A stretch of 64,000 nt of DNA from the NCBI GenBank assembly GCA_964016885.1, contig OZ024742.1:299770001-299834000 (forward strand). The letters are read 5' to 3'. The position numbers and the translations under genes were made by a program. Below the pieces are notes generated by a model that saw only the letters and a program-made list of their open reading frames with translations, had not been told where the DNA came from and searched no databases. Shown here in pieces: positions 1 through 64,000 of this stretch. The number at the start of each line of letters is the position of its first letter. Positions within the stretch are counted from its first letter, which is position 1. The DNA comes from Eledone cirrhosa (taxonomy: Eukaryota).

Positions 1-686
1 GCCCGATGAGTCTCTTTGAACTATTGTAAACTTTTGTTCATTTCCGTAGTGCAATCTAATGTTCAGATATGACAGTTCTATGAAAGAGTTTTTTATGTGG
101 ATTTTGGCATATAATTACTTGCAAATCATTCATTAAATATCGTACTATATATTAAAGAGACGTGTTGTAGAAATATCCATATGTCCTTTGAATGCTAGGA
201 GAATCTAAAATGATTACTTTTACAACTGAATCAGATTCAAGATTAAGATCGCATTCACATGGAAATATAAAACTTTTCCTTATTTCTAAAAGACTTATTC
301 CAATAGAATTATCCACTACCTACATAGTTTAGATATAGAACTCTCATCAAAAGGAGGTTTAAAATCTCGGTTAAATTTTTTGAGCTTTCAAAGTAGTATT
401 TTGCCGAGAGAAATGAAATAGTTCTTTTACATCTCCCGGCTTATTATTGCTGATATTTTTGTTATTATTTTTTAGCTCCCGTATAGTCCCCATTGAAGTT
501 GCATTCAAAGGTGTTACAATAATGACATCCAGCTATTTTCTTTAAAATAAAATGTATTGTTTAAATACATTCGATAACTGCCTTACTCAATATACCCTTG
601 TTTCTTTTAATACTTCAGAACAGGATTTGAGAGAATTTGATAGTTATTTTTAACAGACTAAAGTCTAAAGTCTGTCTTAAGATAGA

Positions 687-906
687 TTTCTTTATTTACC
701 ATAAAGGCATAAAAAGAAGGGACAAATACAAAGGGGGAGTTTACATATAATCGAGTAAAAAGGGTGTAACATGAAAATAATCGAAAATAACCTCAAAAGG
801 GAGGGGACGTGATGGGGGTTGCACACACCCCCGAAAAAGTGTGCAATCCTTTGCCCGGGGAGCACATGGAGAAGGTGTTCCCCTCTCCTTTACTTCTTTA
901 CCTACA
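687..906 (-). mobile_element. 5'-truncated 3' end of an L1/Tx1-clade LINE with 20-bp target-site duplication
   Basis: AAAGTCTGTCTTAAGATAGA occurs at 667-686 and 907-926. The insert matches the 3' UTR of the LINE at about 50330-50570 (GGGACAAATACAAAGGGGGAGTTTACATA; GCACACACCCCCGAAAAA.TGTGCAA). Confidence 0.8.
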
Positions 907-927
907 AAAGTCTGTCTTAAGATAGAA

Positions 928-1155
928 GGCTCGTTAGGCTTATACCGGTTTCATGGTGTGAAGCAACTGAGAGTACAGTGCATCGTAGGGTTAAACCCCC
1001 AGCTATTACTGGTACTCATTTTCAGTTGTGTATACTGGAGCAACGTGAAATGAAGTGTTTTTTCTCAAGAACACGACACACAACCCAGCCTAGGAATCGA
1101 ACCCACGGATTATGATCATAAATCCAACACCCTTGCCACTAAGCCACGCGCCTCC
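928..1155 (-). mobile_element. tRNA-derived SINE, family B
   Basis: Minus strand has an A-box-like GTGGCTTAGTGG and a B-box GGTTCGATTCC, then GTGTTCTTGAG...CACTTCATTTCACGTTGCTCCAGT shared with the copies at about 48837 and 58112. Confidence 0.7.
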
Positions 1156-1852
1156 AAATTTTTAACAGACAATGTGGTAAATTGGCTGGGTCTTAGAGCA
1201 TCGATTTAAATGGCTTGGTATTTGTTCCAGTTCACTCGCTTTGAGTTCACCGAGGTCAGCATTGCCTTTCATCCTTTTTGCTGGATCGATAAAGTATTAG
1301 TCAAGGGCAGTAGATTAGCGGAACTGTTAAAGAATTGGACAAAATGATTTGCGATATATCTTCTGGCTCTCTGCATTCCAAGTTCAAATCCCACTTCGTT
1401 CTTTTTTCATTTCCTTTATTTTTTTTCTAAATATTCTCCTTCGCTCGTCTCATTTTATATTATATTCTACACGAGTTTCAGCTTCCTCTGAGAATCTCCA
1501 TAGTAACGAAAGGTTACTTCTGACTTCAGATAATATTTTCTTATATCCATGATGATTCTTCACATATTTTGTTGTTGTACATATCTAGCAAGTAACTTGT
1601 CACCATAAAGCAATAATCTCGCGGAAAAATCATTTTAGCCATTCAAAACGTCTTGAGAACTGCACTTTATATTTATAGTTTTTTTTTTCTTGGTATCAAG
1701 GTTTTAGTAGCTCTATTTTCGAGTGGAATTTGACACTAGGAAATAATTGATAAATGTAAAGTTAATAGATCTTGTGAGTTTTTCAATAGCTAAAATGATT
1801 CTTCGACGCTGAAATTCTTTTTCATGTATAATATAAACATAATATTACATTT

Positions 1853-1883
<31 letters not shown>

Positions 1884-1928
1884 GTGACGAAACAGAAGTC
1901 AATTGCATGAACTCATAATCCTTTATTT

Positions 1929-1984
1929 ACTGCTATATATATTTCGATGATAGCCATTGAATGGCTATGACCTCATCAGGCAGT
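1929..1984 (-). ncRNA. Minimal type I hammerhead ribozyme motif
   Basis: Minus strand: ACUGC-CUGAUGA-[GGUCAUAGCCAU UCA AUGGCUAUCAUC]-GAAA-UAUAUA-UA-GCAGU. Stem I is a perfect 5 bp, stem II is 12 bp with one C-C mismatch, and stem III is palindromic. Confidence 0.85.
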
Positions 1985-2144
1985 TAGTCAGTCCTTAGAT
2001 ATGCCGGCTCTGTGTTTATAGTGTTGATGGTATCAGAGCCTTGGTATATATATATATATATATATATAATTGGTGTTGGATGTTTAGAGTGTCCGAATGT
2101 GGTAGGCCGTATGAGCACTCGATGCCCTCATAGAGCAGAGTATG

Positions 2145-2312
2145 ATATCACAGAAAAAAGAGAACCAGTGTTGCGACGAAAGGAATTTATTGGACATATT
2201 ACAATTGTTTCTCGGGCGACCAGCTCGAAGCACAATCGATGTGGTGATCAAACCTGACTCTGTAATATGTCCAATAAATTCCTTTCGTCGCAACACTGAT
2301 TCTCTTTTTTCT

Positions 2313-2319
<7 letters not shown>
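2145..2319. repeat. Fold-back inverted repeat with about 59-bp arms, ending at (TA)n
   Basis: 2145-2203 is the reverse complement of 2261-2319 with one mismatch. Confidence 0.9.
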
Positions 2320-2368
<49 letters not shown>

Positions 2369-2497
2369 TATATATAAGTATGTGTACGTACATATATATA
2401 TGTGTACAGACGTACAGTAGTATGTATATATATACTGTACATGTATACATATACTATATATACATATGTATATATATACATACTACTGTACGTATGT

Positions 2498-2585
2498 ACA
2501 CCTATATGTATGCACATATACATACTTATATTTAGGTATCAGCCGTACTAAGAGTGAGAAATGAAATTTCGTTTCATTCTTTTCC

Positions 2586-2675
<90 letters not shown>

Positions 2676-2772
2676 TATATAAATGGAAAAGAATGAAACG
2701 AAATTTCATTTCTCACTCTTAGTACGGCTGATACCTAAATATAAGTATGTATACGTACATACATATAGGTGT
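2498..2772. repeat. (TA)n-centred inverted duplication with about 90-bp arms
   Basis: 2498-2588 mirrors 2682-2772 around a (TA)n tract. Confidence 0.9.
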
Positions 2773-3403
2773 TGTTTTCCATACAGTAACGGTTAAACTC
2801 ACATGTAATAATTCTTTACACACATCTCACTGTGTAACACACTTTTCTCTGTGTAATATATTTGTATTTGAGCTCAGTTGAAAATTCTATGTTCTTCTTT
2901 GAACTAATATTATTACTGTGAACTGCGGAATACTCTAATTCCGATCCTTGTATAATTAACGCGCTCCAAATTGTTGAGCTAATAAATTCGAATGTTTGGG
3001 CTGCTCTCTCTAGCATTTTCCCCAATTCATGAGAGCCGTTATTTGATGCAAATAACACGTGTTTTCGCCCTGCTCTGGGCAGCGTGTATATTTGCGTTCT
3101 CTCTTTCCATTAGGCTAGATGTGTAGCGAACAATTCCACACTTGCTGACTGAGGAACCTGTGGACTTTTACACTACACATTTCAGTGGCGAAACGAAATA
3201 GATTCGTATCAGCAAGCTTATAGTTATAAGGTTGGTAATTTAAAACTCTACTTCGGAGATTTGATTCTGACTTAGTGTTCTTTCTATTTAATTGCCAAAC
3301 TGTAGGTGTTGTTTTCCATACAGTAACGGTTAAACTCACATGTAATAATTCTTTACACACATCTCACTGTGTAACACACTTCTCTCTGTGTAATATATTT
3401 GTA

Positions 3404-3404
<1 letters not shown>
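2766..3404 (+). mobile_element. Terminally redundant non-coding mini-element (102-bp direct repeats) ending in (TA)n; pseudo-LTR-like
   Basis: 2766-2867 is nearly identical to 3303-3404 (period 537), and the 3' copy runs into (TA)n. Confidence 0.6.
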
Positions 3405-3449
<45 letters not shown>

Positions 3450-3453
<4 letters not shown>

Positions 3454-3583
3454 GTTGGACAGAAGTTTGTCGCCGTTTTCAAATTTTTTATTGACTTTGG
3501 CATTTCTTAACATTAGGAAAATTTAACAAGTCAGAATAATCACCGCCTCATCTTGAAAAGCGGTGCGAACTTACTAACTAACC

Positions 3584-3586
<3 letters not shown>
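3450..3586. mobile_element. Probable mariner-type MITE inside (TA)n
   Basis: Imperfect inverted ends TTAAGTTGGACAGAAGTTTGTCGCCGTTTT and AAAAGCGGTGCGAACTTACTAACTAACCCTG, flanked by TA. Confidence 0.4.
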
Positions 3587-3657
<71 letters not shown>

Positions 3658-4131
3658 TTAAGGATACTATTTATGGTTATGTATATACTAAAACTTTTTA
3701 TAGTTATATATATATTTTAAACAATGAAAGTCAGTAATTTCTTACTACCTTATTACCAGTAAGATAAATAGCTCAATGTAATAACATCAGTTGTTCTACA
3801 GAGCAGTTATGTAGAATTTTAATTTAATTTTAATTTAATTTGAATTGTATTTTAATTTTAATTGTGCTTTAATTCTGTTTTAATGTGATTTTGTTTTTGA
3901 ATTTAAATTGCCATTCAGAAATAATATAATATATGTCACCCCACTGTACATCAATATATACATATGTATCTGTATGTCTCTTGCGTTGGAAAGGAGGTCA
4001 TGTATGTGTACAAACATTGAAAAATGCTCCGAAGACTCCAAGCCTCGGTTTTGTAAGCGAATAAATGCTTTGAACATAGCTTTGATTCCTGTGAATTATA
4101 TATATATATATATATATATATAATTCCTGTG

Positions 4132-4193
<62 letters not shown>

Positions 4194-4229
4194 AAATTAA
4201 CAAAGTCAAATTATTTTTCATATTCATAC

Positions 4230-4353
4230 CATTGCTTTACGATCGTTTCGGATCGATCATATTCACATATTGTCTGAGCTATAGCAGTTATATAACTGTA
4301 TATATCAGATCTCATATATAGGTTCGATCAGGCCGTCTTCTTCGGAAACAGTG
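4230..4353 (-). ncRNA. Hammerhead-like motif with CCGAAGA core and long stem II
   Basis: Minus strand: CACUGUUU-CCGAAGA-[about 90-nt hairpin]-GAAA-CGAUCG-UA-AAGCAAUG. Stem I pairs 7/8, stem III is palindromic, and the motif is 45 nt from (TA)n. Confidence 0.45.
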
Positions 4354-4627
4354 AAGTTAGAATCTTTATTGGTAGTATATAAACAGGATAGATATAAAAA
4401 TAGATATAGCATATAAATACATGTTCCAGATTACCTCCTTAGATTGATACTAGCCGGGGGAGAAGAATAGTGGAATTCTACGCAAAAATGTCATTTAAGG
4501 TCGCTAAGTGGGTGAATACCAGTGCAAAGACAATGAATAAGAAGATGGGTAGGAGGGTAGATAGGAAGAGATGGAAGAGGTGGTAAGAGCAGTAGGCGAA
4601 GAAGAAGAAGGTGAAGAGGTATACCAC

Positions 4628-4679
<52 letters not shown>

Positions 4680-4954
4680 GTTTTGCTCGAGAACATAATG
4701 TAGTGCCCGGTCCGGCATTCGAACTCACAACACACAAAAACAAGATGGTGTAGGACAGAGCAAAGGAGAGACACAAAATAGAACTCCACTCACTGAGGAG
4801 GTCACAGAATGTGTGACAAAAGAACTTTGATAATACATAAACAACCATCCGATTATCGAACCAACCAGCCAACCGGAAATTTATAATAAATTGAAGTGAA
4901 AACCAGCAGGTGCGTGTGTTTTTATTGGCAACATAACCCTCCCAAAATATAACA

Positions 4955-5114
<160 letters not shown>

Positions 5115-6958
5115 GTGTGTGTGTGTGTGCGTGCGCGCATATATATCTATACATATATATATAATTCGATCTACAAACATTCTGAAAGTGAACAGGGTAA
5201 ATATTAATGTCGAATTCATGCTCAAGGGCAGCAATTTCTTTTGGAGAGAAATGTTGATTGAATAGACACCAGTGCCTGGATAGTACTTTACTTGACAGAC
5301 CCAACGAAAGTTGACCTCAATAGCATGTGAACTCAGAAAGTAATCAGCCTTAACTAAATGCCGTAAAGCATTTTCTTCCATGCTCAATCGATTCTGTCAA
5401 TTCGTCACTTCTTTGACTAAATGCAGCTCACCCATGACTATCCTATAATATTCGCAAAATTCCTAAATCCATGAAACTTACAATTTATCAAATACCATGC
5501 GAAATATTTCTCCTACATCTCACCAGATTTATTCATCTTTTTCAGTCTAATCTCAAATAGACACGATCGAAAATCGATTGTTGAGCAAACAAATTGAGAA
5601 TAAATTATTCGTAAACCCAATTGTAAATCATAACTGCTCCTCAATTGCATATATATGTTTATCTATAAGTAAATATCTATACAAATTCAATCAGTAAACA
5701 TCGGATTAGTTGAAATACTAGATCAAGCTAGTCTCTTCATAATATCTACTTTGGCGCCTCATGTTTCTGGTTACGTGTTGCTCGGGAGTTCACTTTGACT
5801 TTTTAATATCAGATCAATGTAATGAAAACAAGTACTAGAGTGTGAGAAAATCATTTTATAAACATTCCCTCAAACTTGATGGTAATTATTATAGTTTATT
5901 ATCATGAGATAACTGTGGAAGTTGATGGTCTAATGGTTAGGGTATAGGGATCACAATCATAAAGTCTTAGAGGTCGAATCCCAGAAAGTGAGTAGCAGCA
6001 GCTGCTGCAGCAGAGTGCTGGATCTGAAACAAACTTGCGAAGTCATGTACTCTCAATCTCTTGACACCAGAGTAAACTAAAATAAGCTCCAGCCTTTTCC
6101 CAAATTATACAAGCATGGGAAAACAGGCATAAAAAAGACAACCGTCTCTTGTTCTCTCTCTCTTTCTCGCTTTCTCTCTCTCTCTCTTATTCTCTCTCTC
6201 ACTCTTTCTCTTCCCTTCTCTCTCTTACACACACACACTCTATCTCCCCCTCTCTCTCTCTTTATCTCTATCTGTCTATCTATGTATCTATCTCTATCTC
6301 TCTCATAAAATAATTCTCATTTTCTTTCACTTCATATTTCGGCTTTGCTCCATTCTAATTAATATTTTCTAATATGAACAGAAAGATTTCAATTTTTGGG
6401 GGAAAGGTACAGTTGATTAAATTGACCCTATCATTTCAGTGGTGCTTTATTTTATGGACCCTGACAAAATGAAAGACATACAGTTTTCGTCTTCTCAATT
6501 TTTTCACTCAGAAGGATTTAGCCAATCTGAAGGTATGACAAAGATCCTAATCCAAGGTAGCACACAGCGATGAAACCTGGAGCCTCTTGAATGAGAAACA
6601 AACGTTCTAACTACTCAGCCATATATGTGTTTATATATCTGTAATGTGATAGTAAGAATTATGATTTCTTGCATTTAAAACTATAAATATTTGTACAATA
6701 TTAAAAGAAATACTGAACTTAAATAAGATAATATTTCATCCGGAGAACAATTATATAGAAGAGGTGATATAGTTTCGCGTAAAAAAAATGCTGGATTTCA
6801 TCAGTATAAAGATGATAGCTTTCCATGAACAGCACAAAACATTTTAATGTTATTTGAGTTTATTTGATACTTTTAAAAGTCTAAATTACAGATTAAAATG
6901 TCTCGAATGGATTGAATTCTTTTAAATAGAAAATAGCAAATCAATAACTTTATTATTG

Positions 6959-7400
6959 AGAGCGGTGGATTGGCAGTTTCCGTAGAGTGCCAGAAAACAT
7001 GCTTTGCAGCATAGAGTTACGGCCCTTTATGTTTTGAGTTCAAATCCCGCCGAAGTTAGCTTTGCCTTTCATCCTAACGGGGTCGATAAAATAAAGCACC
7101 AGTAACATACTGAGGTCGATTTAATTGATTTTGCCCTCTCCTAAAATTGCTGGCTTTGTACCTATAGTAAAAATTATTATTAAGGGCGGCGGAGTGGCAG
7201 TATCGGAAGAGCGTCGGACAATATGCTTTGCAGTATAGAGTTACGGCCCTTTACGTTCTGAACTCAAATCCCGCCGAAGTTAACTTTACCTTTCATCTTA
7301 ACAAGATCGATAAAATAAAGCACCAGAATACACTGGTGTCAATTTAATCGACTTTCCACTCCCTTCTAATTGCTAGCCTTGTGCCTAAATCAGAAACCAT
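6959..7400 (+). mobile_element. Two tandem copies of tRNA-derived SINE family A (Nin/Deu-domain-like core)
   Basis: GGCGGTGGATTGGCAG head, GAGTTCAAATCCC B-box, and GCCTTTCATCCT..GGGGTCGATAAAATAAAG.ACCAGT core. Confidence 0.8.
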
Positions 7401-7582
7401 TATTATTATTATTAGTTATTATTAAAAGTACCAGTAATGTACTGGGTAATTGCTGGCCTTGTGCCAAAAGTAGAAACAATTATTATTATTTTTATTTTTA
7501 TTGCGTGTCACTGCATTACCGAGTACAGATTTGTGCACCTTAAGTACATGCAGTCTGTGTGTGTGTGTGTGTGTGTGTGTGC

Positions 7583-7623
<41 letters not shown>

Positions 7624-7689
7624 GGTGTGTGTGGAGGGGGGGGGGGTTCTTTAGTGGAGTTGATTCTGTTGTATTGAGAGTACTAGTGT

Positions 7690-10320
7690 TGTTGTGTGTA
7701 TGCTGTATATATTTGTAATCCTGGGGTTTGGGTTATGTATCTGTCTGTGATTTTCTTTTATCATTCCCAGAGGACCTATTATTATATGGATTGTTTCTGT
7801 TTTCATTATCCACATTCGGTTTATTTCTATTTGTATATCTTTATATTTGGTTAATTTCTTCATTTCCATGGGAAATGTGTTGTCGCCGGTGGGTATCAAT
7901 TAAGGAACAGATTTTGTCTTTGACTATACTATCCGGTCCGTTGGCTTTGACCTGGCTGTGTATGGTTGCTTTGTCATTCTCCAACACCTTTTGCTGGTGT
8001 GTGTCTGTTCCATATTTTCTGTTTGTATTTTGTAGTGTGGGAATGCTTTCCAGTGTATATATATATATATCCCAACTAGATCATGTCTGTGGACATATTC
8101 CTTAGTGGTTAAGACTGGACAGTCAGACTAAGACTGGACAGTCAGACTAAGACTGGACAGTCAGACTAAGACTGGACCTCAACATATGCTGCAGTTATGT
8201 GTTCAGCTTCATTATGTACTTCTGGTGGGGAAGTTTTGACCTAGTGTTGTTATTAGAAATCCTTCTGTCTCGGTGTTTAGTTCAGTGCTTTGTAGCCAGT
8301 TCTGTGGGTTTTACTTGTCTACTTCTCTATTCGACTTTTTGTGTATTGGTCATGTAAGAGTTTTTCTTGCCATCGTTCTAGAATGGCATTCTCGAGGTCT
8401 GCTTTTCAATTTCGATTTTATGGTATTTTACAATTTCTTTATTTTCATTAACCTCATAATTATCTCTCAAGTAAACTTCAGTTTGGAATTCGTTGGCTTC
8501 CTTGGAAACAGAAAACAATTTGTTTGCTTTGTTCATGTTTCGCAACTGTTTCTTTAATTTACCTTCGTTCTTCATTAGATAATTTTGTAGAGCCTCAGTA
8601 GTTATTTTATAATAGTTATCTTGTTGCATAAGGACTCTTCCTCCTTGTGTTTGTGGAAGATGTAATCTTTCTACATCTGATTTTGGATGATGTATTCTAA
8701 ATGCTGTAATTATTTTTCTTGTTTTCTTTTGTTTGTTTTTTTTTTTTTTTTTTTTTTGTGCGGCGATTGTCTATTCATGCTGGCTCTTTTAGTTTTCAGT
8801 TCAGGATATTCAAACTGTATCTTATTACTCGGATCGCTAGAGGATTGATGTCAAATAACTTATTCTTTGTATTTAGTTTTCTATTAAGTAGTAATCTACT
8901 CTGTCTATATTATTCCTTTCTAATATTTTCCTTTATCTGTATGTGTATTGAACTCTGTCTAGTTAGTTGATTCCTAAGTATTTGTATGTCTGTGTTTGAT
9001 CTAAATCTCTTATCACAGTTTCTTTATCTAGCATAATATTACTGATTTTCATTAGTTTTCCTCTCTTCAAAGTTGCCTTGGAACATTTTTCTAGTCAAAT
9101 TTCATATCTATTTCTTTTGTGAATCAATGTACTCTCTGTAGTAGTGTTTCAAGTTGTCTCTTGTTTTCAGCATACGGCATTAGATCATCTATATACAGGG
9201 AATGGTTAATTTTCTTGTAGCATTTATATCCCAGTCCAGTTCTGTTTAGTATTTCAGATAATTTTATCAGTGCTAAGCAGAAAAGCAGTGGTGGTAGGGA
9301 GTTCGCTTCAAATATCCATCTGTTCATTACGATGGGCTCAGTTTTTATAGTTCCATCCTTCGTTTGTAACTGCAGAACTGTTTGCCGCTTGCTCATGGCA
9401 TGCTTGATAAATGTTTTTATTATTTGTGCTACATTGTTAATGGCTAGTGTGTTCAGTATCGATGTGAGGAACCCTGTCAAATACCCTCTGGTAGTCAATC
9501 CATGCAATCCTGATATTTTGGTTTTGGTTTTTCTGACGTTCTTGATTATGACTTTATTGATTAGCAGCCGGCCTTTAAAGCCATATCCGACTTTGCAACA
9601 TCCTTTCCTTCGTCAAGAAGCAGATTTTTTGTGTGTGTGGGGGGGGGGGGGGGGGGGGGCTTAGTCATTTTCTGCGACACTATTGAAGTTAAAGTTTTGT
9701 ATGTAATAAGAAGGCATGTTATGGGCCTGTAGTTTTGAGGATTTGCTGTGTCATGATTCTTGGGGATCAGGGTAGTTTTTAGTTTAGTGAGCCAGTCACG
9801 TGTCTTTATTTTTCTGGCTCTGTCAACATCTCATGAAACTTTTTTGCAAGTACACCATGTCTCCCTGTTAAATATTTCAACCAAAAGTTTGGGATCTTAT
9901 TATGTCGCGTTGCCTTCCAGCTGCTTGATTTATTTTCAGTGTGCTAGCCACATCATCTATGGTAATACCTTCCCACAATTGTTCAACTTCTGTGTTCGTT
10001 GTTCTTGCTAATTCTGTGCATGGGAATCTTCCATCTCCTTCTCTTCCACTTCTTTCACTTTCGAGGCTATATTTACTTCTATTTTTTGCTATTAAGTTTC
10101 TGATAGAGTCGGTTTGGGTTCGAATGAAATATCTGGTTTTGTTCAAAAACCTTTTGGTGCTTTTCATATCCGGATCCTTTGTGACTTTGACAAATATTTG
10201 TTGTTTTAGGCATTCCTTAGTCTCCGAAATTTCCTTTTCTGTTATATTATATTTCTTTAGAATTTTTATGTTCATTCCTATTTTAGTTCAGTTGTTTTCT
10301 TTCCTATTTAATTGAGAGGT
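7690..10320 (-). pseudogene. Decayed R4/Dong-type non-LTR retrotransposon (RT plus restriction-like endonuclease)
   Basis: Minus-strand peptides NSLPPLLFCLAL..LSEILNRTGLGY..KINHSLYIDDL (RT) and KLTKYKDIQIEINRMW..TIHIIIGPLG (RLE C-terminus), with many frameshifts. Confidence 0.8.
8110..8177. repeat. 19-bp tandem repeat, about 3.5 copies
   Basis: (TAAGACTGGACAGTCAGAC)n. Confidence 0.9.
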
Positions 10321-10379
10321 CTTTTCTTTTATTCTCTATCTTTTTTTCACCCTACACTCAGAGTAATTTCCTAATTTCT

Positions 10380-10740
10380 CATTTCTCTTTTCCACGAGAT
10401 AGGTATCACTGGACAGGCTACATTAATTATAAATCCCTTATTTGCCGTTTTCTCAATCATTACTACAACGTCAGGCCATCTTTGATTGATCTCTCTATCC
10501 GTTTGAATGTTCATATCCCACAATATTTTAACACTTTCGTTTTTTTACCACAGATTCTGGTTTGTGCTTGTACCATGTTTCAACATCAATGCCATATTTC
10601 TTGCACAATATCCAATGCAGATTAACACAAACCTTGTCATGCCTTCTTTTGTATTATTTTTGTCTTAATGTTTCACAACTACTGACAATATACAACATAT
10701 TCTCCTCATGAATCCCTCACGATCTACATTTGTTTGACAC
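10380..10740 (-). pseudogene. Second R4/Dong-type RLE fragment
   Basis: Minus strand reads KRRHDKVCVNLHWILCKKYG..WYKHKPESVV..VKILWDMNIQTDREINQRWPDVVV (RHD and PD motifs). Confidence 0.75.
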
Positions 10741-11049
10741 ATCTATTTTTATTATTTTATGTTTATCTTTCGTTTGATTTCCATTCTATTTCATCTTCCA
10801 GTCGGGTCTCAGAGACCTAAGACACGTATACATTAGATGGAAAGTTATCATTACTGTTATTAATCTTCGAAACTTCCTTTGAATTCTGCTTCTTTCCCAA
10901 ATCATGCCGAATGTCAATCTGACACCTGAGACAACATTTCATAATACACACATTTTACACTCAATTGTCATATACAAATGATACCATAAAGACATAAACA
11001 ACAGTAAATGTCTTTGCAAGGTATTTAAATTGATAATGCCCTTCTTAGG

Positions 11050-11275
11050 ACATGGAGAATGTCAGTCAGCACTATTTTCTGTAATTCTTGCAGAGATGAC
11101 TTTCCGGGTATCCGGTCCAATTATTGTTCGGTCCCCTTTTTTTTATCATTCCAAGTGCACCGACTATCACTGGTATTGTACAGGCCTTAAGATGCCACAT
11201 TTTCTCAATTTCAATTGATAGATCTTTATACTTTCTGAGCTCTCCGAACTCTTTCGATGAGATGTTACTATCTGA
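11050..11275 (-). pseudogene. Third R4/Dong-type C-terminal fragment
   Basis: Minus strand reads RKYKDLSIEIEKMWHLKACTIPVIVGALGMIKK. Confidence 0.7.
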
Positions 11276-11504
11276 TGATTTGCTCAGAACCCGGAATCAC
11301 GTGGTAACAAAGCGAAATTGTTATCTAAACGAACATTTGTGTACTCATTTTTCATCTAACCTTTTTATTTCGTTTCTTATAAGTCCTTTTCTGGTTTTAT
11401 CCCTATCTAACCTTTTTTGCGCTGTATTTAGTTCCTATAGTTTATTTATATATAAAGAAAGGATTTATCTTTTATTGTGTGTTGTTTGTTTTTTTCAGTA
11501 TATA

Positions 11505-11875
11505 CTTTCGGGTCTCAAATAATTGGGAGAGGTGTTGGAATAAGGGTGAAGAATCGATAATTTTCTTGGTTGTCCCCCTTGATTATTATTTTTTTTAAAT
11601 TAGTCGTTTAATTAACATATTGACATCTCAACCCATCCTATTTATTTTATAACGTATGGGATTTTTTTTTTTTTTTTTGTATAATGTTTTTTAATGTCAA
11701 AAGAAAATTAATTGTCGCAGGAATGCTACCACTTAAATAAAATTTCGCCGGCGATAGATTAGCAAAATTTAATATTCAGGAGGGTTAGAGTAGAATATGA
11801 GTGGGTGGGGGTTGGAAAAAAATCTGAAAAAACTAATAAGCGGTGGGACAGGGACAATTATTCGAGACCCAAGAG
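11505..11875. mobile_element. Tc1/mariner-superfamily MITE
   Basis: TA|CTTTCGGGTCTCAAATAATT ... AATTATTCGAGACCCAAGAG|TA, an imperfect 20-bp TIR with TA TSD. Confidence 0.7.
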
Positions 11876-12036
11876 TAATAATCGGTCAGCGTTGCATAGC
11901 AAATCAGATTTCTAGACAATGTAGCTATTTTGCAAGTATTCTCATTTTGTATAAAATATGGTATTAATATGAAGAGACTCCTCTTATACATGTTTGGCAT
12001 ATGTTTGTTTGCGTTTAGTTTTCATCATTTCTGTAT

Positions 12037-12698
12037 GTTGCTTATTATTAGTTTCATAGGGCGGTGGATTGGCAGTATCGGTAGAAGGTCGGACGCCATG
12101 CTTTGCAGCATAGTTACGTCCCTTTACGATCTGAGTTCAAATCCCGCCGAGGTTGACTTTGCCTTTCATCCTTACGGGGTCGATAAAATAAAGTACCAGT
12201 AATGCACTGGGTAATTGCTGGCCTTGTGCCTAAAGTAGAAACAATTATTAGTTTCATCATTGAAACTAATAATTGTTTCTATTTTGGGCACAAGGCCAGC
12301 AATTATACCAGTGCATTACTGGTACTTTATTTTATTGACCTCGTAAAGATGAAAGGCAAAGTTAACCTCGGCGCGATTTGAACTCAGACCGTAAAGGGAC
12401 GTAATACTATGCTGCAAAGCATGGCGTCCGACCTTCTACCGATACTGCCAATCCATCGCCCTTATCATTGAAATTAATAATAAGCAACTTACTATAAGGA
12501 CTTTGGATTGGCAGTATCGGTAGAGGGTCGGACGCCATGCTTTGCAGCATATAGTTACGGCCCTTTACGATCTGAGTTCAAATTCCGCCGTGGTTAACTT
12601 TGCCTTTCATCCTTACAGGGTCGATAAAATAAAGTACCAGTAATGCACTGGGTAATTGCTGGCCTTGTGCCAAAAGTAGAAACAATTATTAGTTTCAT
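12037..12698. mobile_element. SINE family A cluster: tail-to-tail palindrome (12037-12488) plus a third plus-strand copy
   Basis: Copies at about 12059-12256 (+), 12261-12462 (-) and 12496-12698 (+). Confidence 0.85.
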
Positions 12699-13815
12699 CT
12701 ATTCAGTATATATATTTGTGTGTGTGCATGAATATATACAGATATATGTATGTGCGTTGTGTGTGTTTGTAGGGGGGAGAGAAAGAGAGAGGGAAAGAGA
12801 GACACGGGGGGATATTGAAGAGTTTAGTGATAGTAGAGGTAAATCTAGACCTTACTGATTGAATGTAACTGAAAAGAAGCTGTCGGAAATTGTATCCTAT
12901 TGTGTTGTATCACTCGCAGCACTTTCCGCTGGTGATAAACACGGGAATTTAGGAACGTTTTGTATTACGTGTATGCAGTGTGAAACTGCAGGAAAGCCGA
13001 CAAAAATTGCAGAGGCTTTTGAGTGGAATTGCTTTAAGTTATACATCTATTTTGGTTTTGTATGTAAGAGGTTTGCAGTGATATTAGAGACAGTCTTTGG
13101 CAAGCTACAAAAAGGTCCTGCTACAATTAGACAGACTGTTTCTTTTTAGATCTTTTATCATTACTTACAATGTTCATGTTGTTGTTTTGTAGCTGTTTTA
13201 CACTACACAGAAGCAGCTTAAATGTGAAAGTGAAATTAATTATACACAATCAAGAAATAGAAAGTTATTTGAAACAACTGCCAAGACAAGTACAGCTGTA
13301 TTCACTCTTTTGAAACACGGAATCGAGGCATCGTTAATCCAATCATCTATTTCGTGATATCCGATTCCTATTTCAATTTTTGATTCATAGACTTCACTGA
13401 CTTTTGGTAACCTCTTTCAAGATACCAAATTTCCAAATAGATTTTAATCTCTGTGTCTCTCATTCAACTTGTTTTTGCTGTTTTTGATATATTTTTCTTT
13501 GTTTCTTTTTTGTGCTTCTGTTTTCGTTTTCTGTTAATCAATAGCCAAAGAGCATTATATTTGAAGATCAACTTTTCTCTATAAATTACAGATAAACCGT
13601 TGCATTTAATTATCTTTTTCCTCTATTAACGTATTTTCGACTGGTTTGTCGTCGAATTAATAACAATGAAAACATCTAGCGTCGTTAACTATTACTCCGT
13701 GAATTGGTAAAGTCATGACGACGTCCGATAAAATGTATTAAACGCACTTGATTTCTGGCATTTGCTTAGTTTTCCTCTTCATCTTTATCCACTGTACTAT
13801 ATTCCCTCTCGCTCG

Positions 13816-13962
<147 letters not shown>

Positions 13963-14382
13963 TTAGTAAAAAGGAAAAGAAAATGTTGACAAATTGTTCC
14001 CAGTGAAAAATAGTTTAATTGGGAATAAGTATAAATTAGTAATAAGTATTAGTTAGTATTCAGTTTTAGTTTTAAGTTTTTACCGGTTGCGCATTTCTTA
14101 TGCTTTTCAAAAATAATTTTGAGATAGAGTGCTCGTGATTTTTGCTCTAATCTGAGCAAAAATTAGAGCAAAAATCCTGGGAAAAATTTGTCAGCATTTT
14201 CTTTTCCTTTTTACTAATATATCACAACTCGTGTGTCACACCTCTATTATATATATATATGTATATATATATATAAACACGCATATATATATATATATTT
14301 CGCTCTCTCTATCTATTTATCTCTCACTTGCCCTTTACTTACTCCCATTACTCTCATATTTCTATCTGTATTCACTTTCACG

Positions 14383-14478
<96 letters not shown>

Positions 14479-14958
14479 ATTAGAGAACGGGTCATATGTA
14501 GCGAATAATGATACAGCCACCAGATATGAAGGTTTGTTGTGATATAAGCGAGCAGCAGCCAAATGAATTAGCAACTACGGACCAACAACGGTAGATGACA
14601 CTATTAGCTGACACTGTTAGCTTCCAAGAAACTTCTCACAGCCCAGTGATGTAGATACGACGAGATGTGTATTGAACCTAGTCGTTGCAGGTCTGAGAAA
14701 AGTACTAAATTGGTGACTGGCGCGAATGAGACCAATAAAACACAGCAATATGTCTGGAAACAGTAAAGATATCCGTACAGCATCGTTCTTCATGCGAGAT
14801 AACAAGGGGCGTGTTCAGACCTTAGGTAGAGAGGTTTGTTCCAGAAATATATTTCCATGCTCAGATGGCATAATTGACCGCTTCATTGAAGCTGAAGCTG
14901 AAACTGCCGAGCTGAACAGTTTTCACTACGTTTCAACGTCCTCAGTTATACATATATA

Positions 14959-16102
14959 CTAGCACCCGTCCGGCTGGCGCCCGGCTAGGTATACCTGCCC
15001 CCACCACTCCACTGAAAAGATACCACACACCCTTCCGTGTCACATTGTCCTTCCGACTCTCTCTCTCTCTCTGAATAACTAACACTTTAATTGTATCTCT
15101 CTCTCTCTCTCTGATTTCCCCTCCCTCTGTTTTTCTGTCTCTCTCTGTAGATGTGTGTGTGTAGTTTTCCTAATCTCTCTCTCTCTCTCTCTCTGTATAT
15201 ATTGAAGGGCGATACGGAAACTAAAACAGTGTTGTCATATAGAGAGTGAAGAGCGACAGAGAGAGTAAAGCAGTTAAATTATAGAGAGGGGGAATTATCT
15301 TACATACATACATACATATAAAGTATAGATATGCGTGTGTGTGTTTGTGTATGTGTATGTGTGTATGTGCATTGTTTTGATGTTATATTATGTGTGTGTG
15401 TGTATGTATGTGTGTGTGTTACTTATGCGAGCGACGACAGAAAGTATGTGTATTTGTGTGTGTGTGTGTGTGTTACGCATGCGAGCGACGACAGAAAAAG
15501 TGTGTGGGATACATACATTATTGGTTTCTTATATACGCACAAGGCCAGTGATTTTGTGGGAGGGGAAAGTCGATTAAATCGACCCCAGTGCGTGACTGGT
15601 ACTTTATTTTATCGACCCCGTGAGGATGAAAGGCAAAGTTAACCTCGGCGGGATTTGAACTCAGATCATAAAGGGCCGTAACTCTATGTTGCAAAGCATT
15701 GCGTCCGACCCTCTACCGATACTGCCAATCCACCACCCTGTGGGATACATACATTATTATATGTGTCTGTATTTTCGTTCTGCAACCATTATATTATGAT
15801 ATTTGTATTCAAATGATTTTAGATGTATGTATTACCTACTTGCTCGTCCCTCTCTCTCTCTCCTCTCTCCTCTCTCTCCCTCTTTAGATGTGTGTGTGTA
15901 GTTTTCCTAATCTGTCTCTTTCACTCTAAGAGCCTTTTGATGTATGTATTACCTGCTTGTGTGTTGACCGAATTTGAAGGAGGTTATCCTTTTGAAATAA
16001 AAATACATACGACGCTCCGGAAAGTAAAAGAGTGTTGTCATATAGAGAGCGAAGAGAGACAGAGAGTAAAGCAGTTAAATTAGAGAGAGGGTGAAAGAGG
16101 GA

Positions 16103-16177
<75 letters not shown>

Positions 16178-16470
16178 CGCTCATTTTTTTTATATTTGAG
16201 AGTGAAGATCCACAGAGAGAGTAAAGCAGTTAAATTATAGAGAGGGGGATTGATCTATTATAGAGAGAGGGAAGAGCGACGGAGAGAGTAAAGCTAAGAA
16301 ACTATAGGGAGGTGTGTAGGATACATACACAATACATACACATGACACTCAAATATTATGTGTGTGTGTGCGTGTGTGTATGTGTTTGTGTGTGTGTGTA
16401 TCTGTGTTTGTGTGCATATTTATATATATATTAATTTATTTATGTATATATATATAGAGAGAGAGAGAGA
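14959..16470 (-). mobile_element. Probable non-autonomous Helitron (3' end clear, 5' end uncertain) with a SINE A insertion at about 15521-15738
   Basis: Minus-strand end CCGGGCGCCAGCCGGACGGGTG-CTAG|T (hairpin plus CTAG). The internal block AGAGAGTAAAGCAGTTAAATT is repeated. Confidence 0.45.
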
Positions 16471-16861
16471 TAGATAAAAATAAGAAGAAAGCATGAACGG
16501 GAGAAAGTTTTCCATCATCAGTTGTCTGCTGGGGGTCTTGGAAATTTCTACGCATTAAAGACAAGATATCTCGCCCAGTGCGTTCAATAACTAAAGTAAG
16601 TTATTGGGAAAATAATAGGAAGAGAAATATCCTCTAAATCAACATTGTTTCATTTACGCTAACACTAAAGTAGATTTATCTACTATATTAAAATAAAATA
16701 TCCGTAACTCTAAAACATATTTATTTAGATGTCTGTTGGTTAACCTGTTATGTTTAAGTTAGTTGATGTTATAGCAAAACAAAAAGCGTATTTTTATCTA
16801 TAAATGTACAATTACAGCATTGTTATATTGTTATACAAACAACAAATTAGTACTCAATAAA

Positions 16862-17850
16862 CAATACATACGTATCCATACATGATGGCTGCCTCCTCGT
16901 TATCGAGTATGGCCATTGCACGATATAACATTATTAATATTTATCAATTAAGCTATCGTGCAATGCCTGTGCGTGAAGATTTTTTTTAAAGTGAACAAAG
17001 AATATGCACTGAACCAATCCCACTCTCTGAGCGACAGTAGCTGTAACCCGAAAAGATCAACATCATCGGTAACTACTGATCCGCAGGTTTTATGTCGGAG
17101 TATTCCAATACATACATACATACAAACATACATGATGGCTGCAAACTCACGCTAAGGGTATTGCAATCGTTGTCAGATTCAAATGTGTGACGCTCGGATA
17201 TGGCTTTTCAAGCCGGATACAGACTTGCACTCCTTCGCACATTGACACCAACTAAGGATCTCCCTGGCCTCATGTCAAGCATCAGGATGCCTGTGAACCT
17301 TTGCAATACCGTGGAGATCATAGTTCACTGGTTCTCTCTGATCATGACTGCAACTTTGGCTCCTGAGACCAGATTTGCTCAAGCAAATCTTTCTACACTC
17401 AGGGCACACCAATTCAATGGAGCCACCGATTTATGTATATATGTCTCGAAACATACAAACATACATACCTACCTACATACATACAACATACATACAAACA
17501 TACCTACCTACATACATACTTACATACATACATACATGATGGTTGCAACTCGATTTCGAATAATGCCATCGCTTGATACTTAGCATGAGCAAGACAGACG
17601 TGGCTGTTTAGTCCTACTAGGGACATGCCTATGGCCAACAATACCATGCATCGCAAAAGGTGCCACATATCAAGCGATGCCTCTACTTGAAGCTTTTTCA
17701 AGTGAGGAAAGGCTTTTCACGGGTCCAATCCCACTCTATGAACATCGAATGTATGTACACAAAAGGTAGAATTAGTCTACATCACTGGATGCAAACGAAG
17801 TGGCAGGTTTTATATCAGAGTGACCTTCTCCCAAAGAAATGCCTTAATGA
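16862..17850 (-). mobile_element. Stack of three LINE 3' ends with C2H2-like fingers and (GTAT)n tails
   Basis: Each unit ends GCA[G/A]CCATCAT-(GTAT)n on the minus strand. Peptides include CPECRKICLSKSGLRS and CQCAKECKSVSGLKSHIRASH*. Confidence 0.55.
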
Positions 17851-17928
17851 AGACTAGGGATCTCTCGCTCCACAAAGAATACATACATGAGTACGTACAC
17901 GTACACACACAGTATTTAATGTAAAAAT

Positions 17929-17979
17929 GGCTTCTACGGGACTTGAACTGTTTCGTTCGTATGAAAGCATCAGGAATGC
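17929..17979 (-). ncRNA. Degenerate hammerhead motif, same family as 19457/19521
   Basis: Minus strand: GCAUUC-CUGAUGC-UUUCAUACGAAC-GAAA-CAGUUCAAGUCCCG-UA-GAAGCC. Confidence 0.5.
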
Positions 17980-19194
17980 GCATTCCTGATCAATATTGTT
18001 ATATTTTCTGTCGGATGGCCTCTTTGGAATGCAGATCGATAACGGAGTCGAGTCCATAATTTCTATGGATGACTATGAGCGAATCCTCTGCGAAATGCGC
18101 GTAGAAAATTAAATACGTGTAAACGAAACTTCATTGTTTTTATTTACATATATATGTGTGTCTGTGTGTGTCTGTGTATGTGTCTGTGTGTGTGTATGTG
18201 TGTGTGTATCTGTATGTGTGTGTCTGTGTGGGGGAGGGTGTGTACTGCTCTCTTTTTCTTTCTCTTTCTCTCTCTTCATTCATTTTCTTTCTCTTTTCTT
18301 TTGTCTTTCTTTTGTTTTTGCTTTTTGGGAGGATGGAGGAAATGAATTTTTAACATGTTAGTAAAAGCTATTAAGAATATAATTATTTGCAGACGGACTT
18401 CAACATTCATTTTTACCACAGCTATATTTTTTTAATAGACCACTAGACAACTTACTTTAAATTATAGCTGTTGAATTTTGTAATTTGAAACTTTCTGAAA
18501 ATTAAACATCTAATTTATCTGCGAAGGTCATTTTAATTTTCGCAAACGTTATTATCAAACGTATTCTCGTATGGTATTTCATTATTTTGGTAATTATTTA
18601 TAAGTAGCGCCGGTGCTACCATGAAGAACAACTAGGCGTCTAACTTAGATGCATACCTCATTGAGGCATGTTACTGAACATTAAAGCATCACAGATACAT
18701 ACACTTTTCTGCAATCAATAAATTAACCACTAACTGTCTTTGTCACGTAGAGGTTTTATGAAAATACCAAAAGTGGTGGCGAGTGTGTTAAGGTGTAATA
18801 AGATTTGGCATGAGTGAATGGATTTTGTAGCAGAAAATGCAGGCTTAGAAATTGTCTTAATGTTCTTAGAGCAAGAAGTATCAAAAACCTGGTTTATCGG
18901 CTTACAATCAGTAAGTTGGAATTATTTTATTTGGGAGAAGAGGCACTTACCTGGCATTAAATATCCAGGTGTTACAATGGTGATATTTTCATAAAATATA
19001 TTTTCTTAGTTAAAAACATACGAAAAGTAATAAAACACTGAAAAAAAAATCTTTATTGATAAGTCGTTTGTGTTGAAAGACAGTTACAAGGTGGGAAGAA
19101 CTTATAAATCTTCTATTGGGTTGTGTGGTCGAGGAGCTCGCTTTGCATCGTAACCATGTGATTCCAAGGAAGAGAACTTTGAGCAAGGGTCTTC

Positions 19195-19292
19195 TACCTT
19201 ATACTATAGCCACAGAAAAGTGCAGAGAAGCCCGTAGTATATATATATATATATACTACGGGCTTCTCTGCAGTTTTCTGTGGCTATAGTAT

Positions 19293-19298
<6 letters not shown>
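19195..19298. repeat. (TA)9-centred inverted duplication with 43-bp arms
   Basis: 19195-19237 mirrors 19256-19298 with one mismatch and is followed by long (TA)n. Confidence 0.9.
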
Positions 19299-19374
<76 letters not shown>

Positions 19375-19456
19375 TTTATCCCGGGTTCAATCGGGGGTAA
19401 CCGCAGTAAGTAAGGTACTCAATATAGTGCAGAGTATAAATATTTAATATAGAAAT

Positions 19457-19507
19457 GGCTTCTACAGGACTAGAACTGTTTCCTTCGGGAGAAATCATCA
19501 GGAAGCC
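19457..19507 (-). ncRNA. Type I hammerhead ribozyme motif
   Basis: Minus strand: GGCUUC-CUGAUGA-UUUCUCCCGAAG-GAAA-CAGuucuagucCUG-UA-GAAGCC, with a 6-bp stem I. Confidence 0.8.
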
Positions 19508-19520
19508 CCTGAAATCATCG

Positions 19521-19571
19521 GGCTTCCTGATGATTTCTCCCGAATGAAACAGTTCTAGTCTTGTAGAAGCC
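19521..19571 (+). ncRNA. Type I hammerhead ribozyme motif (inverted partner)
   Basis: GGCTTC-CTGATGA-TTTCTCCCGAAT-GAAA-CAGTTCTAGTCTTG-TA-GAAGCC. Confidence 0.75.
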
Positions 19572-19575
19572 ATGT

Positions 19576-19658
<83 letters not shown>

Positions 19659-22132
19659 CTGAAAGACTAGAATAGCATGTGTATGTGCACACATATGTGT
19701 AACGTACCTTTATGTGTTTACGTCCGATAAATTAGCGGTTCCACAGTAACAGATCGATAAATTACGAAGCCGACTTGAACAACTATGTAAGTACAGGGGC
19801 CAATGTGATCGACAAAACGAACCCGGTGCCCCAGTATGGCCGCGGTGAAATGATTGAGACCAGTAAAAGACTATAAGAATAATAGAACAATCTGAGGATG
19901 ATCAATATTGTCCACATCATGTTCTGGCCTTTCTAGGACTGGGAGAAAGGTAAATAGCTTTTCAAACAGAATATGACAGTAACAGCTGTAAAGCCACGGG
20001 GGAAATGAATACGACTTCTGACATTTATAAAATAATATTTGAAGCAGCTATACTGACATTACAATGTGGTAAATTAGTAGTGTCGTTAGAACATCAGATA
20101 AAAATGTTTTGCATTAGTTCCGGCTCTCTACTGTCTGAGTTCAAATTCCGCCAACGTCTTCTTTGCATTTCATCCTTTGAAGTGGATAAAAAATGTTTAA
20201 AAATTACGTGGTCAGTGCGAAAGTGGATTTTTTTCTCTTTCTTTAGAAGAAGAAGAAGAAGAAGAAACATTCTTTAAGTTCTCAGTTCAATGTATTCTTG
20301 AACGTTTTCTTTGGCTTAATCGTTTTCCTTTTAGCCTGAGCAAGTTCCCTACAAAACAGTTACTTAGAGATACGCTCCGCAGTCATGAGGACAGTATGTC
20401 AAGACCACCGCAACTGGTTTTTCCAAATTATTACCTGGATGGAACAAATACTAGATGCAGCTAGAACATCAGAGTCGGGAGTGAATGAATTTCAAAATTT
20501 ATCAGAATTCGGAGTAAACATATTTGATGCCAACTTCTTCGCCAGTCAGCCAAGCTTGCATCCTTCATGTGTATGTATTAGAGAAAAAGTGTTAACGTCT
20601 GCTTCAGGACATGGGGATCATCAGCTGGAAGCTTATTTCGATTCCAATAGTGTTAAACAACTATGAATACAAGCCTTTCCCTGGATGGGACACCAGTCCG
20701 TTGTAGAGTTAACTTTTTGTTACTGCCTGTTCTTATTTTTCCCTATCTAAATGAACTGAAGCTATATGAAATGAAATGTTTTACTCTCAAAACCAATGCA
20801 TCTCCAGGTCTGGGAGTCGAACGGAAGACCAATACCCTAATAAACAGGTTATATTTAGAAAGAAAGTGGCTGACCGTTATGATCTCAGGTTCCGAAAAAC
20901 TAAGTATCAAACTTGAAAATACAATTACTGGCGTCAATATAATCGACTAAATCAAAGCAATGCTCCAGCATGGTCATAGTAATGCCTTAACCAGTAGAGG
21001 AATAAAAGAATATCAGGCTTTATTTATTTCTTCTCATGGCACAAAAATATATTCAATACTGCGAAATTTTATTAAACAGATGTTTGCCGACATTTCTCAG
21101 AATCAATATATTTTTTTCTCATTTTGACAAGGAGAGGCATGGGTTCCGCCAGGTTTAAAATAACCAAGTCACGCTTTATATCACATCGACGCCTATACGA
21201 CTTCGTTTATGAATGGATGGATGATGACAATATGGTAAGTTGTGTGGCCTAACGATTAATGTGTTAAACTGTTGAACTTAAGGTCATCGCTCCCATTCTC
21301 GGACCGTATGATGCATTGAATTCTTGATCAAGACAGTTCATTTCACGCTGCTTTTCGTGATAAGACTGGTACCTTTATAATTAAAATATGATTGAGATAC
21401 CCGAGAAACCTCTTACGGGATACAATATCATATGAGGACATCTAAGCTTGCATAGATATAAGCTGTAAATTTCATTTCAGAGTACATGGCTTGATGTTAG
21501 TGTGTTCGACTCACGATCATAAAATCATGATTGCGATTCCAGGCGAACAATAAGATAGCAAATGTTCCTGTTAAGATATGTGTGAACTAACAGTCGTTGG
21601 ATTAAGTGCGTCGGTATTTGTTCCGGCTCTCAATGAGTTGCGGCTCTCTTGTGAGTACAAATTCCACCGAGTTCAGTTATGTTGTTCATCCTTTCAGAGT
21701 TGCTAAAATAAAGTACTATCAGTTGCAGTAATCCACATTTATAGTGATGGATTGGTGGAAATGATAGAACATCGAACGACTTGTACCGTTTGTTCCGGCT
21801 GTTGCCTACTTGGGTGGTAGGCTTAATTTGTCGTCCAGTTTAACACCACCACTTGGTCCTTAGCTATCTTGAGAAGATGCCAGTCTATTACAAATATTTG
21901 GGCCAGGTCTCCGGCTTCCTTCTTTCTCTCACCAGCTTCTGAATCCCTGAAAAGTATCACGGACTCTGCCATTGCGTCTCTGATTAAACAGTAACTAAAA
22001 CAAATTTCCAGTAAAGAAATTATATATATTGTTCAATATAAATTAAATGAATTAATCTACTTTAACTTAATCGTATTTTCTTAATATGCATGGATTAGCT
22101 ATATGACTTTTATTCGTATGCATTATGTTATA

Positions 22133-22344
22133 CGAGGGTCGACTTAAAGGTTCATTGGCTGAAACGTTCATCAGCTGACAAGATATTCTCATAGAATGAC
22201 CAAATGAGGTTTATTTTTCAGTATAGTCCCTGGAAAAAACAATGCAGTTATTAAAAAGAAGAGTTCAAATTATTTCATGGAAGATTTCCCAGCACTAGCA
22301 TCACTCCTTCATAGTCAGTCTATGAACTTTACAGCCTACCCTCG
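22133..22344. mobile_element. Mariner-type MITE
   Basis: TA|CGAGGGTCGACTTAAAGGTTCAT ... ATGAACTTTACAGCCTACCCTCG|TA. Confidence 0.65.
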
Positions 22345-22548
22345 TATGCTAAGCGCATATCTGTAGCAGCAAGCATTAGACAATGGACTGGAAAACAATT
22401 TCATTTCTAAGATGAAATACAACTTCTCAAGAGAAATCATATAGAGTTTTATTAAAGGCTATATCTTTATTAACTATATTCCTTCTTTATTTATAGTTAC
22501 TGTTCAGCCTGGATAACACCAAGTATTCTGCCAGTATACACACACACA

Positions 22549-22613
<65 letters not shown>

Positions 22614-22614
22614 C

Positions 22615-22882
22615 GTATTTAAGAAAGCCACAACAATGCAAAGGGAAATCTCGAGGTAGGAAGTGAAATATAGATAGGAAAAACAGGTGAAAGTGAAAAT
22701 TGAGAGAGACAAAGATGAAAACAAAACAAAGGTAGAAGGGTTAAATCTCTACTACGGTAACCCTTCTACCTTTGTTTTGTTTTCATCTTTGTCTCTCTCA
22801 ATTTTCACTTTCACCTGTTTTTCCTATCTATATTTCACTTCCTACCTCGAGATTTCCCTTTGCATTGTTGTGGCTTTCTTAA

Positions 22883-22886
<4 letters not shown>
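22615..22886. repeat. Perfect hairpin palindrome (129-bp arms, 14-nt spacer) between two (TA)n tracts
   Basis: 22615-22743 is the reverse complement of 22758-22886. Confidence 0.95.
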
Positions 22887-22960
<74 letters not shown>

Positions 22961-23020
22961 ATATTAAATAAGACCGAAATCCGAAGAGGGCTCGATCAGG
23001 ATTGTATATATATATATATT

Positions 23021-23141
<121 letters not shown>

Positions 23142-23250
23142 ATAATAATAAATTTGAAGACTAAAATCCAAAGAGAGCTCGATAAGGATAAATATATATC
23201 AAATATATAAGCGATTCTTTGCTTAAATTTAATCTGTTATTTTAATAATA

Positions 23251-25509
23251 CAGTGGTGTAGCTAGAGTGTGGCAAGCAGGGCACATGCCACGGGCGCCAT
23301 ATTTAGGGGGGAGCAATATTGATCTAGGTCGATTTACATCCATGTCGTTTTATCATTTTTAAAAATAAATCAAAAATGAAGCATGTGATTTCTTGATAGT
23401 CAACTTCCACGCCATGTCTAGTGCACTATACAGTGCAGATGTCTGATTTGACTTCACAAAAACGCCCCCCCCCCCCCTCCACACTGACATCAGGGTGGAT
23501 TGCAATTATGCGGGCGCTATTTTTAGCTATACATTGCAAAACAGCGGATACCTCACTTGACCTCACAACCACCCCACTACCCCCCCCACACACACACACT
23601 GACTGAAGGGACGTAGTTTTGGACGTGCAACTGGTGGACACGCAGGCGCTATTTTTAGCAATGCATTGCAATGACCAATACAAGATAATTATAATTATGA
23701 AGCTGGTTTACAAAACAAAGTAGTTTGTCTTTTACAACTGGTACATAAGACGTATAGAAAAGGTATCATAATACAAATGGCCAGATAGGATCGGATATCT
23801 TCTATTAGGAATTCAATTTGACTCCAGTTTAGATGGTTCAATGTTTTCTTCTATAATACAGTTCATCAGAATTTACTAAATCGTATCCAAAAAGCAAGAT
23901 ACTATGGTCTGCTGATTGATTCGACCCCTGACCAGGCGCACCGAGAACAACTGTCAAAAGTTGTGCGATATGTCGATGTTGATTTCAATATGAAGACGGT
24001 CGTTGTGAGGGAATCTTTTCTTGGATTCATTCAAGTAATCAAAAAAGATGCCGCAAGCCTTGTTGAAACAATCGTAAAAGAGCTAGAAAAAAGATGACCT
24101 ACCACTGCAGAAGTGTCGATCGCAGTGCTACGACAATGCTGCCATAATGTCTGGGCACCGCAATGGGGTTCAGCAGAGAATGAGAGAGAAGAAGAATTTG
24201 ATTCACTTCGTTAATTGCGATAACCATTCACTTAATCTGGCTGGTCTTCATGCAGCCAAAAACGATTCTGCTATGATGAACTTTTTCAGTTGCATTGACT
24301 CGTTATACAACTTTTTTTCTCGTTCAACACGACGATGGGTAGCCCTTAAAGAAGTTGCTCCAGTGGTTGTTAAATATCCTTCCGACACGCGGTGGAGTGC
24401 TAGATGTACCGCAGTCAGACCGGTGGCGAATTATTTGACGCTGATTGTTCAAGTTCTCGAAAGAATTAGTGATGATGAAACAGAGACATGCGAGAGTAGA
24501 AATGATGCCAGTAATCTCCATAATCGGATACTGAGTTATGAATTCCTGAACTTGATTGGATTCTGGAACACGATTCTCTCACGAATTGACCGGGTTCAAA
24601 AGAGACTTCAAGATCCAAAAATGAATTTTCACGATGCTGCAGCTGATATAGGAGCCCTTCAACTTTATTTTAAAGAAGAAGGAACATCCTTAATCCACGA
24701 GTCTCTTGAAATGGGCTTCGACCTCTGCCAGAAATGGAATGTGGATTTTCCGAGGAGGCGAGGAAGACGACAAACCAATACCGAAATTACTGAGGACGTC
24801 GAGGTGGCTGCCAGAAAAGAGATAGACAGAGCAATGCAAACTTCACTCAATCGTCTTCAAACAGAAATGGAAGAACGGTTTATTCGACTTAAGGAAACCG
24901 ACTCAAGTGTTGGCTTTCTTCTTGATGTCAACTATCTGTTTTATTTAGCTGCTCCTGATAACCTTGTCCTTAAACAAAGGTGCAACAGTCTTGCGGAACT
25001 ATACAACTCCAACATCGACGGAAAGCAATTGTATGAGGAAATCTTGGACTGCCGATCTTTGCTGGCTACTAGGACAGCTGACCCAATTTTAAAGCTGGAG
25101 GCACTTCTCCAATTCATCATACAATACGGTGATGAATGTGTTTTTCTCAATTTGCGAATCAGCATTCAAATAATGTTGACGATTTCTATTTCAATTGCCA
25201 GTTACGAGAGGTCGTTCAGCAAGCTGAAGCTAATACATTCGTATTTGCGAACCTCAATGGGCCAACAACGGCTGACTCACCTCGCCCTTTCGAGTGTAGA
25301 AATCGAAGAGTTTGAACGAACTGATTTCGAGGAAATTATCAACCAGTTTGCCTCATTAAAAGCCCGAAAAATCAAGTTGTAACCGTTTTTTGTTTTTTTT
25401 ATTATAAATTCTACCGCAATTTCGTCTTTGTGGATCTTGACTTTTTGATGGGGGGGGGGCACAATTTTGATGCTTGCCCTGGGCGCCGTTTACCCTAGCT
25501 ATGCCACTG
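23251..25509 (+). mobile_element. hAT DNA transposon, internally deleted
   Basis: TIRs CAGTGGTGTAGCTAG and CTAGCTATGCCACTG, subterminal GGGCGCC motifs, and a transposase inside. No perfect 8-bp TSD is visible. Confidence 0.9.
23860..25382 (+). pseudogene. hAT transposase (Tip100/ZMYM1-like group), frameshifted and N-terminally deleted
   Basis: DSTPD..HREQLS.VVRYV in the upstream frame, then QCYDNAAIMSG, CDNHSLNL (CxxH), TRWSAR and the dimerisation motif ERSFSKLKLI..YLRTSMGQQRL..LA in ORF 24147-25382. Confidence 0.9.
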
Positions 25510-25526
25510 TTTATATATATATATAA

Positions 25527-26114
25527 TTATTAAAATAACAGATTAAAGTTTAACATTAAATGTTAACAGATTAAAAGACAACCACACCCAATATAAGTTA
25601 CACTGGGAGATCCTAGCTAAGGCTAGATCGTATAACGGAAATAAAGGACCATGTGACCTCTGCGCCGTTGATCATAAATTGCACAAAACTTTCCTGTATT
25701 ACAGTCCCACATTATACCCTAACGGATAGTACGAACTATACGCGGATATTTTACGTCTTGATGTGGTAGCTAAGTATATGTTATGTTTATACCATTACTT
25801 ATTTGTATAGGTAAGTATATATTAGCTGTATGTTTTGTGAAGGTACGTATACTTTTTCGTACGTATACTTGATTGTATATGTTATGGCGTATATATTATA
25901 TATTCTGGTACATATGCATTTGGTTATGTGTATACGCGAGCTTTGCGTCTGTGTGAGTATGCGGGTTCGTACGTATGTAGGGTGTGTGTATATGTGTACT
26001 TTGTGTTTTGGTTGATGTACGTCTCCGAACATATGTGTATTTACTTGTAGGTATGTGTGTGCGCGTGCTATATACGTATTTATTTATATACGTTTATTTA
26101 ATTATATGTATACA

Positions 26115-26155
<41 letters not shown>

Positions 26156-26840
26156 TTTTAATATATATATATTTATGTGTATTTGGTGTATACATTCGTA
26201 TGTGTGCGGGTACAGGTGTTGTGTGGATTCTGTATGTGCGTGCGGGTTTGTTTGTTTTTTTGTGTGTACGTGCTTGTATTTGTATACCTATGACGAGTGT
26301 TTTCGCGTATGCTTGTGTTTATACGTATATGGATGCGTATTTATTTAATTTCAATTACCTCTGTATTTTATTTACTTTATTCTTAACTCTGAAGCCGAGA
26401 ATCATTCGGTTTCCTAGTTAGAATTTTAGTCTACGACTTCAGCTATACCATTTGCGTGGTTTTGTCTTTGCGCGCAATTGTTCTCCCCGATCCACATAAT
26501 GACGTATTATCTTCGTTTTTTTCCGTTCATTGCCAAAGAATGTCTCCATGAACCACCTAATAGAATATTAGTCTACGACTTCTTTTATACCATAAACGTG
26601 GTTTTGCGTGTAATTGTTTTTCATCGCTCCAAATAATGACGTATTATCTCCGTTTTTTCCCGTTCTTTGCCAGGGAGCGTTTCCACGAACCAAAGTATCG
26701 TCTTCCTGTCTTCCTCCGGTTGCAACGTTTTTTGAAATATTTACTTCTGCGTTCACAGATTGACTTTTTTAGTTTCAGAAGATCCTTTTAAGGGTGAAAG
26801 CAGCGATTCTTTGCTTAAACTTTAATCTGTTATTTTAATA
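25527..26840 (+). mobile_element. 5'-truncated Penelope-like element: inverted tail, GIY-YIG C-terminus, 3' UTR with hammerhead, TA tail
   Basis: From 25568 it reads RLKDNHTQYKLHWEILAKARSYNGNKGPCDLC, similar to the EN at 63569. 25527-25553 is an inverted copy of the 3' tail at about 26815-26840. Confidence 0.7.
26771..26821 (+). ncRNA. Hammerhead-like motif with CAGAAGA core
   Basis: AGTTT-CAGAAGA-TCCTTTTAAGGGT-GAAA-GCAGcgattctTTGC-TT-AAACT. Confidence 0.65.
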
Positions 26841-27238
26841 AATATATGAAATTTGAAAAGGGAAGTAAGGTTCTATACAAAACAGTGGTCCGAATTTGTA
26901 TAGTTTTATATATTTTACAGTCTCCTTCTCAACAAGGAAGATGAAAAAAACTTACCTTAACACTTTTAAATCTTTAATTTTTAGTTTTTAATCCTTATTA
27001 ATTATTTTTAATTGTAATACTCAAGATTTGATAAGATAGATTTTACTAATACATCGAAACCGGTAATACTTTATATACTTTATATACATTATAAAACTCT
27101 TTTTCTAAAAGAATTGTTCCTCTAATTTTTTCAATAATGCCACTTTGACGAATCAAAGAAAAAGGAATAAAAGAAAAACAGACCCTAAAATATATTTTCA
27201 GTGCTATTTCCAATCTCACCTTTTCTCTCTCTCTCTCC

Positions 27239-27286
<48 letters not shown>

Positions 27287-27287
27287 A

Positions 27288-27379
<92 letters not shown>

Positions 27380-27400
27380 TATATATATATATATATATAT

Positions 27401-30400
27401 CAATCTAGCTAACTTGGTCATTTGCAATGCAAACACATGTATACTTGTATCAGTGTTTATCCCTATCATATATTCATTTGTATTACACGGCTCAGAAATA
27501 TTCCTTTCTTTGAGCTATTTAATTGTAAAAGACTATTGGAGTTTATAACTCTATATATAATATTCTCGGCTCCATGCGTTGAGCTAATTTTTAGTCCCAT
27601 AAAACCGGCTGCTATTTTTAGCGACACGAGTATAGGACGTGCTAGACACTGTGACACATGTGCGTTCAACAACACATTTCTCTCAGTCTTCCTAAGTATT
27701 TTGAAGTGAAACTTACCAATTTCTGGATACCTGCAGAAGAGCACAGGAATAGGAAATTTCACTTAATTGTTGCGAAACAAATTTAAAATTTGTCCAGGTA
27801 TCACGGCTATTGCCAATATAGGTTTGTTTTTATTGATTTACTAGCAGTAAAGCCCGGCGTTGCTCGGGGTCGCTCAGTAGCTGTGTTAAAGTTACAATGT
27901 TAAGTTTCTTTTTTGGCTTAAAAACTGTAGGCTCAATGTACAAGTATAGCAATTTCGTCAGAGATTCTAAGAGGAGATGTGTGCCAAAAATCGATAGACA
28001 GACAGACAACCAAGCCAGCGTAATTTTTTTAATTTTTGCACGCAGAAAATGTAAACAGAACGTAAGACGCTCAATGTAAACAGAACAAAGGGAAATAACT
28101 CGTCACTTACGCTCAAAAATCGATACATTAGATTCGATTTCGTCACATAGGGTGGGTCAATTTGAAATATTTTTTTCCGATGTCTTCGCTAGGGCTCAAT
28201 GTACAAGTATAGCAATTTCGGTGCAATTCCGTCAGAGATTCTAAGAGGAGATGTGTGCCAAAAATCGATAGACAGACAGACAACCACAGTTTTATATATA
28301 TAGATTACTAGCAGTAAAGCCCGGCGTTGCTCGGGGTCGCTCAGTAGCTGTGTTAAAGTTACAATGTTAAGTTTCTTTTTTGGCTTAAAAACTGTAGTGT
28401 CTACTGTGCAGACTTGCATGTGGTGTTTTTGATTAATATTCCCTCAACCAACAATATGCCTTATGAAGTTAAGAAAACATAACGATAACCCGAATTAAAG
28501 TAAATTCAGCCTTATAAGACCGTAAAATTAATTTAAACGTTTAATAGGGAAAGTTTGCTAACCGTCGTAATAAAAAAATAAATATCAATAACTTACGAAG
28601 TAATGAACTCGCCGAACTTTTAAAGCGTTGTAGCATACAAAGGCAGTACAGTGCAAATGAAGCTATTAAACAAACTGGAGATTCCAATTCACTCTACTAA
28701 AGATTTACTTAATCGTCTGCACATTCGCTAATCGTCTGCTCATTCCATAAAAGGGAAATAATCGCCTATATCACCTCTCTGCATGACTGTCTGTCTGCAC
28801 GCCTATATCACCTCTCTGCACGACCGTCTGTCTGCACGCGTATATCACCTCTCTGCACGACTGTCTGTCTGCACGACTGTCTGTCTGCACGCCTAACGAA
28901 ATTTACAGATACATATATTTTAAATAAACTTATATAATTTTTGCTTTTTTTTACGAAATATTTGCTTGTTTTACGTAGTCTTTAAATAGACTTGTTTTCA
29001 AGTAAAAATATTGTTTTAAAAGGCTTTTAAATGGAAATGAAGCAAAACGGAAGCTTAGTGTTCGAACTGATGAATTTTGCAGGTCAATATTTTGCTGGCT
29101 CGACAACTGTTCGTGTATTGTGTTAATGTCATTTTAAACGCTGAGAAAGCCAGCGTAATTTTTTAAAATTTTGCCAGCGTAATTTTTTTAATTTTTGCAC
29201 GCAGAAAATGTAAACAGAACGCAAGACGCTACGCTGAATGTAAACAGAACAAAGGGAAATCATTTTTTTTATTTTTGCACGCAGAAAATGTAAAGAGAAC
29301 GTAAGACGCTACGCTGAATGTAAACAGAACAAAGGGAAATAACTGATCACTTACGCTCAAAAATCGATACATTATATTCGATTTCGTCAGATAGGGCGGG
29401 TCAATTTGAAATATTTTTTTTCCGACGTCTTCGCTAGGGCTCAATGTACAAGTATAGCAATTTCGGTGCAATTCCGTGAGAGATTCTAAGAGGAGATGTG
29501 TGCCAAAAATCGATAGACAGACAGACAACCTCAGTTTTATATATATAGATTACTAGCAGTAAAGCCCGGCGTTGCTCGGGGTCGCTCAGTAGCTGTGTTA
29601 AAGTTACAATGTTAAGTTTCTTTCTTGGCTTAAAAACTGTAGTGTCTACTGTGCAGACTTGCATGTGGTGTTTTTGATTAATATTCCCTCAACCAACAAT
29701 ATGCCTTATGAAGTTAAAAAAACATAACGATAACCCGAATGTTATAACAAAAGAGGATGCTGGGGATAGAAACTGCACTGGTTATTTATTAACAAAGATC
29801 GAAAATGTAAACACTGCAACGCAGAGAAAAACATTAGCGTAACCAAATTATCAGTTATGTCTGTCTGCACGCCTATATCACCTCTCTGCACGACTGTCTG
29901 TCTGCACGCCTATATCACCTCTCTGCACGACTGTCTGTCTGCACGCGTATATCACCTCTCTGCACGACTGTCTGCACGACTGTCTGTCTGCACGCCTAAC
30001 GGCGAAATATTTGCTTGTTTTACGTAGTCTTTAAATAGACTTGTTTTCAAGTAAAAATATTGTTTTAAAATGCTTTTAAATGGAAATGAAGCAAAACGGA
30101 AGCTTAGTGTTCGAACTGATGAATTTTGCAGGTCAATATTTTGCTAGCTCGACAACTGTTAAAGCCAGCGTAATTTTTTACGTAAGACGCTCAATGTAAA
30201 CAGAACAAAGGGAAATAACTGATAACTTACGCTCAAAAATCGATACATTATATTCGATTTCGTCACATAGGGTGGGTCAATTTGAAATATTTTTTTTCCG
30301 ATGTCTTCGCTAGGGCTCAATGTACAAGTATAGCAATTTCGGTGCAATTCCGTGAGAGATTCTAAGAGGAGATGTGTGCCAAAAATCGATAGACAGACAG

Positions 30401-30637
30401 ACAACCACAGTTTTATATATATAGATTATTTTAAATCGAGACAGGCAAACCGTATTATTTTAATTAGTATTTTTCAATCTAGCTAACTTGGTCATTTGCA
30501 ATGCAAACACATGTATACTTGTATCAGTGTTTATCCCTATCATATATTCATTTGTATTACACGACTCAGAAATATTCCTTTCTTTGAGCTATTTAATTGT
30601 AAAAGACTATTGGAGTTTATAACTCTATATATAATAT
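27401..30637 (+). mobile_element. Terminally redundant mini-element (163-bp direct repeats) in (TA)n, interrupted by a Helitron array
   Basis: 27401-27563 is nearly identical to 30475-30637. The unit is 489 bp once 27841-30425 is removed. Confidence 0.65.
27841..30425 (-). mobile_element. Head-to-tail array of three non-autonomous Helitrons (27841-28304, 28308-29549, 29553-30425)
   Basis: Each minus-strand unit starts A|TCTATATATATAAAACTG and ends CCCGAGCAACGCCGGG-CTTTACTG-CTAG|T. An internal minisatellite of about 37 bp (CGCCTATATCACCTCTCTGCACGACTGTCTGTCTGCA) occurs in units 2 and 3. Confidence 0.85.
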
Positions 30638-30648
30638 ATATATATATG

Positions 30649-30699
30649 AATTTTTTGCTTAAACTTTAATCTGTGCTAATATTGAATATTTGCTCTGAG

Positions 30700-30743
<44 letters not shown>

Positions 30744-30794
30744 CTCAGAGAAAATATTCAATATTTGCACAGATTAAAGTTTAAGCAAAAAATT
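30649..30794. repeat. (TA)n-centred inverted repeat of a PLE-type tail
   Basis: TTTTTTGCTTAAACTTTAATCTGTGC...CTGAGGGTA-(TA)n-TACCCTCAG...GCACAGATTAAAGTTTAAGCAAAAAA, related to the 26800-26830 tail. Confidence 0.85.
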
Positions 30795-31798
30795 TCTGCT
30801 TTCACCCTGTTTAATTTATTTGAATGCCGTAATGTATTGATTATTTTATTCTGCTGTCGAGAGACAGTGCGACCGTTTACATATGTACGATTCTAGCCCT
30901 CTGTTTTCTACGTAACTTGTGTGTTATCTATGTTGTTTTGTGTTATCTTACAGAGATTTCTTCGAGAGGATGAGAATTTTTTTCCTTCTATTACCTGACT
31001 TCCTGGAAAGGACCATTGAAACCGTCTGTAATCAAGTTGAAACTATTCAGTGTCTATTCCAGTTTGACGGGTGGCTGTCGTATTAGATCGCGTTTCAGTT
31101 CTTTCGTGTAGATATTTTGGGAATATATATTATTTACGGTAGCGCACAAAGACCTTTGTTCCGCCTAATAAAATGATATTTTCACTGACATTCCTCTCTG
31201 GCAGTTCTCTCACTCCCCCTCTCTCTCTCTATCTATCTATCTCTTTCTCCCCCCCCCCTCTCTCTTTCTCTCACCCTCTCTCTTTCATCTCTTTCCTCTC
31301 ATTTTCCATTACACATATCCCACAATTCTCCTTCCGATATCTCCTTTAATTTCCGTTTGTCCTCACCATCATTCTGTTTTTACTTATATATACGTTTCTT
31401 AGGCTGGCCTCTCTACTCTAGTTTAATTGTTTTCAGACGAATGTCTTCCATATTTCTTCCTAGTGTTACTATCTTGCACTACCATCCTATGCTCGTTGTA
31501 CCTGTTTCTAGTTTTCATTTTAATGTTTAATTCATTTTGTTGCCTTAGTGTGTTATTTTATTCTGTTGTCAATCGGGAGACATTGGAATCGTTTATTTTT
31601 CCTACATCTACATTGTATCGTATTCTCGTAAATACATCTCTTCCAGAGGCTGGCAAATGTTAGCCTTTTATCTTTCGACGTCCTGGGACAGACTGTTGAC
31701 AGCGTCTATAATCAAGTTGAAATCACACTGCAACCATTCTAGTTTGACAGCTGACACGTATTTATTTGCTTTTCCGTTCCTTCGATCTGATATTTTGT

Positions 31799-31840
<42 letters not shown>

Positions 31841-31881
31841 ATATTTCACATGCACTGATAAATATTCAGTCTCGCAATTAT

Positions 31882-31931
<50 letters not shown>

Positions 31932-31983
31932 TTTCTGAATTTGTTTAGCAAGATTCTTTATCTGAAATCGTGTGTTGAAACCG

Positions 31984-32084
31984 ATATTGTTATACTTTGG
32001 GAGGGTCATGTTGCCAATAAGAAACACACGCACCAGTGGTGCGTGTGTTTCTTATTGGCAACATGACCCTCCCAAAGTATAACA

Positions 32085-32088
<4 letters not shown>
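31984..32088. repeat. Perfect palindrome (52-bp arms, 1-nt centre) ending at (TA)n
   Basis: Centred on 32036. A single-arm relative at about 4910-4958 also ends in (TA)n. Confidence 0.95.
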
Positions 32089-32147
<59 letters not shown>

Positions 32148-35100
32148 AGAGAGAGGATGGATGTGTGTGTAACAGTGTTTGGGTTTACAAGCATGAGAAA
32201 AGAGTACTTAATATTAAAAGTAGAGAAATCTCATCAATATAATAGATACATAATTCTCGCTGAGTTTCACAGTTTTGCATAATCAGCGGTAATCCGTGAA
32301 ACTCAGAGTAGCAACAGATGAAAATCTCAGTAATATATATGCAGAAATATTATACATATCATTATCACGTCATTATATTAAATACGCATCTCAAAGAATT
32401 ATATTTGTGTGTATTTCTTATCATTGTCTTATTACACAATCCTATTATATATAATAACCATTCTATTAATCTAACGCGTTCTCAAATCACAAGGAGCCAG
32501 CTTATTCCCTACAGCTAGGTGGACTAAAGCATTATTGATGTGATAGCAAACCTGTCTAGAATTACATACAGCATATTTAAACTTTTGACCCATTAACCAA
32601 TTCTTCATCATATCAGCTACTTGCAAACAAAGGAACGAATCCAAAGTATAGACATTTATTTTGAAGAAGAAAGTATGTAAAGAAAGAATTGTTCTTCGAT
32701 AAGTGAAAATGTTTGACAAAGGGTCATGGCTATATTGATCGTTTAGAGTTTGTTGGAGAAATTATCGAACTTTACTCTCAATGAAAATAAGTCGGATGAA
32801 TTCATTACTGCCAAAACCAGAGCTTTTCAGCAAAATAGGTAATTTTTCTTAAACAAGATGTTGCCAGTATTTATTAGATATGACCTGCATTTTCTTGTAT
32901 ATTTACGGCAGAGCTGTTCTGTTTGAAAACTGGTCGCAGGTGGCGGATACAGCCACCAAATATGATAGTTTATTGTAATATAAGCCGGCACTTGCCGGAC
33001 GAAAAGCAATTCCGGATCAACAGCGATAAACTACTACGGAAGATAGAGCAACGGCTGACACCTGTCCTTTCCTATAAATCAATGTTTGGCAAGTGATCGG
33101 AATATTTGATAACGAATAGCACATATTTTAAATGTGTTAATACTGTTCCCCTTTTCCACGATAACATACGATTTGCGGCTATAGACGTATACAGGGGTAC
33201 ATGCAACATTAATGATCTGAAACTTCATTCTTATCAGTTTATTTTTGCTTTCCCAGATCTTCTCAAGTTTCCCCGAGAGCACTCCATATTAGAGATCATT
33301 TTCCCTTCAGGTCACCTTCTCGGATCGGTATCGTTGATATACGATATTGAAAAAACGTTCACATTATTGATTTCATTTCATATATTTGAAAGGAGTACTT
33401 AGCAGAATTTATCAAGAGGGACTCTTTTTTCAGTATTAATAAGGCCAAGATCTCGAGTCGCAAAATCCAAATGTGTCCTACTTTGCTTACGATAGTGTGT
33501 AATATGACGGAGATTTTGCTATTATTTCTAGTATGACGATTTCAATTCTTTAATTATTTCCACCTTTCTATTGGAATGGGCCTCCGTCAGTTTTGACGAT
33601 GAGCCTTACTGTTGTTTGATTGACGAGAAATTAACGAGAAATTAACGTATACATGGTATAGCATTCCACAGACATCCATAACTTTAATGTAACTTTCAGA
33701 GATATTCAGCGTGGCACCGTGATGGACAAGGCTGGCTTTTTGAATTACAGGTACAGTTCATCCGACGAACTTCAACACAATTTTCGTCTACCCAACTTCA
33801 CTGGACGGTATGGTAAATGACATTTGCTCAAGATGCCATGCAGTGAGATCGAACCTGGGACTTAGTGGGTACGAAGCTCACTTCTTAATCGTAGCTGTGT
33901 CTATTTAGTTAAGTATAAATAGACAGAAACCCAATCACTTGTAATATATGTCTCGACATCTCTTAATATTCACTCTAGTATTTATTTTTTTACTTCAATA
34001 CCCCCACCTCCCCCACCCAACGTCGAGTTCTGATGAAACATTCCCTATCTACTTCAGATTTGAGCTTGATCTTAGTTTGAAAGCTACTACAGTTTCTCAC
34101 GAAAAAAAATCTATCTATCATAGTAGACTTATTGATTAACTATAGCGATCGATCACCTGTTTAACTAGATGTAATAATTTTTATGTTTACTTATTCTTTC
34201 CGAATGTTTAAAAATTATCAATTAAGTGATCGATGTTTTAATTTCAGCGAGATTTTTTTCATGTGTAGGCACGCGGCTTAGTAGTTAGGGAGTTTGGCTC
34301 TACATCAAATGGCCATCCGTTCGGTTCCTGGTGACGCATTTTACCCTTGAGTTTCACGTTAAACTCAAAAGACTAACCTTGTCACGCACTGTGTGACACT
34401 CAATCTCCCTAAAGACTACGTTAAAGGTACACGTGTCTGTGAAATACCCATCCATTTGTTCGTTAATTTTATGAGCATGTTGTTCCATTGATCAAACAAC
34501 TGTAATACTCGTCGTCGGAAGCGACGAAAGTCCTACAGTTTTTCATACATGGTCATTTTCGTAGTTTTCGGGTTCAGTCGAATTGCGTTATATCTTCAAC
34601 AAATGTTCCCTATTATAGCCTCGGGTTGACCAGTATCATTAGTGATGTGAATGACCGATTAAAAGAGCACCATTTCTATATTTCTGTCTAGGACGTATAA
34701 CTAATGCTATCATATTCTTCATTTTGGTATGAAAGTATTACTTTAGGTTTCATGCGCGGAGAATGGAGCTACATTATATATATTATATTCCATTTAACTG
34801 ACTTAGTCGTAAAGCAAATTAATCAGTAAACTAATTCCTCAAATAACGACCATGTTTCGCTCCAAAGATCTAATTGTAAAATAACTTTAGATATAGTAAT
34901 GTAACGCGACGAATGATAGACACCGTTAGACCATGGAAAGTTGCCAAGAATTAATTTCATATTAAATGCTTCAAATGACCAGACTTGTCACATACTCTGT
35001 CACGTTCAATCTCCCTCAGAAATGCGTTTAAGGGTATACCTCATCGCCCAAAATAGATATGGTAAAACCTACGAGTATTTAAGCCGAACTTAACCCTCTG

Positions 35101-35530
35101 TTTGCGCTTACTCTTCTCACTCTGCTGGTCTGAGACGACTTACCGTAGCAGTCGCTGATTAATAAGGCACTGCTCCAGCCAGGCCATGGCGTCCAGATTG
35201 GTAAATCTGCCAGATATCAAGGTGATATATTTTCTTAAGTCACTGCCTGGTACACACGCATTCAATTTACCTCATAAAATCTACTACATCCAAACACATT
35301 AACCAAATACTATATTTCATCCTTATAACTGCTAGTCTTTGTTATTCCAAACTTGTAACTATCCCTGTGTGTTGTTATTTGTCACATGAATTTGTATGAA
35401 CCTTCTGGAACGTCACCCATTGACATCGTTGTCATTCCAAGCAATCATATTTCTTAATTGATGCGTTCTTCCTTCAACGCCTCATGCCTTCTACACCAAC
35501 ACACACACACACACACACGCACACACGCAC

Positions 35531-35613
<83 letters not shown>

Positions 35614-35713
35614 GAGAACTAATTTCGCATCATATCTATATTATGTATATATATATATATGTGTGTGTGGGAGGGATCATGGATAGAATGCAAAAACCAA
35701 TGAGGGTGAGAAA

Positions 35714-35781
<68 letters not shown>

Positions 35782-36432
35782 ACGATGGAACTGGTAAACG
35801 AAAACAAGACGGGATATGGTACAAATTGAGAAAATTAGTTTAATGCTCATGAGAAGTGTTAAGTATAACATTTTGGGCTTCGCCCTTCGTCGGAATCATA
35901 AGAATGGTTTAAGAAAAGACGCGGAAAATAAAAGAAAGAAAAGTTGTGGCAGGATTTCTCGCGCGTTCTAAAGGTAAACCTATTGGAGGAGAGGTGTATA
36001 GGGAAGTGATATACACATGTGTGTGTTTGTGTGCATACGCTGGATCTTCGTTGGTTCCAGTGACGAATGTTCCAGTAGTTTGAACAACAGAAAAGCCTGC
36101 TCGTGAAATCAACGTAGTACTTACCATAACGTAGTACTTAGGGAGATTCAACTTAACACAATACGTGACAAGATTGGCCCCTTGAATTACAGGTGTACAA
36201 CATTCTTCCAGGTGAGTAAACTGGGGCAAAGTGAAATAAAGTGTCTTGTTCAATAACACAACGCTCCATGTGTGTGTTTGTATGTATATATTAATATATA
36301 AGCAAAGGGGTATTTAATTTGTTGGTAATTCAACAAATATATTTATAACAGATTCGAAGCACTCGACAGATTTTTCTGGAGTATAACATCAATGATATTA
36401 ATAAATGGAAACTATATTTATAAAACCTTATT

Positions 36433-36493
36433 TATTCTATTATATATATTTCAAGGGTACCAAAACTTTGGTACGTTCTCATCAGATAAAATA
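36433..36493 (-). ncRNA. Minimal hammerhead ribozyme motif (left arm of palindrome 36388-36726)
   Basis: Minus strand: UAUUUUAU-CUGAUGA-GAACGUACCAAAGUUUUGGUACCCUU-GAAA-UAUAUA-UA-AUAGAAUA. Confidence 0.8.
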
Positions 36494-36620
36494 CAAAGTT
36501 TGTTTTATAAATATTGACATATCCAGGAATGAGACCTTAACGGTTCAAGACTATCAAGGTAAAACTTGAACCGTTAAGTTCTTCTTCCTGGTTATGTTTA
36601 TATTTATAAAACAAACTTTG

Positions 36621-36681
36621 TATTTTATCTGATGAGGGCGTACCAAAGTTTTGGTACCCTTGAAATATATATAATAGAATA
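36621..36681 (+). ncRNA. Minimal hammerhead ribozyme motif (right arm)
   Basis: TATTTTAT-CTGATGA-GGGCGTACCAAAGTTTTGGTACCCTT-GAAA-TATATA-TA-ATAGAATA, with an 8-bp stem I. Confidence 0.85.
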
Positions 36682-36800
36682 AATATGGTTTTATAAATAT
36701 AGTTTTCATTTATTAATATCATTGATATTACATATATATGTATGTATATATATTATATATATATATTTATATATGTATATATATATATATATATATGTGT

Positions 36801-36879
<79 letters not shown>

Positions 36880-36906
36880 ATATATGTATATATATATATA
36901 TATGTT

Positions 36907-36956
<50 letters not shown>

Positions 36957-37607
36957 CCTCGGAAATGGCTTACTAACTGTTGTGGAACTATATGTATGTG
37001 TATATATATATTTATATTATATATAGAGAAAGAGAGGGGGGGCGGAGAGGAGAATATGTAAGAGAGAAATGACAGACAGACAGAGAATTCATACTTATAC
37101 GTCATATGCAGTGAGAAACGTAACACAATGGTGGTAAACCATCGGAATTTCCGGTTACCTTGGAAACTACGACCGCCATTAATTTTAGCAAGACTGGCAA
37201 TTGGTAGTTGGTGTGTGATGTGGAGGTAGAGAGGGATAGAGTATGATAGAATGGCAAGAGAGAGAGAGAGAGGGGGGGAGGTTGTGAGGAAAGAGAGAGA
37301 GAGAGAGAGAGAGGGAGGTTGTGAGGAAAGAGAGAGGGAGAGAGAGATGAAGACGAAGGAAAACGAAAACAGAGAAAGGCAGAGGGAACGAGATATGAAC
37401 AGGGACACATGTATACATACAGACACACACTCACACACACAGACACACACTCATACACACAGACACACACTCACACACATGTGCACACGTGCAGCACGCA
37501 CACAGAGAAAAATGAAGATATGCAATTACATGTGCACACACATACACACACGTATAACCACACACATCCCCACTCACATATATTATATGTGTATGTATGA
37601 ATGTATG

Positions 37608-37685
<78 letters not shown>

Positions 37686-37747
37686 AATGTATATATATAT
37701 ATATAAGTGTGTGTATGAATGTATGTGTATATATATATATATATATA

Positions 37748-37820
37748 CTAGCTGAGCTACCCAGCTTTGCCAAGGTTACGGCAGAAAAGAAAACGTCTGT
37801 ATTGAATGCATCGTCTTGTT

Positions 37821-37854
<34 letters not shown>

Positions 37855-38780
37855 GTGTGAGTGTTCGTGTGTGTATATATATGTGTGTGCCTGTGTGAGT
37901 GTGAGTGTGTGGACGTGTGCGTGTGTAAACCACCATTGGAATCGGAGATATAGCCCGCGAAACACGATCATCACTGACAACGAACTCGCAGAGAGAATCC
38001 CTTATGGTTGATTCCCAACCTGCTAGAAATAGCACTCAGGCTGGTTACCATACGTGGTATGTCTTTCTTCTTCTTTGGTGTTATAAAATTAGTATCAATA
38101 AACTTTCCTGGATATACTCTTATCCCAATTCTGTACATACTTTCCGATTGTCACTTTTCGTTTTTTTCGTGTGATATCGAAGGAACCAACCAACAAACAT
38201 CTCTCTTTTATATCTCTTTTATTTGTTCATTCAAAATATTTTTCAGCTAATTCTGTCGTACAATATACATCAGCAACCGTTAGATAATGTTTAAAACATA
38301 TGATTAGCTGTAATATATGCACCATATCAATCAAAAACGATATGAGAATTGAATACCATACTAAAGCGCCAGTAAGCTTGCTAAGAATCTGCAGATAGAT
38401 ACATTTGGCTTGGGTAAACTTTAAGATGTTCTTTCATTGTAGGTTTCTTTTCTCAGCCAGTACGTTAAAGAAAATTGATAGTTACAACACTAAAGGTTGT
38501 ACAGGGAATACAATTTTTAACAAACTTTACAATAATTTGTACAACCATAATGGAAATTCCAAGTAACAGGAAATACATAAATTACATTGTTAGAGCCTCA
38601 GAGTATACAATATTTTTTGTTCAGCCCTCAGGAGCAAAGATGAAGAGATTGTTTGGCGAGCTCACCCTAGAGCATCCTACATACAATTAACCATGGGAGA
38701 AGCATGGTTTTCCCAGATGAAGGCTAGCCACTTTTAGGGTTTGACCGAGCTTTGTTGATGGTAATCGCGAAGCTTAGTCT
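37748..38780 (-). mobile_element. Helitron 3' remnant with decayed PIF1-type helicase C-terminus (38582-38780)
   Basis: Minus strand reads RLSFAITINKA/GQTLKVASLHLGKPCFSHG*LYVGCSRV..LFIFAPEG*TKNIVYSEAL. A hairpin plus CTAG|T lies at 37748, and its linkage to the helicase is inferred. Confidence 0.8.
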
Positions 38781-38995
38781 CTCTGTTGCTCTAGTAACAT
38801 TTTTTCTTCTGGAAAATCTGATCTTGCAGCCAGGCTGGGACTTTGTGGGTGGCATATCGGCAGTAACAATGATGATAAACCGTCTGTGCTTTCGTGAAAT
38901 AAATATGTTTGTTTATATTTTGTTTTTGTGTATGCAAAAATATCAGTACACGAATATATAATTATATATATATATATATTAAAATAACAGATTAA

Positions 38996-39046
38996 AGTTT
39001 AAGCAAAGAATCGCTGCTTTCACCCTTAACGGGATCTTCTGAAACT
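38996..39046 (-). ncRNA. Hammerhead-like motif with CAGAAGA core
   Basis: Reverse complement of 42479-42529, within PLE-type tail 38978-39100. Confidence 0.65.
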
Positions 39047-39108
39047 AAAGAAATCAATCTGTGAACGCAGAAGTAAATATTTCGAAAAACGTTGCAACCG
39101 TATGAACG

Positions 39109-39188
<80 letters not shown>

Positions 39189-39268
39189 GTGCGAGTGTTG
39201 TTTGATGGTACTAATACTGATGGTGATAGTGTGTGGTATATATGTGTGCGAGTGTGTATGAATGTATG

Positions 39269-39410
<142 letters not shown>

Positions 39411-39533
39411 GGAGGTGAGTTTTATTGTAGTACAATAAAGCAATGCAGATATCGGATAAGAAGCACTCTACAGTTTGTAGGACTGGAGTATACATAATAT
39501 AAGATCAAAAGATGGTTAAAGGAGTTCCATGTA

Positions 39534-39600
39534 TTTTATTATGCGCATTTCAAAAACAAACATCATCATGCAATAATATTTGTGTTTTCATCAGATAAAA
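39534..39600 (-). ncRNA. Minimal hammerhead ribozyme motif (left arm of palindrome 39494-39807)
   Basis: Exact reverse complement of 39701-39767. Confidence 0.85.
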
Positions 39601-39700
39601 CAGGAGAACATGATATGAAGGCTAAAAAACACTTGTGGATAGTTGATTTAAAACTGCACTATCCACAAGTGTTTTTTAGCCTTCATATCATGTTCTCCTG

Positions 39701-39767
39701 TTTTATCTGATGAAAACACAAATATTATTGCATGATGATGTTTGTTTTTGAAATGCGCATAATAAAA
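39701..39767 (+). ncRNA. Minimal hammerhead ribozyme motif (right arm)
   Basis: TTTTAT-CTGATGA-[16-bp stem II with G-U pairs and one C-U mismatch]-GAAA-TGCGCA-TA-ATAAAA, with palindromic stem III. Confidence 0.85.
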
Positions 39768-39849
39768 TACATGGAACTCCTTTAACCATCTTTTGATCTT
39801 ATATTATATATATATATATATATATATGTATGAATATATGTATATATAT

Positions 39850-40533
39850 GTGTGTGTGTGCGTGCGGGAGTTTGATGGTGCCGCTGGTGGTGCTATTGCT
39901 TTTGCTTAACCCAAGGTCAGCCCTGACCAAGCAGAACTATGTTCAAAAGCATTCCTGCCGTGACCATCATGTCTTTTTGTATGAATCTCTAAGACTATAT
40001 TCTCTCTTCCTTTCTTTAATTTGAAGGATTTTTAACTGTTGTTTCTAGCATGTCTGTGTAGAGATTCCCTCTGTAGATTGTAGCATTGCTGATAAATATT
40101 GATGTTGATGGCGGGAGGAGGGGGGTATGATGATGGTGGCAGTGGTAGCAATGGCAATAGTTGCGTTGGTGGTGTGATTGATAATTGTGATGGTGACGGC
40201 AATGGTAGCACCACCACCACCACCACCACAACGCTACTACCACTGCCACCATCATCATACCCCCTCCTCCCGCCATCAACATCAATATTTATCAGCAATG
40301 CTACAATCTACAGAGGGAATCTCTACACAGACATGCTAGAAACAACAGTTAAAAATCCTTCAAATTAAAGAAAGGAAGAGAGAATATAGTCTTAGAGATT
40401 CATACAAAAAGACATGATGGTCACGGCAGGAATGCTTTTGAACATAGTTCTGCTTGAACAGGGCTGACCTTGGGTTAAGCAAAAGCAATAGCACCACCAG
40501 CTGCATGATCAAACAACTCCCGCACGCACACAC
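39850..40533. repeat. Long inverted duplication (about 300-bp arms, 88-nt spacer)
   Basis: About 39850-40148 mirrors 40237-40533, flanked by (TA)n/(CA)n. Confidence 0.9.
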
Positions 40534-40578
40534 CCACACACAATCACACACACACACATATATATATTTACATATATT

Positions 40579-40634
<56 letters not shown>

Positions 40635-40656
40635 CATTCATACACACACACACATA

Positions 40657-40687
<31 letters not shown>

Positions 40688-40810
40688 ACATTCAAACACA
40701 CACTCACACACATATATATATATACATACATTCATATGCACATATATATATATACATACATTCATATACACACACACATATGTATATACACATACATACA
40801 CATACACACG

Positions 40811-40853
<43 letters not shown>

Positions 40854-40987
40854 ATATGTATGAATGTATATGTATATATATATATATATGTGTGTGTATG
40901 AATGTATGTATATATATGTATATGTGTGTATGAATGTATGTGTATATATATATATATATATGTGTGTTTCTGTGTGTGTATGTATGA

Positions 40988-41292
<305 letters not shown>

Positions 41293-41545
41293 ATGCCCTT
41301 TGTGTGTGTGTAGCCTCTGCACACCCTCTGCACCCTACTCTCGACGCCACCCCATCTATGGTTCAGCTAACCACTCGACTCCCGGGAATGAATATGACCG
41401 CAGCTAGTAAACAAGGACCCACACCCCACCCTCCCGCACCAAAATTAGACTTATCGTCCCCTACTTTTGCTCTTTACTCTCTTTACTCTTTGTTCTTGAA
41501 TGTTTGGTTGGTAGAGTCCATAACACCAATCAAACCCCTTTTATA

Positions 41546-41590
41546 GCTCTGAAGAATCCTACGGTTACGTAAGGAAGAAACATTGTAAGC
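41546..41590 (+). ncRNA. Minimal hammerhead-like motif
   Basis: GCT-CTGAAGA-aTCCTACGgttaCGTAaGGAa-GAAA-CATTG-TA-AGC, then AATAAA and (TA)n about 47 nt downstream. Confidence 0.6.
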
Positions 41591-41690
41591 CAATAAAAAT
41601 CTTTTGATGTTGTAGACGCTCTTGTGTTCTTTTTCATATATGTATATATATATATACATATACATACATTCATACATTCATACATTCATA

Positions 41691-41747
<57 letters not shown>

Positions 41748-41915
41748 CTATACTATAAAGCTGTAACAAACTTTCCGCCAAACAGCTGGACCAAACGGCA
41801 CCAAATTTGCATCATAGATGTAACTTTTTCCAAGTAGAAAAGTGAGGGTATTTTTCTCTACTGAATTATCTACTGAAATTTGTTAAAAAATTAAAGACAT
41901 TATTTAAAAGATTAA

Positions 41916-42324
41916 AGGGCGGTGAATTGGCAGTATCGGTAGAGGGTCGGACGCCATGCTTTCCAGCATAGTTACGTCCCTTTACGATCTGAGTTCAAAT
42001 CCCGCCGAGGTTGACTTTGCCTTTCATCCTTACGGGGGTCGATAAAATAAAGTACCAGTAATGCACTGGGTAATTGCTGGCCTTGTGCCTAAAGTAGAAA
42101 CAATTATTTAAAAGATTAAAGACATTATTTAGGGCGGTGGATTGGCAGTATCGGTAGAGGGTCGGACGCCATGCTTTGACGCATAGAGTTACGGCCCTTG
42201 CCATTCTGAGTTCAAATCCCGCCGAGGTTAACTTTGTCTTTCATCCTTATGGGGTCGATAAAATAAAGTACCAGTAATGCACTGGTTAATTGCTGGCCTT
42301 GTGTCAAACGTAGAAACAATTATT
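41916..42324 (+). mobile_element. Two tandem SINE family A copies
   Basis: Same head, B-box and core as 12059. The flank ATTATTTAAAAGATTAAAG is duplicated around the first copy. Confidence 0.8.
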
Positions 42325-42478
42325 TAAATATTCACTTCTTTAAAATTTTCAAATGTCAACACTTCCTGTCATACAACATTCCTAACGTCTTCACGAACCA
42401 AAGTATCATCTTCCTGTTTTCTTTCGGTTGCAACGTTTTTCGAAATATTTACTTCTGCGTTCACAGATTGATTTTTTT

Positions 42479-42529
42479 AGTTTCAGAAGATCCCGTTAAG
42501 GGTGAAAGCAGCGATTCTTTGCTTAAACT
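42479..42529 (+). ncRNA. Hammerhead-like motif with CAGAAGA core
   Basis: AGTTT-CAGAAGA-TCCCGTTAAGGGT-GAAA-GCAGCGATTCTTTGC-TT-AAACT, 16 nt before (TA)n. Confidence 0.65.
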
Positions 42530-42569
42530 TTAATCTGTTATTTTAATATATATATATATATATATATAT

Positions 42570-42787
<218 letters not shown>

Positions 42788-42836
42788 TGTACAGATATTT
42801 TTGCATACACAAAAACAAAATATTTATTTCACGAAA

Positions 42837-43620
42837 GGTGATGGTGATGACAGTGGTAGCAGCGTTGTGGTGGTGGTGGTGGTGGTAGTGGTGGTGCTGC
42901 TACTGGTGATGGTGTTGGTGTTGGTGATGGTGATGGTGATGGCAGTGGTAGCAGCGTTGTGGTGGTGGCGGTGGTGGTGGTGGTGTTGGTGTTGGTGTTG
43001 GTGTTGGTGTTGGTGATGGTGATGGTGATGATAGTGGTAGCAACGGTAGTGGTTATAGTGGAGATTGTGTTGATATGATGATGTTTATGGCAGTTGTGGT
43101 GCTGGTTGTAGTTGTGATTGTAGTGGTTATAATGGAGAAGATGTTGTTTGTGGTGGTGGTGGTGGTGGTGGTGGTGGTGATGGGGGGGGGGGGGTTATAA
43201 TGAAGATGGTGTTTATGTGATGATGGTAGTAGCGGTAGTAGAGTTGTTTGTGGTGGTGGTGTTGGTGGTTGTGGTGGTAGTGGTGGTGGTAGTGGTGGTG
43301 GTCGTGGTGGTGGTGGTGGTGGTGGTGGTGGTGGTGGCAGTGGGGGGTGTTTGGGGTGGTGTTGTTGCTGGTGGTGGTGGTAGCGTGAAGGTGGTTGTGG
43401 TTGTGGTGGTGGTGGTGTTGGTGGTTGTGGTGGTAGTGGTGGTAGTGGTGCTGGTAGTGGTGCTGGTGGTGGTGGTGGTGGTGGTGGTGGTGGTGGTGAT
43501 AGTGACTAGTAGCTATAGTCTAGATAGTATTGATATGATGATAGTGGTATCGATGATAGTGCTGGTAGTGATGGTGTTGGTGACGGGAATTGTGTCAGTT
43601 GTGGTGATGGTTGTAGTGAC
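42837..43620. repeat. Degenerate (GGT/GAT/GTA)n trinucleotide tract
   Basis: Visible directly; it is the source of the poly-V and poly-W ORFs. Confidence 0.95.
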
Positions 43621-45936
43621 GGAGTTAAATATTCTAGGAATATCTTAGAAGCATTGATGATATAATGTTTGATGTTTAGCCCTAGGTCAGCCTTAAGTGA
43701 GTAGATCTATAATGGTTTCTTATATAGGCACAAGGCCATCAATTTTGTGGGAGGGGAAAGTCGATTAAATCGACCCAGTGCGTGACTTCATTTTATTGAC
43801 CCCGTATGGATGAAAGGCAAAGTTAGCCTCGGCGGGATTTGAACTCTGATCATAAAGCAGATCTATAATAAAGTGTATTCAAACCATGACCATAAAATAA
43901 TGTTTTTCTGCACTACATTATCCAATGTCTCATTGTTAAAGGTGCTACTGTGTAGTTATAGTGTCGGATTAAAAATGCCTGGGTGTGTTGGTTCCGGTTC
44001 ACAGTGATACAAAATCAAATCCTTCAGACCTCAAATTTGCCTTTCATCTATTCGAAGTCGATAAATAAAGTATCACTCCAGTACTGTGACTGGCTCTTAC
44101 TCTTTCTTTATCTATCTAGCTTTCTCTGGTTATGTAGATTTCTTTCTATCTCTTTTTCTCTGGGAAAAATCGTCTATGATCCACCCTCTCAAAGGCAACC
44201 GTTTCCAAATGATCCGGCTGGATGCCCAAACCAGACCTAATGAGCTCATGGATGTTATACAACTATCATACTCTTGGTTCCCTGTCGGTTGGCTTTTACC
44301 TTATAACCTGTCCATCGGTTAGTTCTTTAAGCATTTTAACCATATGTCAGTAATACCGGTGCTGTGCTCTCTCGGTCCAAAGAAGTAGCAGCTCTACTTG
44401 AAGCGACTCTTTAATCACCGAGCTATGCACTCTATCGAGTAACGTTACTCCAAAGAGCCATCAGGGACCCCATTTCAGCCGCTTGTATTCTCGATTGTAT
44501 TCTTTCGATAATTACCCAATATTCGAAACCATATATATAATATAAGGTTTCGAATATTCATTTATATGTTGCTGATCTATGTTCTCTATAACACTAAACA
44601 GCTCTATCATACAAAATATATTTCCTTTTATTTTTTTCTTCGATATGATGTGGTTAGGGCTAGGTTTATAGTTCTGAAATAAAATGCAACATAACGTAAA
44701 CCATTACGTAAAAGACATTCAAAAAGTAAGTAGGAGACTTCCGACGTTCTTAACCCTTAGACCACATCCCTACACACTGCTATCGGGGCGGAGTTAACTA
44801 GGCGTAAGTGAGATCCCCGCGAAGTGGAATGGCTGTCCCTGTGTGTCACCCTCAGTTCCAACGACAAGGGTTCCAGCTGATCGAACAACAAACAGTCTGC
44901 TCACGAATTTAACGTCAAGTTGCTGAGTATTGCACAGACAAGTGTATCATTAAGGTAATTTCTAAGAGAAATTCAGTGAGACACGGTGTGTGACAAGGCT
45001 TTCCTTCTTAATTACTAGAACAGTTCATTTCTGCTACCTGGAAGGACATTAGAAATGTAAAATTGAGTGTGTGTTGCTCAAAAGAACCAAGCATTCCCGA
45101 GAATCGAACTCACTACAATGCGTTCGTGAGCCGAAAACTGTAACTCGTAAGCCGCGGGGCTTCACCATTGTAATTTTAGACGATTACAATGACGTGGAAA
45201 ATCTTCCAATATAAACAAATAAGGATTTCGCCTTACAACCACATGATTCTAGATTCAGTTCCGCTCTGTGGCACATTGGGCAAGTATCTACTACCATAAA
45301 CTCAGGCAGACCAATGCCTTGTGAATGAAATTTGGTAGATGGAAACTGCAGAAACATGTCGTGTATATATATTGAGCCATCAAGTATGAAATTTGTAGAA
45401 ATTTGTGTTTTGTCTATAACTTTCTACAAATTTCATACTTGACGACCCAAAATATATATGCGCGCGCGGGTGTGTATGTGTGTGTGCGTACGCGCGTATG
45501 TGCGTATGTGCGTATGTGCATGAGTGTGTGCGTATGTGTGCGTGTGTGGGTGCGTTAGTACGTGTGCACGCGTGTGTGTGTGGGTGTGTGGGATTATGCC
45601 CACGCTTATGTTTGAGTTTGAGTTTATCCCTCATGAATTAGCAGTTCGACAAAAAGAGTTCGATGAAATAAGTACCCAGGTTGATATGATTATGTAAATA
45701 ATGGCGGTGCCTCAACATAAAGCAGTCAAATGTCAGAAGCCAGTAATAGCGTAAAAGAATAGACTACAATGCTTTTTATCATCCGAAGAATTTAGTTTCT
45801 ATGGTTATTAAGTAACAAAACACACGAGGTTATAGCAGGGTAATGAAAAACGAACAGAAGCCTAATGGATATATGGATATAAATTATTTAGTGTTGTTTA
45901 TAGAAAAAATATAAGAAACAATGCATATACGTGCAT

Positions 45937-46007
<71 letters not shown>

Positions 46008-46291
46008 AACATATAACACATATATGAAGATATACATATACATATATATATACATGTGTGTGTGTGCATATGTATACGTATATATATATATATATGCACA
46101 TATTCATGTATGTGTTATATAATTATATATGTGTGTGTATGTGTGTGTATATGTATATATACACATACATATACATATGTACACATATATATATACAATT
46201 GTATAGAAACAATTGCATATATATATACAATTGCATATATATATATATACAATTGTATATATACATATATACAATTGTATATATATGCACA

Positions 46292-46369
<78 letters not shown>

Positions 46370-47384
46370 TGTGTGTGTGTGTGTGTGCGTGTGTGTGTGT
46401 GTGTGCATATATGGCGATTGTGTCATCTAATCTTCGAAATGAGCGAAACTAACTTTTATATATATTTAAGTAAAGTGTATTTATCAAGGTAAATAAATAC
46501 TGAGTGCGGTATATATCATACAGGATAAGAATAAACAGATCTGAAAGAAATAATAGAATCTTCCGGAAGCTATTCAGACATAATTTAAGAAATTTTGTGC
46601 TGGACAAACCAAACAGAATAATTCCATCGTAGTATTACCGGTGTTTATAAGCAAACAGTACCCTCCATCAGACCTGTCAACTCTCCCCGTCTGACGGGAA
46701 TATCTCCCACCCACTTTGGAGTGGGTGAGAGATGTCTACTCTTGTGAAAATTGATACAACCTTTGTTATGTAAACTGTCCCCATTTTGCCTCATTTCTCA
46801 CTTTTGTTCATGACAATCCCCGTTTGGGTTTTTAGAAGTTGGCAGTTCTGCTCTATATTGATATCGTATGTATTAAAAGAGGAATCCCTCTTCAAAGCAA
46901 GGCAGTTTCATGTTCACTCTGCGCTGCACTTTTGGGTAGGTACCTTCTACTACATACATGGGTTGAGCAATGCTTTACGAGTGAAATTTGTTAGAAAGAA
47001 CATGAAGAAACATCTCGTACACACATAGACTTTCCACACATGGTCTTTCCACACACACACACATACTTACACGCAAACATTTTTTTTTAATTCTTTTACT
47101 TGCTTCAGTCTTCAGTATTAATGTTTTAAAGTCTGGTACTTATTTTATTGTTCTCTCTCTTTTTTGTCGACCCGCTATATCACGGAATAGGAACAAAGAC
47201 ATAGACGTAAACATAGACACTGACACAAACATAAACACACAATAGCGTAGGGAAAAGGTAGCTGATGAGGAAGCTAGAGTATTTTGATTATTCGCCCCAC
47301 GTATTTGACTTTTTGTTTTTTCAACATTCTAACGATTCTACCAACCCACCACCCTATAGTAATTCTTTCTGTATGTATGTAGAA

Positions 47385-47454
<70 letters not shown>

Positions 47455-47616
47455 ATATATACACGTATATATATATATATATATACATATATATATACAC
47501 ACATATTATATATATATATACATATATATCATATATATATACATATATATGTATATATATATATATATACAAATATATATACACACATATTATATATATA
47601 TATATATATATATATC

Positions 47617-47647
<31 letters not shown>

Positions 47648-47684
47648 TATGTATACATATATACAAATATATTATATCTATATA

Positions 47685-47754
<70 letters not shown>

Positions 47755-47758
47755 TGCA

Positions 47759-47796
<38 letters not shown>

Positions 47797-48836
47797 TACA
47801 TACAACCTACATATTCTGACCCTTTATAATTCATAGGATTTTTAATCCACCAATCTACTTACCTTCATAAATACATATTCCTAAAAAAGAAGCTTATTTT
47901 CGCTAACTTATAGTGCAACAATAATTTCTGTGTATAATATATATTCATAGTTTTTTTCCATAAACAATGCTTAAACATTTTGTACCCATTAGGCTTCCAT
48001 TATCTTCTAGTTTTCTTGCTGTTTCTCAAGTGATTTACTGGTTTATACTGGTTTATATTCCTAGGAACTAGATTCATCTGATAATCATAATGATTCATTC
48101 AAATCAATATTTCACACACATCCTTTTAGCTAACTAAACTCAAATATTTTTTTCCTAATGATATCATCGTCATGGCTTGATTTGACTAACGAAGATCTCT
48201 GAGAGAAGAGGGCTGTCGACCTCTATTACAGGTTTGCTAGTGGCTGAAAAACCCAATACAGAAAAGACAACCCTACCGCAGCGGCCGCAAGGTAAGTGTT
48301 TATCTGCGCTCGGTATTGTTGTGTCACGTTTCTTCCATTATCTCTTTTTGTCTTCCGAGCAAAAGCTATATCAAACCACTGGTATGGGTTAATGTGACAT
48401 GCTTCAAGAGTTTTCTCTCAGAAAGTCTCTGTACCTTTTTTCCGGTGCTCCATTGTTACCGTATATACAATAAACAACACTATATAAAGTAGTATATTTA
48501 CTATATGTAATATATGACTGATACGTTTCAAAAAGCCGGTACAATGCGGTAGAAATATATAAAGGACAAAAGATAACGAACAAAGCAAAACAAAATAATG
48601 TTTTACCCAGTATATTTCAGGGCTTAACACACTTTTCAAATATGAAGCAGAAATGGTTCAAAACAAAAACGAACGATAGGTGAGTTATTCTTTAACTGAT
48701 CTACGTTTATCTATGATATGCAGCTAACTATTCAATAAAGATTTACTATATAACATCACTTAGATTGTTACCATAGGAGGATATAGCATTTTTAGTTTTC
48801 TTTCAATAAGTAGTCTTTGATATAAGTTCAAATATG

Positions 48837-49112
48837 AAGGCACATGGCTTATGTGTTAGACTCAGGATCGTAAAGAAGGGAGTTCGATTTCTAGACCGGG
48901 AAGCACGTTCTGAGCTTTGGCAAGAGCCTTTGTTCATGTTACTTCAGTCCACTCAAATAGAAACAAAATGAGTTGTACCTGTAATTCATTGGCCCAGCCT
49001 TGTCACATATAACGCTGAATGTAGATGAAAATGACTTAATGGGTACACGTGTCTACAGAACAAGCAGACTGTTCCGTCGAGCGAATAACTGGAACACTCG
49101 TCGTGGTGACGG
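48837..49112 (+). mobile_element. SINE family B, diverged
   Basis: GGCACATGGCTTA..GTTCGATTTC..AAAATGAGTTGTACCTGTAATTC..AACTGGAACACTCGTCGT, matching 58112-58400. Confidence 0.65.
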
Positions 49113-49351
49113 AGAAACGTTCAACACATGTTATTCTGATAACCCCATGTGATAACTCCAATTTCTATATAATCATATTTTCCCACATAGAGACTTAACT
49201 GGTGTATACACTCAAATAATGTATGTGTTATTCATTCCTATAAAATACTGTGAATATCCGCTAAACAAAATTGAAGTCGGTGTTCTTTCTTTCATAATAG
49301 GTAAATATATTTACGTGTATATCATATACTCGTTTCTCTCTATATATATTG

Positions 49352-49416
<65 letters not shown>

Positions 49417-49474
49417 TGTGGGTATGAATTTGAGTATGTGTTGGTTAGTTACCGACACTTCAAGTTCTAGTTGA

Positions 49475-49533
49475 GCTGCCTGATGAGGTCATAGCTGTTG
49501 AATAGCGGTTATCACCGAAATATATATAACAGC
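49475..49533 (+). ncRNA. Minimal hammerhead ribozyme motif, same family as 1929-1984
   Basis: GCTGC-CTGATGA-GGTCATAGCTGTTgaatAGCGGTTATCACC-GAAA-TATATA-TA-ACAGC, followed by AATAAA and (TA)n. Confidence 0.8.
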
Positions 49534-50569
49534 GAATATGAATAAACGAAGTTAATTTTAACCTGTTGACTTGTTTATATATATATACACATATACATAT
49601 ATATATGAAATAGATATCGTTTTTTACAAAAAAGCAATATAAAAAATTAGAAACATAGGCGGAGAAATTAAAACAGCTCAAAATAGAGTAATTTATTATA
49701 ATAAGCAGTACAAAAGTCTGTTTCATACTTGTTTGAAATAATTTTCCAAAAAAGCATGTATATAAAATCGTATTGTGCTAAAATGAATAATTACACATGA
49801 ATAATAAGTACACATGAAGCAAATTATTCATTAAAATAGACACTTTACACGTTTGTACATTAAATGCTGATTTACGAACGTTTCATTCCCTTCCTGGGAC
49901 TTTTCAAAATTAGTTATTTAAGATCAAAAAACCTCATTATAACCTCACCAAAATACTCGCCAGCCAGCAGCCAAGGAGAATGTTTGCATTTCAACCATCC
50001 GAAATGACACCACAACGCATGGAATGCTGTCCAACTACAGAAATATAACGCCAAGCCACTCTAGTACATTACTATAAAAACTTATTTTTAAAAAAAAAAT
50101 TCATAGATGATAGATATAAAAAGAGAAATATAAGCTTGATTAAAAATATTATAAAAGATAAGAAAAAAAATAAGAAGGAAAAAATGAAGACATATACGTA
50201 TACATAAATACACACACACACTTATATACAAATATAGATATAAACATACATAAATAAATAAATATATACATACATTCACATCTACATATATACTCACACA
50301 CACACATATACACATATATATATATATTTCTATTTATTTGCCACCAGGGCATCACAGATTGGGACAAATACAAAGGGGGGAGTTTACATACATTTTAAAA
50401 GACGTGTAAAAAACATATAACAAATTAAATTTAACAATCGATGTCCTCAATAGGGAGGGGCGTTGACATGGATCGCACACACCCCCGAAAAAATGTGCAA
50501 CCCTCCTCTTCAGGAGCACAAAGAGCGGGTGCTTCCTTCCTCTTCTCATTCTTCTCCTCTCTCACCTAC

Positions 50570-53500
50570 AGGCTGATATAGAGAGAAGGCCCATTCACTC
50601 GGGCCATTCTCGCTACTTTCACCCATCTTTCATAAAACTTGCTGGGGCAGAGCACCTCTCTCTCCATTCTGATCCTTCTTCTAAAGTGTTACTTGAAAAA
50701 AAGACCAGTTGTTGGCCGGAGAGAAAGGTGTCTGACCTCAGTCCTTTCAACCTTGTCCACCATACAACTTCTTTCGCCATGGCTATCACACAGAGGAAAA
50801 CCGCCTCTCCTTCGTTTTTGAAAGGGGGAGGCGGTTTGATCGTGACAATGTTCTCGGTGGTCAACCGGATTGGTCCCACCCGCGACAGTAGTCGTTCTAC
50901 ATAGCCCCACAGGTCAGCAACGCCCGGGCAGTGTACGATTGCGTGTGCGACGGTTTCCTCGTCACGCACGCATCTTGGACAGATCTTCTTCGAGGGGTCC
51001 CTACCCGGGCGCCCGTGTCTGTAGAGCTTGTCCCGAACGGGTAGAGCTCCTCGGTAACATTGCCAAGCCAGGGACTTTTGGAAGTTGTCCATCGGTCCCG
51101 GGCCAAACGTCCTACCGAACAGACTGGCCAGCTCGTATTCCTCCATGCCCAGAGCCTCTCCGAGAGCGTCGTCGCACTTACTGCGCACCAACCCTCTATA
51201 GAATGTTGAGGTTGAGTCTCCACTGATTGCCGGATCCGCTTGCCAGAGGGCCGTGAGCGCCTGGGCACATTCAATGTGCCAGTCGCCCACTTTTCTCGGT
51301 CTTTGCTTGACCCAGGATTGCAGCTCGGTGAGTGAGACGAGTCTCGGAAAGGCTCGCCTCACAAACAGGGCCCACACCTGCTGACCGGTGAGGAATACCT
51401 GGAGGTGCCGTAGCCTTAATACGTGTCTACGCATCGTCAGCCACGGCATCCCCAGCCCTCCGTTCGAAGAGTGTTGACAGCAGATGGATCTTCTCACTAA
51501 AGGAGCCCGCTTCTTCCAAAGAAATCGGAAGAGCGCGCGCTCCATTTTGGCGAGTGTTTTCTCTGGGCAAGGCGCGACGGTCAAGCGGTAGTAGATGACG
51601 GACGCTATATAAGCGTTCGCCACCTCCGCTCGACCTTTGAGGGATAGTTTGCACTCGGCCCACTTCTGGGCGAGTGCAAAGACCTTGCCCGTTACCTCGT
51701 CCCAGTTTTTCTCCACCTGGAGGTCTGGTCCGAACCAGACCCCGAGCAGCTTCACCGGTCCCTCCGTCCAGCGTCCGACGATACCGTCGGAGGGCATCGT
51801 TTTGCCCCTCCACGTCCCGAGTTAGAAACCGACGGACTTGTCCCGGTTCAGCTTGGCTCCTGTGAACCTTTCATATTCCACCAGTAAGGTGCCGATCTGC
51901 TCGATTTCGGAGGCGCACGACACCATTACTGTAAAACGTCATCGGCGTAGGCCGACACCGCTTTCCGCAATCCCGGTTCCAAGGGGATGCCCTGAAACAG
52001 CTCCAGCTGTAGTGGCTCGAGAGCCAGCACATACAGGAGGGAGGAGAGAGGGCATCCCTGTCGAATGGATCGCGTGATTTGGAACGGCTCCGAGAGGTAG
52101 CCGTTCACCTTGACCCTCGAGCTGGTGTTGCTGCTGTGCATTGCAGCAATCCAGCCCCTGAAAACGGGTCCGAAGCCTGCCGCCTCGAGAACTGCATCCA
52201 GGTACCGATGGCCAACCCTATCGAACGCCTTAGATTGATCCAAGTTGATCAGGGCCCCACCAAAGCCGGGTTCGTTCCCTACCCTCTCTACGATGTATCG
52301 CATGAGGTGGAGGTTGTCGTGTATGGACCTGGACGGGATTGCGCATGTCTGCGCTTCTCCCACCAGGTTCCTGACGACAAGCGCCAACCTCTTCGCTAAC
52401 ACCTTGGCCAAAATCTTTAACTCTGTGTTTAGCAGAGTTATGGGCCTGAAGTTATCTATGTCATCCCCCTTGTTCTCGTCCTTCCTCACTAGCGTGACTA
52501 CGCCCTTGGTCACAGAACTGGGAATTCTCCCGTTCTGTTGCCAGTTGCCAGTTGCAGTAGACCGCCTCGAGGAGACCGGAGAACAAGCCCGGCATCGCTA
52601 CATAAAGTTCGTATGGTAGACCATCGAGACCCGGAGATTTGCGTTTGCCGCATTGGCTCAGCGTTTCCCCTATTTCAGCGGCTGAAATCGGCCTCTCGCA
52701 GGACTTCGCCTCCCCGTCCGAGAGCCGCGCCAGACCGTCGAGGTATGGACCGAAATCCATGGCTCCACCCGGCCCGCCGCCCCTCCCGAACAGTCGTGCA
52801 AAGCGCCGTTAAAAGGCTGCGCTCATCCGCTCAGGTTCAAGGATCACGCGTCCATCCTGGTCCTTCAAAGACCGAATCGTGGACTTGTTTCCACTTTTTG
52901 CCTCTGTCACTCGGGCCCAGCTAACAGCTTTGGCTCCCTCGTTACCCAGAGCACGTATTTTACTCCTGACAACGCAGCCCTCGTGCTTCGCATCAAAGAA
53001 CTGGTCTAGGGCCGTTCTTGACGCCAGCACGCCGGCCACGTTGCCACTCCTAATCGCCTCTTCTACTCTATTTGTTAATTCCCTTTCAGTTCTATTCCTA
53101 TCTGATGCTAATTCCCGACTAAAACCTATCGATTCTATTCTAATTTCTCTCTTGAGAGAGCCCCACCCCCTGTTGTTGACAATTGCCCCCGTCAAACGCT
53201 GCTTAACTAGTGTGCTAATCCGCTTACTGTAAGCTTTGTTTGTCGGTAAAGACAAGTTTAGCTTCCAGTAACCGGGTCCCTGTCTATGAGTTCTATCAAG
53301 GTTGACCACTCCGGTCACCAACTTGTGATCCGAATAGTCAACCATGAACATTCGTGGACAGCTTAATATGTCCCTATCCTTATTTCTAACTAGGAACCTA
53401 TCTAGGTATCACCTAGATGTTCCGCTGCGATTACTCCACGTCCACCGTGCCACAGTCGGAAAATCTAGTCGATATCTATCGGCCAGATCAAATCGGCCGA

Positions 53501-54007
53501 TTAACCGTTTGAGGCTGTTACACCCCCCCCTCTATCGGGACATGCCCCTACATAGTCCCAACGTGCATCCAGGATACCGTTCCAGTCTCCCACTAAAAGC
53601 AAGGAGCGAGACGTTCCCAGGAAATTCTCCAGGCGTCGGAAGAAGTCCGGTCGCGGTGTCCCAGATAGGGCATACGCTGCCACCAGCCTGAAAGCTCCAC
53701 CTTCACCACTGCCGACGTCTAAAACCACCAGTCGACCCTCCGAGTCCAGGTGTACCTTCTGTGAGGCAAGACCCAGGTATTTTCGCAGCAGAACGACAAC
53801 CCCACCCCCACCCCTCGGCTGACAGAGAGATGCGTAGATCTCAAAGTCGTCGAAGATGGGGGCCAGTTGGCGCTCGCTGCTGATCCTGGACTCGCAAATA
53901 ACCATTACATCCACTCTGTGCGACCTGCGGTCATTTAAGAGTTTGCCCTGTTTCCAGGACATCCCCAAGCCGCGTGCATTCACACATTCAACTCTTATGT
54001 TGGCCAT
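50570..54007 (-). pseudogene. LINE ORF2 (APE endonuclease, reverse transcriptase, zinc-binding C-terminus), broken into at least 5 ORFs
   Basis: NARGL, ICES, GDWN and YSDH (APE); KSPGLDGLPYELY, FRPITLLN, LDQSKAFDRV, RQGCPLS and AYADD (RT); GGLG and CPRC..EETVAHAIVHC. Confidence 0.92.
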
Positions 54008-54049
54008 GTTGGTGCTGAAGAGTTAAAAAGGAAGAGAAAAGGAAATTAC

Positions 54050-55850
54050 TTACCTCTTCGTCTCCTGGGGACCAGGCTGCACAATTTCCATGGGGGTGTT
54101 GGAAGGGTTGTTTGGTGGGGTGGTGGTTTGTGGTGGGGTGAGGACATCAGTGTGTGGTGGGATTAGGGTGTTTGGTGGGGTGTGGGTGTCTAGTGTGGGG
54201 GTGGGGAAACATCTCAATAGGACGCTGTTATGTGGTTTGGTGCAATTGGTTCCCACATGCATTGGATGGTTCTTTTTCAATGTTACATAGGTTTCCGTTG
54301 GGACCCTAATCATCATTAGGTGCGGTTTGTTCGCTGTGTAGGTGAAAGTGATCCCTTCGGTTTCCACTGAAGGGTTATTTTCTATCGCTTTCATCAACGT
54401 TTTATTTTTCTTGTTAATGTATGTATAGAGTTTTTGTTGTGTTGTGTTTGTTTTTGTTTGTTGTTCTTGTGCGTGTTTGCGTTTTGTAGTACGTGTTATG
54501 TTTTGGGGAGGGGTGGATTTTTTTGTTTGTGATGTTTGTTCTGTTTGTGCTGCTGGTTGTGTGTTTGTGGCATTTTTGTTAATGTGGTGCCTTTTTTTTT
54601 CCTTTTCACCTGTTGAAAGGGTTCTCCCTCGTCGTCACTGGGTGACGTTGATACGGAGTCCTCTTCCGTGTTGTTGGGGAGGGGTATATTTTGGGGTTTT
54701 GTTGTGGTTGCTTTTGTATTTGTTTTAGGTGGGGAGGGGTTGGGTGGAACAGTGTTTTGTGTTGTTATTTTTCCGTGTTGTTGTGGTTGTTGTTGTTGTT
54801 GTGGTGGTGGTGGTGGTGGTGGTGGTGGTGGTGGTGGTGGTTGTGTTGTTGTGTTCGGGGTTGGCAGAAGAGCCTTTTTTTTTACTCGTTAATTGAACAC
54901 AGGCAGCCCTCAGGTGACCCCTGCTTAAGCATTGGTAACATGACGGCCGCCTTCCCTTCACTGAAATGTTTATATAAGTTAGCCCGTCCAGAGGCACGCG
55001 TTGTGGGTTATTCGCTATTCGTTCTGGGCTCATTTGCACCAGAACTTCTACGGTGGTCCCACCAAATACACCTCCGGAGGACTTTCCTATTGAAATTATC
55101 TTGTCTTCGTCAAAGTCAATGATTCCACATAGTATCCACCAAATATTTACATTTGGTGTGATACTCATTATTTTTATTCTTTGTGTCCTTTTCCCCCTGT
55201 ATGTGCGGAAAAAGGTGAAGCGGGGGAACACAATGGGTGATACCGAGTACTTTTGAGCTGTTGACTGGTTGTTCATTAGCACCGAAATGCTACCAAACAG
55301 TTTACCTTTTTGTATGAAGGTTAAGTCCTTTGTGATAATTGAGCTGGTTTTCTTGTTTCGTTCGAAATTGTCCTGAAAACCACAGTTTTCAGGACAGCCT
55401 CTCTACGTAATTCCTGTGGAGAATTGATGCTAAAAGCACCGTTTTCGCCAAAAGTCACGAATTGTTTTGCGTCTTGTAATAGTTGTTTAGCATTTGTTAT
55501 GTCTATTGGCGTGTATAGTTCGTTTTTTTTTTACAGTCTGTGCGAACGTTGTTTTGGTGTTGTTGTCTTTTTTGTTGCTGTTGTTGTTGTCACTGTTGGT
55601 GATATTGTTCATGTTTTCCTTGGTGTTGTTATTGTTGCAGTTGTTGGTTGTGGTGTTATTGTCATTGTTCTTGTTGTTGGTGCTGGTATTATTTACCGGG
55701 TTTGGTTCCGTGGTTTCAATATTTTCAACGTTTTTCGATAATGCGAGAGGGGAAGGCTGCAAGCTTTGTACTCCTACCTTCCCTCCACCATTTTTCTTAG
55801 TGAACGTGGTACTCACGACAGTGTGCAAGGTTGAAATGGCATCCCTTGTT
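54050..55850 (-). pseudogene. LINE ORF1 (gag-like, CCHC zinc knuckle, Asn/Thr low-complexity tracts), frameshifted
   Basis: KGRRPSCYQCLSRGHLRAAC in ORF 54725-55282 and TFAQTVK in the N-terminal piece. Confidence 0.75.
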
Positions 55851-56045
55851 GACTACCAAGTCTACACAGTTTTGAGATGAAAATGAAAATTTCTCCCCAG
55901 AAAGGGGCGAAAATTAGTTGACTCAACGTCTGAAGGCCCAGGCAAGGGGTTAAACTAAACAATGTTAACAAATTGAACAATGAACTCACAGTTTCTTTTT
56001 TACAATAATCCGTAAAAATCCGGAGCGAAGTAATACACGAGTTTG

Positions 56046-57350
56046 TTGGTTTGGTGAGAGAGGGGGAATTGTGAAAGAGATTGAGGTATGTAGTAGAATA
56101 AAGAGAGAGGGAGAGAGTTTGTTGGTTTAATGAGAGAGGAGGGGAAATTAAGGGAGTGAGAGAGTAAGGTATGTAGTGTGGTATAGAGAGGGGGAGATTG
56201 ACTGGTGGTCTAGCGAGAGCGGAGAAATAGTGAGAAAGTCAGGTAAGCAGTGGTATAGAGTGAGGGAGGCAGAATTTGGTGGTGAGAGAGGGGGAATTGT
56301 GAGGGAGAGTGGGGTATGTAGTGATATATAGAATTTAGTGGTCTGGTGAGAGTGGTCTAGTGAGAGAGAGTGAGGTTTGTAGTGGGATATAGAGAGGTGG
56401 GAAGAATTTGATGGCCTAGTGAGAGAGGGGGAATTGTGAGAGAGTGAGGTATGCAGTGGGAGAGAGATAGAGAGAGATAGAGAGGGAATTAAGTGCGTGG
56501 AAGAAAGAAATTTATGTAGTGGATTATTTAGAGGTTGAGAGAATTTGGTGGTCTATTGTGAGAGAGAGAGTGAGGTGTGTAGCGGGATATAGAGAGCGGG
56601 AGAGAATATGTTGGTTTAGTGAGAGAGGAGAGGGGGAATTAAGAGGGTAAAAGAGAGTGAGGTATGTAGTAAAATATAGAGAGGGGGAAGAGAATTTGGC
56701 GATCTAGTGAGAGAGGGGGAATTGTGAGAGAGTGTGGGTTATGTAGTGGGACATAGAGAGCGGGATAGCATTTGGTGGTTTAGTGAGAGAGAGTGAATTG
56801 TGAAAACGATAGAATGAAGCATGTAGTGGGATATAGTGAGGGGGAGAGTGTCTGGTGGGCTAGTGAGAGTGTGGGAATTACGAGCGTGATAGAGTGAGGT
56901 ATGTACTTGTATATAGAGAGTGGCAGAGAGAATTGGTGGTTTAGTGAGAGAGGGTGAATTGTGAGAATGATAGAATGAAGCATGTAGTGGGATATAGTGA
57001 GGGGGAGAGTGTCTGGTGGGCTAGTGAGAGTGTGGGAATTACGAGCATGATAGAGTGAGGTATGTACTGGTATATAGAGAGTGGCAGAGAGAATTGGTGG
57101 TTTAGTGAGAGAGGGTGAATTGTGAGAATGATAGAGTATGACGTATATAGAGAGGGGGAGAATATTTTGTGGTTTAATGAGAGAGGGGGAATTGTGACAG
57201 TGAGAGAAAGTGAGGTATGTAGTCGGATATAGAGAGCAGGAGAGAGTTTTGTGGTTTAGTGAGAGAGGGAAAATGTTGATCTAGTGAGAGAGAGTGAGGA
57301 ATATAATATATAGAGGGTGAGAAAAGTATAATATTTTAGTGAGAGAGAGG
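56046..57350. repeat. GA-rich satellite with monomer of about 75-80 bp and a local 161-bp dimeric higher-order repeat
   Basis: Recurring TTGGTGGTTTAGTGAGAGAG..GAATTGTGAG..GTATGTAGTGGGATATAGAG; near-identical blocks start at 56772, 56933 and 57094. Confidence 0.85.
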
Positions 57351-57533
57351 TAATATTTCAAGATAGTGTGACAAAATAATTGTAGGAGGGAAGAAAACTT
57401 TTTAACATTGGGTTTCACAGTAAAGTAGCTGTGTATATGAGTGTCTGTGTTTATGCGTATATATGTATGTGTGTGTATATATGAATGTGTGTGCGTGTGT
57501 TTGTATGTTTCTGTATATACATACATGTATGTG

Positions 57534-57629
<96 letters not shown>

Positions 57630-57631
<2 letters not shown>

Positions 57632-57709
57632 GGAAAATGTTTAACCCCGACGGCAGAGCTCAAGCCGTTTCGACGGCTATTTCTGCCGTCAGGGTTAAAC
57701 ATTTTCCTA
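57630..57709. repeat. Hairpin with about 28-bp arms abutting (TA)n
   Basis: TAGGAAAATGTTTAACCCCGACGGCAGA ... TCTGCCGTCAGGGTTAAACATTTTCCTA. Confidence 0.9.
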
Positions 57710-57786
57710 TTACCCACTCTACTACTCTAAATATTGAGTACTCTGGTGCGTTATGGTCCATCTGGTTCCTTACCACACTTCCTTCG

Positions 57787-57843
<57 letters not shown>

Positions 57844-57987
57844 TATGTGTGTGTTTATTTGTATATGTGTGTATGTGTTTATATATGTGTTTGTGTGTGT
57901 ATGTTTATATGTGTGTATGTTGTGTGTGCCTGTGTGCTTGTATATGTGTGTGCGTGTGCGAGTGTATATGTGTGTGTGTGTTTGTGC

Positions 57988-58083
<96 letters not shown>

Positions 58084-58111
58084 ATATATGTATTTATGTT
58101 TGTGAAAGTGT

Positions 58112-58400
58112 GTGGTTAGGGGTATTCCGCTCACAATCGTAATGTCGTGAGTTCGATTCCCGGCGTTCCATTGTGTCCTTGAGCAAGACACTATATTTCA
58201 CGTTGTTCGAGTCCACACAGCTGGCAAAAATGAGTTGTGCCTGTAATTCGAAGAACCAGCCATGTGACACACTGTGCCACACTGAATCTCCCTGTGAAAT
58301 ACGTAAAGGGTAAGCGTGTCTGTGGAATGTTCGGCCACTTGCATGTTAATTTAACGAGTAGGCTGTTCCGTTGATAGTATCAACTGGAACACTCGTGGCC
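58112..58400 (+). mobile_element. SINE family B
   Basis: GTGGTTAGGG..GAGTTCGATTCCCGG..GTGTCCTTGAGCAAGACACT. Confidence 0.75.
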
Positions 58401-59323
58401 TCCATTTCACATCTGGTATGGATTTCATATCTAATCTACTTTTCATACCTACATTCCATATTTATGCTGCTTGTCATCTTGAGAAAATGTCTTTTACTAT
58501 ATAGCTTCGGGTCGACCAAGATTTATGAGTGAAATTGGATAGAGGGAAGTTTGGAAGCCCGTCATTTGAACTGTACCTTTAATTAAAACGTCCTGCTGTG
58601 TTACATTGAATCTCACATTAAATTAAGTTATTTGTAACTATCGGTAAAGCCTCGGACAACCTGCTATATGGCATAGGGTTACGCTTCTTTGCGATCTAAG
58701 TTCAAATCCTGCCAAGGTTAGCTTTGACTTTCATCCTCACAGGGTCGATAAAATAAAGTACCAGTAATGTACTGGGGTCGATTTAATCGACTTTCCCGAC
58801 CCCACAAATAGCTGGCCTTGTGCCTGTAGTTGAAATTATTATTTGTAAACATGTCTTTGAAACACTCAGTCACATGTTTATTCAATAAATATGCTATTCC
58901 TTTGACAAAACATCTGAAACACTCGTCGTCGAAACTGAGAGAGGTCCATTCCAAAACTATCGGATGGACAGTACCTTTAATTCATACATTGTGTCCTACC
59001 ATAACCTGGCCCTAGTGTGTTAGCAGGGTCCACTTTGTTAGAATCCAATATAACAACTACCAATATAACAACCACTAACATAACAACAACAACTATAACA
59101 ACCACCACCAGCACCACAACTATAAAAACCACCACATTAACATCCACAACCACAGTAATCAAAACCACCACCACTACCAATATAACAACCACTAGCATAA
59201 CAACAACAACAACAACAACAACAACGACTTCAGATTTAACAAATCTAGTACCATTGAGAAAAATGTCCGTCTGTTTAAATTTAATTATTTTTACACAAAT
59301 AGAGAAATATTATTTCTTCAGAT

Positions 59324-59513
59324 CGCGTGGATTGGCAGTATCGGTAGAGCGTCGGACACTATTCTTTGCAGCATAGAGTTATGGCTTTTTACGTTCTGCT
59401 TTCAAATCCTGCCGAGGTTAACTTTACTTTTCATCCTTACGGCGTCGATAAAATAAAGTACCAGTAATGCACTGGGGTTATTGCTGGCCTTGTGCCAAAA
59501 CTAGAAACAATTA
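59324..59513 (+). mobile_element. SINE family A (further copies near 43713-43856 and 58640-58842)
   Basis: GTGGATTGGCAGTATCGGTAGAG..TTTCATCCTTACGGCGTCGATAAAATAAAGTACCAGT. Confidence 0.8.
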
Positions 59514-59813
59514 TCATTCTTATTAGCTTCATAAGATAATAAAATACATTTAATTGTATACTTAATGCAATATAGACAAGAAATCAATAAATCCTAATTG
59601 TAGTTTATTAATTAATTATCGTTTTCTAGCAGCTTGTAAGAACAGCGTTTGAAGGTTTTTTAATTAATGAATCATCTTATATTACTTCATTGACTTACTC
59701 GTCGTTCTAAAACAACTGTTCTGTGGCCATGCATAAAGTTTAATAAGTGAAAAGTAAGGTGGATGTAACTAAACGTATCTGTTTGATAATGGGAGTGTGT
59801 AATCCACTATATA

Positions 59814-59890
59814 CAGGGTGTCCCCCAAACATCTATATATATATTTATTAGAATGCTGTTGAAGTGTGCATACATTTTTGGGACACCCCG
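59814..59890. mobile_element. Tiny Tc1-type MITE
   Basis: TA|CAGGGTGTCCCCCAAA ... TTTTGGGACACCCCG|TA. Confidence 0.6.
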
Positions 59891-59891
59891 T

Positions 59892-61274
59892 ATCATCATC
59901 ATCATGATCATCATCGTTTAACGTCCGTGTTCCATGCTTGCATGGGTTTGGACGGAGGATTTTCCCACTTGAGGCAAGAGTGGTTATCTTGCTCGCATAG
60001 GACTATCTGGCGGGTTTTCTACAGCTGGATGCCCTTCCTAAAACCAACCACATTTACAGTGTGGGGCTGGGAGGTTTTTACCGTGTTGCCTACACGGCCA
60101 GATTACAGCGTGAACTGTGTGTTTTTTTGACGTGACACCTACACGATCTCATTTGTTTCGGCCTTGATGTTGTGGCACCAACATAACTTTACATTGAAAG
60201 GGGTGGATGGGGTGGGGTGGGGGGGGTGTATTTTGTTAGAGATGCCTACTGACTGTAGTAGGTTTTACTTTGTATTTAGGTAAGGCGGGTCTTCTCTTTT
60301 ACTGAGTACCGCCAAAGGTCTCGGTCCAGTGACATTGTCTTGGTGAGGTGTAAGTGTGTGAGGTCGGAATTTATCAGCTCGTCCCAGGTTTTTCTGGGTC
60401 TGCCTATTCCGTTGCTACCGTCTATCTTTATTGCCCTGCACTTTGTTATACAGCTATCGTCCTTCATGCGCATCACGTGACCATACCAACGTAGCCTTCT
60501 CTCGAGTAAACAACATCTGATCCCTCTTATTTCTAATGTTTTCCTTAGTTCGTTTATGCTTTGCCGTTCACGTATATTACTATTACACATCCAGCGGAGC
60601 ATGCAAGCTTCGTTCCTCTCTAGTCTGCGTATATCCTCTGCACACAATGCCCAGGTCTCACTGCCGTGCAACATTGCTGTTCGTATGCAGGCATCGTACA
60701 ACCTGCCTTTCATTTTTAGGGAGAACCCTTTAGCGGCTAATAGTGGTATGAGCTCTCTGAACTTTTTCCACCCAGTTCTGACTCTAGCTACTGTACTTTC
60801 AGAGCACCCTCCCCCACTGCTGATTTTATCACCCAGGTAACGGAAGCTGTCCACTATTTCTATAGAACCCTCTGCGCAGTTGAAAGAGCTAGTATTCTGT
60901 GGGCACTTGCTGCTACTTATTGCCCCAGAACACCGGCCACATGTAAAATCTATGTTCTTAGTTAGCTTACCTGTGATCCCACTACATCTTTTATGCACCC
61001 AAACTTTGCATTTCGGACACAAAATGGAGTTTCTACCTACGCCTTTCCTACACTCTGAGCATGGCCACTTCCCGGAGGGGACCGCCGCCTTATTTTCTTT
61101 CTTACAAACTAGAACTTTAGTCTTAGCCAGGTTAATTTTAAGGCCTTTTGATTCTAGGCCGTGCTTCCATGTTTGGAATTTCTTCTCTAGCTCGGCCATT
61201 GTTTCAGCTATGAGCGTTAGATCATCTGCGTATAGGAGTTCCCATGGGCAGCCGGTCTTGAACTCCACTGTTAT
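59892..61274 (-). mobile_element. 5'-truncated RTE-clade LINE (RT C-terminal half intact, (GAT)n tail)
   Basis: ORF 60276-61289 contains CPWELLYADD, GLKINLAKTK, FRYLGD, MLHGSETW, RRLRWYGHV and GRPRKTW. A plus-strand (CAT)n tail lies at 59892-59914. Confidence 0.9.
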
Positions 61275-62396
<1,122 letters not shown>

Positions 62397-62573
62397 GCGT
62401 ATATATATACAAATAAAATATAGAGTTATTAACTCATATAGGTACCCTGCAATTAAAACAAGCTCAAAGTTTAAATACCGAACATTGTATAGTAATATAT
62501 ATGTATAAATAAACACAGTAAATCTCGTGTCTAAAATTACGAGAGTATAAGATACGACTAATGTTTTAATATA

Positions 62574-62664
<91 letters not shown>

Positions 62665-62769
62665 TATATATATATCATGTATAAACATTCATATATATAT
62701 TAATATATATTTACATACATATATATGGATCCCGTGTCCGCGAATCGCCAGGAATCTTAGCCGAGAATG

Positions 62770-62851
62770 ACTCTCTGATGAAGAAAGGATTCTCCATGGT
62801 CTCCATTTGGAGACTATGTATATCCCCTTTCAGAAACTAATTAGTTAGAGT
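62770..62851 (+). ncRNA. Minimal hammerhead ribozyme motif
   Basis: ACTCT-CTGATGA-aGAAAGG..CATGGTCTCCA/TGGAGACTATG..CCTTTCa-GAAA-CTAATTAG-TT-AGAGT, with perfect stem I and palindromic stem III. Confidence 0.8.
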
Positions 62852-62907
62852 GAAATTTAAGTTAATTACTATAATTAAGTTAATTACTATAATTTTCCTA
62901 TTTTACG

Positions 62908-62995
<88 letters not shown>

Positions 62996-63085
62996 TGGAA
63001 ACAGAAAAGGTCATAGAAATGAAGAGTGCTCTATGTAAGTTAATTACTATAATTAAGTTAATTACTATAATTTTCCTATTTTACG

Positions 63086-63131
<46 letters not shown>

Positions 63132-63220
63132 TGGAAACAGAAAAGGTCATAGAAATGAAGAGTGCTCTATGTAAGTATCAGAGCAAAATTTAATGTATAA
63201 AAATCAATACAATATAATTA

Positions 63221-63290
63221 CCTCATTACCAGAGGTTACCCGAATGAGGCGAATACGAAATAAACGACTTCATTCGTTCGTCAGACGAGG
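63221..63290 (-). ncRNA. Hammerhead-like motif with GUAA in place of GAAA
   Basis: Minus strand: CCUCGU-CUGACGA-aCGAAUGA...UCAUUCGg-GUAA-CCUCUGG-UA-AUGAGG, with 6-bp stem I and 7-bp stem II. Confidence 0.6.
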
Positions 63291-63568
63291 CAATATAATA
63301 TATAAAGGATTATGAGTTCATTCAATTGACTTATGTTTCGTTACTATTATAACTCCGGAACTTATATCTTCATTGAGTGCTCCCTATCCGCATACTGAAG
63401 TACTGGATTTTACCAACACTTCGTGCTTACCCCATACTCCACACCTTGTTGAGCGCTTCATACAGTAGCGGACCGCAGCCAATATGAATAAACTCACCAC
63501 TCTGGCATCACTGAAGGACATCCCATTACCGGGTAAACGCGGTACATGTGCAGGGGCTTAAGAAATCA

Positions 63569-63991
63569 TGCAATTGCAGAGAGCCATCACTATTCCCCCT
63601 TAATAATGAATGCACGACGAAAAACGTAGTCTACAGGTGCAAGGTCACAACCTCTAACTCAGAGCACCACTACATAGGATCCACGGCGACGAGCTTCTAA
63701 GATAGGTGGTATAACCATCGCCATTCCTTTAACAGAATAGAAAAGAGGAAATGTACGGCCCTCTCTGAATTGATCTGGAAGCTCAAACTTGAAAAGACCC
63801 CGCACTCTCTGGTCTGGTCCGAGGTTAGAAAGGCTCCCCCAGACAGAAGTGGGTCTGGTATTTGCAACCTCTGTCTTAGTGAGACACTCGAGATACTTCA
63901 TGGCGGAACCAAGCTATTAAACAGAAGGGCTGACTTATTCGGTGCCTGCAGACACCTAAAGACAGGAACTTTCCTCAAGCTATGTGGATAA
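63569..63991 (+). pseudogene. Penelope-like GIY-YIG endonuclease domain with one in-frame stop
   Basis: CNCREPSLFPLNNECTTKNVVYRCKV..HYIGSTATSF*DRWYNHRHSF..TALSELIWKLK..CNLCLSE..LLNRRADLFGACRH. Confidence 0.85.
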
Positions 63992-64000
63992 ACCCCGGTT

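Follow-up and report, generated by a model that had tools for sequence, protein, structure and literature searches.

An A4-core hammerhead in a Hydra-type Penelope-like element family of Eledone cirrhosa

Do Penelope-like elements (PLEs) need self-cutting RNA in order to spread? Passages of Craig 2021 (PMC8557442) report a canonical hammerhead near the 3' end as universal in the Hydra clade, describe the function of PLE hammerheads as unclear, and suggest that the motifs are possible passengers. Here, we consider an element of Eledone cirrhosa whose hammerhead has the core CAGAAGA, with A rather than U at position 4. The window, by which we mean the whole stretch of 64,000 nucleotides analyzed, is AT-rich and microsatellite-rich, and holds several retroelement and transposon remnants. 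Judging from sequence, 25521-26845 appears to be a single 5'-truncated PLE of the Hydra clade, highly repeated (Table 1); this copy is itself dead, being 5'-truncated. Because a young, very abundant family carries a change absent from 44 + 26 clade hammerheads, it may serve as a natural experiment on whether PLEs need self-cutting to spread.

Table 1. Parts of the element and related copies in the window (. = strand not assigned).
Feature	Positions	Strand	Evidence
(TA)n target, left end of insertion	25510-25526	.	sequence; contig depth ~1e3 left of target
Inverted tail copy (= 26815-26841)	25527-25553	-	sequence comparison
Junction filler, 18 nt	25554-25571	+	sequence; match to organism B and E contigs ends at 25572
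PLE ORF end, last ~52 codons, putative GIY-YIG endonuclease C-terminus	25572-25729	+	HMM, hhalign, phmmer
Long 3' UTR, ~1.05 kb	25730-26754	+	sequence, contigs
Predicted type I hammerhead, A4 core	26755-26830	+	descriptor scan, folding
Tail, 24-29 nt from predicted cut to 3' end	26817-26845	+	window copies, contigs
Second copy, A4 core, 5' end at reference position 26684, ends in (TA)n	42392-42548	+	
Third copy, A4 core, 5' end at ~26717, TA repeats on both sides	38977-39100	-	
39-nt fragment of the A4 family, part of stem III and tail	23210-23248	+	sequence comparison
Sister subfamily, head-to-head tail-(TA)n-tail	30650-30810	.	sequence comparison

The initial annotation had listed an inverted tail for this copy, and 25527-25553 is indeed an exact 27-nt reverse complement of 26815-26841, its inner end lying 2 nt beyond the predicted scissile bond between 26816 and 26817. 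The adjoining filler (25554-25571) is made up of a snap-back palindrome (25550-25566) and a short inverted-tail repeat ending in TAAA microhomology with the ORF. In the endonuclease (EN) remnant, the CxxC motif is kept, about 69 nt are missing at 25672, and the stop codon occupies 25727-25729. The 3' UTR has a TG/TA-rich half, a TA/T run near 26122-26174, and a tandem duplication of about 140 nt (26419-26555 and 26561-26692, 78% identical). Insertion into (TA)n, a Hydra trait, is evident in public contigs, where TA-rich loose ends are seen before 25512 in 59 contigs and after 26847 in 116 contigs of run X1. Just to the left, 23251-25509 is a hAT element with 15-nt terminal inverted repeats (13/15 identical), a 431-aa transposase piece (PF05699) and no 8-bp target duplication. 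It exactly occupies the space separating a + strand tail fragment of the A4 family from that family's inverted tail; an earlier tail-TA-tail arrangement around it is only a guess.

To which clade does the element belong? The EN remnant, LKDNHTQYKLHWEILAKARSYNGNKGPCDLC, translated in the + frame from 25571, gave 7 phmmer matches at E<=1e-3 among 1.84 billion proteins. Six of these are PLE-type endonuclease ends (best identity 58%) and one is an unrelated repeat protein. One of the matches (P0005) led to 148 longer relatives, and an HMM built from the 120 of these that were listed scores the remnant at E 5.6e-7, while hhalign gives a probability of 95.5 (E 1.5e-8). The assignment of a GIY-YIG C-terminus in the initial annotation thus holds. 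Passages of Craig 2021 (PMC8557442) give RWK, DKT, a CxCx5C linker, the lack of CCHH and a divergent RT4 as Hydra markers; among the matches listed, the 48 relatives of at least 660 aa have RWK/RWR in 46, DKT/DKS in 47 and CxCx5C in all 48. In full-length relatives, CxCx5C, RWK and DKT lie upstream of the region spanned by the remnant, and the A4 family's own upstream ORF is known for 30 letters. The remnant itself carries CDLC (CxxC), and the CxH part is deleted in the 25521-26845 copy. Contigs fill in some of what this copy lacks. Loose letters before 25673 read K-K-S-E-A-I-S-A-C-K in 19 contigs of run X1, abutting the His codon of the window; those before the truncation read S-L-S-A-Y-I-W-S. 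The Hydra consensus peptides TELSKYIW and KRSELISKCRH match these readings.

A tail motif points the same way. For comparison, we used 93 Hydra-type loci, 78 from metagenome and 15 from genome contigs. GCTC lies 30-61 nt after the cut in 30 of the 38 loci with enough sequence, as against 1/44 in the control, and also stands at the 5' start of the published Hydra-1_Ajap consensus in the part of PMC8557442 that gives it. The A4 family's tail continues into this motif in contigs of organisms B and D, where GCTC is found at +31. By EN profile and GCTC tail motif, then, we assign the element to the Hydra clade. Neither a word-indexed search with the remnant among longer proteins nor phmmer in the 1.84 billion proteins found a same-family protein, and no RT or intact ORF of the A4 family was recovered from protein searches or public contigs; autonomy of the family is something we infer from homology. 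Pfam leaves the remnant unmatched and barely matches full-length Hydra proteins (RVT_1 above cut-off in 1/7), and no Hydra relatives were found in viral contigs. Two other identities were rejected: Naiad/Chlamys, since the EN is C-terminal and Hydra-type, and Hydra-1_Obim, whose EN end, UTR and hammerhead (CUGAAGA core) differ by visual comparison. The window contains a second Hydra-clade EN remnant of another family at 63530-63960 (+), with a near-whole EN domain, a CNC linker and one stop (HMM E 3e-42); the window ends before its 3' end is reached. Hydra-type PLE ORFs also occur on 15 contigs (L079-L093) filed under bacterial genome assemblies, where they most likely represent host DNA contamination.

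Contigs of four public runs were compared with 25380-26960, with the small-share runs X6 and X9-X20 left out and the TA run 26103-26187 masked. Among 23 public runs listed with matching contigs, none is of RNA. Summed depth in the flanks of the element is about 1e3 (left) and 5-6e3 (right) in run X1. Within 25486-26651 it stands at 9e4-4.6e5 in 19 of 22 bins, the exceptions being the masked TA-run bin (0) and the two bins after the TA run (about 2e4), and over the last 200 nt it rises to 1e6-1.9e6. This is the depth profile of a 5'-truncating retroelement, and suggests thousands of copies or more, where summed depth is not copy number and single contigs stand at depth 15-50. An 844-nt contig of organism B matches 25572-25671 with 3 differences, continues with 70 further letters, and then matches 25673-25824; the same joint is present in organism E, and 70 letters lie between 25671 and 25673 in runs X5 and X8. 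Upstream of 25572 the organism B contig has another 520 nt, the last 30 letters of which are in frame and give an EN helix. Set against these contigs, the copy at 25521-26845 has its truncation point at 25572 and is short of about 69 nt, in frame. A join of 25749 to 26720, with a short side of 42 letters, is seen in one X1 contig; several others join 25808-25840 to 26672-26679 with short sides of 23-25 letters, and are weaker evidence. None of the listed contigs spans the whole element, and none bridges the TA run at 26122-26174. Depth and joints nonetheless show that a single repeat, bounded by TA runs, carries EN end, UTR, hammerhead and tail, in keeping with the earlier reading of the module as the 3' end of a PLE. 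A retrozyme was rejected: there are no tandem units, and the 5'-truncated copies lie scattered and are linked to an EN remnant. The family's 3' hammerhead pattern had 0 matches in metagenome and viral contigs.

The hammerhead pattern AGTTT-CAGAAGA-T-stem II-T-GAAA-GCAG..TTGC-TT-AAACT occurs three times in the window, at 26771-26821 (+), 42479-42529 (+) and 38996-39046 (-), exactly the copies named in the initial annotation. In the first, CAGAAGA occupies 26776-26782, GAAA 26796-26799 and the CUU triplet 26814-26816. The annotated helices also bear out: stem Ia (26771-26775/26817-26821) has 5/5 Watson-Crick pairs, stem II has 3 pairs above a U.U, and stem III has 5 pairs. With A15.1-U16.1, H17 and three helices around the core, the architecture is that of a type I hammerhead, and relative to the canonical core (C3 U4 G5 A6 N7 G8 A9 / G12 A13 A14) only position 4 deviates, being A in 3/3 copies. 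An alternative core register with U3-A8 was rejected because the sequence is incompatible with it. Behind a 7-nt pyrimidine bulge, 26755-26763 pairs with 26822-26830 to form a 9-bp distal stem I (Ib); stems as long arise in 0.3% of 1000 shuffles and in 3/41 relatives. Other features are less favorable to the active fold. Stem II of the 26771 copy is weakened by a C-G to U.G change compared with the other two copies, and a slipped register of stem III is predicted to be 1.3 kcal/mol more stable than the active one, with pair probabilities of 0.40-0.51 versus 0.33-0.52. The active fold lies 2-5.5 kcal/mol above the predicted minimum, and whole-motif folding z-scores are near 0 and non-significant.

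The heptamer CAGAAGA alone is at chance level (7 in the window, 6.5 expected); the full descriptor, with position 4 left open, has 10 matches in the window versus 0.17 per shuffled window (30 shuffles). These comprise 6 CUGAUGA matches, the three A4 copies and 1 loose CAGAAGA match at 27734. Because the six CUGAUGA matches, at 19501 (-), 19527 (+), 39594 (-), 39707 (+), 36629 (+) and 1979 (-), belong to other families, canonical cores exist in the same genome. Two pairs of these six lie in inverted repeats. A further canonical hammerhead is seen by eye at 62770-62845 (+); its stem II carries a long insert and its stem III is a palindrome, and the scanner missed it because of a spacer limit. 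No hammerhead is found among the Rfam matches listed for the window (150 of 209). Near-perfect long inverted repeats around TA runs, foldback or MITE-like, lie at 22676-22825 and 39870-40514, and account for spurious Rfam microRNA matches. Non-LTR remnants are also present, at 50619-54022 (-), 60276-61370 (-) and about 8378-10287 (-); RVT_1 and zf-RVT frames are found at 50.6-52.6 kb, an RT with a PHD-like insert at 60.3-61.4 kb, and, by eye, RT-like fragments near 8.4-10.3 kb.

Was A4 inherited, or did position 4 decay in individual copies? The 5' ends of the three A4 copies differ (25572, 26684 and ~26717), as do their flanks. Over 26717-26840, two copies are separated by 1 difference (99% identical) and stand 4-5 differences from the third. 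As three independent U-to-A changes are implausible, A4 would have been present in the source element and copied repeatedly; independent decay has a probability of ~1e-6 under a rough assumed rate, and was rejected with 3/3 copies A4. Comparison of the copies thus shows A4 to be inherited from the source element; the initial annotation had likewise set decay aside. The tally at position 4 is of three window copies, and 3/3 gives a 95% lower bound of about 37% if they are a random sample; of the contig variants, the 40 of 199 listed include none to the right of 26677, so that position 26777 falls outside them. Because the copies are young, little about selection can be read from their intact stems.

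The sister subfamily at 30650-30810 shares GAAAG..CUU and the stem Ib arm, and both of its arms are truncated before position 4. Its stem III loop is changed with the pairs kept, the slipped register is absent, and its tail is longer. The tail-(TA)n-tail arrangement is palindromic; the tail itself continues beyond GCTC, which suggests that there is another RT start site, later than the first.

How unusual is A4 within the clade? A scanner left open at position 4, which recovers the three A4 copies of the window, finds a hammerhead after the EN in 52 of the 93 Hydra loci, 44 of them distinct. All 44 have U4 and C15.2-G16.2; U.U at the base of stem II occurs in 23, A7 in 9 and U17 in 5. Of the 41 loci without a scanner hammerhead, 8 lack the EN end, and a looser pattern finds U4 in 9, with no instance of A, C or G at position 4. 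Published Hydra rows in the portion of PMC8557442 covered agree, with CUGA and C15.2-G16.2 in 26/26, U.U in 14, A7 in 4 and U17 in 10. Hence the U-U pair, A7 and U17, which the initial annotation had listed, are ordinary for Hydra hammerheads. Other traits do set the A4 family apart. It has G15.2-C16.2, reversed relative to its relatives; stem III, from G12 to H17, measures 21 nt versus 12-14 in the 44 relatives; and the hammerhead lies about 1080 nt from the EN, where the median in relatives is 160 and one relative reaches 1206. What stands out is thus limited to A4, the reversal of the 15.2-16.2 pair, a stem III of greater size and the long UTR. The motif stands in the place expected in the Hydra clade and has clade-typical traits, but its core is CAGAAGA where that of the clade is canonical. 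It is a variant of the Hydra clade ribozyme, and the element stays in the clade.

Outside PLEs, partial scans of viral contigs give 1/116 A4-pattern loci and 20/119 U4-pattern loci passing a test for 4+4 bp stems, and at 4+3 bp 2 A4-pattern and 20 U4-pattern loci pass; A4 patterns in viral contigs are near chance. A minimal hammerhead-like CAGAUGA with 5+5 bp stems rich in G.U is present in one such contig (L133:33-90, -), and is chance-compatible. Passages of PMC4209133 and PMC8557442 already describe hammerheads, tails and inverted 5' pieces in PLEs, as well as their targeting of TA. The passages and supplement text of Perreault 2011 (PMC3088659) and Cervera 2014 (PMC4209133), exclusive of figures, do not mention U4A, and the supplement text of Perreault 2011 (PMC3088659) contains no CAGAUGA, CAGATGA or CAGAAGA. 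A family-level U4A PLE hammerhead was not found in literature searches, although Lunse et al. 2017 and the figures of variant papers may list U4A. It is likewise absent from the relevant passages of PMC6765202, PMC11014351, PMC13481778, PMC6155905, PMC13282606, PMC2553840 and bioRxiv 10.64898/2026.07.22.740005.

What would such a core do to the element? In minimal hammerheads, U4 substitutions cost orders of magnitude. On balance we favor, with moderate confidence, the reading that A4 leaves the ribozyme inactive or very slow and that uncleaved RNA serves the family for its spread, because A4 is disfavored elsewhere, CUGA mutants are weak and the slipped stem III competes. Passages of Perreault et al. 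2011 (PMC3088659) place U4 in contact with the A6-N7 phosphate, and describe a natural viroid variant, U4C, that is far slower in vitro but viable in vivo. For one type III ribozyme, the portion of Roberts 2023 covered reports low activity of all single and double mutants in the CUGA region, except for a C:G swap. A numeric rate for U4A was not found in the literature. The intact stems, larger stem III and distal stem run counter to this reading, and suggest that the fold is kept for something.

A route from uncut RNA can be modeled on a Poseidon PLE. Sections of Frangieh 2024 (PMC11167929) report that its protein nicks AT-rich DNA, that RT begins inside the RNA and leaves a tail, that hammerhead mutants do not affect insertion in vitro, unprocessed RNA being the main substrate, and that cleavage by the PAc hammerhead needs protein. 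By analogy with PAc, the RT-EN protein of the A4 family would nick (TA)n DNA, and reverse transcription would begin at an internal site in the RNA, 24-29 nt past the point of cleavage. Cleavage would then leave only a tail-length template, and long copies would come from uncut or re-ligated RNA. If a cut template gives only tail-length cDNA, a weak ribozyme would therefore cost the element little. Template switch or snap-back would account for the 5' junction, with its inverted tail and filler. Of the seven pieces in the window that bear a tail, six extend over the cut by at least 7 nt (5' ends at 25572, 26684, 26717, 26791, 26802 and 26810). Reading across the cut is non-discriminating, being normal also for PLEs with canonical cores.

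Alternatively, the A4 hammerhead may be an active natural variant, with compensation by the extended stem I, a U-rich bulge contacting loop II (GUUAA), an enlarged monomer-type stem III and perhaps the element's protein; cleavage would then create the 5' end at 26817 for tail-length inverted cDNAs. We regard this as rather unlikely, and it is unlikely that the Hydra family rebuilt its hammerhead into a working ribozyme through A4, G15.2-C16.2, a monomer-size stem III and a bulged 14-bp stem I. The stems and the 12 other core letters are intact, there is extra structure, and the stem III change in the sister subfamily keeps the pairs. The bulged distal stem I could contact loop II, and stem III is large enough for monomer folding. 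Activity has precedents in the U4C variant (in passages of PMC3088659) and in the protein-assisted cleavage of PAc (in sections of PMC11167929). The inverted tail stops at 26815, and 25553 is also where one X1 contig departs from it, but the reference piece itself ends at 25553, biasing that match. The two A's beyond the cut could be snap-back filler, a junction of the kind that run-off at a cleaved 5' end would leave. Other strand-switch joints, among the X1 joints listed, fall at 26765 and 26788, away from the cut. Canonical Hydra loci hold 15 duplicate tails, of which 8 are cut by contig ends and were set aside; of the 7 kept, 1 has its breakpoint within 5 nt of the cut. A4 is also about at chance level among viral hammerhead patterns, and in the part of Roberts 2023 covered, double mutants never rescued the CUGA region of one type III ribozyme.

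Other readings concern what the three copies represent. A4 might mark a young sub-lineage only, with most of the family or an autonomous master having U4 and the A4 copies moved in trans. Position 4 has been read in three copies, two of them 99% identical, and the family has yielded no RT or intact ORF; yet A4 is present in 3/3 copies with independent 5' ends, the more diverged copy included, and the deepest listed contig of organism B (26684-26798) has 7 differences, as against 8 in the 42479 copy, and is A4-compatible. A sub-lineage of this kind therefore seems improbable. It is highly improbable that the EN remnant and the hammerhead module were inserted independently, as unrelated elements nested within a single microsatellite tract. 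Their spacing of ~1080 nt versus a median of 160 in relatives, and the TA run 26122-26174, bridged by none of the contigs listed, would fit such an arrangement. Against it, the A4 family's tail is fused, inverted, to the EN end, depth is similar on both sides in runs X1 and X5, the X1 joints 25749>26720 and 25808-25840>26672-26679 (the latter with short sides of 23-25) connect the halves, and both halves are independently Hydra-like.

The favored reading, a slowed or inactive ribozyme, and its rivals differ in what they would mean. If the A4 RNA is uncleaved, amplification without cleavage would be shown in a genome, and the kept fold would point to another role, such as protein binding or positioning of the RT start. 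If it cleaves, U4 would be non-invariant, and CUGANGA searches would undercount genomic hammerheads. Should the rebuilt ribozyme prove active, inverted tails at the scissile bond would be the first genomic footprint of PLE ribozyme action.

Among known systems, the closest are the Hydra PLEs, as described in passages of Craig 2021 (PMC8557442). Shared features are a GIY-YIG at the C-terminus, in which CxxC and CxH surround the conserved E and N, insertion into (TA)n, a type I hammerhead near the 3' end that often has U.U at the base of stem II, a short tail, and an inverted 5'-truncated piece. The Hydra hammerheads compared have U4 and C15.2-G16.2, whereas the window family has A4, G15.2-C16.2, a larger stem III and a UTR of about 1.05 kb. 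Hydra-1_Obim of octopus, in the portion of its record covered, has a CUGAAGA core and, by eye, another UTR and EN end, and is a separate family. Poseidon PAc of Anolis, in sections of PMC11167929, likewise has its hammerhead upstream of genomic 3' ends, several tail end points and AT-rich targets. PAc differs in that its core is canonical, its hammerhead overlaps the ORF start, and it belongs to Penelope/Poseidon, so that the mechanism above is transferred by analogy. Passages of PMC3088659 and PMC4209133 describe natural core variants with single substitutions in intact motifs (U3-A8, A6C, U4C, U15.1-A16.1), compared with which U4A is here carried by a multi-copy retroelement family. Finally, axolotl HHR_Amex2, in the part of Cervera and De la Pena 2020 (PMC7229834) that treats it, is also type I with a U.U mismatch at the base of helix II, but its repeats are in tandem and non-autonomous, its helix III is short, and it has no EN.

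Follow-up and report, generated by a model that had tools for sequence, protein, structure and literature searches.

A hammerhead-bearing palindrome in the Eledone cirrhosa genome, probably left by the insertion of an abundant Penelope-like retrotransposon

We analysed a 64,000-nucleotide stretch of Eledone cirrhosa DNA, hereafter the window, in which two 150-nt arms face each other as exact reverse complements at 150 of 150 positions (Table 1). The 14-nt spacer that separates them is not self-complementary, and no further copy of the 150-nt arm occurs elsewhere in the 64-kb window. The original prediction had described this structure as a perfect 314-bp palindromic element with a (TA)n tract on its right. 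The palindrome is indeed exact, with arms and spacer of the predicted lengths, but the full unit is in reality about 397 bp long and asymmetric. Its left arm runs on for about 83 nt to a second (TA)n tract, whereas the right arm stops directly at (TA)n without any tail. Target-site duplications were not discernible inside the (TA)n sequence. The predicted lack of an open reading frame was borne out, the longest ATG-started frame in 39411-39807 having 31 codons. The tail was also considered as the start of an open reading frame and rejected; its 28-codon open frame found a sole match among 1.84 billion proteins, an unrelated tandem-repeat protein. The absence of differences between the arms bounds their divergence at 2% or less (95%) and therefore supports a young structure, unless the arms have been homogenised. 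Of the "young active member" originally envisaged, the youth thus stands but the activity does not, for the element is a stump without an open reading frame.

Table 1. Coordinates of the palindromic unit, its flanks and the other tailed palindromes of the window. PLE, Penelope-like element; X1, the deep public run described in the text.
Feature	Position	Strand	Basis or remark
(TA)n run left of the element, likely the target microsatellite	39377..39407		Sequence; family tail ends enter (TA)n in X1
One-sided 3' tail, ~83 nt, may start at 39408; on the minus-strand copy only	39411..39493	-	Sequence; high copy in X1
ATACTC..GAGT motif opening the tail, common to four palindromes of the window; candidate cis signal	39465..39491	-	
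Left arm, read as the tail-bearing, 5'-truncated copy of the element's 3' end (pLTR-like)	39494..39643	-	150/150 complementarity; X1
Type I hammerhead motif, PLE type; predicted cleavage after 39540	39534..39600	-	
2-nt overlap where the inverted copies meet; either strand reads as family sequence	39642..39643		X1 loose-end consensus
14-nt spacer, in which the plus-strand copy continues upstream with its native sequence; no designed loop	39644..39657	+	
Right arm, read as the inverted, 5'-truncated, tail-less copy reaching (TA)n	39658..39807	+	Complementarity; X1 loose ends at 39489
Type I hammerhead motif; predicted cleavage after 39761	39701..39767	+	
(TA)n run right of the element	39808..39827		Sequence
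Tailed palindrome	2070-2319		Spacer 57 nt; no hammerhead in arms
Tailed palindrome	19372-19573		Spacer 11 nt; two type I hammerhead motifs unrelated to the 39494-39807 pair
Tailed palindrome	36299-36726		Spacer 15 nt; two type I hammerhead motifs unrelated to the 39494-39807 pair

The window holds several other repeats. A dispersed SINE-like repeat of about 190 nt, which we take to recall the tRNA-derived SINEs of octopus, is arranged forward-inverted-forward at 12033-12697, and further copies lie near 6950-7400, 15519-15740, 41916-42324, 43709-43857, 58639-58843 and 59327-59514. Its SINEs and microsatellites together give the window the look of octopus DNA. ARAGORN returned no genes. Pieces of a second dispersed repeat adjoin (TA)n (38915-39106 matching 42419-42823, 26678-26847 and 30649-30794). 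Broken non-LTR retrotransposons and a hAT transposase fragment occupy 50619-55402 (-), 60276-61370 (-), 8378-10287 (-) and 24087-25382 (+), the domains of the broken retrotransposons being an endonuclease with reverse transcriptase (RT) and zf-RVT in one case, a PHD-like finger beside an RT in another, and in a third no more than a weak match to RT. At its 5' break, the second of the loci listed is overlapped by an inverted repeat (61275-61652).

Each arm of the palindrome carries one type I hammerhead core. A relaxed descriptor scan detected nine hammerhead motifs in the 64 kb, compared with a mean of 0.3 (maximum 2) in 20 order-1 resamples, and three palindromes hold six of the nine. Single motifs occur outside palindromes at 1928-1985 (-), 3143-3214 (+) and 62769-62852 (+), the first and the last standing shortly before (TA)n. 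The plus-strand motif of the palindrome consists of a 6-bp helix I, a distal helix pairing 39692-39700 with 39770-39777, CUGAUGA, a long helix II, GAAA, a palindromic helix III and a UA site. All parts of the catalytic core were found, namely CUGANGA, GAAA, A15.1-U16.1, a UH site, and helices I and II, for which folding predicts pair probabilities of 0.76-0.88 and 0.52-0.97, respectively. Helix III comprises 2 bp and a palindromic loop, with a predicted monomer pair probability of 0.001; its eight letters form a perfect palindrome worth a predicted -10.5 kcal/mol when paired with a second copy.

The original prediction had called the two hammerheads identical and canonical. A type I core is present in each arm, but the canonical form, which combines a helix III stable as a monomer with a G10.1-C11.1 pair, was found on neither count, pair 10.1-11.1 being A-U. 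Rfam searches returned no match at the gathering score, and of the weak matches at E<=10, 75 and 13 in number, none was to a hammerhead family. Folding stability alone lends no support, as the z-score of a single arm is -0.61, and purifying selection on the core did not reach significance, although the 13 listed variants spare all 31 positions of the core and of helices I and III (P=0.15). The motifs are of the PLE type, with a palindromic helix III and a predicted need for a dimer; on its own, such a ribozyme is predicted to be inactive. Because the two motifs lie on opposite strands, they cannot form a dimer in cis. Nor does a separate AATAAA follow the ribozyme, as had been supposed. AATAAA begins at 39761, the predicted cleavage base, and its remaining letters make up the 3' strand of helix I; lying inside the ribozyme, it was rejected as a separate poly(A) signal.

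The geometry holds as anticipated: whichever strand were transcribed, folding predicts a 150-bp hairpin for the read-through RNA, at -245.6 and -246.6 kcal/mol. Within this predicted hairpin the tested ribozyme pairs drop to 1e-27 or less. The proposal that such double-stranded RNA silences cleavage is correct insofar as the hairpin is predicted to abolish the ribozyme helices. However, silencing by the antisense arm is on these models a side-effect, because the lone ribozyme is predicted to be inactive already. The hairpin itself would be a by-product of the insertion anatomy.

To place the palindrome among its relatives, we turned to public sequencing data. Part of the stretch was present in 20 of the 24 public runs listed, whose 16 organism labels may in part reflect trace DNA, through which a high-copy repeat can show up. 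No RNA run is listed among those with the stretch, which says nothing either way about expression. Four runs (X1, X4, X22 and X23) were compared over the tail, left arm and spacer (39411-39657). X22 and X23 yielded 0 reads and hence provide no test; X1 is the single informative deep run of the four. In X1, 3,171 contigs lay on the tail and arm, 885 of them at 99% or more identity and 1,282 at 95-99%. Summed contig depth, which is not copy number, had medians of 0.74 million for the tail and 1.17 million for the arm in this run, which may be the source sample. It reached 0.55-2.3 million over tail plus arm (278,000-2,275,000 over the arm) versus 403 and 388 over the spacer, so that the junction amounts to at most 0.15% of the neighbouring bin. 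In X4, four contigs cover the tail and arm and none the spacer. Judged by X1 depth, the arm is therefore common and the whole palindrome rare, the very outcome that the original prediction named as refuting its strand-symmetric mobile unit, which is not supported; the one-sided tail likewise speaks against strand symmetry. Seven of the eight X1 contigs listed have depths of 11-39 and the eighth 242, all below the roughly 400 over the junction, so that the 39494-39807 junction may nevertheless be present more than once, a few times.

Two readings that treat the palindrome as a mobile entity bear on these counts. In the first, the tailed palindrome itself would be a non-autonomous unit, without strand symmetry, that a PLE enzyme re-copies intact from hairpin RNA. 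The identical arms and a junction depth above that of most listed single contigs agree with this, and so does a minus strand that has both ribozyme and tail, given that passages of PMC3846280 describe pLTRs alone as mobilising sequence in trans. We nonetheless rate it very unlikely in view of the scarcity of the junction in X1 and its absence from the four contigs of X4; moreover, most contigs run into other upstream sequence, and the predicted 150-bp hairpin would bury the arm. In the second, the arms would be the long terminal inverted repeats of a MITE or foldback DNA transposon, and the hammerhead would have been captured by it. Perfect inverted arms, no open reading frame and TA on both sides are what such an element would show, but the family includes the one-sided tail, the complete unit is not repeated at the depth of the family, and the arms enter other upstream sequence. 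We give this reading scarcely any weight.

The loose ends of the X1 contigs define the two halves more precisely. Among the loose ends listed, 41 contigs leave the palindrome behind 39643, and their consensus (agreement 0.82, median length 12, the distal letters from few contigs) opens with 16 letters that are the reverse complement of 39642-39657, after which it departs from the palindrome into other upstream sequence. The spacer is therefore the native upstream sequence of the plus copy. This copy spans 39642-39807 (166 nt), and the minus copy 39643-39411 (233 nt), with an overlap of 2 nt. Another 32 contigs among the listed loose ends exit the family at 39489, where their consensus closes on (TA)n, and tails that end at 39414 and 39421 likewise enter (TA)n; the family thus has two defined 3' ends. 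At 39570, seven contigs keep the 3' half of the ribozyme and carry a different helix II, which hints at a sister subfamily.

An inverted-repeat scan of the window, which listed 31 repeats, brought up four palindromes with a one-sided extension opened by ATACTC..GAGT, namely the 39411-39807 unit and three sisters (Table 1). Their tails measure about 65-85 nt (the tail end of 36299 was read by eye), and three of the four have short spacers of 11-15 nt. The palindromes at 19372-19573 and 36299-36726 appear as older stumps of other families, and the hammerhead pair at 19455, whose helix III is longer (about 5 pairs), might fold as a monomer. As the palindrome at 2070-2319 is tailed but lacks a hammerhead, the layout is independent of the ribozyme. 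The tail motif is not enriched by count, with 4 observed versus 3.04 expected and 35 of 100 shuffles reaching 4. All four matches, however, start just beyond an arm end, at a distance of 2-18 nt, and point away from it, in a zone that makes up 1.4% of the window strand positions; as the motif was defined from three of the four elements, 2070-2319 is the sole independent test of position (p about 0.014). Thus, it is the position of the motif rather than its count that seems to carry the information.

The sisters also bear on whether the locus might be a fold-back artefact of the assembly or library. Perfect arm identity would be expected of such an artefact. Yet the sister arms mismatch at differing rates (1/59, 2/54 and 10/162) and are therefore of different ages, and short-read contigs of X1, possibly the source sample, give depth over the spacer. 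We hold an artefact to be extremely improbable.

It might also be argued that a single PLE stump came first and that a second, inverted copy of it was added later at the fragile (TA)n by fold-back repair independent of the element. Inverted repeats without the tail motif, on or flanked by microsatellites, do exist in the window, for example at 2498-2772, 19195-19298, 30649-30794 and 39870-40514; in view of these motif-free palindromes, fold-back duplication of a general kind also takes place close to microsatellites, and not every inverted repeat in the window need arise by a PLE route. But in all four elements with the tail motif the inversion ends 2-18 nt from it. Furthermore, the tail-less copy includes the spacer and so reaches 14 nt further at its 5' end than the tailed one does; it is hence no copy of the tailed arm alone. 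Such later repair has, in our estimate, only a slim chance of being correct. The repeat at 39870-40514, which adjoins the palindrome, has 255-nt arms (98%) and a 135-nt spacer and runs into mirrored microsatellites. Two other palindromes, at 31930-32088 (1-nt spacer) and 22552-22949 (14-nt spacer), are bounded by (TA)n, and the former extends on one side only, by about 54 nt that lack the tail motif.

We consider it highly probable that the palindrome is the insertion scar of a high-copy PLE, an anatomy of a known kind, in which one hammerhead-bearing 3' end is likely represented twice, by 5'-truncated copies that lie head to head in (TA)n, one of them tailed. The features expected of a PLE were found: a pLTR-like end with a type I hammerhead and a short palindromic helix III, a 5'-truncated copy with an adjacent inverted 5'-truncated copy and a family that extends upstream of both arms, a tail of about 83 nt at one end only, and a (TA)n microsatellite as target. 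Two metagenome scans gave no match for a parent open reading frame encoding RT or GIY-YIG, and the 13 window open reading frames scanned contained no GIY-YIG domain, only non-LTR RT, endonuclease, hAT and finger domains. It is by its anatomy alone that the element is assigned here, as probably a PLE stump.

The insertion may have proceeded as follows. A PLE reverse transcriptase-endonuclease acting in trans would nick both strands of the (TA)n target, and cDNA would be primed twice, one end lying at the end of the tail and the other at an internal start just before the tail. The tail-less cDNA would halt after about 166 nt, and its last two bases would either snap back, with 14 nt looped out, or anneal to the second cDNA. 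The strand copied back from there could then pair with the tail-bearing cDNA, with repair closing the gap. The mirror half would in this way be made at insertion, and the tail would have to derive from the second cDNA. Read as one molecule, the minus strand of the window consists of the tail-less cDNA, the 14-nt loop and a self-copy starting at the 2-nt overlap, an arrangement that fits either snap-back or annealing to a second cDNA. Because three of the four tailed elements have short spacers, snap-back would seem preferable to two independent truncations. DNA folding does not predict a 2-bp snap-back, which would therefore need the help of an enzyme, and the 2-nt overlap is weak evidence for it.

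As an element the palindrome is ordinary, a real feature with a known explanation. A bolder reading would have several unrelated PLE families leaving palindromic stumps of 100-400 bp here, with shared ATACTC..GAGT tails of 65-85 nt, some of them re-mobilising intact as hairpin-RNA elements and supplying perfect double-stranded RNA genome-wide for editing or for small-RNA silencing of their parents; we regard it as unlikely. What the locus does offer is material for deciding between snap-back and twin priming by counting junctions in one assembly: the family is young and of high copy, its spacers are short, its junction overlap can be read, and the motif that opens the tail is shared across families.

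Our literature search, which extended neither to Repbase and Dfam nor to most subscription journals, listed no article specifically about this family or the motif of its tail. The anatomy has close published counterparts. Passages of Craig et al. (2021; PMC8557442) describe PLE insertions in which a 5'-truncated copy in inverted orientation adjoins the 5' end, with a tail of 30-40 bp that is often at one end only and with (TA)n targeting, and state the formation of the inverted repeats and tails as an open question. Arkhipova et al. (2013; PMC3846280), in the parts drawn on here, report palindromes at inverted junctions, interpreted as self-priming, and antisense small RNAs on PLE copies. With the insertions described in these two sources our element shares the head-to-head inverted copy, the extension at one end and the short junction overlap, and with Neptune, Hydra and Naiad (PMC8557442) the (TA)n target. 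Unlike the published insertions covered there, both copies are stumps (166 and 233 nt) without an open reading frame, and the tails of 65-85 nt, about 83 nt in this element, exceed the published 30-40. Since the same source reports hammerheads in Hydra and other canonical PLEs and their absence from Naiads, the clades Neptune or Hydra are more likely than Naiad.

The ribozymes find their nearest match in the PLE hammerheads of Cervera and de la Pena (2014; PMC4209133). The portions of that paper used here ascribe dual minimal hammerheads, 100-700 bp apart on opposite strands, to truncated PLEs, and report a palindromic helix III, with no cleavage by the single minimal motif and low-level cleavage by dimers; hammerhead dimer cleavage is also covered in sections of a review (PMC6765202). 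Our motifs resemble those in the intact core, the 6-bp helix I, the long helix II, the palindromic helix III suited to a dimer and the pairing on opposite strands. They differ, as far as sequence tells, in having A-U at 10.1-11.1 in place of the highly conserved G-C described there, and in a longer helix II (3 + 12 bp).

The two defined 3' ends, with and without tail, recall PAc, the Poseidon element of Anolis carolinensis (Frangieh et al. 2024; PMC11167929). According to passages of that study, both target strands are cut and extended in vitro, two RT starts bound the tail, and the hammerhead is dispensable for insertion in vitro. An AT-rich target and a hammerhead upstream of the ends are further points in common, whereas, unlike in PAc as described there, no start of an open reading frame could be linked here to the ribozyme or the tail; inversion is not a subject of the passages used. 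Finally, non-LTR retrozymes, which portions of a preprint (bioRxiv 10.64898/2026.07.22.740005) present as tandem units with hammerheads and a proposed derivation from PLEs, are likewise non-coding and equipped with type I hammerheads. In contrast to their head-to-tail tandem arrays with a hammerhead in each unit, however, our locus holds one head-to-head pair, the only occurrence of its arm in the window.
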